DNA from: a virus
Taxonomy: Duplodnaviria; Caudoviricetes
Length of the DNA stretch: 62,297 bases
IMG/VR virus record: IMGVR_UViG_3300042893_000318
Coordinates: 1-62,297 of that record
Direction: 5' to 3' (one strand)
Positions 1-62,297 of the stretch are shown in pieces. A program made the position numbers and the translations under genes. Within the stretch, counting starts at the first letter, position 1, and each line of letters starts with the position of its first letter. The notes under the pieces were generated by a model, which was not told the origin of the DNA, ran no database searches, and worked only from the letters and a program-made list of their open reading frames with translations.

Positions 1-294
1 CTTTGCTAATCTAATAGTAAATGAACAATCATTATACACACAAGACAGATTAGTTGAGTTAATGACTCACATAATCGAGTATCAAGATACGAGATTCAAA
101 ATCGAGTGGGACTTAAATAAAACCTCACAAGGTTTAATGCTAAGTTCTCATTTGGCGGAAGTAATAGCAGTCCATAAAAACCCTATATCAGATACACAGA
201 TGAGTATCCCATTTGGATTCATTAGTTAATTAAATATATATCAGACCGAACAGATCAAATAGATCTAAGTATCACTCTAGATATATAGCCCTAG

Positions 295-326
295 ATATCC
301 ACAGGTTATCCACAGCCTGTGGATAT
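295..326. promoter_or_regulatory. Cluster of three DnaA-box-like 9-mers (candidate origin or DnaA-binding site)
   Basis: ATATCCACA 295-303, perfect TTATCCACA 306-314 and inverted TGTGGATAT 318-326, inside a ~770 bp AT-rich stretch with no ORF of 60 aa or more. Confidence 0.6.
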
Positions 327-769
327 TTTTGTGTGGGCTTAAGGGCCATTTTTTCTATTTACGACTGAGCTAAAAAAATCCCTGAAATTTCTATATAAAT
401 GTCGACAAATCTATATGTTTATATATAGAATGTATATTAAATCTAGCATAATATAGCCAAAATTTGTCAGAATATATAACGAATTGTTATGCAAAATCTA
501 TTGACAATATGGGCCAAATATGCCATTTACGAGAGCTATTGACAAATCCCTGAAAATATAGTAGATAGGCCATATGGATTATAACATTACGTTACATTCT
601 GGGATACGCTCAATTACTCATATATGTATTTGTCGATATATCTATAGTAATTAGACCAATATCGATAGTAATATTCTTTTATGATTCTCTGTAGAATAGG
701 TCAAATAAGGCCTTCTAAAGGCCTTCTGAGACGTGTTAAATATGGGGGGGATATAATGGGTAAGAGCTT

Positions 770-979
770 TTATGACTCTAATTGTCTGCCTATTTGTGCA
801 GCTTTCTTTCGTACCTTATCTGCTGAAGCTATGGTATGTTCAATTGATTTTTGAAAGGATTTGCACATTTTGCAGAGATCGAGCATATCTGGGTATTTAG
901 CCCATGCTGCTCTATTTGTCTCTATTGAACATGTCTTGCACATTGGAGTACTCATGTTATATCTTTCTCTAGTAACCAA
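770..979 (-). CDS. Small Cys-rich hypothetical protein
   Basis: ORF on the coding strand with two CxxC pairs (CKTC, CKMC). Confidence 0.55.
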   Translation of the reverse strand: MVTRERYNMSTPMCKTCSIETNRAAWAKYPDMLDLCKMCKSFQKSIEHTIASADKVRKKAAQIGRQLES

Positions 980-1340
980 GGATGTTTGTCCCTATAGTAC
1001 TATTGTACTCCCTTGCCTCCCCCGACTCAAAGATACAGGGTAGGGCTATCACTCATCTTAATGAGCATTCCAGACAGACAAATGGGTCATCATTAGCTTT
1101 ATAAAATAGGATCTGACATTTACTACATGCTACCTTATATGGCTCAGTATTAGAATACTTATTATATGATGATTCTAAACCCTTATCCATGGATCCCCCG
1201 CTTTTTATTGCGTATTATTCTGGCTATGACTAATATAGATATTGTAATACCAAAGAGTAATAACCATCTATCTGAATAGTCATAATTCCAGCAATCACTG
1301 CCTGTAAAGCAATTGGGATCTCTACCTAATATCTTATCTA

Positions 1341-1565
1341 TCATTGTTCCCGCCTAACTCTTAGCTCTTTTGTAAGAGTTTCCTCTGCTTGTAGTCTGCT
1401 ATGACAATAGCCATATGTGATTATCTCACCATTGCTATATATGGTCCATTTAAAAGGCATAGGATCAAATCTAAAGTTTGTTTCAAGTCTCTTGGGGTTT
1501 CTACCATTATTAGGTCCCGCTTTAAATTTAGGAACATATTCCTCTATATCATAAAATAGCGTCAT
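1341..1565 (-). CDS. Hypothetical protein
   Basis: 74-aa ORF on the coding strand. Confidence 0.55.
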   Translation of the reverse strand: MTLFYDIEEYVPKFKAGPNNGRNPKRLETNFRFDPMPFKWTIYSNGEIITYGYCHSRLQAEETLTKELRVRREQ

Positions 1566-1648
1566 GTCTATATTCTACTATATTAGTATAGTTTTAGTCA
1601 ACCAATTGTCTTCTACTCGGCGATTTCACTAATTGCGATCAATATGTA

Positions 1649-2317
1649 TTATGTTAGCCATTCCTGTGATCTTCTAACATCTATATCCCAGGAGCCCATA
1701 TTTAAGAAATCTTCAGACTCTTTAAGTAAATAGTACTCTCTATTTTTTCTTAGTGTCATAGAATATCTATTTTTAAGATTTTCGTCACTTTCTATGGTTT
1801 GTGCCCGTCCAGATGGAGTTATAACTTCTACAAAATTATTATTAAATGTCAGTCCTGTAGAGATATCTCTTTTAATTAAACGTTGAAATCTTTCATAATA
1901 GTCATCATCTTCATATACATAAGGGTAAAATTTTTCATCAAAAAGACCAACTTTTCTTACAACATCTTCGCCAAGAGAGAAACAGCTAAACCCTTCAGTT
2001 GAACATATTATTTTAGATTCACTACTATTGTCATAAAACTTTTTTAGTGAACCTGGAATCCAATGTGTATCCGCAGAAGAAAATAGCCAATACTTTTCAT
2101 GGGGATATAGCTTAATGGTTAAATTCCATGATCCAGACATGCCTAAGTTTGATGGCAGGTTTAATACTCTAATATTTAAATCTTTTCTTTTAGGCGTATA
2201 TGCTTCTGGGCCGTTGTTAATTATTAAGATTTCCTTAATAGGAAAGTCTATTAGCTCTAAATTTTTATCCAGCAAGTCATATCTATTTAATACTGGTATA
2301 GCAAGCAAAGGTATCAA
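1649..2317 (-). CDS. GT2-like (GT-A fold) glycosyltransferase
   Basis: IPVLNRYDLL, IINNG, NLGMSGSWN and FDEKFYPYVYEDDDY motifs. Start is probably TTG at 2317, because the upstream in-frame stretch overlaps a separate small ORF. Confidence 0.8.
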   Translation of the reverse strand: MIPLLAIPVLNRYDLLDKNLELIDFPIKEILIINNGPEAYTPKRKDLNIRVLNLPSNLGMSGSWNLTIKLYPHEKYWLFSSADTHWIPGSLKKFYDNSSESKIICSTEGFSCFSLGEDVVRKVGLFDEKFYPYVYEDDDYYERFQRLIKRDISTGLTFNNNFVEVITPSGRAQTIESDENLKNRYSMTLRKNREYYLLKESEDFLNMGSWDIDVRRSQEWLT

Positions 2318-2324
2318 TTTATAT

Positions 2325-2411
2325 TTATTCTGATATTGTTGGTTCTGGCTTTGATTTGTGAGGATCAACGCATACGCATGAAGCGCAGCAATTTTCATTA
2401 TTTTCAGTCAT
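2325..2411 (-). CDS. 28-aa Cys-rich micropeptide (MTENNENCCASCVCVDPHKSKPEPTISE)
   Basis: Translated by hand; AAAGG SD-like sequence upstream; below the ORF-track cutoff. Confidence 0.5.
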   Translation of the reverse strand: MTENNENCCASCVCVDPHKSKPEPTISE

Positions 2412-2551
2412 GGTCAATTTTACCTTTCTTTAACTGCATTATCTAATTACTGTTTTAAATATCTTTATCTTCTTTATCGATATCTTCTTGTAGATCTATG
2501 TTGTCTAGATCTAGTGATAGATAAGCTTCAAGGTTATCTAAGATACCCATA

Positions 2552-2968
2552 TTACTTATTCCCGCTGAAAAATCCCCATGATGGCTTTGGCTCTTCTGGT
2601 TCACCAGTTGATTTATTTACAGGTACACAATTAGGTACTTGTCTGCCATTCTTATCTTTCATGCCTACCTGCTTGTATCCGCTCCAGCAAGCCTTTTCCA
2701 TATTGTTCCACTTATCTAAGTGCTCATCATCTGAGATATAGTTCTTAGATACGTCTTCATCTGAAAGTTCTTCAGACTTAGATACTTCCATATGCTCAGC
2801 TTTTTCTACATCGTCTTCAATTTCAATTGACTTTGTAATTGGATTAACTACATCATTAAGCATATCTTTAATCTCTGCTGCAATCTCATTTAATTCTAAA
2901 TTCTTTTTCATTGTTTTCTCCTCCTGTTTTTCGCTCACGGAACTATTATACCATTTCCGTTCTTTCAT
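2552..2968 (-). CDS. Acidic protein carrying a CWxGY...VPNCVP mini-motif
   Basis: KACWSGYKQVGMKDKNGRQVPNCVP. Real start probably MKKNL, which follows AGGAGGAG. Confidence 0.7.
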   Translation of the reverse strand: MKERKWYNSSVSEKQEEKTMKKNLELNEIAAEIKDMLNDVVNPITKSIEIEDDVEKAEHMEVSKSEELSDEDVSKNYISDDEHLDKWNNMEKACWSGYKQVGMKDKNGRQVPNCVPVNKSTGEPEEPKPSWGFFSGNK

Positions 2969-3076
2969 CTATATGATGAGCTATCTCATTACATTTAGTA
3001 CATAGGCTATATATATCTTTAAATGAATTAACATATAGATATAGGGTGTTAACTTCACCACATATAGTACATCTCA

Positions 3077-3301
3077 TTATGTGAGATCCAACATAGTATC
3101 TCTGGGAACATCATTAAATATGTATCTATTTAGATCTTCATCATATTCCCAGGAACGCCAGCCATCTGAATCCCGCCAAACATTATACACTGCGTCTTCT
3201 TTTAGCCTCTCAGCAATTAGATCATACATATGTACTTCATCAAATAAAGCTACTCTTAAAGTTCCCCATCCAAGTAGGAATCTAACCAGTCTATCTATCA
3301 T
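3077..3301 (-). CDS. Hypothetical protein
   Basis: 74-aa ORF in a tightly packed gene array. Confidence 0.55.
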   Translation of the reverse strand: MIDRLVRFLLGWGTLRVALFDEVHMYDLIAERLKEDAVYNVWRDSDGWRSWEYDEDLNRYIFNDVPRDTMLDLT

Positions 3302-3433
3302 ATTTTACCGCCTTCATTAAGTTCCCAATATGGGATGCCGTTTTCATCGTAATCTGATCCTAATCTGCTAAGTAGTTCCTGAGTTTTAGGATCTATCTTC
3401 CATGCTTCTAACATAGTATCTAGATCAAATTCA

Positions 3434-3679
3434 TCAGAGCTCATGATTCTTCTCTCCCGCCGCACTTTTCGCTTCACTAATTGTGGTCACAATTACTGGA
3501 AATTTATATTTAGTTCTATTCTTAGGTGATGCGGATACTTTTCTGCCTCCCACACGCATTACAACATTTGCTTTGATCGGCTTTCGTTTACCTTTTATTT
3601 TTTTGCCCATAGTTTTACCTACACCAAATAAGCTTGGTTCATTCCTATCATTACGAGCAGTAGCTTTTTGCTTAAGCAT
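3434..3679 (-). CDS. Small basic hypothetical protein
   Basis: Lys/Arg-rich frame starting MLKQK. The longer called ORF overlaps the next gene. Confidence 0.5.
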   Translation of the reverse strand: MLKQKATARNDRNEPSLFGVGKTMGKKIKGKRKPIKANVVMRVGGRKVSASPKNRTKYKFPVIVTTISEAKSAAGEKNHEL

Positions 3680-3881
3680 CTTTTCTCCAATGTATAAATG
3701 ATTTAACATATACAATCCCATAAGCAATTGCAGCAACAATAAAGCCATATTGTTTAGTAGCAAGGGCGTAGGCAATCCATAAACATTCATTAAGACATAG
3801 TATAAGCCAGCCCCAGATAGTCTTTCTACCGACCAGGAATATGCCTGTAACACCTATTGCCGCTAGTATCCACGACCACAT
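3672..3881 (-). CDS. Small membrane protein, PnuC-like fragment
   Basis: Three hydrophobic segments and a GRKTIWGW motif typical of short PnuC-like phage membrane proteins. Confidence 0.55.
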   Translation of the reverse strand: MWSWILAAIGVTGIFLVGRKTIWGWLILCLNECLWIAYALATKQYGFIVAAIAYGIVYVKSFIHWRKDA

Positions 3882-3921
3882 GTTATATCCTTATCTAGTT
3901 AGTTGTATCAGTTTATATAAA

Positions 3922-4698
3922 TTATAAACTAGGGTTTATAATAGATTTCTTTCCTGCGATTAGCTCTTCAATAATAGTACAAACTACAGCATATTCTTCT
4001 TCAAAAATCTTTAAAGACCTGCCTTCGCCAACACCAACAGTTGTGTGTTGTTTTGCTGCATCTTCTTTAACGCTTTTTTCTACATCATAATTAAGAACTG
4101 TGCATTGAAACCATTTAGCAATGTAGCCATCTCTATCAATTACATACTTTTCAAAGTTCCCGCTTTGCTCTGCACCAGCAGTAGGAAGGTTTAGCCAATA
4201 TGAGTAGTAATCTTTTTCATTTATAATACTTAATTCTTTTTCTTTATCTTCCATAAAAATCATTTGTTCTGCAATTTCTTGATAAAGTTCGTGAGGATCT
4301 TTTTTAGGTTGACCCAATCCGTTTACGGAATTGTCTCCCTTATGATCGCTCATCTCATTAGCAAGATTGTTGGGATTTGATGCGACCATCTCTGAGAACG
4401 CAAAAGTAGTTCCGTAAACGTCTTTGCCATACTCTTGTGAGTCTAAACCGCAGGTGATACCTTGCGACCACTTGCCTTTAGTAACGCCAGGGCCACAGTA
4501 GTCATTGGTAGGGATAGCAACTACTTGAAAATCATCTCCACCGTACTTATCTTGAAGCCATTGGAGAACTTCCATTTGATTAGCATTGCCACAACCAACT
4601 GTTGTATTTGTTAGTAGTGTAACCTTACCTTTAAACTGATCCAAAAAGTTAGGTGATTCTTCAGCCGAGTTAAGCGATATATCATAAATAGATTTCAT
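3922..4698 (-). CDS. Glutathione peroxidase family protein (Cys type)
   Basis: FKGKVTLLTNTTVGCG, AIPTNDY and GNFEKYVIDRDG motifs. Leaderless start MKSIY 6 nt after TATAAT. Confidence 0.85.
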   Translation of the reverse strand: MKSIYDISLNSAEESPNFLDQFKGKVTLLTNTTVGCGNANQMEVLQWLQDKYGGDDFQVVAIPTNDYCGPGVTKGKWSQGITCGLDSQEYGKDVYGTTFAFSEMVASNPNNLANEMSDHKGDNSVNGLGQPKKDPHELYQEIAEQMIFMEDKEKELSIINEKDYYSYWLNLPTAGAEQSGNFEKYVIDRDGYIAKWFQCTVLNYDVEKSVKEDAAKQHTTVGVGEGRSLKIFEEEYAVVCTIIEELIAGKKSIINPSL

Positions 4699-4834
4699 AT
4701 GTATATTATACCTTATTCTAAACTTAAAGTATGTAATTTTTCCCATGTTAAAACATAGTTGTCGTCTTCTAATTTATATGTAGCCTGATACCCTAAAGCT
4801 TTCCAATCCATCCGCATAATCTTGGGAGTAACCA

Positions 4835-5011
4835 TTACCAGCCTCCTAAGCATTCATCTGAATGAGTATGCATTTGATACTGTACGTTGTATGTGCCTTT
4901 CGTGGGGGCGTAGAAGTCTTTGTAGCAGGCACCACAGTTACCACTCCACTCTTCAGCAAAGAAGTCATATGATGCTAATTTAATCCGCTTATTGGCAACA
5001 TTCGTAGTCAT
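4835..5011 (-). CDS. Small Cys/His hypothetical protein
   Basis: Hand-translated 58-aa ORF (MTTNVANK...CGAC...HTHSDECLGGW). Confidence 0.5.
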   Translation of the reverse strand: MTTNVANKRIKLASYDFFAEEWSGNCGACYKDFYAPTKGTYNVQYQMHTHSDECLGGW

Positions 5012-5016
5012 TTATA

Positions 5017-5313
5017 TTATTCCTTTAAAGCTAGTATGTTTTTGCAGTTAATTAGAAGGTATTTGTTTCCTTCTTCATCTTCCATATCTGTTCCACTATG
5101 TTCTGGATAATAGACTGTATCGCCAACATTTATATTATTAATAGGAATAATTTCACCTTTATAGTTAGATTCCCCTTCACCCTTAAAAACTACTATTCCT
5201 GTTTTTGGGCCAGTATCAGAAATAACAGAAGATATAACTAAGCCAGTTTTAGTAGTCTTTTCTCCAGAATCAATCTTAGTAATTAAAAGCATATTGCCTA
5301 GCGGTTTAATCAT
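5017..5313 (-). CDS. groES: Co-chaperonin GroES
   Basis: IKPLGN, TKTGLVI mobile loop, VGDTVYY; 98 aa. Confidence 0.85.
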   Translation of the reverse strand: MIKPLGNMLLITKIDSGEKTTKTGLVISSVISDTGPKTGIVVFKGEGESNYKGEIIPINNINVGDTVYYPEHSGTDMEDEEGNKYLLINCKNILALKE

Positions 5314-5314
5314 T

Positions 5315-5518
5315 TTATTCCTCTACTTTAAATAGTTCCCAATGTGGGATGTGTGTGATAGACTTTCTAATATCATATGAACCGTCTTCAGTAAGAGCTT
5401 CTACAACAAGTACCGCATTTATTTCAAAGTCTCCCTCGGCAAAAAGTGATACCCCAGCATTTTCTTGATAGGTATCCGCTACCATATCTTTAATTGGTTT
5501 GTAATAATATTTAGTCAA
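5315..5518 (-). CDS. Hypothetical protein
   Basis: 67-aa ORF abutting groES. Confidence 0.5.
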   Translation of the reverse strand: MTKYYYKPIKDMVADTYQENAGVSLFAEGDFEINAVLVVEALTEDGSYDIRKSITHIPHWELFKVEE

Positions 5519-5657
5519 CTATTGATCTCCTGCCTGATTTTTCAGCTTGCTTACGAGTTAAGCACCACCAAGATACTGAAATGGATCCATTAGTAACCTT
5601 TACTGTCCATCCAATAATATTTTTTTTATATTCAATGTTGTTCATTTATATATTGTA

Positions 5658-5840
5658 TTATTTATATTTGTTTTTGTCAATAGGCCTTCGCCAATTACGA
5701 TATATCTCAAACTTATCTAATGAAAATATAACAGATTCTCTAGTTACCTTACAATGTTCCGCTATCTCTGTAACCGATTTTTCTTTAATTACATACTGAT
5801 CGTATAACCATTCTTTATTTGTATGATTAGATAAAGGCAT
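5658..5840 (-). CDS. Small HTH DNA-binding protein
   Basis: KEWLYDQY...SVTEIAEHCKVT HTH pattern; paralogous to 23896-24042. Confidence 0.65.
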   Translation of the reverse strand: MPLSNHTNKEWLYDQYVIKEKSVTEIAEHCKVTRESVIFSLDKFEIYRNWRRPIDKNKYK

Positions 5841-5987
5841 CTAATTCCAGTATTTTATCTACAGCATCATCTATATCTTTATGGATGTCTGTTCTGAATA
5901 CATCATCTATTATTCTTTTACACATCAATGCCCCTAAAATGAAATGCCCCGCCAAAAGTATTAGCGGGACAAATCATCATTATTTAA

Positions 5988-6179
5988 TTATATTTTCTTG
6001 CGTCCAGTTTTCTTTGGTGGTTTTGGCGTTAGACTGGTTTCTCTACGAATACCATGTCTATTACGGTCTACCACTAAGCCTTGACGTGGATGCTTTTTAG
6101 TTGCTTCACGACTTGTTACAGCTCCAGATGCAGATCCTGCTGCTGGAGGTGGAGTCATACCTGTACCATCTTCGGACAT
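5988..6179 (-). CDS. Small low-complexity basic protein
   Basis: Translationally coupled to the upstream ORF (TAATG junction). Confidence 0.6.
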   Translation of the reverse strand: MSEDGTGMTPPPAAGSASGAVTSREATKKHPRQGLVVDRNRHGIRRETSLTPKPPKKTGRKKI

Positions 6180-6364
6180 TAGTCCATCCTTACTTGAGGT
6201 GCACTTGTAAGTGAAAGTTCTGTTGCAGTTCCAAGGGTATCTTGTGAATCTGTCCCAAACATTTCTGGTGAGTTTAATTGTCCTGGTCCTATATCATAAA
6301 CATTTTGGTTAGGCATTTCTGCACCCATGAATGCTTGCGAACCGCAACCACACATTTCGCACAT
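6179..6364 (-). CDS. Small protein with N-terminal CxxCGC metal-binding motif
   Basis: Begins MCEMCGCG. Confidence 0.6.
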   Translation of the reverse strand: MCEMCGCGSQAFMGAEMPNQNVYDIGPGQLNSPEMFGTDSQDTLGTATELSLTSAPQVRMD

Positions 6365-6365
6365 A

Positions 6366-6563
6366 TTAGTTACCTGTACCGAATGCTGATGTTTCTGCTG
6401 CAGTGTGAACCATTTTATTAGTGGTTCCCGCTGGACCTTGTGAAGACTTGTCTGCTGCAGGAAATGCTGCTGCTGGTGCTTCTGTATAAGATTCTGTACC
6501 CCAAGGTGAGGTTGGAGTAATCTTTGGATCTGTAAATCCTGTGGTGTTGATACCGTCTGTCAT
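6366..6563 (-). CDS. Small Thr/Ala/Gly-rich protein
   Basis: Strong SD (AGGAG) and its own TGCTATAAT promoter at 6621-6629. Confidence 0.7.
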   Translation of the reverse strand: MTDGINTTGFTDPKITPTSPWGTESYTEAPAAAFPAADKSSQGPAGTTNKMVHTAAETSAFGTGN

Positions 6564-6638
6564 TTTATTTCTCCTATAGGTTGTTAATTTAGATGGGTCT
6601 AGAATGTCATCTATCCCTCTATTATAGCATTTAGTTGA

Positions 6639-6761
6639 TTAAGATCTATACTTTTTATGCCAGCAGTCTTCACAAATTTCTATTATTTTAGTTTCTGTTG
6701 AGGTCAATCTTTTAGCCTTATTATCACAATTAGGCATTTCACACGTGTTTTCTAAGGACAC
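6639..6761 (-). CDS. 40-aa zinc-finger-like micro-protein
   Basis: Hand-translated from GTG: CEMPNC...CEDC; coupled to the upstream stop. Confidence 0.45.
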   Translation of the reverse strand: MSLENTCEMPNCDNKAKRLTSTETKIIEICEDCWHKKYRS

Positions 6762-6901
6762 TACTTAGGTCCCTTAGCTTTCTGGCCACGATAACCAGTT
6801 TTTTTAATATTCATTGATCCAGGCTTTTTTTGACCATTGGTGTAAGTCGCTGCCTGTCTTTGTGCTAGAGCTCTTTGCATTTTATCTAAGTGTTTTCCCA
6901 T
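6761..6901 (-). CDS. 46-aa basic micro-protein (MGKHLDKMQRALAQRQ...)
   Basis: Hand-translated; TAATG coupling to the upstream gene. Confidence 0.6.
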   Translation of the reverse strand: MGKHLDKMQRALAQRQAATYTNGQKKPGSMNIKKTGYRGQKAKGPK

Positions 6902-7119
6902 TATTTTATTTTCCCGCCAAATTTAGACCAAGCTCTTTCATGTAAGAAGAAGCCAACCATTTCACATGCTGTATATACAATTGCAAATGTACCAGCGTAC
7001 TCCCAATGAGCTTCACCAGTAATAGCCTTTTCAAAAAAATAGACCATTGTGCCAACAAACCCAATATGAACTGCTGGCCAAGTAATTGATTTGTATAAAC
7101 TTCTTTTATTTGATTCCAT
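6901..7119 (-). CDS. DUF2061-like membrane protein
   Basis: RSLYKSITW...HERAW pattern with two TM segments; leaderless start. Confidence 0.7.
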   Translation of the reverse strand: MESNKRSLYKSITWPAVHIGFVGTMVYFFEKAITGEAHWEYAGTFAIVYTACEMVGFFLHERAWSKFGGKIK

Positions 7120-7151
7120 AATACTATTATACTCTTTCTGTTAGGTGAATA

Positions 7152-7183
7152 AAATAGGGCGGGAATTTAATCCCGCCCTATTT
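7152..7183 (-). terminator. Intrinsic terminator
   Basis: Perfect 13-bp inverted repeat AAATAGGGCGGGA/TCCCGCCCTATTT just after the 7188-8450 stop, with a T-rich tail on the minus strand. Confidence 0.8.
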
Positions 7184-7187
7184 ATAA

Positions 7188-8450
7188 TTACTTCTTTAGT
7201 GCAACCTTAGCCTTTGGATTAGCCTTGTTCCACTTGGTAGCCAACTTATTATATTCATTCTTATAAGTTACCTTAGCAGCTGCTGCTGCAACATCGTATG
7301 CTGACTTTGAAAAAGCAAGAGCTAGATCGGAAGCCGCTTTAGCGTCTGCTAGAGCCTTATCTGAAGCAACCTTGGATGCTGCTAGAGCGTCTGCCAAAAC
7401 CTTATCTGCTGCAGCCTTAGCTGTTACTGCTTCTGCTTTTGCGTTAGTAAGTGCTGCATCGGCAGTAGCCTTTGCTGTATCTGCTTCAATCTTTGCCTTG
7501 GCTTCAGCATCTGCTAAAGCCTTGTCTGAGGCAACCTTAGCATCTGCTAAAGCCTTGTCTGAGGCAACCTTAGCATCTGCTAAAGCCTTGTCTGCTGCTG
7601 CTTTAGCAACCTTTGCAGCTTCTACTGCTAGTGCTGCATCTGCTAAACGTCCAGACTTTTCTAAAGCAATTGAAGCCTTTAATGCTGCAATATCAGCAGC
7701 AAGGTCAGCGATAGCAAACTTAGCAATGGCTGACTTTACTGGTGCTGCAAATCCTGCTACTGGAGCAACTAGGGTTAGGCCAGTTACGATTACTGTAACT
7801 TCTCCTGCTACACCAACTGCAAGTGAGTATGAGGTAACTTCTGGAGACAACGCTTTAACAGATGAACCATCAGCGAAAGTTGAGCCAACGATTGTTGCTG
7901 TTATTGTATCTGAAGATGCGTTACCAAAAATATCAGTTGTTGAAACTGAGATTGCTGGAACTGTTCCAACTGCTGCTGCAGAAGGAACTGTAACTGCTAA
8001 ATTGTAAGCAGGTCCTGCTACACCTTTAACATAAATAATTGTTGAATACGCACCATTTGTAACGATAACGGAACCAACTGTTGTTGATGTTGTATATGCG
8101 TAAACGGTAATTGCTGCACCTGTTGAAACGCCAGTAAGTGCTGAAACACCACTATTAACATTCTTTGGGGCATCTGCTGTGTGAAGAGCAGAAATTAATT
8201 TAACTGTTGATGATGCTGTAAATGTAACAGATGTAGTTGCATCTGCTGTTGCTGTAATTGCGACAGCGTTTGCTGCGTTAATTACATTTGTTGATGGCAC
8301 CGCAATTGATGCAGGTGCTGCAGATGTAGTAGCGTTAGCAACTGTAGCAACTGTGACCGCAAGCGGTGCAGCAGTAGCTGAAATTGCAGAAACGCTCATA
8401 ATTGCTAGGGCTGCAGCAGTAGCAATTGAGATTTTCTTTAATGAATTCAT
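7188..8450 (-). CDS. Exported Ala/Thr-rich surface protein with Ala/Lys coiled-coil repeats
   Basis: Signal peptide (MNSLKKISIATAAALAI...ATA), beta-rich body, KVASDKALADA repeats, basic C-terminal tail. Confidence 0.75.
   Translation of the reverse strand: MNSLKKISIATAAALAIMSVSAISATAAPLAVTVATVANATTSAAPASIAVPSTNVINAANAVAITATADATTSVTFTASSTVKLISALHTADAPKNVNSGVSALTGVSTGAAITVYAYTTSTTVGSVIVTNGAYSTIIYVKGVAGPAYNLAVTVPSAAAVGTVPAISVSTTDIFGNASSDTITATIVGSTFADGSSVKALSPEVTSYSLAVGVAGEVTVIVTGLTLVAPVAGFAAPVKSAIAKFAIADLAADIAALKASIALEKSGRLADAALAVEAAKVAKAAADKALADAKVASDKALADAKVASDKALADAEAKAKIEADTAKATADAALTNAKAEAVTAKAAADKVLADALAASKVASDKALADAKAASDLALAFSKSAYDVAAAAAKVTYKNEYNKLATKWNKANPKAKVALKK
7507..7592 (-). repeat. 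33-bp tandem repeat (about 2.6 copies) encoding an 11-aa repeat
   Basis: gcatctgctaaagccttgtctgaggcaacctta repeated. Confidence 0.85.
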
Positions 8451-8465
8451 TCTTTATTTCTCCTT

Positions 8466-8636
8466 TTAATTTAGTTCGTTTATTTTAACATGGAAAGAAC
8501 ACGGATCTCCGCCTTCGTCCCATTCTTTTGCTTCTTCTTCTGTGAGTGGTGGACCTTCATGTGTATCGCAAAATACATCTGATATCCACCCCCTTTCGAT
8601 TCCATTTTGGAACCAAATTTCAAACTCTAAATCCAT
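8466..8636 (-). CDS. 56-aa hypothetical protein with Cys/His motif
   Basis: Hand-translated MDLEFEIWFQNGIERGWISDVFCDTHEG...GGDPCSFHVKI. Confidence 0.65.
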   Translation of the reverse strand: MDLEFEIWFQNGIERGWISDVFCDTHEGPPLTEEEAKEWDEGGDPCSFHVKINELN

Positions 8637-8932
8637 TCTTCTAACTCCTTAAGCAGAGCATGTTTAGGCTTTGCGCCTTGAATGGTCTTTACAGGTTTAC
8701 CACCCTTAAATAATACCATAGATGGTATTGAAGATATAGAGTGTTCTAAAGTTTTTTTGGGATTTTCATCAACATTTAACTTACCAATGAGTATTGCCCC
8801 TTCATCCGATAGTTCTTGTAGTATTGGAAGCATCTTTTTGCAAGGTCCGCACCATTCGGCCCAAAAATCTATTAGGATTAAATTATTTTGAGTTACTATA
8901 GTGTCAAAAGATGCGTCAGTTACTACGATCAA
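8627..8932 (-). CDS. trxA: Thioredoxin
   Basis: DFWAEWCGPCK active site; 101 aa. Confidence 0.95.
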   Translation of the reverse strand: MIVVTDASFDTIVTQNNLILIDFWAEWCGPCKKMLPILQELSDEGAILIGKLNVDENPKKTLEHSISSIPSMVLFKGGKPVKTIQGAKPKHALLKELEEWI

Positions 8933-9138
8933 TTTGAATCCTTTAGTTCATCCGCCGCTTCATTAAATTTGTACATAAATGCTTGAATAACAAATATTGC
9001 TGTTTCATTAGCATTATCTGCCATTGCCTTAGATGCCTCTTCAGTTTTTTGATCCTCTGGAACAGAGTTATACCATTTCTGATATAACTCTGAACCGATT
9101 TCCTTAATGATTTCTTCAAGGACTGTCATATTAGCCAT
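8929..9138 (-). CDS. Hypothetical protein
   Basis: 69-aa ORF overlapping both neighbours by a few nt. Confidence 0.6.
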   Translation of the reverse strand: MANMTVLEEIIKEIGSELYQKWYNSVPEDQKTEEASKAMADNANETAIFVIQAFMYKFNEAADELKDSN

Positions 9139-10063
9139 TAATTGCTGCCCCTATATTAATCAGAATTCCAGAACTTACGTGAGCATTTTTTGTTGGAGTT
9201 CCAGTATTTTTTAATAGGTTATAAATTTCTTGGTAAGATAAAAGTGGTTTAGCAGACTTTAATGCAATCCATTGAGCTGCTGCTATTTGAGTTGATACAG
9301 ATGTTCCAGCAGCATTGCCTTCACTTCCGCTTGGCAAAAATACTCTAGCAGAACCTTTTGCGTAAAAAGAAGTTTGTTTTACATCTACATTGCTATAAGA
9401 CTCAATCTCTCCGTATTGATCAGTTGCGCCTACGGCAATTGCATACGGCTGACACGCAGGCCAGTCAACTCTTTTATAATCATATGCGTTGCCAGCTGCA
9501 AAGAAAGCAGGCACATCTATTGATTTTAAGTTCCTAATTTGTAGATCGACTGCTCCGTTAGTTGGGCAATAGCTAAATAATTTCAATAGATTATGATGTC
9601 CCTGAGACATAGATACTGCTTGAATATTATATTTACTTTTATTGTTATAAACCCACTGTAAAGCGTTAGCCACAGATTTAGGACCAGCCAACTGCCGTGC
9701 GCCATTTGCGGTATTTCCAATGATTCTAACAAATACAATTTTCATGTTTGGATTTTCTGTAATTGCAGCAGAAGCCATTTGAGTACCGTGATTAAATTTA
9801 GAGGTTGAAAGAATGCTAAGTGGTAAAACGGAAGAACCAGGACCCTCCATAAAAGAAGTTCCATTAGGGCAACTATTCCAATCTAGGATACAAACTTCAT
9901 GGGCAATCTTGCCTTGAAAAATTGGTAATGATGTATTAAGTGCTGTATCCAAAATTGCTAATGTAGGTACTGATACTAAAACTTCTGACTTCATGGCTGC
10001 TTGAGCCGTTGTGGGAATGGCAATTGCTGTGGCTACAAGGGCCACTATAAGTTTTTTATTCAT
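9131..10063 (-). CDS. Secreted subtilisin-like S8 serine protease
   Basis: Signal peptide; catalytic motifs AILDT (Asp), HGT (His), AAGN (oxyanion Asn), GTS (Ser). Confidence 0.9.
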   Translation of the reverse strand: MNKKLIVALVATAIAIPTTAQAAMKSEVLVSVPTLAILDTALNTSLPIFQGKIAHEVCILDWNSCPNGTSFMEGPGSSVLPLSILSTSKFNHGTQMASAAITENPNMKIVFVRIIGNTANGARQLAGPKSVANALQWVYNNKSKYNIQAVSMSQGHHNLLKLFSYCPTNGAVDLQIRNLKSIDVPAFFAAGNAYDYKRVDWPACQPYAIAVGATDQYGEIESYSNVDVKQTSFYAKGSARVFLPSGSEGNAAGTSVSTQIAAAQWIALKSAKPLLSYQEIYNLLKNTGTPTKNAHVSSGILINIGAAING

Positions 10064-10253
10064 AGGTATATCTTACTAAATAAATAGGATTTGTCAATAG
10101 ATTATTCTTTTTTATACCATTTGCCAGAATCGAGCTGTGGGTCTTCCATACCTTGGGACTCCATTAAATTATTTACACATACAGTAAGTAATTCAACATG
10201 CATTTCTAATCTAATAACCTGCATTTCAAGCATTCTTAATCGTTCTGATTTTC

Positions 10254-10607
10254 TCATTCTTCCTTCATCTCTCTATCCATTGGTGTAGGGGCTGTTGCCA
10301 AACTTCCACATTTTGCACATTCCATATCTAAGAAATATGTGGCTATTTCAAAGTTATCAAATACTACCTTGAGATTAAATATCTCGTTACCACATACGCA
10401 TATGTGAGTTGGTGTTCCTCTTAGATCTATAGAATTACTATAGTCTATATAATTAAGATCCATTGCTTCCGCCATTTCTTGTTCTTCTTCTTTGTCTATA
10501 TAGTAAAGACCAAAGTCGTATCTTTGAAGATATCTTTTTGCCAATGGAATAGACAAGGCTAATCCAAGTACTGACAAAATTATTAAAGATATCATCATAA
10601 CAATCAT
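10254..10607 (-). CDS. Membrane-anchored zinc-ribbon protein
   Basis: N-terminal TM helix; CVCG...CAKCG. Confidence 0.65.
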   Translation of the reverse strand: MIVMMISLIILSVLGLALSIPLAKRYLQRYDFGLYYIDKEEEQEMAEAMDLNYIDYSNSIDLRGTPTHICVCGNEIFNLKVVFDNFEIATYFLDMECAKCGSLATAPTPMDREMKEE

Positions 10608-10613
10608 TATACT

Positions 10614-11168
10614 CTACACTTGAATATATGTAAATGGTGGGGCTACGCTCATTGAAAATTCTGCTGCTGCTTCTAATGCTAATTTTAACCTCATTTTAGG
10701 ATTCTTTTGGTTCTTAGTAGCATGTAAGGCTCCTAGCGCAAACATACCGCCTGATCCTTCCGCCATATAATTAACTATATTCTCTCCCACATGAAAGTCT
10801 TCATCTATAGTAAATATTCTTCCGCATATACCTACTATAAAAATTCCACCCTCATCTTCTTGACCAGATACCTGACTTCCGTATCCACCGCCTCTAAATG
10901 ATTCTTTAACTGAATCAATGAACTTGGTCTTCATAAACTTGTCTAATCCGCTATTAGTTTTAGTTGGCGTATATCTTGGAGGAGTCCAGGAGTACTGTAA
11001 AATTTGACCCATTCTAAAACTATCAGTAAATGCTATGCCATACTGACCAACCTTAAATACCTTGGGGTCTTTTCGACTAAGTATCCACCCAGACTTTTCA
11101 TCAGAAGCTGCGTGGTCGGCAGCCATATAGACTACATCATTCTGAGCTATTGCTACAATACAGGTCAT
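10614..11168 (-). CDS. Ntn-hydrolase (HslV / proteasome-beta-like) peptidase
   Basis: N-terminal Thr nucleophile (M-TCIVA), AAD, KVF and GSGG motifs. Confidence 0.8.
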   Translation of the reverse strand: MTCIVAIAQNDVVYMAADHAASDEKSGWILSRKDPKVFKVGQYGIAFTDSFRMGQILQYSWTPPRYTPTKTNSGLDKFMKTKFIDSVKESFRGGGYGSQVSGQEDEGGIFIVGICGRIFTIDEDFHVGENIVNYMAEGSGGMFALGALHATKNQKNPKMRLKLALEAAAEFSMSVAPPFTYIQV

Positions 11169-11200
11169 ACTCTTAGTATACTAAATATAAATTCGAAGCG

Positions 11201-11503
11201 CTAGTCCTCATCATTATGTATTTGAGCATGAGTTAATCTAATTAAAGTCTCTTCTAATTCAGCACGAACTACAATTAATTCTTGTATGGCTTCATAGTAT
11301 TTATCTTTCCATTCATCTAAATCCCGCTCAATTTTGTACAATTTAATTTGAAGGTCTTTTAATTCCATTTTTAATATATCATGTTCTTTTTCAGATTTTC
11401 TAATTTTTTCTCTTTTAGACTCTCTGATTGAAGATATGATAGCAGTTCCCGCACCGCTTACTAAGGATGCCAGAATGCCAAATAAGACGGTATTTAATTC
11501 CAT
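11201..11503 (-). CDS. Membrane-anchored coiled-coil protein
   Basis: N-terminal TM followed by a heptad-rich region. Confidence 0.65.
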   Translation of the reverse strand: MELNTVLFGILASLVSGAGTAIISSIRESKREKIRKSEKEHDILKMELKDLQIKLYKIERDLDEWKDKYYEAIQELIVVRAELEETLIRLTHAQIHNDED

Positions 11504-11532
11504 TATGTACTAATTATACCGTATAATGTTAA

Positions 11533-11769
11533 TTAAACTAGTAATTCAGACGCAGATATATCGTTTCCGCAGTATCTTTTCTTTAGTATAAATTCTTTTA
11601 CTGAATCAGGTCCTACCTGTCTACCTGCCAAAATAATTACCCAGCGTGGTTCAAATTTTGAAATAATGCAGGTTTCGCACATTAATAAGTTAATGGGCAA
11701 CAGAGAAGATCTTCTTACATTTAATTTGTTCTTTGGCTTATTGCAGCAATAACATAATATTTTTTCCAT
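11533..11769 (-). CDS. Cys-rich hypothetical protein
   Basis: CYCC...CETC. Confidence 0.65.
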   Translation of the reverse strand: MEKILCYCCNKPKNKLNVRRSSLLPINLLMCETCIISKFEPRWVIILAGRQVGPDSVKEFILKKRYCGNDISASELLV

Positions 11770-11963
11770 TAGTTTTCTTCCGTAATATGTTCAAACACAA
11801 TTTCATCAATTATGGCAAACTCATCATTTTCAATTAATTCTTCCAATTCAAGCCCGTTCTTTTTGTATTTAATAAGGGAAGCAAAAGCTCCCAGTTGTTC
11901 GGCAGTTCCAAAAGATTTCTCTTCATGTATATATACTATAATTACTCTATCGTATTCTTTCAT
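11769..11963 (-). CDS. Hypothetical protein
   Basis: Coupled ORF within an operon. Confidence 0.6.
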   Translation of the reverse strand: MKEYDRVIIVYIHEEKSFGTAEQLGAFASLIKYKKNGLELEELIENDEFAIIDEIVFEHITEEN

Positions 11964-12267
11964 CTGGAACTCCCTCTAGTTCGCATCTTACTCCATATGA
12001 TTCTATTATATTTTTTACCATTTGAACATAATTTATAACTTGTTCTTTCATTAATCCATCATAATGTTTAAAATTGCTTTCATAGAGTCTAATTGTTAAA
12101 AATTCTGGATACTTTACTATATCCATCTTAAGATCTTTAGAGGGTCTATATAATTCTCTAATCTTTAATGCCATTTCTTTACTATAAAATACTGGCTTAT
12201 TAGGTTCTCCCGTCCAAAGATTCATGCCATGCTTAAAGTGATCTTTATCTCTATCAATGAATGTCAT
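11947..12267 (-). CDS. Hypothetical protein
   Basis: Coupled ORF downstream of whiB. Confidence 0.65.
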   Translation of the reverse strand: MTFIDRDKDHFKHGMNLWTGEPNKPVFYSKEMALKIRELYRPSKDLKMDIVKYPEFLTIRLYESNFKHYDGLMKEQVINYVQMVKNIIESYGVRCELEGVPDERIR

Positions 12268-12568
12268 TTTTTTTCCTTATCTTTTTCCACACATCTTGAG
12301 TTTTATGGACATTTCTTGCTTTATCTATAGATCCAGAATTTAAATAAATTCCGCCCCATACTCCAGACTCATTGTTTTCTGTAGCAGACTTAAAGCAAAG
12401 TTTTGATACTGGGCACATAAGGCAAGCTTCGTCTATGCTTTTAGCGGTATTTACATCTGACTCATACTTTTCATAAAATAGATTAGTATCCATGCCCCTA
12501 CATATTGCTAGGTGCCACCAATCTAAATCATCTGAATCAATGCCTAAATCATTTAAAATATTTGACAT
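12254..12568 (-). CDS. whiB: WhiB family transcription factor
   Basis: AICRG, CLMCPVSKLC (four Cys) and GVWGG signature. Confidence 0.93.
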   Translation of the reverse strand: MSNILNDLGIDSDDLDWWHLAICRGMDTNLFYEKYESDVNTAKSIDEACLMCPVSKLCFKSATENNESGVWGGIYLNSGSIDKARNVHKTQDVWKKIRKKNDIH

Positions 12569-12812
12569 ATTTTTTGGGTAACTTCCAAATCCCTTTATTA
12601 TCGACGGAGATCTTTTCTGCCGTTCCCCACTCTTTTAAAAACATACCATCTTTTCTAGTATATCCGCTAGAATCTTTTTTCCAAATTATTAACTCATAGT
12701 TGTTCCAAAAAGCCTTTTGGTTCCTGGCCTTGGATCTTTCTATAAATATTTGTGCACCTAACAGATTTAAATGTAGCATTGGTTTCCTAAACACTAAACC
12801 GTAGCATCCCAA
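12549..12812 (-). CDS. Hypothetical protein
   Basis: ORF upstream of whiB; start probably MLHLN. Confidence 0.6.
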   Translation of the reverse strand: MGCYGLVFRKPMLHLNLLGAQIFIERSKARNQKAFWNNYELIIWKKDSSGYTRKDGMFLKEWGTAEKISVDNKGIWKLPKKYVKYFK

Positions 12813-13015
12813 GTATTAAGTATACAGGAAGTACTACGGCTGTGTCAATCTATTTCAAGCTAGTTTTCTTGAATTTTAGTTATATTAACACTTTTAATTT
12901 CGTCGTCTATATTAAATATATCGCCTATATATTCTCTGGCATCTTCTTCGTTAAAGGCCTCTACTTCAACCTCTACGTTTAATTTGACCTTATAAGTGTT
13001 CATAGTCTAAGTATA

Positions 13016-13306
13016 TCACTTGGCAGATTTTTTATCTACCGCTGAAAATGCTGCATTAATTTCTGATATAGTCAATTTACCATCATCTAAAAAGCCTCGT
13101 GCAAGCTTTTCGACTACAGTAGCAACCCCAAGGGTTCCAGCCAATACAACTGCTTTGTAGGTTTCAATTCCTACAATTGCTCCTGCTCCAATTACGGATA
13201 GGCCAGAAGCTGCAAATACAGCAATTATACGCATTACAATATTATTAATGTTTGCAATTGCTCCAGATCCCACCTGCTTTGGTTCTCCAATATTTGCCTT
13301 TGACAT
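13016..13306 (-). CDS. Small membrane protein (holin-like topology)
   Basis: Two hydrophobic segments and a C-terminal DDGKLTISEIN motif. Confidence 0.7.
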   Translation of the reverse strand: MSKANIGEPKQVGSGAIANINNIVMRIIAVFAASGLSVIGAGAIVGIETYKAVVLAGTLGVATVVEKLARGFLDDGKLTISEINAAFSAVDKKSAK

Positions 13307-13488
13307 TATTTGTCCTCCTTATTTCTAATTGGGCTTGTTAATACCCATAGGGCTGTTGTTGCCATGATTCCATATCCAACAATTGTCTTAGCACTACCGT
13401 CCAAAACTACCCAGGCTATAAACATTCCAAGGAGAGTCCATGCCTGGTCTACCATATCTTTTAGGATATTTTTTACTATTCTTACCAT
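13306..13488 (-). CDS. Small two-TM membrane protein
   Basis: Two hydrophobic helices; coupled to both neighbours. Confidence 0.7.
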   Translation of the reverse strand: MVRIVKNILKDMVDQAWTLLGMFIAWVVLDGSAKTIVGYGIMATTALWVLTSPIRNKEDK

Positions 13489-16004
13489 CTTCTTCCTCCT
13501 CTTGATGCTGGTGAATTTGATCCTCCACCAGAACTTCCGCCGCCTGTGCTTCCACCTGTTGCTCCACCTGCAGCTACTGCTGCTGCGTTAATTGCCGCTC
13601 CTGCCGCTACAACTGTTGCCACAACCATATCTGTTGCTTCTTCTCTTTCTTCTTTTGACATATCAGCACCGATACTTCCAAGTGCTGCTAACGCTGCTCC
13701 AGGATCTGAGAATGCTTCTTGAAGCAATGCTGCGGGATCTTGCAATAATTCAACTTGTGCTGCTACTTCTGCAGTAATAACAACTGCGTTTCCTTGTTCA
13801 TCTGTTCTTACATCAACAGGAGTCTCTTTCGGAAGGTCTTTATACTCAATTCCAGAATCTTTAATTTGCTCAGAACTTAAAGCTTCTCCATCTGCCTGTG
13901 CAACAAGGGCATCTGCTACTAATGACTTTTCTGATTCATTTAACTTACCGCCATCTGCAGTCAATACTTCTACAAGATTAGCAACCTCAGCCTTACTAAC
14001 ATTTCCATCAGCCATTAAAGTATTAACAACTTCATTAGCTTGTGCCTGAGTAATAGTATTACCAGTAATTACTGCTGCTACTGCTTCTTTAACTTCTTCT
14101 TTAGTTGTTTCATTCTTTGCTTTTTCTGCAGCAATTCTTTCTGCTTCTAAACGTGCCTCTTCTTTAGCTTTGGCTGCTGCCTCTTGTTTGGCTTCTTCTA
14201 CTGCTTTAGCATCTGCTTCTGCTTTGGCTCTGGCTTCTTCTGCAAGCCTTGCTTTTTCCTCAGCAGCTATTCTTTCCTCTTCAGCCTTTGCAGCAGCTTC
14301 TGCTTGTCTTATTGCTTCCGCTTTTGCTTCTTCTTCTGCAGCAATTCTGTCAGCCTCTGCCTTTGCTTCTGCCTCTGCTTTTTCTTCTGCTGCTTTAACT
14401 TCTTCTGCAATACGATCTGCTTCTGCTTGGGCTTCTATCTCTGCTTGAATTCTTGCTGCTTCAATTTCTGCTTCTATGCGATCAGCCTCTGCTTTTGCTT
14501 CTGCTTCCGCTTTAACTCTTTCTTCTTCTGCTGCTGCTTCTTCCGCTGCAATTCTCTCTGCCTCTGCTTGAGCTGCTTGTTCTGCTGCGATTCTAGCAGC
14601 CTCAACCTCTTCTGCTATCCTTGCTGCCTCAGCCTCTGCTGCTATACGAGCAGCCTCAATCCCTGCTGCTATTCTTTCAGCCTCAAGTCTTTCTGCTTCT
14701 GCTAGTCTGGCAGCTTCTGCTAATCTTGCTACCTCTGCAAGCCTTGCTACCTCTACCAATCTTGCTGCTTCTGCTAACCTAGCAATCTCTGCAAGCCTTT
14801 CTACCTCTGCTAACCTAGCAACCTCTGCAAGTCTAGCAACTTCTGCGAGTCTTGCTACTTCTGCAGTAATGGCTGCTATTCTTGCAGCTTCTTGCTGTGC
14901 AGCAAACAATGCTGCAGCTTCTGCTTGAAGTCTTGCTACTTCAGCCAATCTTGCTACTTCTGCTATTCTGGCAACTTCTGCTAGTCTTGCAACCTCAGCA
15001 AGTCTTTCTACTTCTGCTAGTCTTGCTACTTCTGCTAATCTTGCCACCTCAGCTAGTCGTGCTACTTCTGCAGTTGCGGCTGCTATAGCCGCTTCAGCTG
15101 CTTGTGCTGCTGCCTGCTCTGCAGCAATTTCTTCTGCAGTCTTTCCAATTTTAAGTGTAACAACATTTGAGTTTACAGAGTATAGGGCTAATGTATCATT
15201 ATCTGATCTAATATGAAATGACCAAACAGTTCCACTTGGCCTCAAGCTTTCAAGTAGTGAGTGATCAATTGTTATTGTTGTGTTTAAAGAATTAGGTCCA
15301 CCAACATTTCCAGTTGCAATTCCCCATCCGTTACACCCAGAACAATTAAAACTTATTGCATACCTTTCTGGCTGAGTGTTGCCAGTGTCTGGTGAATCCC
15401 AGTCTAAAACTGTTGAAGTTGAACCATCAACAACAGTCAAGTTTCTTGGGGGGCCTATTGTTTTAACTACTGGTGCTGCTTGTGAAGTAAAGGCTGACGA
15501 GGGAATAATCTGCATTGAGCCAGATTGATCCCAAGCAAGGCTGACCCAGGCCCCGCCACCATTTTCATAGTACATTAACTCTATGGTCTTTGGGACTCCT
15601 GCTGTAAATGATACTGGAGAACTTATAGTTCCTCCACCACCCTTATCAACCCAATCATCTGCTATTAAAACGCCATCAATATAAATCCTAGTTCCGTCGT
15701 CTGCTTCTGCTAAAAATAATATATTTTGCGTTGTGTTGCTAAGAATAGACCCAGTAAATCTTACAATAACGTCTTCCGAAGGACCACCCAAAACACTGCC
15801 ACTACCCCACTGAAAGTCAATGTTAGGTACATTTGTTGTTACTGTTGCAGTATCCCCTTGTGGTATGTAAGGAGAGCCATTCTGACCGAGTACGTTATGT
15901 ACTTGAGCAGTTAAACCTTCTGCTGCATGAGCTTCGTTTGGAACAGCAAAAAGCCAACCTACGGATAGCAGGAAGGCTGTAAATACTCTTAACTTTCTAG
16001 TCAA
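13482..16004 (-). CDS. Exported PA14-domain protein with FN3-like domain and long Ala/Glu coiled-coil stalk
   Basis: Signal peptide; PA14 motifs (IDFQWGSG, ADDGTRIYIDG, YYENGGGA); PPRNLTV FN3-like start; AEVARL repeats; hydrophobic and Gly/Ser-rich C-terminus. Confidence 0.85.
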   Translation of the reverse strand: MTRKLRVFTAFLLSVGWLFAVPNEAHAAEGLTAQVHNVLGQNGSPYIPQGDTATVTTNVPNIDFQWGSGSVLGGPSEDVIVRFTGSILSNTTQNILFLAEADDGTRIYIDGVLIADDWVDKGGGGTISSPVSFTAGVPKTIELMYYENGGGAWVSLAWDQSGSMQIIPSSAFTSQAAPVVKTIGPPRNLTVVDGSTSTVLDWDSPDTGNTQPERYAISFNCSGCNGWGIATGNVGGPNSLNTTITIDHSLLESLRPSGTVWSFHIRSDNDTLALYSVNSNVVTLKIGKTAEEIAAEQAAAQAAEAAIAAATAEVARLAEVARLAEVARLAEVERLAEVARLAEVARIAEVARLAEVARLQAEAAALFAAQQEAARIAAITAEVARLAEVARLAEVARLAEVERLAEIARLAEAARLVEVARLAEVARLAEAARLAEAERLEAERIAAGIEAARIAAEAEAARIAEEVEAARIAAEQAAQAEAERIAAEEAAAEEERVKAEAEAKAEADRIEAEIEAARIQAEIEAQAEADRIAEEVKAAEEKAEAEAKAEADRIAAEEEAKAEAIRQAEAAAKAEEERIAAEEKARLAEEARAKAEADAKAVEEAKQEAAAKAKEEARLEAERIAAEKAKNETTKEEVKEAVAAVITGNTITQAQANEVVNTLMADGNVSKAEVANLVEVLTADGGKLNESEKSLVADALVAQADGEALSSEQIKDSGIEYKDLPKETPVDVRTDEQGNAVVITAEVAAQVELLQDPAALLQEAFSDPGAALAALGSIGADMSKEEREEATDMVVATVVAAGAAINAAAVAAGGATGGSTGGGSSGGGSNSPASRGGRRW
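14690..15070 (-). repeat. Degenerate 18-bp tandem repeats encoding AEVARL
   Basis: Two runs of AEVARL / AEVERL / AEAARL units in the translation. Confidence 0.85.
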
Positions 16005-16070
16005 TTAGGGGTTCTCCTAGGAATACAAATTTTGTATTACATAAGAATTATATCATGATTGACTATTTAA

Positions 16071-16259
16071 TTACTTAGGGTTATCCGTTTTGTAAAAGCC
16101 ATTACCTTTAAACTGTATGCCAAATGGTGTAAAGTGTCTTATCATTTCCGACTCACATTCAACGCAACTATAACCTGGATCATTTTCTGTTATTGATCTA
16201 TGAACTGACATTGTTGCATGTGCATCATCATATGAGCACTTGTATTCGTATACTGGCAT
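16071..16259 (-). CDS. FmdB-family zinc-ribbon protein
   Basis: MPVYEYKC...CVEC...FKGNGFYKTD signature. Confidence 0.85.
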   Translation of the reverse strand: MPVYEYKCSYDDAHATMSVHRSITENDPGYSCVECESEMIRHFTPFGIQFKGNGFYKTDNPK

Positions 16260-16278
16260 TCTTTATCCCTTAATTATA

Positions 16279-16361
16279 ATGAGCAGTTTGGGGACATACT
16301 CAGGTCCATCCTGCGGGTAGCGGCCCGATATCTGCGACTCCCCGATGAGGGGGTGCAGATT
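16279..16361 (-). ncRNA. Candidate structured leader RNA (two hairpins plus H-type pseudoknot), family unassigned
   Basis: GC-rich island: ATCTGC/GCAGAT stem enclosing CCCC/GGGG, CGGG/CCCG hairpin, GGAC/GTCC stem whose loop TGAGTA can pair with downstream TGCTCA; starts just after a TATAAT. Confidence 0.55.
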
Positions 16362-16370
16362 TCTATTATA

Positions 16371-16856
16371 CTATTTCTTTGCTCTTTTTGTCTTTACTTC
16401 AGTATCTCTAAGATCTTCAAATCCTTCTATTTCATCAAAGTCATGAATATCAAACTTGACTGGTCTTTCGCTTTCTGGAATAAACTTAGTTAGTCCTACC
16501 ATCAAGATTCCGTTTGAAATAACTACGGAATTAACCTTTACATACTCTGCGAGAGAAAATGTTTTAACAAATGAACGTGCCCCAATTCCCTTATAAAGAT
16601 ATTCTTTAAGAGGGTCTTCGTGTGCAGCACCTTTAATTGTTAGTACATTCTTGTCTTGTTCTACTTCAATATCTTCTTTGTTAAATCCAGCCAAGGCCAG
16701 CTCAATAACATACATCTCATCTGGTCCTTTAACCTTAGAGATATTATGAGGTGGATAGTTTGAAGTGTTTCTATTTATATTTTGTAGATCTTTAATTTGG
16801 CGATCAAAACCAATAAAAAATGGATCATTAAAAAAATCCAGTGTTGTCGTTACCAT
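16371..16856 (-). CDS. hsp20: Small heat shock protein (Hsp20 / IbpA-like)
   Basis: FFIGFD, NYPPHNI, IELALAGF, YLYKGIGARSF, NGIL motifs. Confidence 0.93.
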   Translation of the reverse strand: MVTTTLDFFNDPFFIGFDRQIKDLQNINRNTSNYPPHNISKVKGPDEMYVIELALAGFNKEDIEVEQDKNVLTIKGAAHEDPLKEYLYKGIGARSFVKTFSLAEYVKVNSVVISNGILMVGLTKFIPESERPVKFDIHDFDEIEGFEDLRDTEVKTKRAKK

Positions 16857-16857
16857 G

Positions 16858-16917
16858 TTATTCCCCTTTCAAGCGAATAAATTAATATATGGACCCTCTA
16901 ATGAGCGATCCATATAT
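16858..16917 (-). promoter_or_regulatory. ROSE-like RNA thermometer in the hsp20 5'UTR
   Basis: TTATTCGCTT can pair over AAGGGGAATAA (the SD) and contains the U(U/C)GCU ROSE motif; preceded by a second hairpin ATATATGGA/TCCATATAT. Confidence 0.6.
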
Positions 16918-16944
16918 TATTATAGCAAAAGATTTATATCTTGT

Positions 16945-17349
16945 CTACTTCTTTTTGGCCCTTACTTTAGCAAGTGCTTCAAAGTCCTTTACCTTAGTAT
17001 CCCCTAGGTATCCCCAGGCATGTCCATCTGCAATCATCTGTTCATTTATAGATAATTTTTGATCGTCAACAAATAACCATCCAAGTATTCTTCCATACTT
17101 TTCTGAAGAATCCATCTTTTCTGTTTTGATCTTTACATCTTTTGCATCTTTTAATTTTAATTTAAGATACTCTTTTGCCTCTAGGCCTAGCTTTTTTTCT
17201 GCCAGATCTTTTGTTCTAGACTCTGGAGTATCAATTCCAGCAAGCCTTACTCTTGATGCAAACAAAATATCAAAACCAAGGTCGATGAGGACATCAATTG
17301 TGTCCCCATCAACTACGGCTTCTACTTTTTTAACATAATATTCGTACAT
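16945..17349 (-). CDS. Thermonuclease (SNase-like)
   Basis: VVDGDT, RLAGIDTPE and KYGRILG motifs. Confidence 0.92.
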   Translation of the reverse strand: MYEYYVKKVEAVVDGDTIDVLIDLGFDILFASRVRLAGIDTPESRTKDLAEKKLGLEAKEYLKLKLKDAKDVKIKTEKMDSSEKYGRILGWLFVDDQKLSINEQMIADGHAWGYLGDTKVKDFEALAKVRAKKK

Positions 17350-17960
17350 TACTTAATCTTCTTAACTGCAGCTTTCTTTACAGGAGCCGCCTTCTTAACT
17401 GGGGCTACCTTTTTTACAGGTGCTGACACCTTTTTAACTGGTGCTCCAAACAATGGGCGCCCAAAACCAACAATTGCTACGGTCTGGCTTCTACGAAGTT
17501 TTGATCCGTTCTTCTTTTTATAAGCACGATTCTTGAGGCAGCATTCTCCACCGTTTCTTTGATCTCCCTTTTTATCTGAAGATGTATTTCCTTCTACAAC
17601 ATCTACTGTGCCATCTGTATTTACTGCAACAACAATTCCTACGTGAGAAATTCTATCAACACCGTCTGACGGAAAATCAAAATAGGCAATATCTCCAACT
17701 GCTGGCTCTGCTGTTTCTACTGGTTGCCACGTACCTGCTTTAATAAATGCTTGTGCTCCCGTTGGTGTATACACGGTATTAGGAATCTTTACGCCACTTT
17801 CGTTTCCGCACCAATTAACAAAACTTCCGCACCATGGTTGAAAGTTAGCTTTTGTAAGCTTACCATACTTTGTTTCATTATCCTTTGGACCTTCAATAGT
17901 TCCAACTTCTGCTAACGCTACTTCTACTAGTCTTGCTGCTGATCCTTGTTCTGCTGACAT
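17349..17960 (-). CDS. CHAP-domain endolysin
   Basis: WCGSFV (Cys), SHVGIV (His) and EGNT; C-terminal APVKK repeats. Confidence 0.88.
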   Translation of the reverse strand: MSAEQGSAARLVEVALAEVGTIEGPKDNETKYGKLTKANFQPWCGSFVNWCGNESGVKIPNTVYTPTGAQAFIKAGTWQPVETAEPAVGDIAYFDFPSDGVDRISHVGIVVAVNTDGTVDVVEGNTSSDKKGDQRNGGECCLKNRAYKKKNGSKLRRSQTVAIVGFGRPLFGAPVKKVSAPVKKVAPVKKAAPVKKAAVKKIK

Positions 17961-18051
17961 TTTATTCTCCTTTTATTTTAGTTGTTGTTTATTATTTTAA
18001 TAATAATTCTGTTTTTTATTATACCATTTTATCTGTATTTTTATCAACCAG

Positions 18052-18124
18052 TGCCTTCGGCAGGGATCGAACCTGCGGCCAGTCGGGTAGAAACCGAATG
18101 CTCTGTCCTCTGAGCTACGAAGGC
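18052..18124 (-). tRNA. tRNA-Arg(UCU)
   Basis: Cloverleaf: acceptor GCCTTCG/CGAAGGC, D arm GCTC/GAGC, anticodon loop TTTCTAC, GGTTCGATCCC T arm; no encoded CCA. Confidence 0.9.
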
Positions 18125-18131
18125 AATTTAA

Positions 18132-18431
18132 TTATATATTAAACTCTTCGTTTATATCAATAAGTCCTGATGCTTTAATGATATCCATTCCTTCTGGAGT
18201 AATTTCAATTATAGCTTCTAAAGATTCATCATATGAAACATTAATTAATCCCTTTTCATATAATTCTATCAGGGTTGAGTTGACATGATCTTCGTGGGCT
18301 TCCCACAATTCTGGGGCCAGCTCTTTAGCAGCATCGGTTATTTTAAAGATAAATTCTCCATCATCTTCTATGCCCATTACTTCAATGGCGCCGATCTCTA
18401 AATAAAAAGCTAACTTCTCGTCTTCGTCCAT
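18132..18431 (-). CDS. Acidic winged-helix-like hypothetical protein
   Basis: LYEKGLI...EITPEG pattern; leaderless start. Confidence 0.65.
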   Translation of the reverse strand: MDEDEKLAFYLEIGAIEVMGIEDDGEFIFKITDAAKELAPELWEAHEDHVNSTLIELYEKGLINVSYDESLEAIIEITPEGMDIIKASGLIDINEEFNI

Positions 18432-18453
18432 ATATTAATTATATACCTTTCCG

Positions 18454-18527
18454 TGCAACAGCTCGGACTTGAACCGAGGATTACCGAATTATGAGTTCGG
18501 GGCTTTAACCAACTAAGCTACTGTTGC
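18454..18527 (-). tRNA. tRNA with CAU anticodon (elongator Met or lysidine-modified Ile2)
   Basis: Acceptor GCAACAG/CTGTTGC, anticodon arm CCGAA-CTCATAA-TTCGG, T arm CTCGG-TTCAAGT-CCGAG. Paired G1-C72 and no GGG/CCC, so not an initiator. Confidence 0.88.
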
Positions 18528-18538
18528 TTAGGTGTATA

Positions 18539-18787
18539 TTATAACGTTCCGTCTTCATTTTTGTCAATGGTGCTCTCAACAAGTTGCTGTACATATTCTG
18601 AGAAATGCTTCCTAATGTTTCCGCTTGGCCTAGTGCCCAATACTTTCCATAGTCTTTTATATTCAATTACATTAGAGAAAGTAGTAGGACAAAGCATGAC
18701 TTCGTTATATTCTTTTAATATAGTTGGAAGGGGTACATGTTTTCCACAGCACTTGCATTCTTTAGCTTTTTCTTGATATATACTCAT
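18539..18787 (-). CDS. Cys-containing hypothetical protein
   Basis: CKCCG motif; coupled to terL. Confidence 0.65.
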   Translation of the reverse strand: MSIYQEKAKECKCCGKHVPLPTILKEYNEVMLCPTTFSNVIEYKRLWKVLGTRPSGNIRKHFSEYVQQLVESTIDKNEDGTL

Positions 18788-20589
18788 AATATCTGCATCC
18801 TATCCATTGCTTCTTGTAAGTTTTCAGGCATTCTTGGTGCCCTAATTAAATTATATGATTCATCTTTTTCTTCTCGTGGATTAAAATCATTGTCAAAGCT
18901 CATAGACTCGTATGTATGTATCTTTATTTCATTATCCATATTTGGTCTAGTTCTACTAATAGAATTGTATACTGCTCCACATACAGCATCTGCTAAGTCT
19001 TTAGAACCTTTTCTAGGGTGATCCACCCTGTCCCGCATAATTTTAAGTTGTAGCAATTCATCAATAAGTAGTTTAATTGCTGGACCAGATAATCTTTCTT
19101 CCATGACAACCATTGCCATATCATCATAATGTTTTTTAGCAACAGACAATAATTCTGTATTAATTCCATAGGACTTTAATTGCTGCATCATGTCATGTGA
19201 GTTCCAGCGGTCAAATGTGCAAGCACGAATGTTAAAGCCACGAGTCTTTAGAGATAAAATATAATCTTTTACTTCAGTAAAATCTACTGACTTATCTGGA
19301 GTAGGGGTCCAATATCTAACAGCATCTACGCTAACAATTGGAGCTGGTTGAGAGTATTCATTTGTTACTTTAACATTAACCCACCTATCAACATGCGCTA
19401 AAGCTACAGCACAATGGTCATGCTTCTGAGCTAAGTCAACATGAATAAAATAATCTTTATCATTTTCTGGTTTAAACCATTCTTCTATTCTACCAAAATT
19501 ATCCACTGCTAAATTCATTTTATTAAATGCCTTTTCAATCTTTTCACGAGACTTAAAGAACGCATCAACCATTTCTGGTGGCATACAAGCAAAGCGTCCT
19601 AGGGCATCTAGACTATTTTTATAAAATGCTGTCTTAAAATCATCAATACTTCTAGTTGGATTTACTTCCCAAGTAGGTCTTTTTAATGCGTAGACTTTTG
19701 GAATCAAATATGATTTAATATGATCTTCTTCCCATTGAACTTCAAACTCATTGCCTTCCGTTCCGTCTGGAAGGTCTTCGTCCATCTTGAAATGATGTGT
19801 ACGGATAATAGTTTCTTTTTCAGCAATCACGGAATCATAAAACTTTTGAATAGGATCATTTTTAAATCGTGGAAATGAAAGAAGAATTACTTTACCAAAG
19901 TCTGGGAAACGAGAATCAACTGAGGCACGATACATGTCGTATATAGCATTAGCAGTTTTAGCTTGATCGTGACCAGTTGTATTGTCTGTAGCAAAACCAG
20001 ATATCTCGTCTAGGATAACTACAAGTACGTTATATCCTTCCCACGCCTCACGCTCTGAGTGGCCCGAGTGAACTGTAACTGATTTATCAAACTTCATTTC
20101 AGAAGCCTTGTCTGTATACTTTCCAACAAACCAAGGTGATCTTTCAATACGTGTTTTAAATCCTTTAAAGAAAACATTATTTGCCTGTTGAGCATTTATA
20201 GCAATATTTAAAATATCAATTGCATCTCCTGGAGGTTTGCCATAATATGTGGCTGGATCTTTCAAGCATAGCAATAGGTATACTATATATGAAACTGCGA
20301 TGGTTGATGAATAATCTTTACCAGAGCCTTTACCTAATTGAGCAATAACTTCTGTAGCCGTCTGCTTGTACATTCTTGCACCCTCTTCGTCTCCGAAAAG
20401 TTTTTTAAGTGTAGCTTCTTTATAAATCTGAGAACTTTTTTCAATTAAAGTGTATTGTGCTTCTGAAAGTGGCGGAAGCGCAAGAAATTGTGGATCTGTT
20501 ACAAACGTGCGAAGATCAACTGGGCGTTCGTCAAACTCTTCGCCGTCCAGCATATCAATAAGATCATTAAAATTAAAGTCCACTGACAT
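18784..20589 (-). CDS. terL: Terminase large subunit
   Basis: Walker A LGKGSGKD, Walker B VILDE, RNase H-like nuclease motifs HVDLA, FDRWNS and KDLADA. Confidence 0.92.
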   Translation of the reverse strand: MSVDFNFNDLIDMLDGEEFDERPVDLRTFVTDPQFLALPPLSEAQYTLIEKSSQIYKEATLKKLFGDEEGARMYKQTATEVIAQLGKGSGKDYSSTIAVSYIVYLLLCLKDPATYYGKPPGDAIDILNIAINAQQANNVFFKGFKTRIERSPWFVGKYTDKASEMKFDKSVTVHSGHSEREAWEGYNVLVVILDEISGFATDNTTGHDQAKTANAIYDMYRASVDSRFPDFGKVILLSFPRFKNDPIQKFYDSVIAEKETIIRTHHFKMDEDLPDGTEGNEFEVQWEEDHIKSYLIPKVYALKRPTWEVNPTRSIDDFKTAFYKNSLDALGRFACMPPEMVDAFFKSREKIEKAFNKMNLAVDNFGRIEEWFKPENDKDYFIHVDLAQKHDHCAVALAHVDRWVNVKVTNEYSQPAPIVSVDAVRYWTPTPDKSVDFTEVKDYILSLKTRGFNIRACTFDRWNSHDMMQQLKSYGINTELLSVAKKHYDDMAMVVMEERLSGPAIKLLIDELLQLKIMRDRVDHPRKGSKDLADAVCGAVYNSISRTRPNMDNEIKIHTYESMSFDNDFNPREEKDESYNLIRAPRMPENLQEAMDRMQIL

Positions 20590-21109
20590 CCTCTACTATA
20601 ATTGACTCAACTATTCCTGTAATTTGAGATAGTCTTCTAGCAACATCCATTTTACATTTAGGGCAACTTGAGGTTACTTCTTTTAAAATTCTAACTAAAA
20701 TTTCTTGTTTGCGTTCTGTCTCGGCAATTATATCTGCCATCTCAGCATTGTCTAATAGACCTACTTGTTGAAGCATTGCTATTCGTTTTGTTTCAATGTC
20801 GGCAATTAATTTTAGGGCACCAGATTTAATGCCAAGCTGTCCAGATTGATCTGCATCTTCTACAGTTTTCCATGCCTCTTTAATTAACATAGCATAGTGT
20901 TGATCGGCACCAGATATTGCTTCTTTAGCACGATCTTTAGCATTCTGATCATTGTGGACTACGGATTTCCATTCACCAATTAATTCAACAACATCTTTGC
21001 GGGGAAACCCAGTAATAGTAGCAATAGCAGTAGCATTATTACCCTTAAGTAATTCTTCCACCACTTTGTTCATTCGGTCAAAATGACTCGATAATTCTAT
21101 CTCTGACAT
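20573..21109 (-). CDS. Putative terminase small subunit
   Basis: N-terminal HTH-like segment, helical body, overlaps the terL start. Confidence 0.6.
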   Translation of the reverse strand: MSEIELSSHFDRMNKVVEELLKGNNATAIATITGFPRKDVVELIGEWKSVVHNDQNAKDRAKEAISGADQHYAMLIKEAWKTVEDADQSGQLGIKSGALKLIADIETKRIAMLQQVGLLDNAEMADIIAETERKQEILVRILKEVTSSCPKCKMDVARRLSQITGIVESIIVEDVSGL

Positions 21110-21140
21110 TTAATTAGTATACCATCTTAGTCGACTAAAA

Positions 21141-21455
21141 TCAATCACATAATTTATATAAAACTAAATAACCAATCATATCTTCTATATCATTATCTCC
21201 TGGGAATGACTCAGCATTTTTAATTCTGCTTAATTTATCATCAAGTCTAACCATAATTTGTTCTTTTGGATCCGCCTTGCTAAATACTCTAACTGGGTTT
21301 AAAGCAGAGTTTCCATAAGATATATTCTTTTTAATTAACATCTCCGCAATTTCTAAACACTCTCTTAAAATTTCATGTCCAGATGGAGCATCAATTGCTG
21401 AAAGCTGGAGATCTGTAATCCAAGTTTGATAACCTTTATCCTTTTGAATATTCAT
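21141..21455 (-). CDS. DUF1599 / nucleotide-modification-associated helical domain protein
   Basis: KKNISYGNS...RLDDKLSRI...DMIGY motif. Confidence 0.75.
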   Translation of the reverse strand: MNIQKDKGYQTWITDLQLSAIDAPSGHEILRECLEIAEMLIKKNISYGNSALNPVRVFSKADPKEQIMVRLDDKLSRIKNAESFPGDNDIEDMIGYLVLYKLCD

Positions 21456-22483
21456 TAATTTGCTCCTTTAGCATGGGGAATAGATTCTGCTTTACTTAAT
21501 GGCGAAACTTTAACATAGTTTGATTCATAAGCTAAATCTCCTAATGCATGTACTCCAGAATAAGAACATCCACTACCTAGACCGCCTTTAATTTCTTCAA
21601 TAACATTTGACACCAATCCCTTATAAGGTATCATAGTAGACACGCCTTCTGGCACAGAAGACTCTCCACGCCATTGCAATTGAGCTTCCTTACTTGCCAT
21701 ACCCCTAAATCGTTTAAACCCGTTATCTAGGTCTCCAGGGGCTTCATCCGTACCTGCTAGCATAGAGCCAAGCATAACCATGTCTGCGCCTGCAGCAAAA
21801 GCTTTTACCATGTCTCCTGTATTTCTAATTCCACCATCTGCAATAATTAAAGCCTCTATATTATTTTCTTTTTTAAATTCATAACAATCAATAATAGATT
21901 GAAGAGTTGGCATTCCATGACCAGAAACAATTCTAGTAGTACATGTGGCTCCGCCACCAATTCCTACCCTAATTGCATCGGCACCCATTCTAGACAATCT
22001 TCCGTATCCATACTTTGTAGAAACATTGCCTGCCATAACTTTTAATTTTGGGAAATTAGATTTTAATACTCTAACTGCTCTAGCACATGATTCTCCATGA
22101 CCATTAGCAGTATCAACACATATCCATTTAACTTTAACAAAAATTAAATCCTCAATGAATTGAGTATCTAAAGCTTCAATTGCTGATATAGCAATACCAA
22201 TATTATCTGGATTTTCTGTAGCCCTTATTGCTTTACGACATTCCAATATTCTATCATTAGAACTCATGTATCTATGTATAATTCCAATTCCGCCAGCATT
22301 AGCAATATGTGCTGCCATTTCCCAACCAGTTACTGTGTCCATAGGACTTGAAACAATAGGTAAATCATACCCATTCATCTTTAAGTTAACTTCTTTTCGG
22401 CTTGCTACATCTGATTGTTGTGGAACTAAAAGAATATCATCAAAGCAAAGTGCCTCACTATTACCAATATTAAGCATTATCAA
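21455..22483 (-). CDS. guaB: IMP dehydrogenase / GMP reductase family protein (no CBS domains)
   Basis: [26 protein letters not shown] (catalytic Cys), IIADGG, FRGMAS and PEGV. Confidence 0.88.
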
Positions 22484-23153
22484 TCTCTCTGTATAGTTGT
22501 TTAAGTCCCCTTAAAGTTCCTATATCCATATATTTCCCGCCTGGCCTTGTTGCCATAATATTCATACCATCATCAATCCAGTCTTGGATCTGCTTTCCTG
22601 GATGGTCTTTTTCTGGATCTAGGTATCTTATCATATTTTTTCTGAATAGCATAGTACCCCACATATCTTTATATTCACAATCATCAACTTTATCTTGCGA
22701 AGCAATTACCTTGCTATTTGAATCTATAAGGACTTGACCAACACGGCCCTTTAAATCATCTTGACAAGGCCACACTCCTAGAACTAAATCAGCGTTGTCA
22801 TGCTTCATCATCTCTTTATAAATATTTACTGGAGAATTTAGTATAAAGGTGTCTGGCATTCCAACCAATACGGTATCATTATAATTGCCCACCATAAAAT
22901 TTATTGCATCAGACATAGTAGATGGCTCACGAACAATTAATTTAACATTCATATCCATATTTTGAATAATTGGAACCCATTCGGCTCTTGTAGATATTCT
23001 AACTTCATCACAAACTTCTAGCATTTGATCTACATGCCATTGAATCAAAGATGTATGATCAGAAATTGGTAAACAAAATTTAGGTATACCCCCAATTCTG
23101 GAAGCCTTTCCCGATGCTGGTAAAACTCCTATTGTAGACATTATTTTTCCCAC
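22470..23153 (-). CDS. Sugar-phosphate nucleotidyltransferase-like protein
   Basis: LPASGKASRIGGIPKFCLP signature and C-terminal YMDIGT. Confidence 0.82.
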   Translation of the reverse strand: MGKIMSTIGVLPASGKASRIGGIPKFCLPISDHTSLIQWHVDQMLEVCDEVRISTRAEWVPIIQNMDMNVKLIVREPSTMSDAINFMVGNYNDTVLVGMPDTFILNSPVNIYKEMMKHDNADLVLGVWPCQDDLKGRVGQVLIDSNSKVIASQDKVDDCEYKDMWGTMLFRKNMIRYLDPEKDHPGKQIQDWIDDGMNIMATRPGGKYMDIGTLRGLKQLYREIDNA

Positions 23154-23899
23154 TCGTGAGGATTAAATCCATTTGGATATGATTCATTTACCATTGGATC
23201 TTTTTTCCATGCTATCCAGCCAGCTTCTCTATCGTCACCCCAATATAGGTGAACAACATCTTTATCTAGAAGACGCCTTGCTTCTTCTCCATTTAATATT
23301 TTTACATTATTATTTTTTAGCCAATCCATTTCCATGAGCTCTAACGCCCAGTCATTTAAATGTTTGTGATAAGGCTCTACGCCTAATTGCTTGTATATAG
23401 CGTCTGTAAACATTTGCACATCAGTATAATAATGTACCATGTGATTATGCTTAATAATACCGTCTGAACATCTTTCAACGCATAGATCTATTGCTGCTTT
23501 CATTATTGGGCTTCCCGCTTTTGCCGCAATTACTTGAGTTGCAAGCCACGGGGTATCCCTCTCAATGTCCATAAGGGCATCGTTATCATCGCTTAGCCAA
23601 TCTGAAATTGGTGCTTTACAATGAGTATCCATATCTGCGTAAACACCACCATGAATATAAAGAATTGCAAATCTCCACAGGCCAGCTTTCATAACTCCAA
23701 GCGGTAGGTTTACGTATGTATTGTATACCTCCTCTGAAAAGTTTTCTTCAAAAAAGTTTTCTCTATCTGGACCAGACATATAGCCGTGATTCCAGTCTTG
23801 ATTCATATGCTTCCAAGTTCCTATACTTTCTTTAGCATATTGCGGTAGATCATCATAAGATGTTTCATAGGTCTGCCAAATATTTTTTTCAATACTCAT
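23141..23899 (-). CDS. GT32 / OCH1-like DXD glycosyltransferase
   Basis: IWQT, WRFAILYIHGGVYADMD. Confidence 0.88.
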   Translation of the reverse strand: MSIEKNIWQTYETSYDDLPQYAKESIGTWKHMNQDWNHGYMSGPDRENFFEENFSEEVYNTYVNLPLGVMKAGLWRFAILYIHGGVYADMDTHCKAPISDWLSDDNDALMDIERDTPWLATQVIAAKAGSPIMKAAIDLCVERCSDGIIKHNHMVHYYTDVQMFTDAIYKQLGVEPYHKHLNDWALELMEMDWLKNNNVKILNGEEARRLLDKDVVHLYWGDDREAGWIAWKKDPMVNESYPNGFNPHEWEK

Positions 23900-24042
23900 C
23901 TTTTTTTAATTAATCCAAACTGTACTAAATACCTCTGAATAGTCATTGCAGAAGTTCCTGCTTCTTTTGCTATTTCTGTAACTGTCTTTTTTTGTACAAG
24001 ATAGCGCCTGTGAAGCCATTCTTTGCTTTGATACAACTTCAT
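23896..24042 (-). CDS. 48-aa HTH protein
   Basis: Hand-translated MKLYQSKEWLHRRYLVQKKTVTEIAKEAGTSAMTIQRYL; ATGA overlaps on both sides. Confidence 0.75.
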   Translation of the reverse strand: MKLYQSKEWLHRRYLVQKKTVTEIAKEAGTSAMTIQRYLVQFGLIKKR

Positions 24043-24605
24043 CTTTTAGTCAACTCCTCATTAGAATAATGGGCAATACCAAAAGCATCTGCCACATCAA
24101 AATCGTCTAAACTTAATCCATATTTATTATTAAAATAATCTACCGTTCTCTGTTTACGCATATTTCTTATTTGATTCTTATACCAAGAATCAGCGTACCC
24201 TGGATGTTTTAATCTTATAGCCGCCTTCTCATCTTTGGTAGGATTTTTGTTTCCAATGTAAGCCTGCCAAGCTGTAGGAGAAATAGTAATGACCTTAGCT
24301 CCAGTAGACATAAGCTCAGCAATAACAACACCATAAACATAAGATAATTTTATCACAGCATCAGGGGATCTGACAAGGATAGCGCCTTCTACAGCAATAT
24401 AATCAGACTTTAATTCATCTAACATAACAGACATCTTTACCTTAGCGTCATATATCTTTTCATAAATATCTGATCCAGACAACTCTATCTTGCCCCACTT
24501 TAATGGTTTATTATTTTCCATTAAGCAAAACGCAATTGAATTTGTAGAGGCATCTATACCTAAAACTCTACCAGCTTTTGTTTTTACTAAGTCAGCTAAT
24601 TTCAT
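24039..24605 (-). CDS. ruvC: RuvC-like Holliday junction resolvase
   Basis: VLGID, IAVE and DVADAFGIA acidic catalytic motifs. Confidence 0.85.
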   Translation of the reverse strand: MKLADLVKTKAGRVLGIDASTNSIAFCLMENNKPLKWGKIELSGSDIYEKIYDAKVKMSVMLDELKSDYIAVEGAILVRSPDAVIKLSYVYGVVIAELMSTGAKVITISPTAWQAYIGNKNPTKDEKAAIRLKHPGYADSWYKNQIRNMRKQRTVDYFNNKYGLSLDDFDVADAFGIAHYSNEELTKR

Positions 24606-24870
24606 CTAGCATTCCTAATAATGTATTTTTATTCTTTAAATTTATATTTTTTTCACAACTTGAGCATATTTCATTTTGATTATATCTACTTAATCTAATA
24701 GAACATTTTTTACATTTTCTTAATGCTCCATTTTTAATGGCCTTTTTTTCGTAATACTTTTCCATAATTCTTTTATTGGTTGCAACTCTGCAGCACTCAT
24801 CAGAACAATATTTTTGATTATGAGTTTTAGCATCAAAGTCTTTAGCGCATTCCTTATTGCTACAAATCAT
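24592..24870 (-). CDS. Multi-Cys zinc-finger protein
   Basis: CSNKEC, YCSDECC, CKKC, CSSC. Confidence 0.7.
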   Translation of the reverse strand: MICSNKECAKDFDAKTHNQKYCSDECCRVATNKRIMEKYYEKKAIKNGALRKCKKCSIRLSRYNQNEICSSCEKNINLKNKNTLLGMLDEIS

Positions 24871-25658
24871 ATCTTAGGAACCTCATACAACTCAATCTGT
24901 ACTGTACCAGTAGGAGTATCTTTACTGTAGCATTCTTTTTTAACTGGGCAATAAGTACAGGGCATCTTAGACTTAGTTACTCCAGCTGGCTTCATTGGAA
25001 TATCTCCGTCTTTAAAATTATCCCAAACTTCACACATCCAAGTAAAAGTATCTTCAATTATCTTAGTATTCTTTTCATTCATAGAGATAGGGATTATAAG
25101 TATCTCTTGAGTGTTTTTATTCTCATAAAGAAAAAAGCCTTCTTTAGCATTCTTTAGTTTCATATAGGTAAGCAGTTGTAGCATATGATTGGCTGAAGAT
25201 TTCATCTCAGACTGTCTAGTATCCCAGACTTCTTGCTTAGCCGTTTTAATTTCACCAATTACAGTTTGTCCATCATACTCCATAATCAAGTCAATGAAGC
25301 CACGAATAGGAGGGTATTCATTAATGATTTCCTCTTCTTCCGCTTTCCATTGTGGCATAGTCGCAATAAGTTTTTGAAGCCTTTCGTGAGCTTGAGTTCC
25401 CTGAGCCATATTAGCTACGGCAACAGCATCGTTATCATCAATAAACATTGCACCGCTAAAAGCCATGTACCAGTATCTAGGACATGTTCCATGGCCGTAT
25501 CCTAAAGAGCTTGGGCTAAATGATTTCTTTGTCATTTCTCCATCAGCACGTTTAGTATTCCTATATGATTCATCTAATAGTTGTGCAAATAGTTCTGGGT
25601 CAAAGTGCTTTCCAGTATGCTTCTTGAACTTAAGATTCTTTACTATGTCTCTACCCAT
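24867..25658 (-). CDS. Cas4-like PD-(D/E)xK exonuclease
   Basis: CPRYWY, GFID, EIKT, QLLTY and C-terminal CTYCPVKKEC Fe-S motif. Confidence 0.88.
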   Translation of the reverse strand: MGRDIVKNLKFKKHTGKHFDPELFAQLLDESYRNTKRADGEMTKKSFSPSSLGYGHGTCPRYWYMAFSGAMFIDDNDAVAVANMAQGTQAHERLQKLIATMPQWKAEEEEIINEYPPIRGFIDLIMEYDGQTVIGEIKTAKQEVWDTRQSEMKSSANHMLQLLTYMKLKNAKEGFFLYENKNTQEILIIPISMNEKNTKIIEDTFTWMCEVWDNFKDGDIPMKPAGVTKSKMPCTYCPVKKECYSKDTPTGTVQIELYEVPKI

Positions 25659-25900
25659 TAATCATCATCCCCATCTTCATCATCTTTATCCTTAGCAGGC
25701 ATTTGTATTGGATCTATAGGGGTTTGTATAATCTCAATTGCAGGTGAAGGAACCGTATCTGCTGTTTTAAAAGGAAATAAAAATATAAATCCAGATACTG
25801 CAATAACAATAGCAAGCAAAACAATAAAAGGAAGTTTGTTGCCTACATAAGGATCATCGTGATCATTATCAATTAACTCAAACCATTCTGGTTTTCTCAT
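25658..25900 (-). CDS. Single-TM membrane protein with acidic tail
   Basis: Hydrophobic central helix. Confidence 0.6.
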   Translation of the reverse strand: MRKPEWFELIDNDHDDPYVGNKLPFIVLLAIVIAVSGFIFLFPFKTADTVPSPAIEIIQTPIDPIQMPAKDKDDEDGDDD

Positions 25901-26247
25901 GAATTGTACCTAACAACATACTTGAGTGCATCTACAAGTTTGTCTATAGACTCCTTTACTGAATAATAAATATTCTTTTTGTTATTGTTTTCTGTACCCG
26001 CTTTATCTTTTGCAATCGTAGAATATACTGATGCGAGAACCGCAAACTTAGTTGACATTGCCTGCAACTCCATAATTAAAAGTGGAGCTTTTGCCGAAGG
26101 AACATCTGGGTTCATTAATAATTTTACCACAATGCCAAGGGCTTTATCCAAATGTTCATCCCGCATAAACTCATGAAGATCATTAAACTCAGTGATATCA
26201 CTAATGATCTCTAAGGTATTTTTAGACTCAACTTTATTTTCCGACAT
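25897..26247 (-). CDS. Helical hypothetical protein
   Basis: ORF; start probably MSENK. Confidence 0.65.
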   Translation of the reverse strand: MSENKVESKNTLEIISDITEFNDLHEFMRDEHLDKALGIVVKLLMNPDVPSAKAPLLIMELQAMSTKFAVLASVYSTIAKDKAGTENNNKKNIYYSVKESIDKLVDALKYVVRYNS

Positions 26248-26336
26248 GTTTTTCAACCTCTTTCTTTGTATATGAAATAGCCCAACTGCCAAATATATTA
26301 CCGACTATAAATCCAACTAAGAACGCAAGTGAAAGG

Positions 26337-26642
26337 TTATCCATGATTCTTTTCCCAAAATGTAATCAGTTCTTCTAAAACTGCCCATTCAATTAAACCT
26401 AGTCTAACCTTTGAATCTGTTCCTAAAATAATTTTAAGAGCTGGGTACATATCTCTATTAACTTTAAAGGTATCTGTGCAAATTTTTGCCCAGACTTCTT
26501 TGTTAAGCGCAAACGATCTTGAAGCTTCTTTATAATCTACTAAAAATTGTTTCCATTGAGCGTCACCCTTTTGGTAATCTCCACGACCACTATTCTTTTG
26601 AGCCTTGGCTCCATCACGCTTAACCTCTGATCTTTCAGACAT
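26337..26642 (-). CDS. Small PD-(D/E)xK nuclease (Hjc-like resolvase)
   Basis: E...SGRG...KGD...VDYKE pattern. Confidence 0.6.
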   Translation of the reverse strand: MSERSEVKRDGAKAQKNSGRGDYQKGDAQWKQFLVDYKEASRSFALNKEVWAKICTDTFKVNRDMYPALKIILGTDSKVRLGLIEWAVLEELITFWEKNHG

Positions 26643-26839
26643 TAGTTAACCTTAAAAGAATTTTCATGACCATTACTGCATTTCCAATACATGGTCAAAT
26701 CAATAGCATCCCATAATGCGCCAACTACATCTTCGGAGCAATGTGAACATGGACGAATTCCATTTAGCTGCTCTAGATCCCTATCATTTAATTTTAAATC
26801 TACTTTCTTTTTATTAAGAAACTGATTAAGATCTGGCAT
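26642..26839 (-). CDS. Zinc-ribbon hypothetical protein
   Basis: CSHC...CSNGH. Confidence 0.65.
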   Translation of the reverse strand: MPDLNQFLNKKKVDLKLNDRDLEQLNGIRPCSHCSEDVVGALWDAIDLTMYWKCSNGHENSFKVN

Positions 26840-27830
26840 CTATTTCTCCAATTAAATTGTCTACAACATCTGGATTTTCTCTTAAATATGCCACAGCCTT
26901 TGCACGTCCTTGAAAACGCTCTCCATTTACTGTATACCATGCTCCACCCTTTTCTACTATTCCGCACATTTCTGCTACGTCTAAAGTTTCACCAACACGA
27001 TCTACGCCAAGGTGTGAGCCTTGATAATAGAAGTCGTACTGTCCAGATAAGTTTGGGGGTCCGAGTTTGTTATAGTCAATGATCCAGTTAACTGGTCTGC
27101 CGACCCTTTGTTCAATGATTTTATCACCGACTTGTATACCAGACTTAATAGCATTAGCTTCAGCTTCGGAAGACCAAAGCTTGACAACTGTTGAGGAAAA
27201 GAACTTAACTGCCATTCCTCCTGTTGGGATATGGGAAGCATGCATACTTCCAAACTGATTTCTTTGCTGTGATATAAGTATAAGTAATGTGTTTTTGTTT
27301 GCGTAGTTAAGCATTTTAACTGCATGTGTCATGTCCTTTGCTTCCGCACCAATTTGTTTAGTGTCTTGTAAATCTTTCATCTCATTGCCATCTTTTTCAA
27401 AATAAATGGCTGGCAGTAGTGCTGATATGGAATCAACAACAATTATATCTACTCCCGCATCCATTAACTTAGTGGCAACATCAACCATATCATTTACAGT
27501 TTTTGCGGGGGAATAAATAAGAGAAGATGAATCTACCCCCAAGGACTCCGCCCATGCTTGATCATATGATGCTTCTGCATCAATCCATGCACAGGTTTTA
27601 CCCTCTTTCTGTGCTAAAGCAATTGTTTGTAAGCAAAAAGAAGATTTGCCTGCGGACTTATTGCCCCAAACTAAAACCTGTCTTCCATATCCAAGGCCAC
27701 CCCTAAGAGCCATATTTAATCCAGCACTTGGAGTTTTTTGTTTTTCAACAACTATATTCTGTGCGGATTGAACTCTTGCTCTTGTTTTAGGGTCAAGCTT
27801 TGATAGTATATCATCTATCAATATTGTCAT
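26826..27830 (-). CDS. recA: RecA-like recombinase
   Basis: Walker A GNKSAGKS, WIDAE, IVVDS, TGG and KGGAWY; start probably MTILI. Confidence 0.92.
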   Translation of the reverse strand: MTILIDDILSKLDPKTRARVQSAQNIVVEKQKTPSAGLNMALRGGLGYGRQVLVWGNKSAGKSSFCLQTIALAQKEGKTCAWIDAEASYDQAWAESLGVDSSSLIYSPAKTVNDMVDVATKLMDAGVDIIVVDSISALLPAIYFEKDGNEMKDLQDTKQIGAEAKDMTHAVKMLNYANKNTLLILISQQRNQFGSMHASHIPTGGMAVKFFSSTVVKLWSSEAEANAIKSGIQVGDKIIEQRVGRPVNWIIDYNKLGPPNLSGQYDFYYQGSHLGVDRVGETLDVAEMCGIVEKGGAWYTVNGERFQGRAKAVAYLRENPDVVDNLIGEIDARS

Positions 27831-27861
27831 TTTTAACTCTTTCTTTTTCATTATTATAGCA

Positions 27862-28251
27862 TTAAAAACGGTTGCCGTGAAGCTTTGGTCGTGCCTTATT
27901 CTTTTCCATTTTATTAAATAAAACTTCATCTAAACTATGTGTAAGATCTCCTGTGTTTCTCATAGCAGCATAGACATCTAACGTACGAATAATAATATCT
28001 GCTATTTCTTCTACAACTTCTTCAGACCCTTTATTCTTACGAATAGCTTCCAGTACTTCAGTAACTTCTGAATGTACAAGAGCAAGCTTATTACCGATCT
28101 TGTCATATCCAATTTCTCCATCCCAGAAACCTTTTTCAATTGCAGTTTCATGAAGAATAGCTGCTAACGCATCCATTCCATAATCTGTTACTAAATTAAT
28201 CTCTCTGTGATTTGGATTATTTAAAGACTTAGTTGTTATCTGGTTGTTCAT
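27862..28251 (-). CDS. mazG: MazG-like nucleotide pyrophosphohydrolase
   Basis: SEVTEVLEA...EEIAD...KMEKNKARP. Confidence 0.85.
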   Translation of the reverse strand: MNNQITTKSLNNPNHREINLVTDYGMDALAAILHETAIEKGFWDGEIGYDKIGNKLALVHSEVTEVLEAIRKNKGSEEVVEEIADIIIRTLDVYAAMRNTGDLTHSLDEVLFNKMEKNKARPKLHGNRF

Positions 28252-28444
28252 GGTTCTCCTTTAATTTAAATGTAAATGATTCGATTTCCGAATCATAATC
28301 AATCTGTAATTGCTTATCTTCTTTAGCAGCATCTAAAAATGTTAGGGCGGGGATATCAATTGTTCCTAAAGTTTCTAGCATAGCAACTAAAATTTTACTA
28401 AGACTCATTTCTTTAAATAAATCCTGTGGATCTATTTCTGTCAT
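28229..28444 (-). CDS. Hypothetical protein
   Basis: Coupled to dnaE. Confidence 0.6.
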   Translation of the reverse strand: MTEIDPQDLFKEMSLSKILVAMLETLGTIDIPALTFLDAAKEDKQLQIDYDSEIESFTFKLKENHEQPDNN

Positions 28445-31400
28445 TTTATTTCCTTTACGTTAAGTGTGCCATCATCTAATTTAGATAATACCAATTTACA
28501 TTTCATGCCTTCTCGCATTTTAGCAAGTGATATCTTGTATAGGGTAGGGAATACAATAACTCTAGTTAATTGTTTATCAGCATTAGATAAAACTATGTGA
28601 CTCATCATCTTGCCAGCCTTAGTTTTATATGGAGTAAAGCTTACTACAATATATTCATCCTCTTCTAAATCATATTCTTTTCTATATAAGTAATCTACAA
28701 ATAAATCTGATCCGCTAGGATCTATTTCGCTTACCTTTATATATCTAGATATTCTATTATCTCCTACTAAAATAAAGTACATTTGGTTTGGCTCTATCTG
28801 AGTATCTTCATGATGGAATAATCCAATAGTTCCAGTTTCATCTACCAACTCTACTCTTGCCCAACCAGTTCCACGCTTGATACTTTTGACCATTCCAAAC
28901 ATAACAAAAGATCCTAGATCATCAAAGTCATCAATTGGTCTAGCTTGCGCCTTAATGCGTGGAGGAATGCCAGCCAAGTTAAAAGTAGGTATTCCTAAAT
29001 ATTCGTAATAGTTATCTTTTTCATTACCAATTCTTGGATTATCTTCAAACGCTGCACCACCAATTGCATTTAGTGCTTCAATTGCTCGGCTATTAATGCC
29101 GCTACCTTTTTTAGAAGCCTTATCAATTAGTTCTGCGTAGTCTTTAAATGGGCGCTTCTCCATAATTTTATTAGCAATATTGTCGGATATAAACTTTACT
29201 TCGGCAAGTCCAAATCTAATTCCGCCATCCTGTAATGAAAAGTATATGTCAGATTCATTGACATGAGGAAGCATGATACGTAACCCAAGTCGCTTTGCTT
29301 CAATTAAATATTCGGTTCTCGCATCTTTATCATTTTCATTTTTAAGAATTGAAAACATAAATTCCAAAGGATAATAAGTTTTAAGCCAAGCTGTATAATA
29401 AGAAAGCATGGAATAAGCAACAGCATGAGAACGGTTAAACGAATAACCAGCATGAGCTTCAAAGTCATGCCATAACTGCTCCGCTTTCTTTTTCGAGATA
29501 TGCCCAGAAGCGCCCTCAATAAACTTATCTTTGAACTGGTCGAATTCTTTTGCATCTTTCTTTTTGCCAATGATCTTACGAACTTTATCCGCTTCTGACC
29601 AAGACATTCCTCCTAGGTAAACACATGCTTGCATAACTTGCTCTTGATATATAATAACACCATATGTGTTTTCGGTGAACTCTTTCATTAATACATGGCT
29701 GTAATCTACTGCTTCTCTTCCGTTTTTACGGTCAATGTAGGCAGCACCAACAGTATTCATGGCGCCTGGACGGACTAAGGCATTAGATGCAACTAAGTCT
29801 TCAAACTTATCTACACCCATCTTCATAAGCAGATTTGTGTAGGGTGTCGCTTCAGCTTGAAATACTCCCTTAGTGTATCCTTCACTTAACATCTTATAAA
29901 CTTTAGGATCATCCAGTGTCAATTCTGAAAGGTTTATTTCTTTCTTATGTCTCTCTTTAATTGAAGATAGAGTGTCAGATATAACAGAAAGAGTTTTTAA
30001 TCCTAAAGCATCTAACTTAATTAATCCAATGTCTGCCACAGTGTCCATATCATATGCGACAACTGGAATACGACCAGAAACTTTATCTTGAGCATCTTCT
30101 CTAGATTCAACTGGAGCATACTTTCTTAAATCATCTTTAGCAACTACAACACCTGCGGCATGGACTCCAACAGAACGAATTCGGCCACGCAATCTTTCGG
30201 CAAGCCAAACAACTTCTGGGTATCTCATTCTAAATTCTTTAGTATTTGGTGACTCCATAAAATCTTCAAAAGTATCTACTGGTTTTAAAGCACGATTAAC
30301 TTCTTGAAGTGGAACCATAAATACACGAGCAGCATCACGGACTACACCCTTATCTTTAAAATAAGTATATGTAGAAATTGAAGCTACATGCTTAAACCTC
30401 TTCTTTAAATACTCTTTAACTTCTTTACGACGACGGTCTTCAAAGTCTGTATCAATATCTGGAAAGTCATTACGCTCTGGATTAATAAATCGGAAAAACA
30501 ACAGGTCATATTTAATTGGATCAACATCTGTAATTCCTAGGGCATAGCAGACTAAAGATCCTGCTGCCGAACCACGTCCTGGACCAACTCGGATTCCTGT
30601 ATCCTTAGCCCAATTAATCATATCTCCCACTACCAAGAAATAGGAGGCAAAGTTTTTAGAGGCAATTACTGCCAATTCTTCTTCCATGCGAGCCACATAG
30701 ACCTCATCAGAAGCCTTCCCAAGGCTCTCTAAGCCCTTTTCAGCCAGATCCCGTAGTCTTTCATCGGCATCGGTCTTTGGGACGGGCAGAAGGTCTAATC
30801 CTTGATTAAAGTCATATTCACCGATCTTGTCGGCAATCTCCATTGTATTCTCATAAATGTCTATTCGATTAATCCCAGCTTTATTAAAGTCAGCCTCTAA
30901 CTCAGAACGGCTTTGAATAAATAGATTATAGTCTTGGAATGAAATTCTACGATCTGGATAAAGATAGTTAAATCTATCTAACATATTCTTCATGTTTCGA
31001 GACATATCAAAGTCTGTTTCTTTATCTGCCTTTGGAGATGTTGATAGAATTAGTAATGCTTCTTCTAGGATCCTATCTTCTTCTTTAGCAAAGTGGGCAT
31101 CTCCTGTTGCCACCGCCTTAATTTTAAGTTCATCGGCTAATTCTAAAAGCTTTGAATTTATTTCTGGCGGATTGTGAGATTGAACCTCAATATAAAAATC
31201 TTCAGCGAAAGTTTGTTTAAAATCTTTGAGTACCAATTTTGCTTCAGAGAATTCTCCACGCTCAATAGCTTTGCTAATAAGACCGTTGAGGCATCCAGAC
31301 AAAACAATAATACCTTCTGCATATTCTTTTAATACCTCTCTATCAATTCGTGGCTTATGGTAAAAGCCTTCGTTCCAAGCAAGTTCTTGAAGAATGTTAA

Positions 31401-31728
31401 TATTTTCTAAACCCTTTTTATTTTTAGCCAACAAAATAATATGGTTGTATGCCTGAATAGATTTATCTGTCTTTGATGATCTGTCGAATCTATCTGTTGG
31501 AGAAATATATGCTTCTACTCCTAAAATTGGCTTGATGCCTAATTCTTTAGCCGCTATTTGCATATCACGATGAGATGATAATGTTCCATGATCTGTAATT
31601 GCAATCGCAGTTTGTCCAGCATCTAAAGCAGCCTGACACAATTCTTTAGGGGAGTTTAATCCATCCATTAAAGAATAATATGAGTGCACATGTAAATGTG
31701 TAAATCTTTTGTTTTCCATATCCGCCAA
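28441..31728 (-). CDS. dnaE: DNA polymerase III alpha subunit (family C)
   Basis: PHP motifs HLHVHS and ITDHG; GRGSAAGS, PDIDTD, HAAG, YSFNRSHA. Confidence 0.97.
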   Translation of the reverse strand: MADMENKRFTHLHVHSYYSLMDGLNSPKELCQAALDAGQTAIAITDHGTLSSHRDMQIAAKELGIKPILGVEAYISPTDRFDRSSKTDKSIQAYNHIILLAKNKKGLENINILQELAWNEGFYHKPRIDREVLKEYAEGIIVLSGCLNGLISKAIERGEFSEAKLVLKDFKQTFAEDFYIEVQSHNPPEINSKLLELADELKIKAVATGDAHFAKEEDRILEEALLILSTSPKADKETDFDMSRNMKNMLDRFNYLYPDRRISFQDYNLFIQSRSELEADFNKAGINRIDIYENTMEIADKIGEYDFNQGLDLLPVPKTDADERLRDLAEKGLESLGKASDEVYVARMEEELAVIASKNFASYFLVVGDMINWAKDTGIRVGPGRGSAAGSLVCYALGITDVDPIKYDLLFFRFINPERNDFPDIDTDFEDRRRKEVKEYLKKRFKHVASISTYTYFKDKGVVRDAARVFMVPLQEVNRALKPVDTFEDFMESPNTKEFRMRYPEVVWLAERLRGRIRSVGVHAAGVVVAKDDLRKYAPVESREDAQDKVSGRIPVVAYDMDTVADIGLIKLDALGLKTLSVISDTLSSIKERHKKEINLSELTLDDPKVYKMLSEGYTKGVFQAEATPYTNLLMKMGVDKFEDLVASNALVRPGAMNTVGAAYIDRKNGREAVDYSHVLMKEFTENTYGVIIYQEQVMQACVYLGGMSWSEADKVRKIIGKKKDAKEFDQFKDKFIEGASGHISKKKAEQLWHDFEAHAGYSFNRSHAVAYSMLSYYTAWLKTYYPLEFMFSILKNENDKDARTEYLIEAKRLGLRIMLPHVNESDIYFSLQDGGIRFGLAEVKFISDNIANKIMEKRPFKDYAELIDKASKKGSGINSRAIEALNAIGGAAFEDNPRIGNEKDNYYEYLGIPTFNLAGIPPRIKAQARPIDDFDDLGSFVMFGMVKSIKRGTGWARVELVDETGTIGLFHHEDTQIEPNQMYFILVGDNRISRYIKVSEIDPSGSDLFVDYLYRKEYDLEEDEYIVVSFTPYKTKAGKMMSHIVLSNADKQLTRVIVFPTLYKISLAKMREGMKCKLVLSKLDDGTLNVKEIK

Positions 31729-31744
31729 TTCTACTAAATAGAGA

Positions 31745-31768
31745 GGGGCCAGTCTAGTGACTGGCCCC
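31745..31768 (-). terminator. Hairpin / terminator after ssb
   Basis: GGGGCCAGTC-TAGT-GACTGGCCCC perfect 10-bp stem. Confidence 0.65.
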
Positions 31769-31779
31769 AGTCGTTATAA

Positions 31780-32451
31780 TTACCAGTCTAGATTGCTACT
31801 TGTAGCAGAAGACTCTTCAGCATGTCCGCCTTCGCCAGCAAAGAAGGCTTCTTGTTCTGTATAAGGTAGGTCTCGTACAGCAGTTGTTTCAAGATCATAT
31901 AGTTCTAGACTTGATGCATCAAATGCTGTTTCATCCTTGGCTAGAGGAATAATTGTGTAGCTTGTGTCTGTCTTTGTACCTGTACGCTTAATGCGCCACA
32001 TGAGATTTGTAATCGATCCCATTTCACCAGCATACTCAATGAGTGTAGGTGTAATTGTTTTTCCACTTGAACCTTGTGAAAGAATTGCCACATAAGGATC
32101 TTCTTTTCCATCATCTAGAAGTACATTAATGTAAAGTCGTGAACGACCTTTCCATCCTGCCTTGTAGTCTTTTCGATGTTGTTCGCAACCATAGCACTTG
32201 CCTTGGTCATCCATAGAGCATAGAGCTTTGCGACGGTAATCTTTTGGATTTGTATGTTCAACAGCAATAAATCCCAAGCCGTGCTTTTCATTATAAGTTG
32301 GTGAATCTGGATCTAATTCTTGTAAGAAACGAATCTTAACACTTTCAGAATCTTCCAACTTTGCCCAGCGAGCTTTTGTTCCGTCTCCGCCTGTTGATTG
32401 CGGCTTATCCATAACCTTATTCAGGTCTTTTAGTCCTTTAACGATACCCAT
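31780..32451 (-). CDS. Single-stranded DNA-binding protein (phage gp32-like)
   Basis: KIRFL, H/C/CxxC zinc motif, RTGTKTDTSY and acidic tail ending in W; located in the replication operon. Confidence 0.75.
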   Translation of the reverse strand: MGIVKGLKDLNKVMDKPQSTGGDGTKARWAKLEDSESVKIRFLQELDPDSPTYNEKHGLGFIAVEHTNPKDYRRKALCSMDDQGKCYGCEQHRKDYKAGWKGRSRLYINVLLDDGKEDPYVAILSQGSSGKTITPTLIEYAGEMGSITNLMWRIKRTGTKTDTSYTIIPLAKDETAFDASSLELYDLETTAVRDLPYTEQEAFFAGEGGHAEESSATSSNLDW

Positions 32452-32506
32452 TTGTATCTCCTTTTCTTATAGTTGATGGTATAAATCCATCTGTATTACT
32501 ATTATA

Positions 32507-33505
32507 TCATTCATTCCAAGATCTGTATTCTATATTGGATACAGCATTTTTAACACAGGTTTTAATTTCTTCATCAGTCATATCGCCTACATCTTTTGCA
32601 TCATGTGGATATATCTTACCATAAGAATACGAAGCCCACAATAGGTCTTTATTTTTTAACCTACTACATATTGTAACTCCTAATTCTCTACCCGCCAAAT
32701 CTGAGTCTGTCATTATTGTCACCTTGTTAAAATATCTATTAAGCAGACCAATATTTTCTGAAGATATATGCCCACCAAGGGTAGCCACAACATTAGGGAA
32801 TCCAGCTTGATGCACACGGATCGCATCAAAGCTAGACTCAACAATGATTACATGGTCACCAATTTTCTTGGCACGATGAATATTAAACATAGTTTTGCTG
32901 CGTGGAAGGTTTGTACTGTTTTTAAATTTCTTTTCAGATATTGATCTTCCAACTAACCCAACTGGAGTTCCGTCTGGACTATGAACTGGTACCGTAACCA
33001 TGTTTTGTTTTGGAGAATATCCTAAAGAAAAATGTGTAATAGACTGTAAGTCTATTCTTCTAGAATAAAAATACTGTTTAGCTTCTTCGCTTTTAATTAA
33101 ATCATTATGTAAATTAGTTAATGTTTCCTGCGGAAACTCTATAAAGTCTGGTTTATCTTCCATTACCCCACTTAATAATTCATCAAAATTTTCTAAAGCT
33201 TCCGACTCCTTAGATGAAATAAATCTAAGAGCCTCAAAATCATTCTTGTGAAGAACACGTTTGACTAACTCAACTAAAGTTCCTGACTCTCCGCATGAGG
33301 GGTTGAAACAAATAAAGGCACCTATTTCTCGGCTTACGCTAAAGCTTGAGGTATGCCTGTTGCTATGAAATGGACAATAACATAGGAAGTCATTAGACGT
33401 TTCTCCAACTACTTCTAAGCCAATAGTTTTTATAATTGACTTAATGTGTGCTGGCGCATAATGCGTGGAATCAATTTTCCTTGCGTAATTCCCTCTGATT
33501 GCCAT
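32507..33505 (-). CDS. dnaG: DNA primase
   Basis: CPFH...CFNPSC zinc finger; TOPRIM VES..D and DSDLAG; start probably MAIRG. Confidence 0.92.
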   Translation of the reverse strand: MAIRGNYARKIDSTHYAPAHIKSIIKTIGLEVVGETSNDFLCYCPFHSNRHTSSFSVSREIGAFICFNPSCGESGTLVELVKRVLHKNDFEALRFISSKESEALENFDELLSGVMEDKPDFIEFPQETLTNLHNDLIKSEEAKQYFYSRRIDLQSITHFSLGYSPKQNMVTVPVHSPDGTPVGLVGRSISEKKFKNSTNLPRSKTMFNIHRAKKIGDHVIIVESSFDAIRVHQAGFPNVVATLGGHISSENIGLLNRYFNKVTIMTDSDLAGRELGVTICSRLKNKDLLWASYSYGKIYPHDAKDVGDMTDEEIKTCVKNAVSNIEYRSWNE

Positions 33506-33732
33506 GCCTTCCTCTTTCCTACGTATACTCCATACATAGTCATTAAGAATGACCATGTTTCACCTGTAAATTGTACTGAAAAGTTAGTGTCTATGTCAAG
33601 CACTTTGGCATATCCTTTACCTCTCATGTCTTGAGACAAAAGACTTTCGTACTGAGCTTTAATCCTGATCATATCAGAATCATCATGAAACTCAACATTA
33701 ATTTGAAATCTTTTTATATTTTTATGATTCAT
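33430..33732 (-). CDS. Hypothetical protein
   Basis: ORF between helicase and primase. Confidence 0.65.
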   Translation of the reverse strand: MNHKNIKRFQINVEFHDDSDMIRIKAQYESLLSQDMRGKGYAKVLDIDTNFSVQFTGETWSFLMTMYGVYVGKRKAWQSEGITQGKLIPRIMRQHTLSQL

Positions 33733-34960
33733 TCTTTGTTAGTGGATTCTCATAAATTTCTTTAACGATACCACGATTGATATCCCAGTCTAAATACATT
33801 CCGAACTCTTGACCATGACGGTTCTTTCTTGAAACCACTTCGATCATATTTGTTCCAGTATATCTGTGAATAGCAATGGCCATGTCAGCATCATACTCAA
33901 TAGCTTTAGACCATGCTACTTGAGATAGCATTGGTGGAGCATCTTGATCTGAAATATCATCCATAGTCGCAGCAGTAATATCAATAACTGGGATATTATT
34001 AGTCATAGCAAGCATCTTGAATTCTCTAGAGATATTCATGTTACGTTCTGTTGCTCCCATGCTCTTTTTATTATCAGAGAACAACTGATGATAATCTAGA
34101 ATAACTAAGTCTGGTTTATGTTGATCAATCTTTCCTTGAATAGTTGCTGGTGTTACTTCAGCCATTCCCTCGTTAGATACCAAAACAAAACCGTTCTTGT
34201 TATCAAACTTTTTCTTAGACCATGAACGGAAATCATCAATATTAATATCACCCTTAGACAAATCACTGGCCTTAAATAATCCAGAACCCATCATAGTATA
34301 AATACGATCACGCATATTCTCTGGAGACATTTCAAGGGAAACGATCATGGGCTTGAAGCCCTGCTCCCAAGCCTTGCAAGCTAGATAGGATGTAAACCAT
34401 GTCTTTCCTCTTCCTGGCCAGCCAATGGCCACGATAAGGTGTCCTGGAGCCATTCCAGTAGGATAGGCTAAGTCAATTGCATCGAATCCAGTTTTAATTC
34501 CTGGAGAGCCACCCATTTCAGCAGAACGAACTTTAACTGCTTCGAAATGTCGTGCCGCATTTTCTGCATCAGTAACATCTAGGTCACGAACGTTGCTAGT
34601 AAATTTACTAAGCGAAGCAAGCTGCGATTGCATTTCAGATAAAACTCTAGATGCGGCATCTTCTTTAAGCATAGATCCACTCTTAAGAATAATAGTCTTA
34701 AGTTTATTTGAAAGGAATTCATTCTTAAGTTTATCTAGATAATATCCAGTCTCAGCTTTTACTTCTACTGGCTCAAAATCTTTAAAGCGTTCCATTAGAA
34801 CGCCTACTTCTGGGACAGCCTTAAACTTATAGTAATATGACTTTAGGCCTTCCCAAATATCTTTATGGGATGTAAATATTTCATCAACATTGTCGGCAAG
34901 CAGGGTGCTAATATCTTTATTCTTACATACTGCAGAAATTAATGTTGCTTCTGTATTCAT
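33722..34960 (-). CDS. dnaB: DnaB-like replicative helicase
   Basis: GWPGRGKT, SLEM, ILDY, IEYDAD and KNRHG. Confidence 0.93.
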   Translation of the reverse strand: MNTEATLISAVCKNKDISTLLADNVDEIFTSHKDIWEGLKSYYYKFKAVPEVGVLMERFKDFEPVEVKAETGYYLDKLKNEFLSNKLKTIILKSGSMLKEDAASRVLSEMQSQLASLSKFTSNVRDLDVTDAENAARHFEAVKVRSAEMGGSPGIKTGFDAIDLAYPTGMAPGHLIVAIGWPGRGKTWFTSYLACKAWEQGFKPMIVSLEMSPENMRDRIYTMMGSGLFKASDLSKGDINIDDFRSWSKKKFDNKNGFVLVSNEGMAEVTPATIQGKIDQHKPDLVILDYHQLFSDNKKSMGATERNMNISREFKMLAMTNNIPVIDITAATMDDISDQDAPPMLSQVAWSKAIEYDADMAIAIHRYTGTNMIEVVSRKNRHGQEFGMYLDWDINRGIVKEIYENPLTKNES

Positions 34961-35280
34961 GCTATTCCGCCTTCTTCAACCATTTTTTTAGTTTCCTTCA
35001 TTAGGATTCTACGTCGCTCTTTATCTTTTTCTAATTCTACTTTATTGTTCTGAATCTTGTCAAAGTTAAAGAAAAAGAATTGAAGTGGGTGACCACTCTT
35101 ATTTAAATTAAAATAATAAATTAAAAGTTCTTTAGCACGTTCAAACCCTACACTATCAATTACATCCTGCATTGCCCACTTTTCACGAAATTTATTCATG
35201 GTGGGAGTTTTGCCATACTTATCTTTATATAAAGATTGATATAGACTAATTAGTATGTAAGGCTCTTTCTCATTTGCCAC
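34957..35280 (-). CDS. Hypothetical protein
   Basis: Coupled ORF in the replication operon. Confidence 0.65.
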   Translation of the reverse strand: MANEKEPYILISLYQSLYKDKYGKTPTMNKFREKWAMQDVIDSVGFERAKELLIYYFNLNKSGHPLQFFFFNFDKIQNNKVELEKDKERRRILMKETKKMVEEGGIA

Positions 35281-35491
35281 TCTTTAGTTCTTCTTCCACC
35301 TCGGTAGTTTTCTGAATAAGCTTTTCTTCAACAAATTTATAAACTCTCTCTGTGGCGGTTTCAACTGTTTCACCATGTCTAACAATATCCTCAATGCCTA
35401 TGCCAATTTTAATTGATTCATAGTTACCAAGATTTCTAGTAAACGATAGGTCTACTTTAACTACAGTTTCTGACATTATTCCGCCTTCCAT
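35270..35491 (-). CDS. Small hypothetical protein (NLGNYES motif)
   Basis: TRNLGNYESIKI motif often seen in phage replication regions. Confidence 0.65.
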   Translation of the reverse strand: MEGGIMSETVVKVDLSFTRNLGNYESIKIGIGIEDIVRHGETVETATERVYKFVEEKLIQKTTEVEEELKSGK

Positions 35492-35958
35492 ACTGGGACA
35501 AAGTTGCCCTCTTCTGTTCTAGTATACAATATCATGTTGTGTTTGAGAAGAGCCATCAATTCTGTTTTTGACGGAACCTCTTTTGAATGACCAGCATCCA
35601 ATATAAACTGATGTAAATCTAGTATGTCTGATTGATTAAACATATACTTAGACCATGTGCTTTCTGGATTACCAATTGGATAAACTTTAGAAGGAGCTTT
35701 AATCTTACCCTCTAAAATATAATCCTCAATAGTTACCTTATGCTTGTTTAACAAGACAGATACTTGTCTGGTGCTATAAGCATTTTCCATATACTTATTT
35801 ACCTGAGAATAAGAATATAAAACTCTTTTTTTATCAGGATAGCACCAAGCAACTAACTCATCTTTTGACCTAGATGAATTTAATACCTTATGCAGCTTAT
35901 CGTTTAGGAAGAAATAAAGAAAAGCTTTGCGTACTTTTCTTCCATTTTTTCTAGCCAT
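35476..35958 (-). CDS. HTH DNA-binding protein (MerR / excisionase-like)
   Basis: YSTRQVSVLLNKHKVTIEDYILEGKI. Confidence 0.7.
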   Translation of the reverse strand: MARKNGRKVRKAFLYFFLNDKLHKVLNSSRSKDELVAWCYPDKKRVLYSYSQVNKYMENAYSTRQVSVLLNKHKVTIEDYILEGKIKAPSKVYPIGNPESTWSKYMFNQSDILDLHQFILDAGHSKEVPSKTELMALLKHNMILYTRTEEGNFVPVWKAE

Positions 35959-36092
35959 TTTGCCAACTTATTAGTTTCTTTATTAATCATCCACCGTTTT
36001 CCGCACATTACGCAGAACAGTTCCATATGTAATTTCTGAGAGAATACTCTGTCAATAAATACTCTACCCTTACATCTCTGACACGTCATCAT
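35904..36092 (-). CDS. Zinc-ribbon protein
   Basis: CQRC...CVMCG. Confidence 0.7.
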   Translation of the reverse strand: MMTCQRCKGRVFIDRVFSQKLHMELFCVMCGKRWMINKETNKLAKWLEKMEEKYAKLFFISS

Positions 36093-36889
36093 AAGCTAAA
36101 TGTTTTCCCATCCACTACGCAAGTGTAGTCTGGAGATACGTGGATCATTTGAATATGAGGATAATCATTTACAATATGTGCTATTGCAAATCCTTTTTGC
36201 CAGTCATGATGTTGACTATATTTCATGCCATCACTCTTTTCATCACACATGTGTCCAATTTCATAGCCACGAAGGGTTTCGCCTTCGCCATTATTTCTTA
36301 GTTCATATGTTACCATATGTGAAGCAATTCTGTGTGAGTGACCACGGATTAAAGATACTTGAAGATCTTCCATATCTTTTCTTACAGCACCAGTTGCTGA
36401 AACAGAAAGGCCATGATGAACATGTATATCTCCAAAGCGTCGCTTTGGCAATTCATTATAATAAATATACTCATACCCTAATGAGTCTAGACTCCAAAGA
36501 GATTCTGGAGTAACTTCACTAATATAATCTGGCAGCTTGGCATCTACATAATTAAATACTCTAATATCGTGATTACCTAAAGCTGAAAATAATTGAGCAT
36601 CAGGAAGCATCTCCCTAGTCTTTGCATAAAAATCTCTTGCACCTTTGGCCTCGTGGCGCATCATTGGTACAATTAAATCGCCACTCTCAGTCTTGTGATA
36701 ATTTAAAAATTCTGCTGATCTTCCTTCTGTATATTTACTATAGCAAGCCTGATCATCCGTATCGCCCAAATAATCTACTACATCTGGTTTAAACCATTTC
36801 ATAACCTTGAACCACAAGGCAATCATTTTGTCATCTTGATAAGGGAACTGCTGATCGGATGATAGCATCCACTTTAAATCATTACTCAT
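36089..36889 (-). CDS. Calcineurin-like metallophosphoesterase
   Basis: SD, GD, GNHD, HHG and GHSH motifs. Confidence 0.88.
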   Translation of the reverse strand: MSNDLKWMLSSDQQFPYQDDKMIALWFKVMKWFKPDVVDYLGDTDDQACYSKYTEGRSAEFLNYHKTESGDLIVPMMRHEAKGARDFYAKTREMLPDAQLFSALGNHDIRVFNYVDAKLPDYISEVTPESLWSLDSLGYEYIYYNELPKRRFGDIHVHHGLSVSATGAVRKDMEDLQVSLIRGHSHRIASHMVTYELRNNGEGETLRGYEIGHMCDEKSDGMKYSQHHDWQKGFAIAHIVNDYPHIQMIHVSPDYTCVVDGKTFSL

Positions 36890-36904
36890 AATCTACCTTA
36901 ATGT

Positions 36905-36969
36905 AAAAAAGTCACGGGTACGTGACTTTGAGGTTACAGCAATTGTAACATATTTTAAAAGATTGTCAA
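36905..36969 (-). promoter_or_regulatory. SigA-type promoter with overlapping inverted repeat, followed by a terminator-like hairpin
   Basis: TTGACA-16-TACAAT with extended TG; GTTACA-N5-TGTAAC at 36933-36949; AAAGTCACG-TACC-CGTGACTTTTTT. Confidence 0.7.
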
Positions 36970-36971
36970 TA

Positions 36972-37400
36972 TTATGCTGGTTGACCTACGGCTATCCAGT
37001 TAAATCCAAATTTTCCAATTGCAGTTTCTATACCAGAATTGCCCAATAAATAATAACGAATATTAAATGAAGTATTATTATATCCTCCACCAACGTAATA
37101 AATCATAGGCGCAACAGAATTTGCACCAATACCGTAAGGAGTTACAACTACATAAGGAGATGTTCCTGCTTTAAATCCAGACCCAAATGAGCACGTCACA
37201 GATTTTTCTTTATTGACTTCTGGAGTTAAGTCTTGTCCAGTAGATCCTCCTCTTATAATAAGAGATACTACTGTTGAGTCATTTATTGATTGTTGTTTTG
37301 TATACACGTCCAGCTTAGCTTCTAGATCTGTAAGCTGTTTATTAAAGGCGTTGAGTTTAGATATGTCTAAAGGCTCTCCCGCTGCAAAAATGTCAGTCAT
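36972..37400 (-). CDS. Putative virion / tail-associated protein
   Basis: C-terminal FNWIAVG, resembling H-type lectin / gp53-like tail domains. Confidence 0.55.
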   Translation of the reverse strand: MTDIFAAGEPLDISKLNAFNKQLTDLEAKLDVYTKQQSINDSTVVSLIIRGGSTGQDLTPEVNKEKSVTCSFGSGFKAGTSPYVVVTPYGIGANSVAPMIYYVGGGYNNTSFNIRYYLLGNSGIETAIGKFGFNWIAVGQPA

Positions 37401-37801
37401 AAATTTTCTCCTAAGTCATGCATATTTACTTCTAAATCACTTACTTCAAGTACGTTAGATCTATCTAATCCATATTGAATAAATATATCTGGACTTACTA
37501 CATGCCGCCTTTTGTTTTGCGAGATAAGATATATCTTACCATCTGCAATGTTTTTTATCAAGGTGCCGTCTCTAAATCCTAATTTTCCTACCAGCTTTAT
37601 ATCAGATATGGCAGACTCAGTGGCATTTACAGTTGTAAATAACCAAGAGTCCGTGGCCCGATCAGATATTAGTTTATATCTTTTGCCATCTTTAATCCAA
37701 TAGGTAGCCTTGTCAGTTTTGACGGCTATTCCTGAAGGAAAATTAGTTGGCTGAGACACTAAGGCTGTCTGAGTATTCCTTTTCGGCTTTCTCTTTAGCA
37801 T
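37397..37801 (-). CDS. Hypothetical protein with duplicated beta motif
   Basis: YWIKDGKRY / IYLISQNKRR internal repeat. Confidence 0.65.
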   Translation of the reverse strand: MLKRKPKRNTQTALVSQPTNFPSGIAVKTDKATYWIKDGKRYKLISDRATDSWLFTTVNATESAISDIKLVGKLGFRDGTLIKNIADGKIYLISQNKRRHVVSPDIFIQYGLDRSNVLEVSDLEVNMHDLGENL

Positions 37802-37925
37802 TTTTTTCTTCCATAATCTGTGTAATTTCTGCTCGTAATATTGCTATTTGAGTTTCGTAATTGCTTACAATTTCCCCAATACGTTGTTGTAAGGCGGTAA
37901 TAATTAATTCCGCTTTATCTGCCAT
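37743..37925 (-). CDS. Small coiled-coil protein
   Basis: Heptad-rich 60-aa ORF. Confidence 0.6.
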   Translation of the reverse strand: MADKAELIITALQQRIGEIVSNYETQIAILRAEITQIMEEKNAKEKAEKEYSDSLSVSAN

Positions 37926-37933
37926 ATTAATTC

Positions 37934-38152
37934 CTAATCTACTACTGTAGCCAATTCAGCTACTAGAGCTTCCATTTTACCATTAATAGTAGAAAGTTGT
38001 CCAGCAAGTGTGTCAAGGTTCGTTTGATCTGGTGCTGGATCAGCATTTTCTTCTACCAAAGAAATCTCAACATTAAATTTAGAATACTCTAAATTTCTAA
38101 GGTGTTGATTAATAATGTTTCTTTTTTCATCATTAGTTAATTCATAAGTCAT
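37934..38152 (-). CDS. Small coiled-coil protein
   Basis: SD AGGAGG and upstream TGATATAAT. Confidence 0.7.
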   Translation of the reverse strand: MTYELTNDEKRNIINQHLRNLEYSKFNVEISLVEENADPAPDQTNLDTLAGQLSTINGKMEALVAELATVVD

Positions 38153-38219
38153 TTTGTGCCTCCTTTCATATTATATCATTTGTTAACTTATTTGACTATA
38201 CGTTAAATGTACACATATA

Positions 38220-40865
38220 TTAGCATGGCTCACCGCTTAAATAGGATTCGCAATCGCTAAAGGTGTAGCACATCCCGTAGAACGCATCGACACCGCTGCA
38301 CAGATAATTACCTGCTGGTGGAAAGTATGGGAAGAACGGTGGGAAGAATGGCGGGAAGAATGGTGGGAAGAATGGTGGGAAGAACGGGAAGAATGGTGTT
38401 GCAAAGTAAGGTGGGAAGAACGGTGCAGCTGCATCAGAGCCATTTGGAACCTTATTGCTTACTGATTGACCACTACCAGATATACCATTACCAGATGTTC
38501 CGCTGTAAGGTACAACTTGAACAAAATAAGAAGTTCCAGAAACTAGACCACTTATTGAGTATGAGGTATTTGTGGTAGATGTTGAAATTCCATTAGGTCC
38601 ACCAATAGTGACGGCGTAAGACCCTGCACCATAAACTGAATTCCAAGTTAGGCTTAAAGATCCGCTTGTGTATGATTTAACATCTAATCCAGTTAAATCT
38701 GGAAGTCCAATTGGTCCAATTTCATTTGTAATAATTGTTTGGCTTCCGTAGGCATTACTCCAAACAATAGTTACTCTCATATTATAAGATAGATCTGTGG
38801 ATCCAAGTACATAAGATGTACCATAATTTTGTGCAGTTACCCATGCTCCAGAAGATCCGCTATTTCTTTGCCATGTTATTGATGTTGACGTGACTGCTTG
38901 ACCAGCATTGGGATCTGTTTTATTTAAAGTTAATGTAGATCCAGATGCTGCTGATCCAGAAATAGATGCTGTTCCTCCAGAAGGTGCGGATGCGTTCCAT
39001 CGAGCATACATTGTAATTGAGCTTGGAGGGGTAAAAGAACCACCAGATGCAATTGGTCCATAAGTATAATCTCCAGATGGATTATTGTAGTACCCAAGAA
39101 ATGCATAGCCATCTTTAGTTCCTGGAGATGGCGCAATATGAGCTGTTCCAGCAGTTTGTGTAGTTGTCCCTCCGCCAGTGCCTCCATTTATAGAAACATT
39201 CCATGTAACGGTATACGATTTTAAAGCCCACTGTGCATATAAATCTAAATTTGCATTAGATGAATAACTTGTTCCTGGAGCATAATTAGTTCCAGTTCCA
39301 TTTGCGGCGGTGTTCCAAGTAACAAAATCATAATCTGTTTTAGTAAAACTATTGGCAGCAATTGTATACGCTGCGCCGCCTTGAGTATATGTTCCAGATG
39401 ACATTGTTCCGCCAGTGCTAGTATTTCCAAAATAATTAATAGAATAGTTAACTGGCGTTGCTGGGTATGGTATAACAGAATTTGATGCTGAAGAATACGT
39501 TCCAGTTCCCGCTGAATTTACTGCTGCAATTTGAAAAGAATAAGAGGTCCCCTGTACAAAACTACCAGTTGCCGTTAATGGGCTGCTTGTCCCAGACTGA
39601 GTGGTAATAGATATAGAAGGGCTTGATATTATATTATATGAAGTAATTGTTCCTCCGCCATTAGAAGATGGGGCGGTAAATGGAACTGAAACTACAGTAT
39701 CGCTTGTTCTAGACACTGTACCTATTGTGGGTGCACCAGGAACTGTAATTGCTGAGATAGTTATATTACTAACAGTAGATTCTGCATATAAGCTATTTCC
39801 TTTATCAGATGAGTTTTGAACTTTAAAAACAAAATTATAAGTTCCAGGAGAAAGACTATAAAACCCATTTGCTAGATCTGGAGTAAATGAGCTTGAAGAT
39901 GTACCAGTATATGATATTAATAATATTTTATTTGGATCATCGGCAGCATATTGATAATTATAGGTTACGCCAGTTGTTGTTGCAGAAACTGTAAATGATG
40001 ATATGGATGGAGTCTTATAATATACCAAAGCAGAAGATGAGTATATAAAGTCGCTTGCTTGTCCAGAACTATTGCTTCCTTTTACTCCCAGCCTTAAATA
40101 TTTACCCTTATACGTTGAAGCATCGTATGATAGATTATCAGTATTTCTTACAGTCCATCCAGTAGTTCCATTATCTGAAGTTTCCCAGCTTACTATATTT
40201 GAAGTAATAGTAACATCATTATAGTAGCTTCCGTATCCAGTTATATTGTAAGTATAGTTAGTATTTGCATCTCTAGAAATTGTTGGGGAGCCAGGAATTC
40301 CTTTGGGTCTTGGATAGTTTATTGTAACAAATCCAGTCAATACACTATTTAAAGTAAATGTACTAAATGAAGTAGTAGTTTTATTAGGGGTAACATTTGC
40401 ATTTGTTGCAGAAACAACAAATCTAAATAGAGTATTTGCTCCAGATGGAAAATCTGATTCTTGTAAAGTATATGTATACTGAGCACTAGTTGTAGGATTA
40501 ACATTAAAATTTGTTGGATTTCCTATTGGTATCCATGTAGGATTACCGCTAGTTGGAACCACCGCTCTTTCAAATTGATACGTACCAGATGAATAGTTTG
40601 TCCAGTTATAATTAGTTCCGACTAAAACTGGGGCACTGCTAGTCCAGTCTACTGTTCTATCAGTTGTTCCAGATATTGATATTGCTACTCTATTTATTCC
40701 AGGAACTGAAATTTGTGGTTGTCCTGCTCCGCCCCAAAATAACTGCCAACCAGATGCTGCGGTATTAGCAAATCCAGATATAGCTTGTTTCCATCCGCCT
40801 ACAGTATTTATCCAAATATTTACAATCTGCTTCCATCCATCGGAGGTATTTATCCAATTGGTCAT
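38220..40865 (-). CDS. Tail fibre / receptor-binding protein with FN3 and Listeria-Bacteroides (B-repeat) domains
   Basis: VPGAPTIG...AVNSAGTG FN3; two B-repeats (FTKTDYDFVTWNT...LYAQW, KDGYAFLGYY...MYARW); C-terminal PFFP repeats and Cys-rich tip. Confidence 0.8.
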   Translation of the reverse strand: MTNWINTSDGWKQIVNIWINTVGGWKQAISGFANTAASGWQLFWGGAGQPQISVPGINRVAISISGTTDRTVDWTSSAPVLVGTNYNWTNYSSGTYQFERAVVPTSGNPTWIPIGNPTNFNVNPTTSAQYTYTLQESDFPSGANTLFRFVVSATNANVTPNKTTTSFSTFTLNSVLTGFVTINYPRPKGIPGSPTISRDANTNYTYNITGYGSYYNDVTITSNIVSWETSDNGTTGWTVRNTDNLSYDASTYKGKYLRLGVKGSNSSGQASDFIYSSSALVYYKTPSISSFTVSATTTGVTYNYQYAADDPNKILLISYTGTSSSSFTPDLANGFYSLSPGTYNFVFKVQNSSDKGNSLYAESTVSNITISAITVPGAPTIGTVSRTSDTVVSVPFTAPSSNGGGTITSYNIISSPSISITTQSGTSSPLTATGSFVQGTSYSFQIAAVNSAGTGTYSSASNSVIPYPATPVNYSINYFGNTSTGGTMSSGTYTQGGAAYTIAANSFTKTDYDFVTWNTAANGTGTNYAPGTSYSSNANLDLYAQWALKSYTVTWNVSINGGTGGGTTTQTAGTAHIAPSPGTKDGYAFLGYYNNPSGDYTYGPIASGGSFTPPSSITMYARWNASAPSGGTASISGSAASGSTLTLNKTDPNAGQAVTSTSITWQRNSGSSGAWVTAQNYGTSYVLGSTDLSYNMRVTIVWSNAYGSQTIITNEIGPIGLPDLTGLDVKSYTSGSLSLTWNSVYGAGSYAVTIGGPNGISTSTTNTSYSISGLVSGTSYFVQVVPYSGTSGNGISGSGQSVSNKVPNGSDAAAPFFPPYFATPFFPFFPPFFPPFFPPFFPPFFPYFPPAGNYLCSGVDAFYGMCYTFSDCESYLSGEPC
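38322..38424 (-). repeat. 12-bp tandem repeat encoding (PPFF)n
   Basis: gggaagaa(t/c)gg(t/c) units. Confidence 0.9.
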
Positions 40866-43800
40866 ACGCTATAGACCAATACTATGTCCCCTTGCTTACC
40901 GCCAGATGGCTGAGCATCTGTAGTGGTAAATCTAACTTCCTTTAAATTAGATGCATTAGAAGGACTAATTCCAATTGAAACTCCATCAGTTTCGCTAAGA
41001 GAAACAAATCCAGTTGTAGTTGTTTTATTTGGATATAAAAATAGGCCAGCTACTGATGAACCAATTCTTCCATAAGAATCTCCTCTAATTAAAAATCCAC
41101 TTTGAAAAGATGAAGATGAAGAAGTATTAATTGCAAATGTTCCTCCGCCTGGAGAATCTAATTGAAAAGAAGCACTTGTAACATTGATAGAATATCCATT
41201 TGAAGAAGTTCCTTCAAAAAACTTTATTGTATTTGATGCTGCTGAATCTATTTCTATTCTAGTGCTTCCAACCGCACCTGTTCTTAATGTTCCGCTAAAT
41301 AAAGCATTACCGTTAGAATCAATATTAAATTGAGTAGATGTTATTGCACCATTGGCAAGGGTAAGCGGTCCTATAACAGCAGATTTAGTTGTTAGCATAC
41401 CTGCTGTAAGTTTAAATAATTCTTCTCCCGTACCAACATTTGTACCGTATCCATATATTCCTGTATCATCAATATAGACTCCGCTTGCAGGTCTATCAGT
41501 TTTATTAGCAGTAGCAGATGTTTTAAATACTGATCCAACAATTTCAGCACCAGATATTTTACTTGTTGCATCTATGTTGCTTGCAGTAATTGTTCCTTTA
41601 AAAAATGCATCTCCGTCATTATTTATATAAAAATTCTTTGATGACATTGCTCCATCATCTAGGCTAATTGCCAATCCATTATTACTAAAATCACTTCCAA
41701 CTCCACCCGATAAAGGGTTTTGACCGTATAGTGTTGAAATTAATAATCCTGTTGAAACTGCTCCGCCTATAATATAAGTTGCTTCTGAGCTACCTTGTGC
41801 CGCATTTACTTTTTGAATAATTGCGGCAGCATTAAGATCTTCTGGCTGTAACGCAAGGTCGGCAGCAGCTTTTGCAGCAGCTGCTTCTAATTTAGCTAGT
41901 GCTATCTCATCAAAAGTAGATCCAGATTCAATTACCAATGCTCCAGAAATAACGGCACCAGTTGCGTATAAATTTCCTCCTGCAGTAACTCTAAAATTAG
42001 CACCAGATGCAACACTTCCACCAGTTGCAGATTGTCCTGCCCATAAAACAATATCATTCGCAGAAGAAACTTGAGGCCTTATTCCAACATAGTATGCGCT
42101 GTTATTAGCAATAATTGTTCCAGAAGAATTTAATGATATACCGTTTTTACTTATAGTTGTGCTATCAACATCCCAGCCGCCAATGTTTGCAGATACTGTT
42201 GTTAATTTTCCAGTACTTGCATTTATAACAGTTTTTTCTGTGCTATTTTGATAGAAGGAAAGTCCAGATGTATTTAATATATATCCTGTACCAGATATTT
42301 CTCCAGATACAATCGTTCCTGAGTATAAAGATCCTCCAGATGCAATAGAAACATTGCCTTTAAATGTTCCCTTTTGTGCTATAAGATTTCCATCTATCGC
42401 AAACTCTGAGCCGTTCCAATTTAAATAATTAGATGTTGATCCTCCTATATTTAGTCTTGCTGAGTTTGCAGCATTTAAATACCAGTAGTTGCTTGAATCT
42501 AAATAAAGACCTTTATCATTAGCGCCAGAAATTCCATATCCTAATTTCATATTTCCAGCAGAAATATAATTAGACATTGATGGTGTTCCAGGAATCAATC
42601 TGTCGGTAGCAGATATATAATTTGTAGAAGTGTTATTAAATTCATCATATGTTGCTACCGCTATTTTGTAAGTAGAACCTATTGCTAATCCACCAAGTCT
42701 ATAGGTGGTACCAGTACCTGGAGAATCTACATAAGAATATGTTGTTCCACCATCATTACTAAATCTAATTCTATATCCTCTAATGCCTCCGCCAGTTACA
42801 GATGGCCAAGAAACATCTATGTATCCATTAAATCCTAAATATCCAGAAGTATCAATTCCTGCAGTTGTTGTAACAGAAATAACATCTGATGGGCCTTCAG
42901 TATCCGCAGTGACTGCAGCGTATGGAGTTACATGCTGAGCAGTTCCGTATGTAGTAGCATTTCCAGTAGAGTCATAAAACTTTGCACGAACCCATCTTTT
43001 ATTTGAATTAAGTGTATTTACGTTTAAAGGATTTTGATTTCCTTGAGCCACTTGTGTATACCCAGTGCTTGGAGCAGTATTAGAACTACTCTCTACCTCT
43101 TCAATGTATATTTGATCTAATGGTTTTCCAGACTGACTATTCCAAGAAACAGAATAAGAAAGAATTCCTGGAGTCAATGTTATTACTGGAGTATCTAGCG
43201 GGGTTACATAGTCTGAAGAAGTCTCAGTAGTAACTGCAGATAAATTTCCAAAACTATCTACTGCTGTCACGGACATTGTAAATCCACCAGCAAATAAACC
43301 AAACGTTGCAATATTTAGTTCACGACTCAAATAAAAAGCTTGAGATGAAGATGTTTTATTAACTGCCAGTATAAAAGATCTTGAGCGTCCGCTGTTTGTT
43401 AATTTAACTATAAAATGATTTATATCCAAATTTGAATTAGTTGAATCTGAAAATGTTGAATCATACGTAAATGAAACTTTTAATGTATCTGTTTTAGTAG
43501 TTCCATCATCTTTAAGCCATGTGCCAGATAATGAACTTATTGCTGTGGGAGATTTAAATGATCTAGCAGACTGAATTGAACTAAATAAAGAAAGTGATCC
43601 TAATGCTGTCTGCGCCTGAAGCTTAAAAAAGTATTCTCCTATTGGAAGAGTTATTGTCTTAGTTCCAGCTTCAGTAAAAAATTGTCCAGAGTTTACAAAC
43701 TCACTTCCGTATGTCCCGCCTTTGATCCAAACATTTACCTGCTTTAGACCCACCATTGTACCGTCTAAACTATTTAATCCAGTCCAAGTTAGTTTAACAA

Positions 43801-44044
43801 ATCCATTACCGCCAACTAAGTTTCCAGAAACAAATTTAGGAGTATTTGGAGTTCCCTCTGATACTGTAAATGTAGAAAATGTTGAAGACCATTCACTTGT
43901 AGTCTTGTCTTCATACGCCCATCTAAACTGAAAATTATAATTTTCTGCAGGATTTAAATCATTTACTGTTACAAGAAAATAGTCATTAGTTTTTTTATCG
44001 CTGGTTGTATTTCTTAAATCATCAGGAATAATTTTATCTGCCAT
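40862..44044 (-). CDS. Minor tail protein with FN3 domains and beta-helical / fibre C-terminus
   Basis: Several FN3-like repeats (e.g. GYRIRFS...YKIAVATYD); Gly/Ser/Thr-rich; located in the tail module. Confidence 0.78.
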   Translation of the reverse strand: MADKIIPDDLRNTTSDKKTNDYFLVTVNDLNPAENYNFQFRWAYEDKTTSEWSSTFSTFTVSEGTPNTPKFVSGNLVGGNGFVKLTWTGLNSLDGTMVGLKQVNVWIKGGTYGSEFVNSGQFFTEAGTKTITLPIGEYFFKLQAQTALGSLSLFSSIQSARSFKSPTAISSLSGTWLKDDGTTKTDTLKVSFTYDSTFSDSTNSNLDINHFIVKLTNSGRSRSFILAVNKTSSSQAFYLSRELNIATFGLFAGGFTMSVTAVDSFGNLSAVTTETSSDYVTPLDTPVITLTPGILSYSVSWNSQSGKPLDQIYIEEVESSSNTAPSTGYTQVAQGNQNPLNVNTLNSNKRWVRAKFYDSTGNATTYGTAQHVTPYAAVTADTEGPSDVISVTTTAGIDTSGYLGFNGYIDVSWPSVTGGGIRGYRIRFSNDGGTTYSYVDSPGTGTTYRLGGLAIGSTYKIAVATYDEFNNTSTNYISATDRLIPGTPSMSNYISAGNMKLGYGISGANDKGLYLDSSNYWYLNAANSARLNIGGSTSNYLNWNGSEFAIDGNLIAQKGTFKGNVSIASGGSLYSGTIVSGEISGTGYILNTSGLSFYQNSTEKTVINASTGKLTTVSANIGGWDVDSTTISKNGISLNSSGTIIANNSAYYVGIRPQVSSANDIVLWAGQSATGGSVASGANFRVTAGGNLYATGAVISGALVIESGSTFDEIALAKLEAAAAKAAADLALQPEDLNAAAIIQKVNAAQGSSEATYIIGGAVSTGLLISTLYGQNPLSGGVGSDFSNNGLAISLDDGAMSSKNFYINNDGDAFFKGTITASNIDATSKISGAEIVGSVFKTSATANKTDRPASGVYIDDTGIYGYGTNVGTGEELFKLTAGMLTTKSAVIGPLTLANGAITSTQFNIDSNGNALFSGTLRTGAVGSTRIEIDSAASNTIKFFEGTSSNGYSINVTSASFQLDSPGGGTFAINTSSSSSFQSGFLIRGDSYGRIGSSVAGLFLYPNKTTTTGFVSLSETDGVSIGISPSNASNLKEVRFTTTDAQPSGGKQGDIVLVYSV

Positions 44045-44045
44045 A

Positions 44046-45050
44046 TTAGAATCCCAATGATAATCTATACTCTATGTCTACTTGTCTTCCCGCTATTTTT
44101 GTAAGCGGGGTAGTTAAAATTGAACGGCTAATCAAGCCATAGGCTGGATCAAAGGTGTCCTCATCATTTATTCTGAGTCCGTCTAAATAGATATATGAGT
44201 TACTTGCTGCTGAAGATCTTGTTATTTCAATACCTATATACTCAATTAAATTTTTAACAGGAGTTCCGCTAGCATTATTAAATACTGTAGCCATTGAGAT
44301 TTCTTGAATTTTATTTCCAGTTCCAGTGCTAGGAGTTATGTCTCCATAAAAATAACCTCCATTAGCACTATAAAATTTTATTCTAATTTTACTAGAATTT
44401 GTATCATATCTATTGTAGGCTATTGATAAAGTATCATTCTCGCTATATCCAGATATGTCTAAATAGTTTGTTTTAACCTTATATTCTTTAGTTAAACTTG
44501 TTGTATCTGAATTTGGAAACTTCCACTCTAAAACATTTTCTCCAATTCTAGGAGATGGGGTCGTAGCATACTTTGGATTATATCCATCTATATCTTCCCA
44601 TATTGTATTGTCTGAAAAGTCTGATAAGAATTTATCTGAGTAAGCATTTTGAGAAGATCCTCCGCCAGGATAGATTCCAACTTCATTAATTACTCCTACT
44701 AAATTTTGTGGCACAGTTGATTTATATACAACAGCATATTCAAAAGTGGGGTTATCCTCTGCGTCTAATACTGGGTCCCCATTTATATCAAATATCTGCT
44801 GAATGTCTATACTGCCAAAATTAACTGGAATCTTATACGCTTCAAATCCCAGTCTGGTATTTGATATAGATGCAGGATGCTCTATTTGTGTTGCTATTCC
44901 TAAAGACAACTGTTTGGTATTAAACAAAACATTGCCAGCTAAGTAGTTTGTTAAAAATCTTTTTCCAAATTTAGTTACAACGTTTGGGCTACGATATACT
45001 TCAATTCCATCTTGATAAAATATATAAGTTCCTTTTAGCATATTACGCAC
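44046..45050 (-). CDS. Minor tail protein
   Basis: Position in the tail module; NVVTKFGKR and INEVGIY motifs. Confidence 0.65.
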   Translation of the reverse strand: MRNMLKGTYIFYQDGIEVYRSPNVVTKFGKRFLTNYLAGNVLFNTKQLSLGIATQIEHPASISNTRLGFEAYKIPVNFGSIDIQQIFDINGDPVLDAEDNPTFEYAVVYKSTVPQNLVGVINEVGIYPGGGSSQNAYSDKFLSDFSDNTIWEDIDGYNPKYATTPSPRIGENVLEWKFPNSDTTSLTKEYKVKTNYLDISGYSENDTLSIAYNRYDTNSSKIRIKFYSANGGYFYGDITPSTGTGNKIQEISMATVFNNASGTPVKNLIEYIGIEITRSSAASNSYIYLDGLRINDEDTFDPAYGLISRSILTTPLTKIAGRQVDIEYRLSLGF

Positions 45051-45435
45051 CCTCTTTAAAATTAATAATTTTTGTATCTACACCCAGAAGCTTTTTGCCA
45101 CTAGAATTCTTAACCTTTAAAACCAGTCTTGCTCTTGTAACACCCTTTGAATCTAAATAAGTTGTATTTGAAAATACAGATATATCAGCTAATTGAGGCT
45201 TGACGGAATTAATAACATCGTTACCAATATCTTCTGAAGTTAAATTGGGATCTGAATTTGTTAACCCTACAGAATATGTGCCACCTCCACCAAATATTCC
45301 ACCAGCGGTAGAGTTAGACACACCTACATTTAATCTATTTATTGCTCCAGAATTTAAAAATGCAGACTCAATAGATCCTTCGGCAATTGTAACTGAAGGG
45401 GTTTTGGTAATATTTAAATCACTTTGATTGGCCAT
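45043..45435 (-). CDS. Putative tail-associated protein
   Basis: Position; leaderless start after TGATATAAT. Confidence 0.6.
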   Translation of the reverse strand: MANQSDLNITKTPSVTIAEGSIESAFLNSGAINRLNVGVSNSTAGGIFGGGGTYSVGLTNSDPNLTSEDIGNDVINSVKPQLADISVFSNTTYLDSKGVTRARLVLKVKNSSGKKLLGVDTKIINFKEGA

Positions 45436-45458
45436 AATAACATTATATCATTAGTGAA

Positions 45459-47255
45459 CTATAAAGTTCGACATCTGATCTGCGTCTCCAATCCAGATTC
45501 ATAATTATGATCTATTCCAAGAACTACAAATTTTCTGTAATTTGTATTACCTGACTGAGCGCTTAAAGATTGATATGAATGATTAATTTCAATTAAATCT
45601 CCAACTTCTAAAAATGGATTTCCAAATACAGTCATCTCCACAGTCATTTGTTTGCTTGCCCAATTTGTTTTTATCCAAGTTTCTAGGGAAGCAGCCTCCT
45701 GTTTTGACTGTATCCAATTTGAAGCAAATACTAGTGGCTCTTCTACTGTAAATTCACTAAGCTTAGTACTAGATTCCTCATATTCACCAGTCTTTGATAT
45801 GGTGCTGCCAAGGACAAAGAAGCTGTTGGTATCCCCGTCCTCCAACGGAATAAATGATGATGAATTATTTAAAACATAAATTTCTGCTCCAAAGTTAGTT
45901 AGTTTAGATCCAACTACTGCAGCTAGCTTATTAATACCAGTAGAAACGTATACTGGCTTTCCTGGTCTACTATTGTATCTAATTTTAATTTTTCTTAACT
46001 CTCTAGCAACAGTTCCAAATTCTTCTATCGATCCCACTGGAGGATCGATATTTTGGCTATTAAATATAGTCTCGCCAAAGTTAGTATTTAATATACTTTT
46101 AGAATATGCTCCACTATATGTTCCATAAGTAGAATCAGTATCTAAATAATTTTCAAGAGTTATTGAATTTGCATAAACATAGTCTAAATACATATTAGTG
46201 TTTAAATGAGCATAAGCTGCAATTGTATCTTTAGGATATAAAATAAGGTTTTTTCCAATAAGATTATCTGTTGCAGTAATTTTAAATCCATTAATATAGG
46301 CAATAATTTCAACTTGTGTTTCAGTTGATTTAACTTTAATATCTATCTTATATATTTGTCCAGAATATACTCCAACAACCTGATTTAAATCAATAGTCTG
46401 AGAATCTGATATTTTAAAATATTCTCCATTAATTAATTTAAAAAATGATACTTCTCTTGGGGTTGTTGCTGCTACTGAATCTACTGTGGTTTGAATTTGT
46501 ATAAAATATCCACTTACTTTTGCGCTATCATAAAAAAATCCAAATCCCCCACGTTGAGCAGGATTTTTTAATTTATCATCAAAAAATAGTGCTGTGCCAA
46601 ATGTATTGTATACTGGCTTTAGATCAGTTGGAAGATCTACGTTAATTGAACTCTTCCATATTCCGTTTACCATTTTACCCCATCTTTTATAGGATATTTT
46701 TTTTGTTGCAGCGTTGGCTAAATTTGCAGGGCCTGCTATAAGCAGGACTCCTCTTGGCACATTTGTTGTCAAACCGTTTTTGAGTGCTAAATCTTCTGAA
46801 GGGGTAGCTGTAGTCTGATCGGTAATTCCTTCTATTATCTCTTCCTTGCCATTAGGATTTTCTCTATCTACAATAACGGTAACATTTGTTTTGGGTGATT
46901 CAGATACTCCTGGCATTTGAATAACTTTTTCAATTGATCTTCCAAAATTTCCGCCCTGATTAATTTGACTAAATCCTACAATAAAAACTTTGTATCTGGA
47001 TGTAGGTGTTAGTCCAGTTATTACTATAGGTGAAGAATTTGAATTGATGGTTACAGTTGGAGGATTTACTGAAAATGGTTGTCCGTCTGTAACATACATT
47101 AACTTAAAACTTTTTATAATCCCGCCGTTATCAGATATAGAAATAGTAATCTTTGTTCTATCTGTAGCGTCTAAAGCAAAAGAAAAATCCAATATATCTA
47201 AGGTGGCATAAGATGGATCGTAAATTCCGCGTTCTGGTGCTATTGCCATTACCAA
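45459..47255 (-). CDS. Minor tail protein (hub / Tal-like C-terminus)
   Basis: C-terminal GNPFLEVGDLI motif typical of tail-tip proteins. Confidence 0.72.
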   Translation of the reverse strand: MVMAIAPERGIYDPSYATLDILDFSFALDATDRTKITISISDNGGIIKSFKLMYVTDGQPFSVNPPTVTINSNSSPIVITGLTPTSRYKVFIVGFSQINQGGNFGRSIEKVIQMPGVSESPKTNVTVIVDRENPNGKEEIIEGITDQTTATPSEDLALKNGLTTNVPRGVLLIAGPANLANAATKKISYKRWGKMVNGIWKSSINVDLPTDLKPVYNTFGTALFFDDKLKNPAQRGGFGFFYDSAKVSGYFIQIQTTVDSVAATTPREVSFFKLINGEYFKISDSQTIDLNQVVGVYSGQIYKIDIKVKSTETQVEIIAYINGFKITATDNLIGKNLILYPKDTIAAYAHLNTNMYLDYVYANSITLENYLDTDSTYGTYSGAYSKSILNTNFGETIFNSQNIDPPVGSIEEFGTVARELRKIKIRYNSRPGKPVYVSTGINKLAAVVGSKLTNFGAEIYVLNNSSSFIPLEDGDTNSFFVLGSTISKTGEYEESSTKLSEFTVEEPLVFASNWIQSKQEAASLETWIKTNWASKQMTVEMTVFGNPFLEVGDLIEINHSYQSLSAQSGNTNYRKFVVLGIDHNYESGLETQIRCRTL

Positions 47256-49291
47256 TTAGCTCCTATAGATTCCCAAGTTACTACCTCATCTGTAATTGCC
47301 TCATGTGCTGCTTTTTGAGTGCCAAGAGCAGCTCTACTTTTAATTCTATATCTACCAGTTGGTCTAAATGCTTCAGAAGAAACTTTAGCTAAAGTTCTGT
47401 ACTTGTAGATGTCATTTTGAGACTCAATATTAACAAAATATTTTGCGTTTGATCCTTCAATCTCATATTGATATTCTACTGCATCGTATTCAAATATCTC
47501 TGAATCAATTAATAGATATCCTGTATAAGATAAAAGGGCTTGAGTGTTATCATAAAAAGATGTGCTGTTTGGTTTTAGTGTTAAATAATAATGATATGCA
47601 GAAGTGTCTTGATGAGACCTATCGTCAATAAGAACACCAAACTCTGATGTAGAATCAATTTTTGTACAAAGTAGAAGTGCTCCTAAGTAAGTAGTTTCAG
47701 ATTTCCATAATGGAGTCGAGTCTCCTAAATAATTGGAAGTTGTAGCTGCGCTCCATAAAACTTTTACTTTATTTGCTGCAGGTAAAGCTTCTTTAGATAG
47801 ATATATAATGTTTGGCTTATAAATTTCTATCCCACCTATTTCTATAGGCTCATTACTAAATGTCCATGAAGTAGATTTATTTTCACTGTAAAAATAATCC
47901 CTTGTGTAGAATTGCAGGATATTATTATCATCCATTACAGCAGTCATTTGTATGTCTCTGCATAATTCTTGAATAGCTTCCCATACAGTCTTTGTGTCTT
48001 CCGTCCACCAATATTTTGGGGTAACTAAACTATCTTCTACATTAATATTATTTGTATTAAACTTATAGTTAGTAAATCCAACATTATCTAAAAGAACTCT
48101 TACGATTGCCGCAACTGAGTAATCTTTTAGCAAGAGATCTGGGCACAGCGTATCCATTAAAAAGCTACAACCGTCTAGTGCATTAATTGTAATTTCTCCG
48201 AACTCGGATATAGACCAGTCTTTCATAAAAAATACTCCTTGCGGAATTTTTACATATTCTTGAGTATCTGAAGAAGCATATGCTTTTAAAAATACATTAA
48301 TTTGGCTGTCTTTATAAAAATATTTTTTATCTGCTTCAAACACCCCGTTGGTTTTATCATACAACGTGTAGGATGGATTTAAATCTCCGTATCCATTTAA
48401 ATTAATAGATAAGGAGTTTGCAGAAACATTTCCAACTGGAAGTAAGTCTCCTGTTGAAGATGATTCTTTTTTGACACTAAATGAAATTAAATCGCTAGAA
48501 ATATCTTTTACCATTTTAGGAGCAATCTCAATAACGCTTATATACTTTCCTGAAACTGCAGTAACTACTAACTTGACATCTGTTAATGTTGCGTATGCTG
48601 AAGTACTTATATCGGCCTCATTAAATGACCAATCGGAACCAGTATAATACATATTTACTTGACCCGCCTGATATTTATCAGTAAATGACTTTATATTGGA
48701 AGAGCCTCCAGATATTAAAGCTGACCCAAAGCTTCCGTTGCCATTTCTTCCAAAGACCTGAAAGGCTGCTGGAGTGCAATGAGATATCTCAAATTTAATA
48801 GTTATTTTATTTACCAGCAAAGTTTTAGGATATTTAATTGCAATATCTACTGCTTCCCCTTTCTTGCCTACCCAATATTTATAGTAAGTGTCTTCTGAAG
48901 GAATGTATGTTCTATAATCATTACTAAACAATACATTTTTAGGATCTTTTAAACTGCCAGAAGCAATATCATCATTAATATAATATTTAATTCCAGCTCC
49001 CAGTGGTCTATTTTGTCTAACAATTGCATCTACTGGAAATAGCTTTTTAAATGGATATCTTTTTCTAGCTACAGAACCAGGGTCTACACCAGGTATATCT
49101 GCAGTATATTCAGCTGAACTATTGGTAATTGCGTCTGTGGCAAAATTAACCATGCTATTTAAATTATATTCTACAGTACATCCAGCATCTACTTTAATTG
49201 AAGATTCTGTTTTAAATAAGTTTTTAATTAGTGTATCATTGCTAGGTAAAGTAATCACTATACTTGCTCCATTGATATTGATGCTGACCAA
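47249..49291 (-). CDS. Minor tail protein (tail-tip hub, N-terminal part)
   Basis: TVWEAIQELC...MDDNNILQF; follows the distal tail gene. Confidence 0.7.
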   Translation of the reverse strand: MVSININGASIVITLPSNDTLIKNLFKTESSIKVDAGCTVEYNLNSMVNFATDAITNSSAEYTADIPGVDPGSVARKRYPFKKLFPVDAIVRQNRPLGAGIKYYINDDIASGSLKDPKNVLFSNDYRTYIPSEDTYYKYWVGKKGEAVDIAIKYPKTLLVNKITIKFEISHCTPAAFQVFGRNGNGSFGSALISGGSSNIKSFTDKYQAGQVNMYYTGSDWSFNEADISTSAYATLTDVKLVVTAVSGKYISVIEIAPKMVKDISSDLISFSVKKESSSTGDLLPVGNVSANSLSINLNGYGDLNPSYTLYDKTNGVFEADKKYFYKDSQINVFLKAYASSDTQEYVKIPQGVFFMKDWSISEFGEITINALDGCSFLMDTLCPDLLLKDYSVAAIVRVLLDNVGFTNYKFNTNNINVEDSLVTPKYWWTEDTKTVWEAIQELCRDIQMTAVMDDNNILQFYTRDYFYSENKSTSWTFSNEPIEIGGIEIYKPNIIYLSKEALPAANKVKVLWSAATTSNYLGDSTPLWKSETTYLGALLLCTKIDSTSEFGVLIDDRSHQDTSAYHYYLTLKPNSTSFYDNTQALLSYTGYLLIDSEIFEYDAVEYQYEIEGSNAKYFVNIESQNDIYKYRTLAKVSSEAFRPTGRYRIKSRAALGTQKAAHEAITDEVVTWESIGANW

Positions 49292-49869
49292 AATTCTTGG
49301 GCTGGGTCTATTGTTTTTCCCTTAACATTTCTTTTAATTACAGAGAATGAGCAAGACGTAAAATTAACTTTATAATATTCTATTCTGTCAACTGTGCTAC
49401 TCTCTGTTATTTTTTCTCTGCCATAAAAAATTTTAATATTAAATGTATTTACTCCAACATTAGAATAGAATCTTTGTAAATCTACCGCTCCCAGACCACC
49501 ATCAACTGTTAAATCTTTAAATGATGGAAGCATGTCCCATGACGTAGAGAAATTCTTTTTATCCGCAATAAAGAATTTACGTAAAGTACCATTGCTCATT
49601 CTTTGAGATTTTTCTATTCTATTATGCTCTAATGATAAAGGTTGTCTATTATGTTCTGATAGTTTAACCCAGTCTATTTCTGAATTAGATTCCCAAAATG
49701 TTGATCCTGATGCTGGAGTTTGTCCAATAGTTGTTAGTGCACCTGTTTTTCTTTTCCAAAGAAGTCCGCTATAATAAACTTTATCTCCTGGACTATATGT
49801 AAGAGCCGCATTATATCTTGGAGTTGTATCAATATATAGGAGGGATCCTACTGGTAAATAAATTGCCAT
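49258..49869 (-). CDS. Distal-tail-like protein with an inserted CBM5/12-like motif
   Basis: Immediately after the tape measure gene; RMSNGTLR motif; YSPGDKVYYSGLLW insert. Confidence 0.65.
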   Translation of the reverse strand: MAIYLPVGSLLYIDTTPRYNAALTYSPGDKVYYSGLLWKRKTGALTTIGQTPASGSTFWESNSEIDWVKLSEHNRQPLSLEHNRIEKSQRMSNGTLRKFFIADKKNFSTSWDMLPSFKDLTVDGGLGAVDLQRFYSNVGVNTFNIKIFYGREKITESSTVDRIEYYKVNFTSCSFSVIKRNVKGKTIDPAQEFWSASISMEQV

Positions 49870-52800
49870 TAGACTCTTCTCCCCATTCCATTCATAGATG
49901 CTCTTTGAACATCTAGTCTCTTAATTTCTGCTAATACTTTACGTGTTGTCATATCTGAATATGTATTTATATCCATGCCTTCCGCCGCATTATTAGTCAT
50001 TGATATGTTATAAACCGCTGGTGCCATTGTAGCATTATTTGCGTTAGGATTAAAGGGGTTCAGGTTAGCTGGAACAACTGCTTCATTCTTATGAATCAGT
50101 GCAAGCATATCGGCGGGAACCATATTAATTCCATCTTTAAATTGAGGAACAGACATGTTGGCAGAATAAGAAGGATTAATATATCCGCCATTTTTCATTA
50201 TAACTCCATCAGGAGGCAAATGTGGCTTACTCTTTCCAAAAGTTCCTTGACCTAGTACTCCAAAAGCTTTTCCAAATTTTGCATATTGCTCTATAAATCT
50301 CTCAAGTGTTGATGGCAGCATATCTTTATATACTGAAAAAGTTTTTCTCAACTCTTCTTGTGGCAATAAATTTATCATACGTTTAATATTTTTTTCAGGA
50401 TCTAGGGTTGTAAGCACTGAGTGCTGTGCGCCACCTTGAAGTGCTCCTCCAGCATGTGCAATTGTGTCTATAATCCATTCTGGACCATTTTTTCCAACTG
50501 TACTGAAAATTTCATTTAAATTCATAGGAACATAAGATTCTATTCTATCTCTTCCACCTCTAACATGTGCTACTCCTGGAACTCTTTCTCCAAGTAGTAG
50601 TGCTCTCGCATGTTTTCTTGTGTGACCAAGTACATTGATAAAATAATCTTCTAATGCGGCATAAGCTTTTTTATTTTGAGACCATAAAGACTTTCTTCCT
50701 CCACGCATATCCCAAACTTTAGACATACTTTTTGGAGTATTCCATATTGTTTGCCATAAGCTTCCACCAGCTTCTGCATTTTTACCTACTGCATATTCTC
50801 TTGCTAGCATCTTATCCACTGTTGTAAATAAGTCAAAGTTGAATATGCTGCCTGTTGATGCTTGTTCTCCAGGCTTTAATCTATTGTATATGTTATCTGG
50901 AAGAGATCCTCCATGAAAAGTTGGCGTATCAAATAGGTCAAGTAAAGATGGGTCAAGGTCTTTCGGTATGTCAGATTTAGATTTCTCCCATATTTTATTT
51001 TTGATTGTAAGCCCTGAATCTAAAATGTTTTTATCAGATAGTTTGCGTATTTGATTTAGTGCTGAAATACTACCAAACGGTGTATACCTATAAATCAAAT
51101 CAGATAATTTTTCTTTTGATCGGTTTTCTTTTATTTTTGTAATAAGATCTTTAAGGTTTCCATATTTATTTTTAATTGGAGAAATTATTTTAGAGGACAA
51201 CGGGCTTACAGCCTTATCTTTAATTATTTTTCCAATAAGTCCAGCTAGTTCTCCAAATGCTTCTCCTGGGTGATGAATTGGCTGAGTAGGCATCCAGTCA
51301 TCAAAGGTGCTGACTGGTCCCCCTGTTCTAGGTACTGGTCTTGGTCTATCTATTATTTCTGATTTAAAACTACGACCAGTTTTGCTAAAATTATATGCAT
51401 TTTTAAATTGTGAAATTGGATCAGTAGGTTTTGGCCAAGGTAGTATCTTTTTTAGCCCTGGAATCTTTCTTGCAACCTTATGTATTGGTTTATATGGCAT
51501 ACCTATTAAGTCTTTAATAAATGACGGAGACATTTTTAAAGCTGTTTTAAGAGATGATCCTAAATTAGAATTTCGAATTTTATTAAGTAAAAAGCCAGTC
51601 TCTTCTTCTAGCACTGTTCCCTTTGGCTTATTCAATGCAAGCCATACAGCATCATTAATATCTCCTGGGGCCTGTCCAGCACTTATTCTGTTCATAATAG
51701 ATCCAGTGGTTCCCGCTTGGTTCATTAATGAACCTAATTCTTCTCCAGCATATCGGTAATCTGGCATGCCTAAACTTACGTCTCTTGACCAATGGTTATC
51801 TTTACCCTGTAATAATTTCCACAATAGATAGTTTTGAGATTTAATATTTGGATTTCTAAAGTCAATATATTTGCCTCGAGGTATACTAGTAACCTTATTC
51901 ATGGTTCCAGCACCATCTCCCCATGTTCCAGGAGTATTGTATCCATGTTCATACAGTTGTGCTTCTGGCCTACTAGAAGTAGAGAAGAATCCCATTCCAT
52001 AATGAGGATCTCTTCCATAGCTTCCGTCTAATACACTTGTACCTGAAAATGGTGGATCCCAATTAGATTTATGAAATGATCCGTGCCATTGATCGTCTTT
52101 AACTAATTTTTTAGCTTTAAAGTAATTAGCATATTGATTAAATAAATTAACTGGCTTGTATAATACAGATTGAACTTTATCAGGTAATTTTGGTATAACG
52201 TATTTTCCAATAAACTTTCCTGTTTTATCAAGACCAGCGCCAAAGCCCATAGAAATTGCAACATTCTGAGCAATGCTTGATGGACCCATTGCATCTAATT
52301 GTTTTTTGGCATCTAATGCAGTAAGAGTTGATCTATTTTTTTGACCCCAAGATTTTGGATACTGTTTAACACCTGTTCCACCCTTTACTCCATACTGAGA
52401 ACCATCTTTTGCTAATCCAACAAGGCCCTCAACTAAACCAGCTACAGAGCCAACTACGCCACCACCACCGCCAGCAGCAGCTAAACCAGATACTCCTCCT
52501 TGAGCAGAATTAAAAGCTACCCTCCATAATGCTCTTCCCCATTTAGAAAAACCAGATGCATTTTCGTTTGCACCCCATTTAAGGCTTAAAGCTTTTTCTG
52601 CTTCTTCTCCCAATTGCCAAGCGCCTGCGGCTACGGCTGCCCTACCAGTGGTTCTTTTTTTAAATAAGTTTTTTAATGAGGCAAACCCTCCCCATTTGTA
52701 ATGGGGAATTCCAACTTGTCCACCATTTGCAAATCCAGAGTTGTACTGCTCAAGAAAATCCTTCATCTTAACTTGATCTAGTCCCTTTGCCCCATATTTC

Positions 52801-55800
52801 ATTAAATCTCTAAACATTATTGAAGCTGCGCTTAATTGATCAATGTTGAGTGGCTTAAAGTCTCCACCTGCAGATTTTAAAAGAGCAGTGTTATACATAG
52901 CTGATTCCTGTGCAAATATTTTAGCAGCATTTTTGGGATTATATGTAGGGCCATACATGGAGTTTACTGAAGAATCAGTTCTATCAAAAACTGGAAACCC
53001 TAATCTTTTAAGAGTAGAAATTCCTTTTTCTGCATCATCAGATCTATCAGTAGAAAACGTAAGACGTGGTAATCCATTCTTAAAAGTGCCGCTAGCGTTG
53101 TAAGCTTCCATTATTGTAGCTGGATACATTCCAAATGGTGTTCTTGGATCAAGAGAATATGCTTGATTTACTAAGCTATATGGGCCTTGTGCTCTAGTAT
53201 ATTCATGCTGAAGATCTACCGCCCCTTTAACGGCTCTTTCCCCGTCTTTACCTTTTGGAATATAATAGATACCACTTCTTGAAGGTGTTTCTGATGCATC
53301 AATTGTTCTTTTTACTACAACATCAGAATTAAAAAGATCTGTAATGCTTCTTTCTAATGGACTATTTGTTGTAGTCTTTGCAGTAGTTGCAAATCTTGGG
53401 ACAACTATTGGTGCTTTTGGTTTTGTAAATTTAGATACAATATTTTTAATAAGACTTTTTATTGGATTAATAACGAAGCCGCCGCGATCAAATTTAAGTA
53501 TGTTGCTAGCGTATCCACCATTTGCAAATTTTCCAGAATTTAGTGCATCGAATGTTTCTGTTCCATACTTCTTTACAGAGTCTGCTTTAATTACATACTC
53601 ACCATTTGAAAGCATAGCTGGAATAGAATCAGATGTGGCAGTTCCTGGACCACTTACATTTCCGCCTGGTCTATAGTGTTTAACTGGTCCACCCATAGCA
53701 AGCTTTGCAAATGACGGGCTTACTGTTCCAAATAAATACTTAGTGTCTCTTCCAAATAATCCTCCTGGGGAATATATATTTTCGGCAACAGTTCCTTGAC
53801 CCCACTGTCCTATTACCTTAATAGATTTTTTATCTATACCAGAAACTATGGACGCATGAGTTGGAACCCCATCTTGTTTCCCAGATTCGTCAGGAAAATC
53901 AAACCAGGCTAGATCTCCAATTTTAATATTTTTTAAATTATCTTTATTGCTTAGGTCATTAAAAACACCCTTTTTCTTATAATCTCTTGTTGCTTGAAAA
54001 GCGCTAAACATTTTATCTGATATGTCAACGCCAGAATTTTCTGCTACCCACGCAATAAATGCTCCACACCAATATAATAAATCTGAGCCTAGCTTGTAAT
54101 TTTTATTTGCCCACACGCTAAATTTATTAACAGACTGACTTTCTATACCCTTTCGGTTAGCGGTACTATGTACTAAATAATTATGCCCTGATCCGACTTG
54201 ACTTCTTGCAATATCAAGAAATCTTTGTAGGGATCCCATCGGAGATTTAATTTTGTCTATGCCGTATTCTTTAACTGGTGGAGTATAGAATCTTTCACCA
54301 TAGTTACTGTAAAAAGCTTTTGTAAATTCTTCTTCAGTTTTATAGTCTTTTCTTTCAATTTCTTTTGGCATTTGCCAAACAGAACCAGCTGGTTTTACTG
54401 GAAGGAATTTTCCACTACCAACTGAAATTTTTGATGGGTAATTCCCTGTTAAGCCTCCGTCTGCAAATTTACCAGCGTTTAATGCGTCAAACGTTCCTGT
54501 TCCATATTTCTTTACAGAGTCCGCCTTGATTACATATTCTCCATTTGAAAGCATGGCGGGAATAGAATCAGATGTTCCAGTTCCTGGTCCTCTTACATTT
54601 CCGCCTGGCTCGTAATGTTTGATTGGCCCACCTGTTGCAAGCTTCTTTAAGGTAAATCCAGTACTTACATTAAAGCTAACAATTTGATATTTTTGATTGT
54701 CAGACTCAATTATTTTACCTATGTATGTAGTTTTACCTTCATCAGGAGCAATGCCGTATCTACTTAATGTTGTAGGACTAATAAATTTTTTATTGCCATC
54801 TGTAATTAAATCTTTTGCAGCAATTTGAGTTGGCTTGCCGCTAACGGCTGCAAGTATCTTTGTTAGGATACCGCTATTGGCGAGAGCATTTTTATCTGCT
54901 GTTGTTAAAGATTTTCCATCCTCGCCAAGAACTTGATTTAGTATACTATCTATTCCAGTTTTTACATTTGGTGTACCTAAATTAGGGAAGCCGAACTTGG
55001 TCATAAGATCTGACATTTGTTTTTCTGCTGGAGTTGGGGCAACTACTCCTATTTTTAGACCAGGCACTAGTTTATCTGCTCTGGCTTGCAAAGCATTTGC
55101 ACCATCAATTTCTGCTTGGGTATCTATATTTCCAGATTTATTAATAAAAGCAACTGTATCAAGCATTAATTGTTTTAATGCTTCAAGTTTTGTGGTGGCA
55201 TCCTTTACTCCATCCAATTGCTTTTGAAGAATTTTTGAAGAATTCTCTAATTTTTCTTGAAGCTTATCAATTTTTGCTTGCTGATCTGCCGTGTCTGCTT
55301 TTTCTTTATCATCTATTGCTCTTATTGCTAAAGTTTTTTGCTGACTTCTTTGAAGCATTTGAAGATCTAGTTGAGTTTGTGCAGCAGTTGCAGAATCTCC
55401 CATAGCTAAAGCATCTTGATACTCTAATTGCTTTTTCTTTATTTGAGTAAGAATATCTTCATCTTCTGATTGTCTAGACAAAGACTTTCTTCTGGCATCC
55501 GCTTCTTCTTTAATCTTATCAATATTTTTTTGATGTAACTTAATTTCTGCGTTAATAGCATCTCTAGACTTTTCAGCATTTTTTTGAATTGCATCTGAAT
55601 TACTTGTATTTGATTTTTCTGCTTTTTGTATTGCATTATATAGTTTATCTAGATCTGTTCCAGAACTACCACCACTTAATAAAGCTGATAAATTTATTTG
55701 AGCTGTTGCTAAAGCAATTGCCATATCATTTGTCATTGACTTTAACTCTACTTTAGCACCAGTTAGGTATATCTTCCATTTTGCCAAGGCCGCAGCGGTA

Positions 55801-58800
55801 TTTTCAGATCCATTTAAAACATTCTCTAATTCTGGAGCCAACTTCAATAATGCATAATATTGAGCAACTGTTAACGATTCTGAACTTCCTTGAGCAGCAT
55901 TAACTTTTTCCATTGTAATAGCCCAGGCTTTAGATGCATCAACAATTTTACCAGTTTCATCTTCAGTTCCAATTAAAGATTTTTCCATCTCTTGAACGCC
56001 GCTAATTAAACTATAAAAAGAATCTCCAATTTGATCTACGTTTCCTTCTTTTAATAAACCATTAAAGGTTTCAACACTAGAAATAGCTGCAGTGCTTTTA
56101 TCAATTATTAAACCAAATCCTTTGTCTGCTAAAACAGTAAGCGCTGATGAAGCTTTATCAGAACTTAAAATTAACGCATATATGGTATTGCTTGCCTTTT
56201 CAGCACTCATTCCGCCTGAAATAAATTGTGATTTTAATTGAGATGCTTTTTGAACTACTTCATCTGCGCCAGCTTTGTTAAATACTTCAATAAAATCTGG
56301 AAGATCTTTTTGAACAGTTTCTTTAAGTTCTTTAAGCTCTTTAATTGTTAAGTTTAGTCCATTCACCATTGTTGATGAAGCATAAAATGAAGCTGCAGCA
56401 GCTGCGGCTAAATCTGATTGAGTTTTAAAATCTTTTAACTGTTCATTTAATGATTTATAATTAATTCCCAGCTTAGAAGCACTTTCAGCGGTTTGTCCAA
56501 ATGCTAAATTAATTACTCTTCTATGCTCATTAACTTTATCATTTACAGATTTTATTATTGCTGCTCCTGCTACGAGTGCTGCAGTCCAACCAAAAACTGG
56601 TTTAGCTTTTAAAAATGATAATGCCTTTTGAGTTAATGAAACTTTTTTAGTTACTTCTCCTGCTGCTTTTCCAATGTTTAAAATTTTATTAGCTAGTACA
56701 TTTCCTAGAAGATCTCCGCCCATACTTCCAAGCAATCCACCCATCATTGATCCGCCAGTTAATTTTGAACCTAATCCATATCCAGCCATTCCTGGAATCA
56801 TTCTCATTAGCATGGCCATTACTTCGCCACCCTGAGCAAAGTTCTGAACTTGTCCCCCATTATTAAATCCTGGAATTATTTTTCCGCTATTTTGCGGAAC
56901 AAAAAGTTCTGGTCCATTTTCTCCTACAACATATGGGAAAGCTCCAGATACTGGACCACCCATTTTTCTTTGTGGAATGTTAAGATCTCGTGCAAGCATG
57001 CCAATATTATCATCAAATTGCTGATCTCCAAAATGAGCCCATACGGTTCTATCTTTTCCTTTTCCGCTTCCTGAACCATAACTGCTAGGTCTTGCTCCTG
57101 GAACATTTATTCCAGTAGGGCTTGGGCCATGTGCTGAACTTGAGCTTTGTGTGTCTCTTCTTCCTGGAGACATTCTATCTTTTTGATAAGCTAGACTTAT
57201 TCCTGGATACTTAGACTCTAGTGCTCTTATCTTAGAAGTAATTACAGAAAATGCAATTCTTCCCAACTCAGGATCGCCATACAGTTGATCTGGAGAAATT
57301 CGTGATTGTATTTGTTTAGATATTTCTGATTGAACATAACTTATATCGGAAGGATCAACTTTTTTAAATGACAGGAATCTTTCAACATCTATTAAATTTT
57401 TGCTGTTTGCAATATGTGGTATTAATTCTGAGCCAGTAGCTCTGCCATATTTTAATCTCCTGTTTATTGAATTGGGCAGAATCATTCCCCAGTTGCCTAG
57501 TAATTTTGCAGGCTTTGAACTTCCTGATTTTACGCCGAACATTCTTAAAATTGCATTTACAACAGTTGAAGACATAAAGCCTCCAAGATTATTATTGTAT
57601 CCACCAATTCCACGACCACCATTAATTGCTTGCAAAAGTGGAAGGTTTGCTTGTGTTGCTGCTTTATTTACAACAAACTCTCCTGGGGTAAGCATTGCTG
57701 GAACAACATCTTTATTTACATTTGGGCCTGGAACTACTGATCTAGAACCATCATTATAATAAATTGGTCCGCCTTGATTACGATAAATTGGTCCGCCTTG
57801 ATTACGTCTTATTGTCGTTTCTGTACTAAAGCCACCACCCGAAGTTCTGATTCCACCTAATGCTCTAGCAACATTATCTACTAATGTCGCAGTAGGAGTT
57901 TTGTGGAACATCTCTTTCATATTTGACTTGCCAGTTTTTGGATCAACTACTGGCTGATTTGTAAATGGAACCATTGTTAGATTTGCAGTTCTACCTTGTG
58001 TAATTGCAATTTGTGTAGTTGTTTCTGCAATCATCGCTTCTACTCTAGCATTTAATGCTACAATTTTTGCTCTAGCTTGTTCTACTGTAATTGCTCCAGC
58101 TTGTGTTTGTGCAACAATTGCCGCACCTTCTTGAGCTGCCAATTTTGTTAGTCTTGTTATTTCTGGAAGAAGTGCTTGATATGAACCAGAAAGTTCATGG
58201 GTTACAGTACCAGTTGCAGCAACTTCTTTCTTTAATAGCGCAATTTCTGCTTCTGATTGCATTGCTATAGCACCAGTCATTGCATGCCATTTAGCTGCTT
58301 CTTCTGGAATTACTCCTGTTGATACTCCGCCAATTGTAGTAAGTCCAGGAATGGCTGGCAATCCATGATCGGCATACATCTGAGGATTTCTTCCAATTTT
58401 TCTATTAACTGGAATTGGTCCTGGAACCATGCCAAATATTGTTTGTGCTGCTCTTTCTGCCTCTGTCATACTTCCAACAGGATTCATATGGGCACTTGCT
58501 CTTGTTCCCATTCTGCCTACAAGAGGATTACTTGGATCTACAGATACACCTCTATATATGCCTCCTGGAGTTCCCGCTAGCGCAACAGTTCCTGCTATAG
58601 TAGCAATTGTTGGTTGAACCGATATGGCTCCAGAAGCAGCTTTTTGTTGTAGTATAGTAAATTCTGTAATTAAGTTTTTAAGAGAAGCACTTAGAATGTC
58701 TGCTGCTGCGGCATCGCTATAGAATGTTTTCTCTACTAAACTTCCAGCCTTACTTGCAGCCAATATTTCTGGAGTTAATAATCTAAAGCCTTCTCCGCCT

Positions 58801-60533
58801 CTAAATAAAGCTTTTAGGTGACCAATGCCTTTAATAACATAACCAATAAAGTTAGCAAACACACCAGTTAACATAATGATTGGGCCAGCCAAAGCAGTAA
58901 TTCCTGCTACAAGTGTGAGCATTGACTTAACTGGGCCAGGAAGCATTTCAATAAACTTAACTACCGAGCTTGTTAGATTTAAGAAGAATGTTTGAACATT
59001 TAAGAAAGACTCTCCAACTCCAGCTAAGTCTGCTTTTAATGTCTGTAGAGCTCTTTGATATTTACCAGAAGCGGATTCAGTAATCTGTGCTAATTCTCGG
59101 CCTGCTACATTTGCTAAATCTGCGCTACTTGCTTTCATCAAGTCCATAACTTGAAGAGTCTGAGATCCTTGTTTTCCAAGGTTAGCAAATAAAGCATTCA
59201 TTCTGGCAAATTGGAACTTGCCAAATAGCTGCTCGATTGCCTGTTGTTTTTGTAATGGATTTAGAGTATCTAATGCTTTTTGCAATTCTGAAATTGTATT
59301 TGTTAGATTGCCAGCATTCTTTGTTACTATTCCACTAAGGTCAATCCCCATGTCTGCAAATAATCCTTTTGCTACTTTTGTAGGATTAATTAATGATGCA
59401 AGCGCTGACTTAAGAGCGTTTGCTCCTTCTGACGCATTGATTCCGCCTTCTTTCATTGCTGTAAGATAAAGTGCTAAATCTTTTACGCTTCCGCCCATGC
59501 CTTGAATAACTGGACCAGCTTTTGGAATAGCTTCAATTAAATCTGCAAGGCTTGTTGATGTCTGGTTTTCAACTGCGTTAAGAAAGTTAATAGATTCAGA
59601 AAGTTGATCAGTGTTCTGTTTAAATGTAGTTTGAATTGCTAGAGTGGCTTTCATGGCATCTTGTCTGTCTACTTCACCAAGTACTGCTAGACGAGTTGTT
59701 TCTTTTGTTGATGCTAAAAGTTCGTTACCTTGTTTTCCTGTTGCTGCAATATCTGCCGCCAAAGCAATTGTTTCTTTAAAGGAGGATCCATACGCGGAGG
59801 CTAGTTCTCTAGCAGTTGCTGTAACATCTTTTCTGACCTTTGCTAATTCAATTGAACTAGTTGCTGCAACTCCACCATAAACCTTGGTAAGTCTTACAAG
59901 CTCTTGATCAGCTTCTCTAAATGCTTTAGATGCTGCCATGCCAAATGCTGCAATTGGAACTGTTAATCCAACTGTTAATTGACGACCTGCCCACTGAGTA
60001 TTCTTACCCCAGTTAATTAATTGAACTCCGCCGTCCTGAATAACTTTGTTATAAATTTGTAATTCTTTTTTAGCTATTGCTGTCTTATTGGCTACTGCGT
60101 CTAAGCCTTTTGGAACTTGTACATTAAACTTCATTAAGCCATCAGCTGTTCTACCTAATGGCTGTACAATAGCATTTTGAAGTGATACTTGCTGTCTAGC
60201 AAGGTCTCTGATTAATCCGCCTGAAGTTCTTGTGTGGTCTTGCCATGTTCTAAAATAATCTTTTAGCTTTAACTTTCCGCCATCTAAACTTCTGCCAAAG
60301 GCTTCTACCTGTGAACCTACTGTTACAAAATGAGAAGAAAACTGGCCAGTGCTTCTAAGCGTTTCGGAAAACGACTTTTGAATCTGGCCAGCCTGTGCTG
60401 CTAATGTCTTATTTGTTATGGATAGTTCTTGTTGTAATTTAGCTAGCGCTGCCGTGGTTCGTTGCACATCTGCAATTAACCCTGAAAAATCAGACCTAGC
60501 AACTATATTAGTTACTATCTGCTCATCAGCCAT
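49869..60533 (-). CDS. Tape measure protein (3554 aa) with multiple cargo domains
   Basis: Follows the tail chaperones; N-terminal TMP core (GRQLTVGLTVPI, EGANALKS); helical regions; internal CHAP and ART-like domains. Confidence 0.92.
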   Translation of the reverse strand: MADEQIVTNIVARSDFSGLIADVQRTTAALAKLQQELSITNKTLAAQAGQIQKSFSETLRSTGQFSSHFVTVGSQVEAFGRSLDGGKLKLKDYFRTWQDHTRTSGGLIRDLARQQVSLQNAIVQPLGRTADGLMKFNVQVPKGLDAVANKTAIAKKELQIYNKVIQDGGVQLINWGKNTQWAGRQLTVGLTVPIAAFGMAASKAFREADQELVRLTKVYGGVAATSSIELAKVRKDVTATARELASAYGSSFKETIALAADIAATGKQGNELLASTKETTRLAVLGEVDRQDAMKATLAIQTTFKQNTDQLSESINFLNAVENQTSTSLADLIEAIPKAGPVIQGMGGSVKDLALYLTAMKEGGINASEGANALKSALASLINPTKVAKGLFADMGIDLSGIVTKNAGNLTNTISELQKALDTLNPLQKQQAIEQLFGKFQFARMNALFANLGKQGSQTLQVMDLMKASSADLANVAGRELAQITESASGKYQRALQTLKADLAGVGESFLNVQTFFLNLTSSVVKFIEMLPGPVKSMLTLVAGITALAGPIIMLTGVFANFIGYVIKGIGHLKALFRGGEGFRLLTPEILAASKAGSLVEKTFYSDAAAADILSASLKNLITEFTILQQKAASGAISVQPTIATIAGTVALAGTPGGIYRGVSVDPSNPLVGRMGTRASAHMNPVGSMTEAERAAQTIFGMVPGPIPVNRKIGRNPQMYADHGLPAIPGLTTIGGVSTGVIPEEAAKWHAMTGAIAMQSEAEIALLKKEVAATGTVTHELSGSYQALLPEITRLTKLAAQEGAAIVAQTQAGAITVEQARAKIVALNARVEAMIAETTTQIAITQGRTANLTMVPFTNQPVVDPKTGKSNMKEMFHKTPTATLVDNVARALGGIRTSGGGFSTETTIRRNQGGPIYRNQGGPIYYNDGSRSVVPGPNVNKDVVPAMLTPGEFVVNKAATQANLPLLQAINGGRGIGGYNNNLGGFMSSTVVNAILRMFGVKSGSSKPAKLLGNWGMILPNSINRRLKYGRATGSELIPHIANSKNLIDVERFLSFKKVDPSDISYVQSEISKQIQSRISPDQLYGDPELGRIAFSVITSKIRALESKYPGISLAYQKDRMSPGRRDTQSSSSAHGPSPTGINVPGARPSSYGSGSGKGKDRTVWAHFGDQQFDDNIGMLARDLNIPQRKMGGPVSGAFPYVVGENGPELFVPQNSGKIIPGFNNGGQVQNFAQGGEVMAMLMRMIPGMAGYGLGSKLTGGSMMGGLLGSMGGDLLGNVLANKILNIGKAAGEVTKKVSLTQKALSFLKAKPVFGWTAALVAGAAIIKSVNDKVNEHRRVINLAFGQTAESASKLGINYKSLNEQLKDFKTQSDLAAAAAASFYASSTMVNGLNLTIKELKELKETVQKDLPDFIEVFNKAGADEVVQKASQLKSQFISGGMSAEKASNTIYALILSSDKASSALTVLADKGFGLIIDKSTAAISSVETFNGLLKEGNVDQIGDSFYSLISGVQEMEKSLIGTEDETGKIVDASKAWAITMEKVNAAQGSSESLTVAQYYALLKLAPELENVLNGSENTAAALAKWKIYLTGAKVELKSMTNDMAIALATAQINLSALLSGGSSGTDLDKLYNAIQKAEKSNTSNSDAIQKNAEKSRDAINAEIKLHQKNIDKIKEEADARRKSLSRQSEDEDILTQIKKKQLEYQDALAMGDSATAAQTQLDLQMLQRSQQKTLAIRAIDDKEKADTADQQAKIDKLQEKLENSSKILQKQLDGVKDATTKLEALKQLMLDTVAFINKSGNIDTQAEIDGANALQARADKLVPGLKIGVVAPTPAEKQMSDLMTKFGFPNLGTPNVKTGIDSILNQVLGEDGKSLTTADKNALANSGILTKILAAVSGKPTQIAAKDLITDGNKKFISPTTLSRYGIAPDEGKTTYIGKIIESDNQKYQIVSFNVSTGFTLKKLATGGPIKHYEPGGNVRGPGTGTSDSIPAMLSNGEYVIKADSVKKYGTGTFDALNAGKFADGGLTGNYPSKISVGSGKFLPVKPAGSVWQMPKEIERKDYKTEEEFTKAFYSNYGERFYTPPVKEYGIDKIKSPMGSLQRFLDIARSQVGSGHNYLVHSTANRKGIESQSVNKFSVWANKNYKLGSDLLYWCGAFIAWVAENSGVDISDKMFSAFQATRDYKKKGVFNDLSNKDNLKNIKIGDLAWFDFPDESGKQDGVPTHASIVSGIDKKSIKVIGQWGQGTVAENIYSPGGLFGRDTKYLFGTVSPSFAKLAMGGPVKHYRPGGNVSGPGTATSDSIPAMLSNGEYVIKADSVKKYGTETFDALNSGKFANGGYASNILKFDRGGFVINPIKSLIKNIVSKFTKPKAPIVVPRFATTAKTTTNSPLERSITDLFNSDVVVKRTIDASETPSRSGIYYIPKGKDGERAVKGAVDLQHEYTRAQGPYSLVNQAYSLDPRTPFGMYPATIMEAYNASGTFKNGLPRLTFSTDRSDDAEKGISTLKRLGFPVFDRTDSSVNSMYGPTYNPKNAAKIFAQESAMYNTALLKSAGGDFKPLNIDQLSAASIMFRDLMKYGAKGLDQVKMKDFLEQYNSGFANGGQVGIPHYKWGGFASLKNLFKKRTTGRAAVAAGAWQLGEEAEKALSLKWGANENASGFSKWGRALWRVAFNSAQGGVSGLAAAGGGGGVVGSVAGLVEGLVGLAKDGSQYGVKGGTGVKQYPKSWGQKNRSTLTALDAKKQLDAMGPSSIAQNVAISMGFGAGLDKTGKFIGKYVIPKLPDKVQSVLYKPVNLFNQYANYFKAKKLVKDDQWHGSFHKSNWDPPFSGTSVLDGSYGRDPHYGMGFFSTSSRPEAQLYEHGYNTPGTWGDGAGTMNKVTSIPRGKYIDFRNPNIKSQNYLLWKLLQGKDNHWSRDVSLGMPDYRYAGEELGSLMNQAGTTGSIMNRISAGQAPGDINDAVWLALNKPKGTVLEEETGFLLNKIRNSNLGSSLKTALKMSPSFIKDLIGMPYKPIHKVARKIPGLKKILPWPKPTDPISQFKNAYNFSKTGRSFKSEIIDRPRPVPRTGGPVSTFDDWMPTQPIHHPGEAFGELAGLIGKIIKDKAVSPLSSKIISPIKNKYGNLKDLITKIKENRSKEKLSDLIYRYTPFGSISALNQIRKLSDKNILDSGLTIKNKIWEKSKSDIPKDLDPSLLDLFDTPTFHGGSLPDNIYNRLKPGEQASTGSIFNFDLFTTVDKMLAREYAVGKNAEAGGSLWQTIWNTPKSMSKVWDMRGGRKSLWSQNKKAYAALEDYFINVLGHTRKHARALLLGERVPGVAHVRGGRDRIESYVPMNLNEIFSTVGKNGPEWIIDTIAHAGGALQGGAQHSVLTTLDPEKNIKRMINLLPQEELRKTFSVYKDMLPSTLERFIEQYAKFGKAFGVLGQGTFGKSKPHLPPDGVIMKNGGYINPSYSANMSVPQFKDGINMVPADMLALIHKNEAVVPANLNPFNPNANNATMAPAVYNISMTNNAAEGMDINTYSDMTTRKVLAEIKRLDVQRASMNGMGRRV
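53515..54640 (-). repeat. Two ~185-bp direct repeats (53515-53700 and 54458-54640) flanking a CHAP domain
   Basis: Both encode GGP.KHY.PGGNV.GPGT.TSDSIPAMLSNGEYVIKADSVKKYGT.TFDALN.GKFA.GG with high DNA identity. Confidence 0.9.
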
Positions 60534-60538
60534 CTATA

Positions 60539-61197
60539 TTACTCCTTAGAATAACCCAATCCTGCTCCGATACCAAATCCAGCTTGTGCTGCAAATGTTC
60601 CCTGTAGTGAAACTACATCGTCTCCACTTGCTTCTATTCCGAATACTCTTCTTTGGATATCTTCAAAAGTTGTGCCTTCTTCTTCTTTATTTTCATTTAA
60701 ATCAATGCCTTGTATTGAAGCTAAGAATCTACGTTTATCTTCTTCAGTTTTTTGCATTGCTTTAAAAGTTTGTACTAGTTCTGGCATTGAAAGATTATCT
60801 TCTAGTTCTTCGTAATTTTTCCAATTACCTAAAAGAAAAACTTCCCCTTCTAATGCGGCTAAATCTAGTTCTGACCAGCCAGAACCGCTGCCGCTAGAAG
60901 GTTTGGGTCATCCATCTTAATACCTCCGCAAATTTCAAGAATGCGGTTGATTGTTGGAACATCCAAAACATCTTCAAATGCGTCTCTATCTTTAGTTAAT
61001 TCTGGTAGCTGCTTTTCTAGTGCTACTGCACAAGCATCAATTAGAATTGTTAGAGTCTCATCTTCTGTTTCTGCCGTTGCGGTTTTTTGAATTGCCGCCA
61101 TGAACTTTCTTAGCTCTTTAATTGTGAGCGGCTTTAGTTTGACTACTGCGCCATTTTGTAATGTAATTTCTTCTACATCATATACTGTGCTTGCCAT
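60539..61197 (-). CDS. Tail assembly chaperone, long form produced by -1 frameshift
   Basis: Slippery heptamer C CCA AAC at 60901-60907; the -1 frame opens there and runs into ORF 60539-60787. Confidence 0.8.
60865..61197 (-). CDS. Tail assembly chaperone, short form
   Basis: Between the major tail and tape measure genes; LKPLTIKELRKF. Confidence 0.82.
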   Translation of the reverse strand: MASTVYDVEEITLQNGAVVKLKPLTIKELRKFMAAIQKTATAETEDETLTILIDACAVALEKQLPELTKDRDAFEDVLDVPTINRILEICGGIKMDDPNLLAAAVLAGQN

Positions 61198-61255
61198 TGT
61201 ATCCTCCTAGGATTGTCTTAATTATTATAACATATAGGTTTTATCACTACAAATA

Positions 61256-61286
61256 GAAAACCCCCCATTTCTGGGGGGAATTCTTT
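61256..61286 (-). terminator. Intrinsic terminator after the major tail gene
   Basis: Minus strand CCCCCCAG-AAA-TGGGGGG followed by TTTTCT. Confidence 0.7.
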
Positions 61287-61301
61287 AATTAAATAAATTA
61301 A

Positions 61302-62015
61302 TTATACTACTAGTACACGGTCAATAATTTTACCGTATTCTGATCCAGCATAGTCCGCATCTGGAAGAAGACGGAATGTTACTGGGAATGTGGTTGCTGC
61401 GTTACGAGCAAGTGAGAATTGTGACTGTTGTACAGACAAAACTCTACGTGCATAATATACACGCTCTGATGTTGTTGAGCTAGATGATGGGGCTTGTCCA
61501 ACTGCAATTAGCTGACGCTCTGTTGGAGCTTGTCCAAGAGCACCTCCAGCTATACCAAGTACCTGCTTGGTAGTAGTTGATGAACCTGATACTGCACCTA
61601 GTGTGTCTGCAGATTGTCCGAATACTGCTACAATATTTTCTAAAGTACCTTCTGACATTTCTGTTGCAATCATAACTTCCATTGCAGACTTGAACAGCTT
61701 AGCTGTATCAAGCAATTGATCAACGGTTACTGAGTCAAATGTTGGGTTGTATGTGACCTGAAGACCATTGTTGGTAAAACCAACGTTACGGTATCCAAAT
61801 AGTCCTGCTGTCTGGTTAACAGCATTAAGTGTATTTGCGTATGAAACTCCTGCTGCGAATGCTGGAACTCCTACTGTATTTGCGGCTGATCCAATACCTA
61901 CGTTAGATGGATCTGCGTTAGGGATATAATCTGCATCATTAATGTCAACAGTTGACAAAAATAATGGAGATGCTCCAACTAGAATATTTTTAGCGTTACC
62001 TACTGATTGTGCCAT
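61302..62015 (-). CDS. Major tail (tube) protein
   Basis: NILVGA, VGFTNNG, TVDQLLD and FPVTFRLLP; strong SD AGGAGG before MAQSV. Confidence 0.85.
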   Translation of the reverse strand: MAQSVGNAKNILVGASPLFLSTVDINDADYIPNADPSNVGIGSAANTVGVPAFAAGVSYANTLNAVNQTAGLFGYRNVGFTNNGLQVTYNPTFDSVTVDQLLDTAKLFKSAMEVMIATEMSEGTLENIVAVFGQSADTLGAVSGSSTTTKQVLGIAGGALGQAPTERQLIAVGQAPSSSSTTSERVYYARRVLSVQQSQFSLARNAATTFPVTFRLLPDADYAGSEYGKIIDRVLVV

Positions 62016-62117
62016 GTTATTTCCTCCTACTTTCAAAAGTATATTTTTAAATCATTTTGGCTGGCTAGGCCCTTTCCTCTATATCAAATAATACGCTATA
62101 ATGCACCTAAAGGCAAA

Positions 62118-62297
62118 TTAAAGAAATTTGCCGTCTAAGTCTAAATGTCTTGAATACTTTACCTCAATAATTACGTCTGTAGACAAGAATCCCTTTGACT
62201 CTTCTGATGGGCTAGTATTAGATATATCGGCCATATAAATGCTATGAAATTTAAACTTTTTTGATAAAGACGTATTGTTGTTAATATCTTTAGCCGA
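62118..62297 (-). CDS. 3' end of a truncated gene (probable tail completion protein)
   Basis: Open frame from the window edge (...SAKDINN...LDGKFL*) upstream of the major tail gene. Confidence 0.55.
   Translation of the reverse strand, partial: SAKDINNNTSLSKKFKFHSIYMADISNTSPSEESKGFLSTDVIIEVKYSRHLDLDGKFL

Follow-up and report, generated by a model that had tools for sequence, protein, structure and literature searches.

A mosaic tape measure protein with putative enzyme cassettes between conserved junction modules in an uncultured tailed virus

The window analysed here is a stretch of 62,297 nucleotides from an uncultured virus of the Caudoviricetes (IMG/VR record IMGVR_UViG_3300042893_000318). 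On its minus strand, at 49869..60533, lies a single ORF of 3,554 aa, P0001; all features described below are parts of this gene and are on the same strand. P0001 is a tape measure protein (TMP) of the TP901 type, as both family models match it above their curated cut-offs: PF10145 at residues 239-438 (E 6e-28, 98.5 bits versus a cut-off of 33.2) and TIGR01760 (E 1.7e-25, 89.8 bits versus 28.8). TMP PHROGs also cover residues 1-850, in agreement with an earlier note on this DNA, which had called the gene product a tape measure protein; the span given there (49869-57810) corresponds to residues ~908-3554. The gene is preceded by an Ig-domain tail protein and two small chaperone-sized ORFs, and is followed by minor tail proteins (phrog_10359, phrog_9983 and phrog_11445). 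Since the source is uncultured and several of the shorter 'relatives' of P0001 are clear fragments, such a long ORF might stem from a chimeric contig or from several genes read through. We consider this artefact very unlikely, because the open frame extends over 10.6 kb with uniform composition, the scaffold is common to the 120 listed relatives (2,037-4,576 aa), which stem from numerous independent contigs, the C-terminal module described below always comes last, and TMPs of 1,643-2,105 aa from cultured phages have the same modules.

The N-terminal TMP core (residues 1-900; 57834..60533) shares 85-94% identity with that of the five closest relatives and includes a hydrophobic segment at residues 535-571 (Kyte-Doolittle peak 2.06). 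A long conserved middle region (residues 1290-1955; 54669..56666), with 27-68% identity across the family, is probably a helical ruler, and the phrog_28 TMP alignment reaches residue 1766. Beyond the core, P0001 contains junction units of three kinds, namely three copies of a module A of ~60 aa, one module B and one module C. Where the earlier note had distinguished five related modules, three are indeed repeats of module A, whereas VGENGPELFVP lies in the separate module B and ALIHKNEAVVP in the C-terminal module C (residues 3450-3544). Profile-profile comparisons connected module A weakly to module B over 17 GG-rich columns (P 2e-4) and weakly to module C over the hairpin (P 0.009), and gave no link between modules B and C.

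With a local HMM, the copies of module A were detected at residues 919-978, 1966-2027 and 2279-2340 (E 9e-21 to 1e-32). Copy 1 (residues 919-977; 57603..57779; E 9.7e-21) ends in a GG at residue ~972-974, and it is here that homology to the closest relatives stops. Copy 2 (residues 1966-2027; 54453..54638; E 2.7e-31) resembles two internal stretches of the TMP of mycobacteriophage Douge (8zdo_S, E 7.5e-22). Copy 3 (residues 2279-2340; 53514..53699; E 1.4e-31) has 78.9% DNA identity to copy 2, and comparison of the 68 codons of these copies revealed 21 synonymous and 12 non-synonymous differences, which points to purifying selection on the module peptide. Both module A copies included in a 406-aa AlphaFold2 model had pLDDT values below 50. 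Module B (residues 1189-1230; 56844..56969; local HMM E 1.8e-22) shows the motif GGP...GE-G-PE...P and is present in 70 of 130 proteins. Module C (residues 3450-3543; 49905..50186; HMM E 2.1e-43) forms the C-terminal end, has 85-91% identity to its counterparts in the five closest relatives, and is located at most 20 residues from the C-terminus in 78 of the 79 proteins that have it. According to the structural reports on Douge, JBD30 and T5, the C-terminal 33-42 residues of the TMP sit in the hub (PMC13033339, PMC11445458, PMC10038345), and by analogy module C is expected to be a hub plug.

The earlier note had regarded the region beyond the core as punctuated by a recurring x-x-x-GG motif, most often hydrophobic-x-x-GG. 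All GG strings and all five 'module' strings that it quoted are present in the translation. We compared the frequency of GG motifs with that in 2,000 shuffles of the P0001 sequence. The whole protein contains 50 GG dipeptides against 34.1 +/- 5.2 in the shuffles, 2 of which reach 50; residues 900-3554 contain 39 against 27.3 +/- 4.8 (25 shuffles reach 39); and hydrophobic-x-x-GG occurs 15 times against 8.2 +/- 2.7 (33 shuffles reach 15). The loose motif is thus enriched only modestly, and the true units are the longer modules. Three narrower patterns, all picked post hoc, were matched by none of the shuffles: GGP[IV] (6 versus 0.15), [FYLM]A.GG (6 versus 0.39) and GG[PQEYF][VI] (11 versus 0.63).

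Comparison with related proteins revealed how these modules relate to the blocks between them. We identified 710 giant relatives at E<=1e-3, and the best 120 of these span 2,037-4,576 aa. Homology to the 120 begins and ends at the modules, in the closest ones exactly at the GG, and the resulting map is a mosaic, with conservation of the core and of residues 1200-2050 and patchy occurrence of the blocks. Of 741 HSP ends, 460 are no more than 12 aa away from a GG, compared to 25% of positions, although cross-matching between the repeated modules makes these ends non-independent. A total of 80 ends fall in the residue 2020-2039 bin at copy 2 of module A and 114 in the residue 2340-2359 bin at copy 3. 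Ten of the 15 break clusters coincide with a GG, and 5 are located away from one (residues ~1320, 1786, 2138, 2784 and 2977). The closest relatives illustrate this pattern. In both P0005 and P0003 identity breaks off where module A copy 1 closes; P0005 regains it at module B (...IPQR-x-MGGPV) and loses it again where copy 2 closes; and in all four relatives shown (P0005, P0003, P0006 and P0002) it begins exactly at the GG of module C (residue 3449). On the shared scaffold, P0005 carries only the cassette designated J below, P0003 carries H and J, P0004 carries OmpA and J, and P0002 carries F and J. In a set of 121 proteins the modules come in 21 different orders, and cassette gain and loss is frequent among the relatives. 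The alignment thus bears out the suggestion that blocks vary while modules stay, and the positions of the homology breaks support the view that the GG modules are recombination joints at which related phages swap blocks.

Of 80 related viral loci, 5 contain the B-block (residues 985-1185; 56979..57581), with 42-77% identity, and in the five closest relatives its slot holds 241-263 unrelated residues instead; it gave no match in Pfam, PDB or Atlas. Block H (residues 2345-2600; 52734..53501), situated between ..RGG and FANGG, has relatives only in P0003 (52%) and P0044 (35%), with no match in Pfam or Atlas. Block I (residues 2601-2770; 52224..52733) is by composition Gly-rich and partly hydrophobic, with poly-Gly at residues 2688-2692 and a hydrophobic peak at 2690-2708. 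It has about 20 representative relatives and accounts for the Gly-rich hydrophobic segments that had been noticed before. The searches found no family or confident fold for residues 985-1185, 2345-2600 and 3065-3445, and the GNAT-like domain that had been thought possible was not found, no segment of P0001 giving a Pfam match to it.

Block F (residues 2031-2277; 53703..54443) is, according to its predicted structure, a cassette with the papain-like NlpC/P60-CHAP fold of cell-wall hydrolases and a conserved catalytic-type Cys-His pair, in line with the CHAP domain proposed previously. The AlphaFold2 model has pLDDT values of 80-96. In the VIA search its best match was 7cfl_A (Z 13.3, rmsd 2.8, 125 residues aligned), 30 chains scored Z>=8, and every row shown at this level was an NlpC/P60 or CHAP hydrolase; Foldseek returned 5d74 (E 9.7e-5). 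The C39 double-glycine peptidase chains scored Z 6.2-6.4. At the sequence level, block F had no Pfam match at E<=5, PF05257 and PF00877 included, and its score against TIGR02594 (22.8 bits) was below the cut-off of 70.55. The orthologous blocks of P0002 and P0008 matched CHAP (17.6 bits) and NLPC_P60 (20.3 bits), both under cut-off. Cys2156 (54066-54068), which is the sole Cys of P0001, and His2226 (53856-53858) are invariant in 24 sequences.

Block J (residues 2781-2980; 51594..52193) is a cassette with a predicted ADP-ribosyltransferase (ART) fold that appears to be ART-PolyVal-like and has a conserved His and Glu. Its model has pLDDT values of 70-97, and the top 12 rows of the VIA search were all ART-fold chains, including NatT, ParT, AcrIF11, MbcT and diphtheria-toxin-like chains, with 118-151 residues aligned at middling Z values (6.8-5.0). 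Among the solved ART-fold matches are an anti-CRISPR (6kyf) and NAD-consuming toxins. The top 10 rows of the Foldseek search against the PDB were diphtheria toxin (best E 5.9e-3, prob 0.99), and the top row in BFVD was an ART-PolyVal-like protein (E 2e-3, prob 1.0). The block J of P0001 itself matched 0 Pfam families, and PF18760 (ART-PolyVal), a polyvalent-protein domain, matched 2 of 16 block J relatives (best E 0.0027). In the alignment of 16 sequences, H2817-G-S is nearly invariant (His2817 at 52083-52085), and F2849, T2852, S2854, Y2861, Y2865 and E2931 (Glu2931 at 51741-51743) are invariant. Going by the residue spacing in diphtheria toxin, His2817 and Glu2931 may occupy the catalytic positions of the diphtheria-toxin-like H-Y-E group. 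About 35 representative clusters retain the block. The earlier note had listed two ART-like domains; the first is borne out by block J, whereas block K (residues 3065-3445; 50199..51341), with its weak likeness to J, may be a second, diverged ART. In a pairwise profile alignment of J and K (hhalign, E 0.032), WHGS lines up with FHGG and FFSTS with LFTTV. Block K is poorly modelled (pLDDT 40-70), has 6 representative relatives in 1.84 billion, and gave no Pfam match in 11 members.

The conservation in blocks F and J bears on whether the protein could be a plain ruler, with its blocks serving as recombined length filler and its enzyme-like folds being relics without a host role beyond muralytic help. 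An embedded motif of the TM4 TMP is described as contributing about 0.15 nm per residue to the length of the tail (PMC1796659), a scale that predicts a tail of ~530 nm for P0001 and of 306-686 nm for its relatives. Three blocks without a recognisable fold and the frequent gain and loss of cassettes would also suit mere filler. Relics, however, would hardly be expected to keep Cys2156 and His2226 invariant, and the H-G-S, F..T.S and Glu of block J invariant or nearly so, in relatives at 40-72% identity, nor block J itself in so many clusters, and we therefore judge this explanation to be unlikely.

A different question is whether the protein is cut at its junctions. The proposal that the GG motifs serve as processing sites draws its only support from an analogy with T5 pb2, which, as described for the T5 tail, is cut after R1127 (PMC10038345). 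This residue is followed by A-E-G-G and then a GE-G-E hairpin, the cut falling two residues before the GG, and position 1 of the module B profile falls on R1127, though the match is weak (4.6 bits and E 0.003 when two sequences were searched). A string like the T5 cut site occurs in P0001 at residues 1188-1210, and a looser one at 3446-3490. Were P0001 a true polyprotein, the majority of its GG junctions, or all of them, would be cleaved, either while the tail matures or once the protein has been ejected, and its cassettes would be freed as separate proteins. Lambda gpH is likewise cut in a Gly-rich C-terminal part, and a weak match to module A at 736-782 lies inside gpHC, but this match has 13 bits in a two-sequence search and the lambda cut site is not precisely known (PMC12617516). 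For JBD30, the authors posit as a hypothesis a cut at 1066, just past its module A at 1018-1060 (PMC11445458). According to Iyer et al. (PMC5512222), embedded metallopeptidases probably process the polyvalent proteins, and in a motif search HExxH was present in 42 of 143 giant relatives, including the five closest (P0002 to P0006). The same motif was not found in P0001, which thus seems to lack the domain with which polyvalent proteins typically process themselves. Moreover, the sole peptidase-like domain of P0001 is block F, which scores far closer to NlpC/P60 than to C39 and is absent from most relatives having GG modules, and T5 has only one known cut. Cleavage throughout P0001 therefore seems improbable to us.

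We favour, with some reserve, the view that P0001 is a mosaic, cargo-carrying TMP in which variable cassettes are set into a conserved scaffold at junction modules. This view is directly supported by the architecture, by the two folds with conserved catalytic-type residues, and by cassette exchange with breaks at the modules. The scaffold, consisting of the TP901-type core with its hydrophobic segment, the middle ruler and the C-terminal plug module, would do the usual work of a TMP. The cassettes, which would be inserted at short conserved modules with edges ending in x-x-GG, would here comprise a 200-aa block, the NlpC/P60-CHAP hydrolase, a 250-aa block, the Gly-rich hydrophobic block, the ART-PolyVal-like domain and a 380-aa block. 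As parts of the TMP they would reside in the tail tube and, as in TM4, probably count towards tail length. Since a tail lumen has little room for three or six copies of folded 25-kDa domains, we assume that they are stored in a non-native state. They would leave the tail ahead of the DNA, whereupon the hydrolase would attack peptidoglycan and the ART, prior to all phage gene expression, would act on a target in the host, so that the cassettes may reach the host as effectors. Selection on the module peptide suggests that the modules have a role at the protein level, for instance in register, as a folding break or in contact with the hub or tube, and their conservation would make them recombination joints as well. 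A T5-like cut might fall at the final junction, the one that precedes module C; the model does not require cuts at every GG. In a bolder version, which we consider rather doubtful, the TMPs of this phage lineage would be a tail-borne counterpart of polyvalent proteins and form a reprogrammable injection system that works before gene expression, with the junction peptide acting both as a swap joint and as a T5-like maturation site and with free enzymes (the hydrolase, one or two ARTs and three further proteins) being released ahead of the DNA, possibly for anti-defence.

TMPs with embedded enzymes and polyvalent proteins are both known already, and P0001 is a variant of these. The TMP gp96 of Thermus phage P23-45 is described as a 5,002-aa protein fused to the virion RNA polymerase, with metallopeptidase and transmembrane regions also noted (PMC10770324). 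Like P0001, it is a giant TMP with a non-muralytic enzyme, which in gp96 acts on the host side of infection. Compared by description, the enzyme of gp96 is N-terminal and a single fixed fusion, whereas P0001 has several cassettes in its C-terminal two thirds that are bracketed by modules and vary between close relatives. T5 pb2 (pb2* plus pb2C), TM4 gp17 with its motif 3, and the TMP of the cultured Streptomyces phage LilMartin each have one wall-directed, muralytic domain just before the C-terminal plug; pb2C of T5 is reported to stay in the tail and to be released at infection (PMC10038345). In LilMartin, a Peptidase_M23 domain occupies the slot right before module C, and over the N-terminal core the protein is 37% identical to P0001, with which it also has module C and a partial module A in common. 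P0001 differs from these three in having at least five blocks, one of them an ART fold without an obvious wall role.

Polyvalent proteins are portrayed as huge polypeptides that combine unrelated enzymatic domains and probably accompany the DNA into the host (Iyer et al. 2017, PMC5512222), and P0001 similarly joins hydrolase and ART folds in one structural protein. The likeness extends to block J, for which the best viral fold matches and the only Pfam hint point to ART-PolyVal. Going by the HExxH motif, it does not include the zincin-like metallopeptidase (MPTase) that is a hallmark of polyvalent proteins. The polyvalent carriers that have been studied are head-packaged proteins, unlike the tail ruler P0001, and the phrase 'tape measure' has 0 occurrences in the paper by Iyer et al. 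An ADP-ribosyltransferase that is packed in the virion and injected is also known from phage T4, namely Alt. Alt, which is mentioned together with ModA and ModB elsewhere (PMC7824862), resembles the proposed role of P0001 in that a ready-made enzyme enters with the DNA; by description, it is a separate head protein, whereas the ART-fold block of P0001 is part of the tail ruler. If the cassettes were delivered and active, the TMP would offer a second route, besides head-packaged proteins, for ready-made enzymes to act before gene expression, and one that is easily re-equipped. An ART so placed could modify host proteins of transcription, metabolism or defence. The link between cassette content and tail length is testable.

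Module A is not confined to this lineage. Of 50,697 phage records searched with tblastn, 1,305 contain it, and each of the 25 rows listed fell under a TMP gene. It occurs twice in gp16 of Douge and in gp16 of OhShagHennessy, ~385-395 aa apart, and once in gp46 of Pseudomonas phage JBD30. While these cultured TMPs have the same module as P0001, the uncultured lineage of P0001 is characterised by using it three times to frame enzyme cassettes. No Pfam or NCBIfam model matches module A, and in the solved tails, as reported, it is left out of the models, which were built for the C-terminal 33-42 residues only (PMC13033339, PMC11445458). As the module is common in cultured TMPs and has neither a family model nor a solved structure, its role is open to study in tractable phages such as the mycobacteriophages and JBD30. 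In the cultured TMPs its consensus is ~55 aa long and contains …G-P-G-T-x-T-S-D-S-I-P-A-x-L-S-x-G-E-Y/F-V….

In the tape measure protein (TMP) of the window, exchangeable cassettes are set into a conserved scaffold at joints that are themselves conserved; two of these cassettes model as enzyme folds and hold conserved catalytic-type residues. The gene of this protein, P0001, lies on the minus strand at 49869..60533 as an ORF of 3,554 residues. The window has about 35% G+C and comes from a large phage genome; its DNA polymerase, primase, helicase and tail genes are likewise minus-strand genes. Its identity as a TMP, as put forward in the earlier note, was confirmed by the matches of residues 1-850 to TMP families (PF10145, E 6e-28; TIGR01760, E 1.7e-25; several TMP PHROGs) and by the position of the gene, which is as expected for a TMP gene, with small ORFs of chaperone size on one side and genes for minor tail proteins on the other. 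The nearest cultured relatives of P0001 belong to 130-kb Streptomyces phages, with 34-37% identity over the first ~600 residues. Hydrophobic segments are located at residues 535-571, 1312-1330 and 2690-2708. Three plus-strand ORFs of 110-150 aa (51307-51759, 53344-53676 and 57400-57759) are contained entirely within the TMP gene and are most likely chance frames.

With residues 900-3554 as the query, 710 proteins were obtained at E<=1e-3, and the best 120 of these 710 are 2,037-4,576 aa long. BLAST mapping showed wide conservation of residues 1-950 (the core), of residues 1200-2050 (the middle region, probably a helical ruler) and of the C-terminal ~105 residues; the stretches 985-1185, 2040-2270, 2345-2600, 2785-2985 and 3065-3445 are each found in some relatives only. 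In the five closest relatives (P0002 to P0006), the core is 85-94% identical to that of P0001, the middle region 65-68%, the block with an ADP-ribosyltransferase (ART) fold 44-62% and the C-terminal module 85-91%, and the sequence between these shared parts was unrelated. The ends of the BLAST alignments clustered at residues 974, 1189, 1965, 2033, 2276, 2343, 2608 and 3448; of all 741 ends, 460 were within 12 residues of a GG dipeptide, as compared to 25% of positions, although these ends are not independent because the repeated modules cross-match. Ten of the 15 break clusters coincided with a GG, and those off GG were near residues 1320, 1786, 2138, 2784 and 2977. Direct inspection of the junctions, which avoids the cross-match problem, showed that identity to P0005, P0003, P0006 and P0002 starts exactly at the GG of residue 3449, that identity to P0005 picks up again at ...IPQR-x-MGGPV, and that identity stops at ...KFADG(G/A) and at ...IN(G/S)G.

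From these comparisons we could derive a scaffold common to the relatives, core-[A]-slot-[B]-middle-[A]-slots-[C], in which A, B and C are short conserved junction modules. The slots contain only the ART block in P0005, block H (residues 2345-2600 of P0001) and the ART block in P0003, an OmpA domain and the ART block in P0004, and a hydrolase and the ART block in P0002. Among 121 proteins we counted 21 different module orders. The relatives are thus neither colinear nor invariant, and therefore the proposal that the GG modules serve as recombination joints is supported, the slot contents differing between relatives and identity breaking at the modules. Single-linkage clustering of the slot contents yielded a single chained cluster with 58 members and was discarded as uninformative. 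Searches for related loci with single blocks as query returned 1 and 2 loci only. When residues 2345-3450 were compared to 1.84 billion representative proteins, 62 matches were obtained; those that were cross-checked were giant TMPs or fragments thereof, with no free-standing annotated homologue among them. A search aimed at shorter proteins gave 9, all of them fragments. One relative, P0130, a 978-aa protein encoded on a contig of 70,944 bases, combines a block I-like sequence (block I being residues 2601-2770 of P0001) with module C in the absence of a core, and represents either a naturally split TMP gene or an assembly frameshift. The OmpA-family peptidoglycan-binding domain was found at residues 2020-2113 of P0004 (E 5.5e-18) and at residues 2678-2771 of another relative, P0025 (E 1.7e-18); in P0004 it follows a module A copy, which is the slot of the NlpC/P60-CHAP hydrolase in P0001.

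All motif strings that had been quoted as GG linkers were found in the P0001 translation. GG dipeptides number 50 in the whole protein as compared to 34.1 +/- 5.2 in shuffled sequences (at least 50 in 2 of 2,000 shuffles) and 39 as compared to 27.3 in residues 900-3554 (reached in 25 of 2,000), and the hydrophobic-x-x-GG motif occurs 15 times as compared to 8.2 (reached in 33 of 2,000). The loose GG motif is therefore enriched only modestly, and the true signal is in the longer units. Module A, of about 60 aa, is present in three copies (residues 919-978, 1966-2027 and 2279-2340; E 1e-20 to 1e-32 with a local profile), and the likewise conserved modules B (residues 1189-1230) and C (residues 3450-3544, at the C-terminus) are separate types; none of the three occurs again in the rest of the window. 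Profile comparison gave P 0.009 for A and C over the hairpin and P 2e-4 for A and B over a 17-column GG stretch, which suggests that the types are only loosely related. Of the five related modules described previously, the three module A copies thus form a true repeat, whereas B and C stand apart. The second and third module A copies share 78.9% DNA identity and differ over 68 codons by 21 synonymous and 12 non-synonymous changes, so that the peptide, and not the DNA alone, is conserved. In a 406-residue model, pLDDT was below 50 in both module A copies included.

Module A is also found in cultured phages, matching two internal stretches of the mycobacteriophage Douge TMP and one of the JBD30 TMP; in the solved tails of these two phages only the last 33-42 TMP residues are reported as built (PMC13033339, PMC11445458). 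By tblastn, module A was detected in 1,305 of 50,697 phage records, with Mycobacterium (500), Gordonia (317), Pseudomonas (198) and Vibrio (84) as hosts, and the 25 matches listed were all under TMP genes. The OhShagHennessy TMP has two module A copies ~385 aa apart. In the TMP of Streptomyces phage LilMartin, a partial module A is followed by Peptidase_M23 and then by module C. This 2,105-aa protein (9088-15405 of the LilMartin record) also has a sub-threshold match to the virion RNA polymerase family PF21867 at residues 1312-1374 (E 0.0066).

Block F (residues 2031-2277) was modelled from a 24-sequence alignment with pLDDT values of 80-96. In the VIA structure search its best match was 7cfl_A (Z 13.3, rmsd 2.8, 125 aligned residues), and 30 chains reached Z>=8, those listed at this level all being NlpC/P60-CHAP hydrolases; Foldseek returned 5d74 (E 9.7e-5). 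Cys2156, the sole cysteine among the 3,554 residues, is invariant together with His2226 in the alignment. The CHAP domain noticed earlier is thus borne out as a predicted peptidoglycan hydrolase of the NlpC/P60-CHAP fold. By sequence, block F reached no family model, a sub-threshold TIGR02594 match being the only one in NCBIfam. Its assignment as a C39 double-glycine peptidase was not supported by the VIA comparison.

Block J (residues 2781-2980; model pLDDT 70-97) matched ART-fold proteins almost exclusively. The top VIA match was within a pre-ejectosome protein of cyanophage A4 (9k3a_B residues 1419-1610, Z 6.8), followed by NatT (6.3), ParT (6.1), AcrIF11 and MbcT (5.8) and diphtheria-toxin-like proteins (5.0-5.4). 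The top ten Foldseek matches were diphtheria toxin (best E 5.9e-3), and ART-PolyVal-like proteins led the BFVD matches (E 2e-3). The ART-PolyVal family PF18760 matched 2 of 16 block J relatives (best E 0.0027), and did not match block J of P0001 itself. Within the block, H2817-G-S is nearly invariant, and F2849, T2852, S2854, Y2861, Y2865 and E2931 are invariant. These scores are middling yet unanimous, and on the basis of the model we accept an ART fold for block J, which is likely to be enzymatically active. The cyanophage A4 pre-ejectosome paper (PMC12002296) contains no ADP-ribosyl terms, and the 9k3a_B match is therefore taken as a structural note only; judging from this match, the ejected cyanopodophage protein may hold an unremarked ART-like domain.

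The second ART-like domain of the earlier note is less firm. Block K (residues 3065-3445) gave a poor model (pLDDT 40-70) and has six representative relatives among 1.84 billion proteins. An hhalign comparison of the J and K profiles with trimmed columns gave E 0.032, with the His-Gly and F-T-T motifs lining up, an earlier run having been uninformative since it aligned J to J-bearing flanks. Of the two ART-like domains, block J stands, and for block K there is a sequence-based hint only. The blocks at residues 985-1185 and 2345-2600 had no match of any kind, including no usable match in the ESM Atlas. Pfam searches with twelve segments of residues 900-3554 yielded nothing credible at E<=5, the suggested GNAT-like domain included, and searches with each member of the alignments of block K and of the 985-1185 block yielded nothing relevant. 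In the PDB, the whole P0001 sequence matched only through its modules, in the Douge and JBD30 TMPs, and two alignment profiles used as queries added nothing further.

The GG modules had also been proposed as processing sites. The T5 TMP pb2 is reported to be cut after R1127, leaving the 92-residue pb2C in the tip (PMC10038345). In the T5 record, A-E-G-G directly follows R1127 and precedes a GE-G-E hairpin, and alignment to the module B profile places R1127 at position 1, with 4.6 bits only. In lambda gpH, module A has a weak match (residues 736-782, 13 bits) within gpHC, the cut site of which is described as not precisely located (PMC12617516), and for the JBD30 TMP a cut at residue 1066 has been hypothesized by the authors of that study (PMC11445458). 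By analogy, P0001 may plausibly be cut once, ahead of module C, and there is no support for a cut at each GG. No HExxH motif is present in P0001, and 42 of 143 giant relatives, P0002 to P0006 among them, contain one. These zincin-like motifs, for example of the HE-x-x-H-A-L-D and HELGHRD types, are for the most part in the segment that follows the ART block, the place occupied by block K in P0001; in these relatives the segment could be a processing peptidase or other cargo.

As parts of the TMP, the cassettes would travel inside the tail tube and probably add to tail length. Deletion of a 114-aa embedded motif is reported to shorten the TM4 tail by ~20 nm (PMC1796659), and on the TM4 scale, at about 0.15 nm per residue, the predicted tail for P0001 is about 530 nm. 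The cassettes would leave the tail before the DNA, and after expulsion the hydrolase would open the wall and the ART would act on a host target. Embedded muralytic domains, a TMP-polymerase fusion and polyvalent proteins are known already. The closest published precedent is gp96 of phage P23-45, in which a TMP and a virion RNA polymerase are fused (PMC10770324), and the closest concept is that of the polyvalent proteins, described in a paper that makes no mention of tape measure proteins (PMC5512222). In the literature outside subscription journals, screened by title or start of the abstract, we found no description of a TMP that contains an ART and none of a module-bracketed TMP cassette system.

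Elsewhere in the window, two large tail-region ORFs downstream of the TMP gene, 38220-40865 (881 aa, no PHROG match) and 40862-44044 (1,060 aa, partial minor-tail match only), are likely to encode host-recognition proteins. Positions 6001-8000 and 14001-16000 have G+C contents of 0.416 and 0.442, as compared to a background of ~0.35, and ORFs 7188-8450 (420 aa) and 13482-16004 (840 aa) in these stretches have no PHROG match. ORF 18784-20589 (601 aa) gave weak matches to terminase large subunits (E 1e-15 to 4e-9), which cover the C-terminal nuclease part only.
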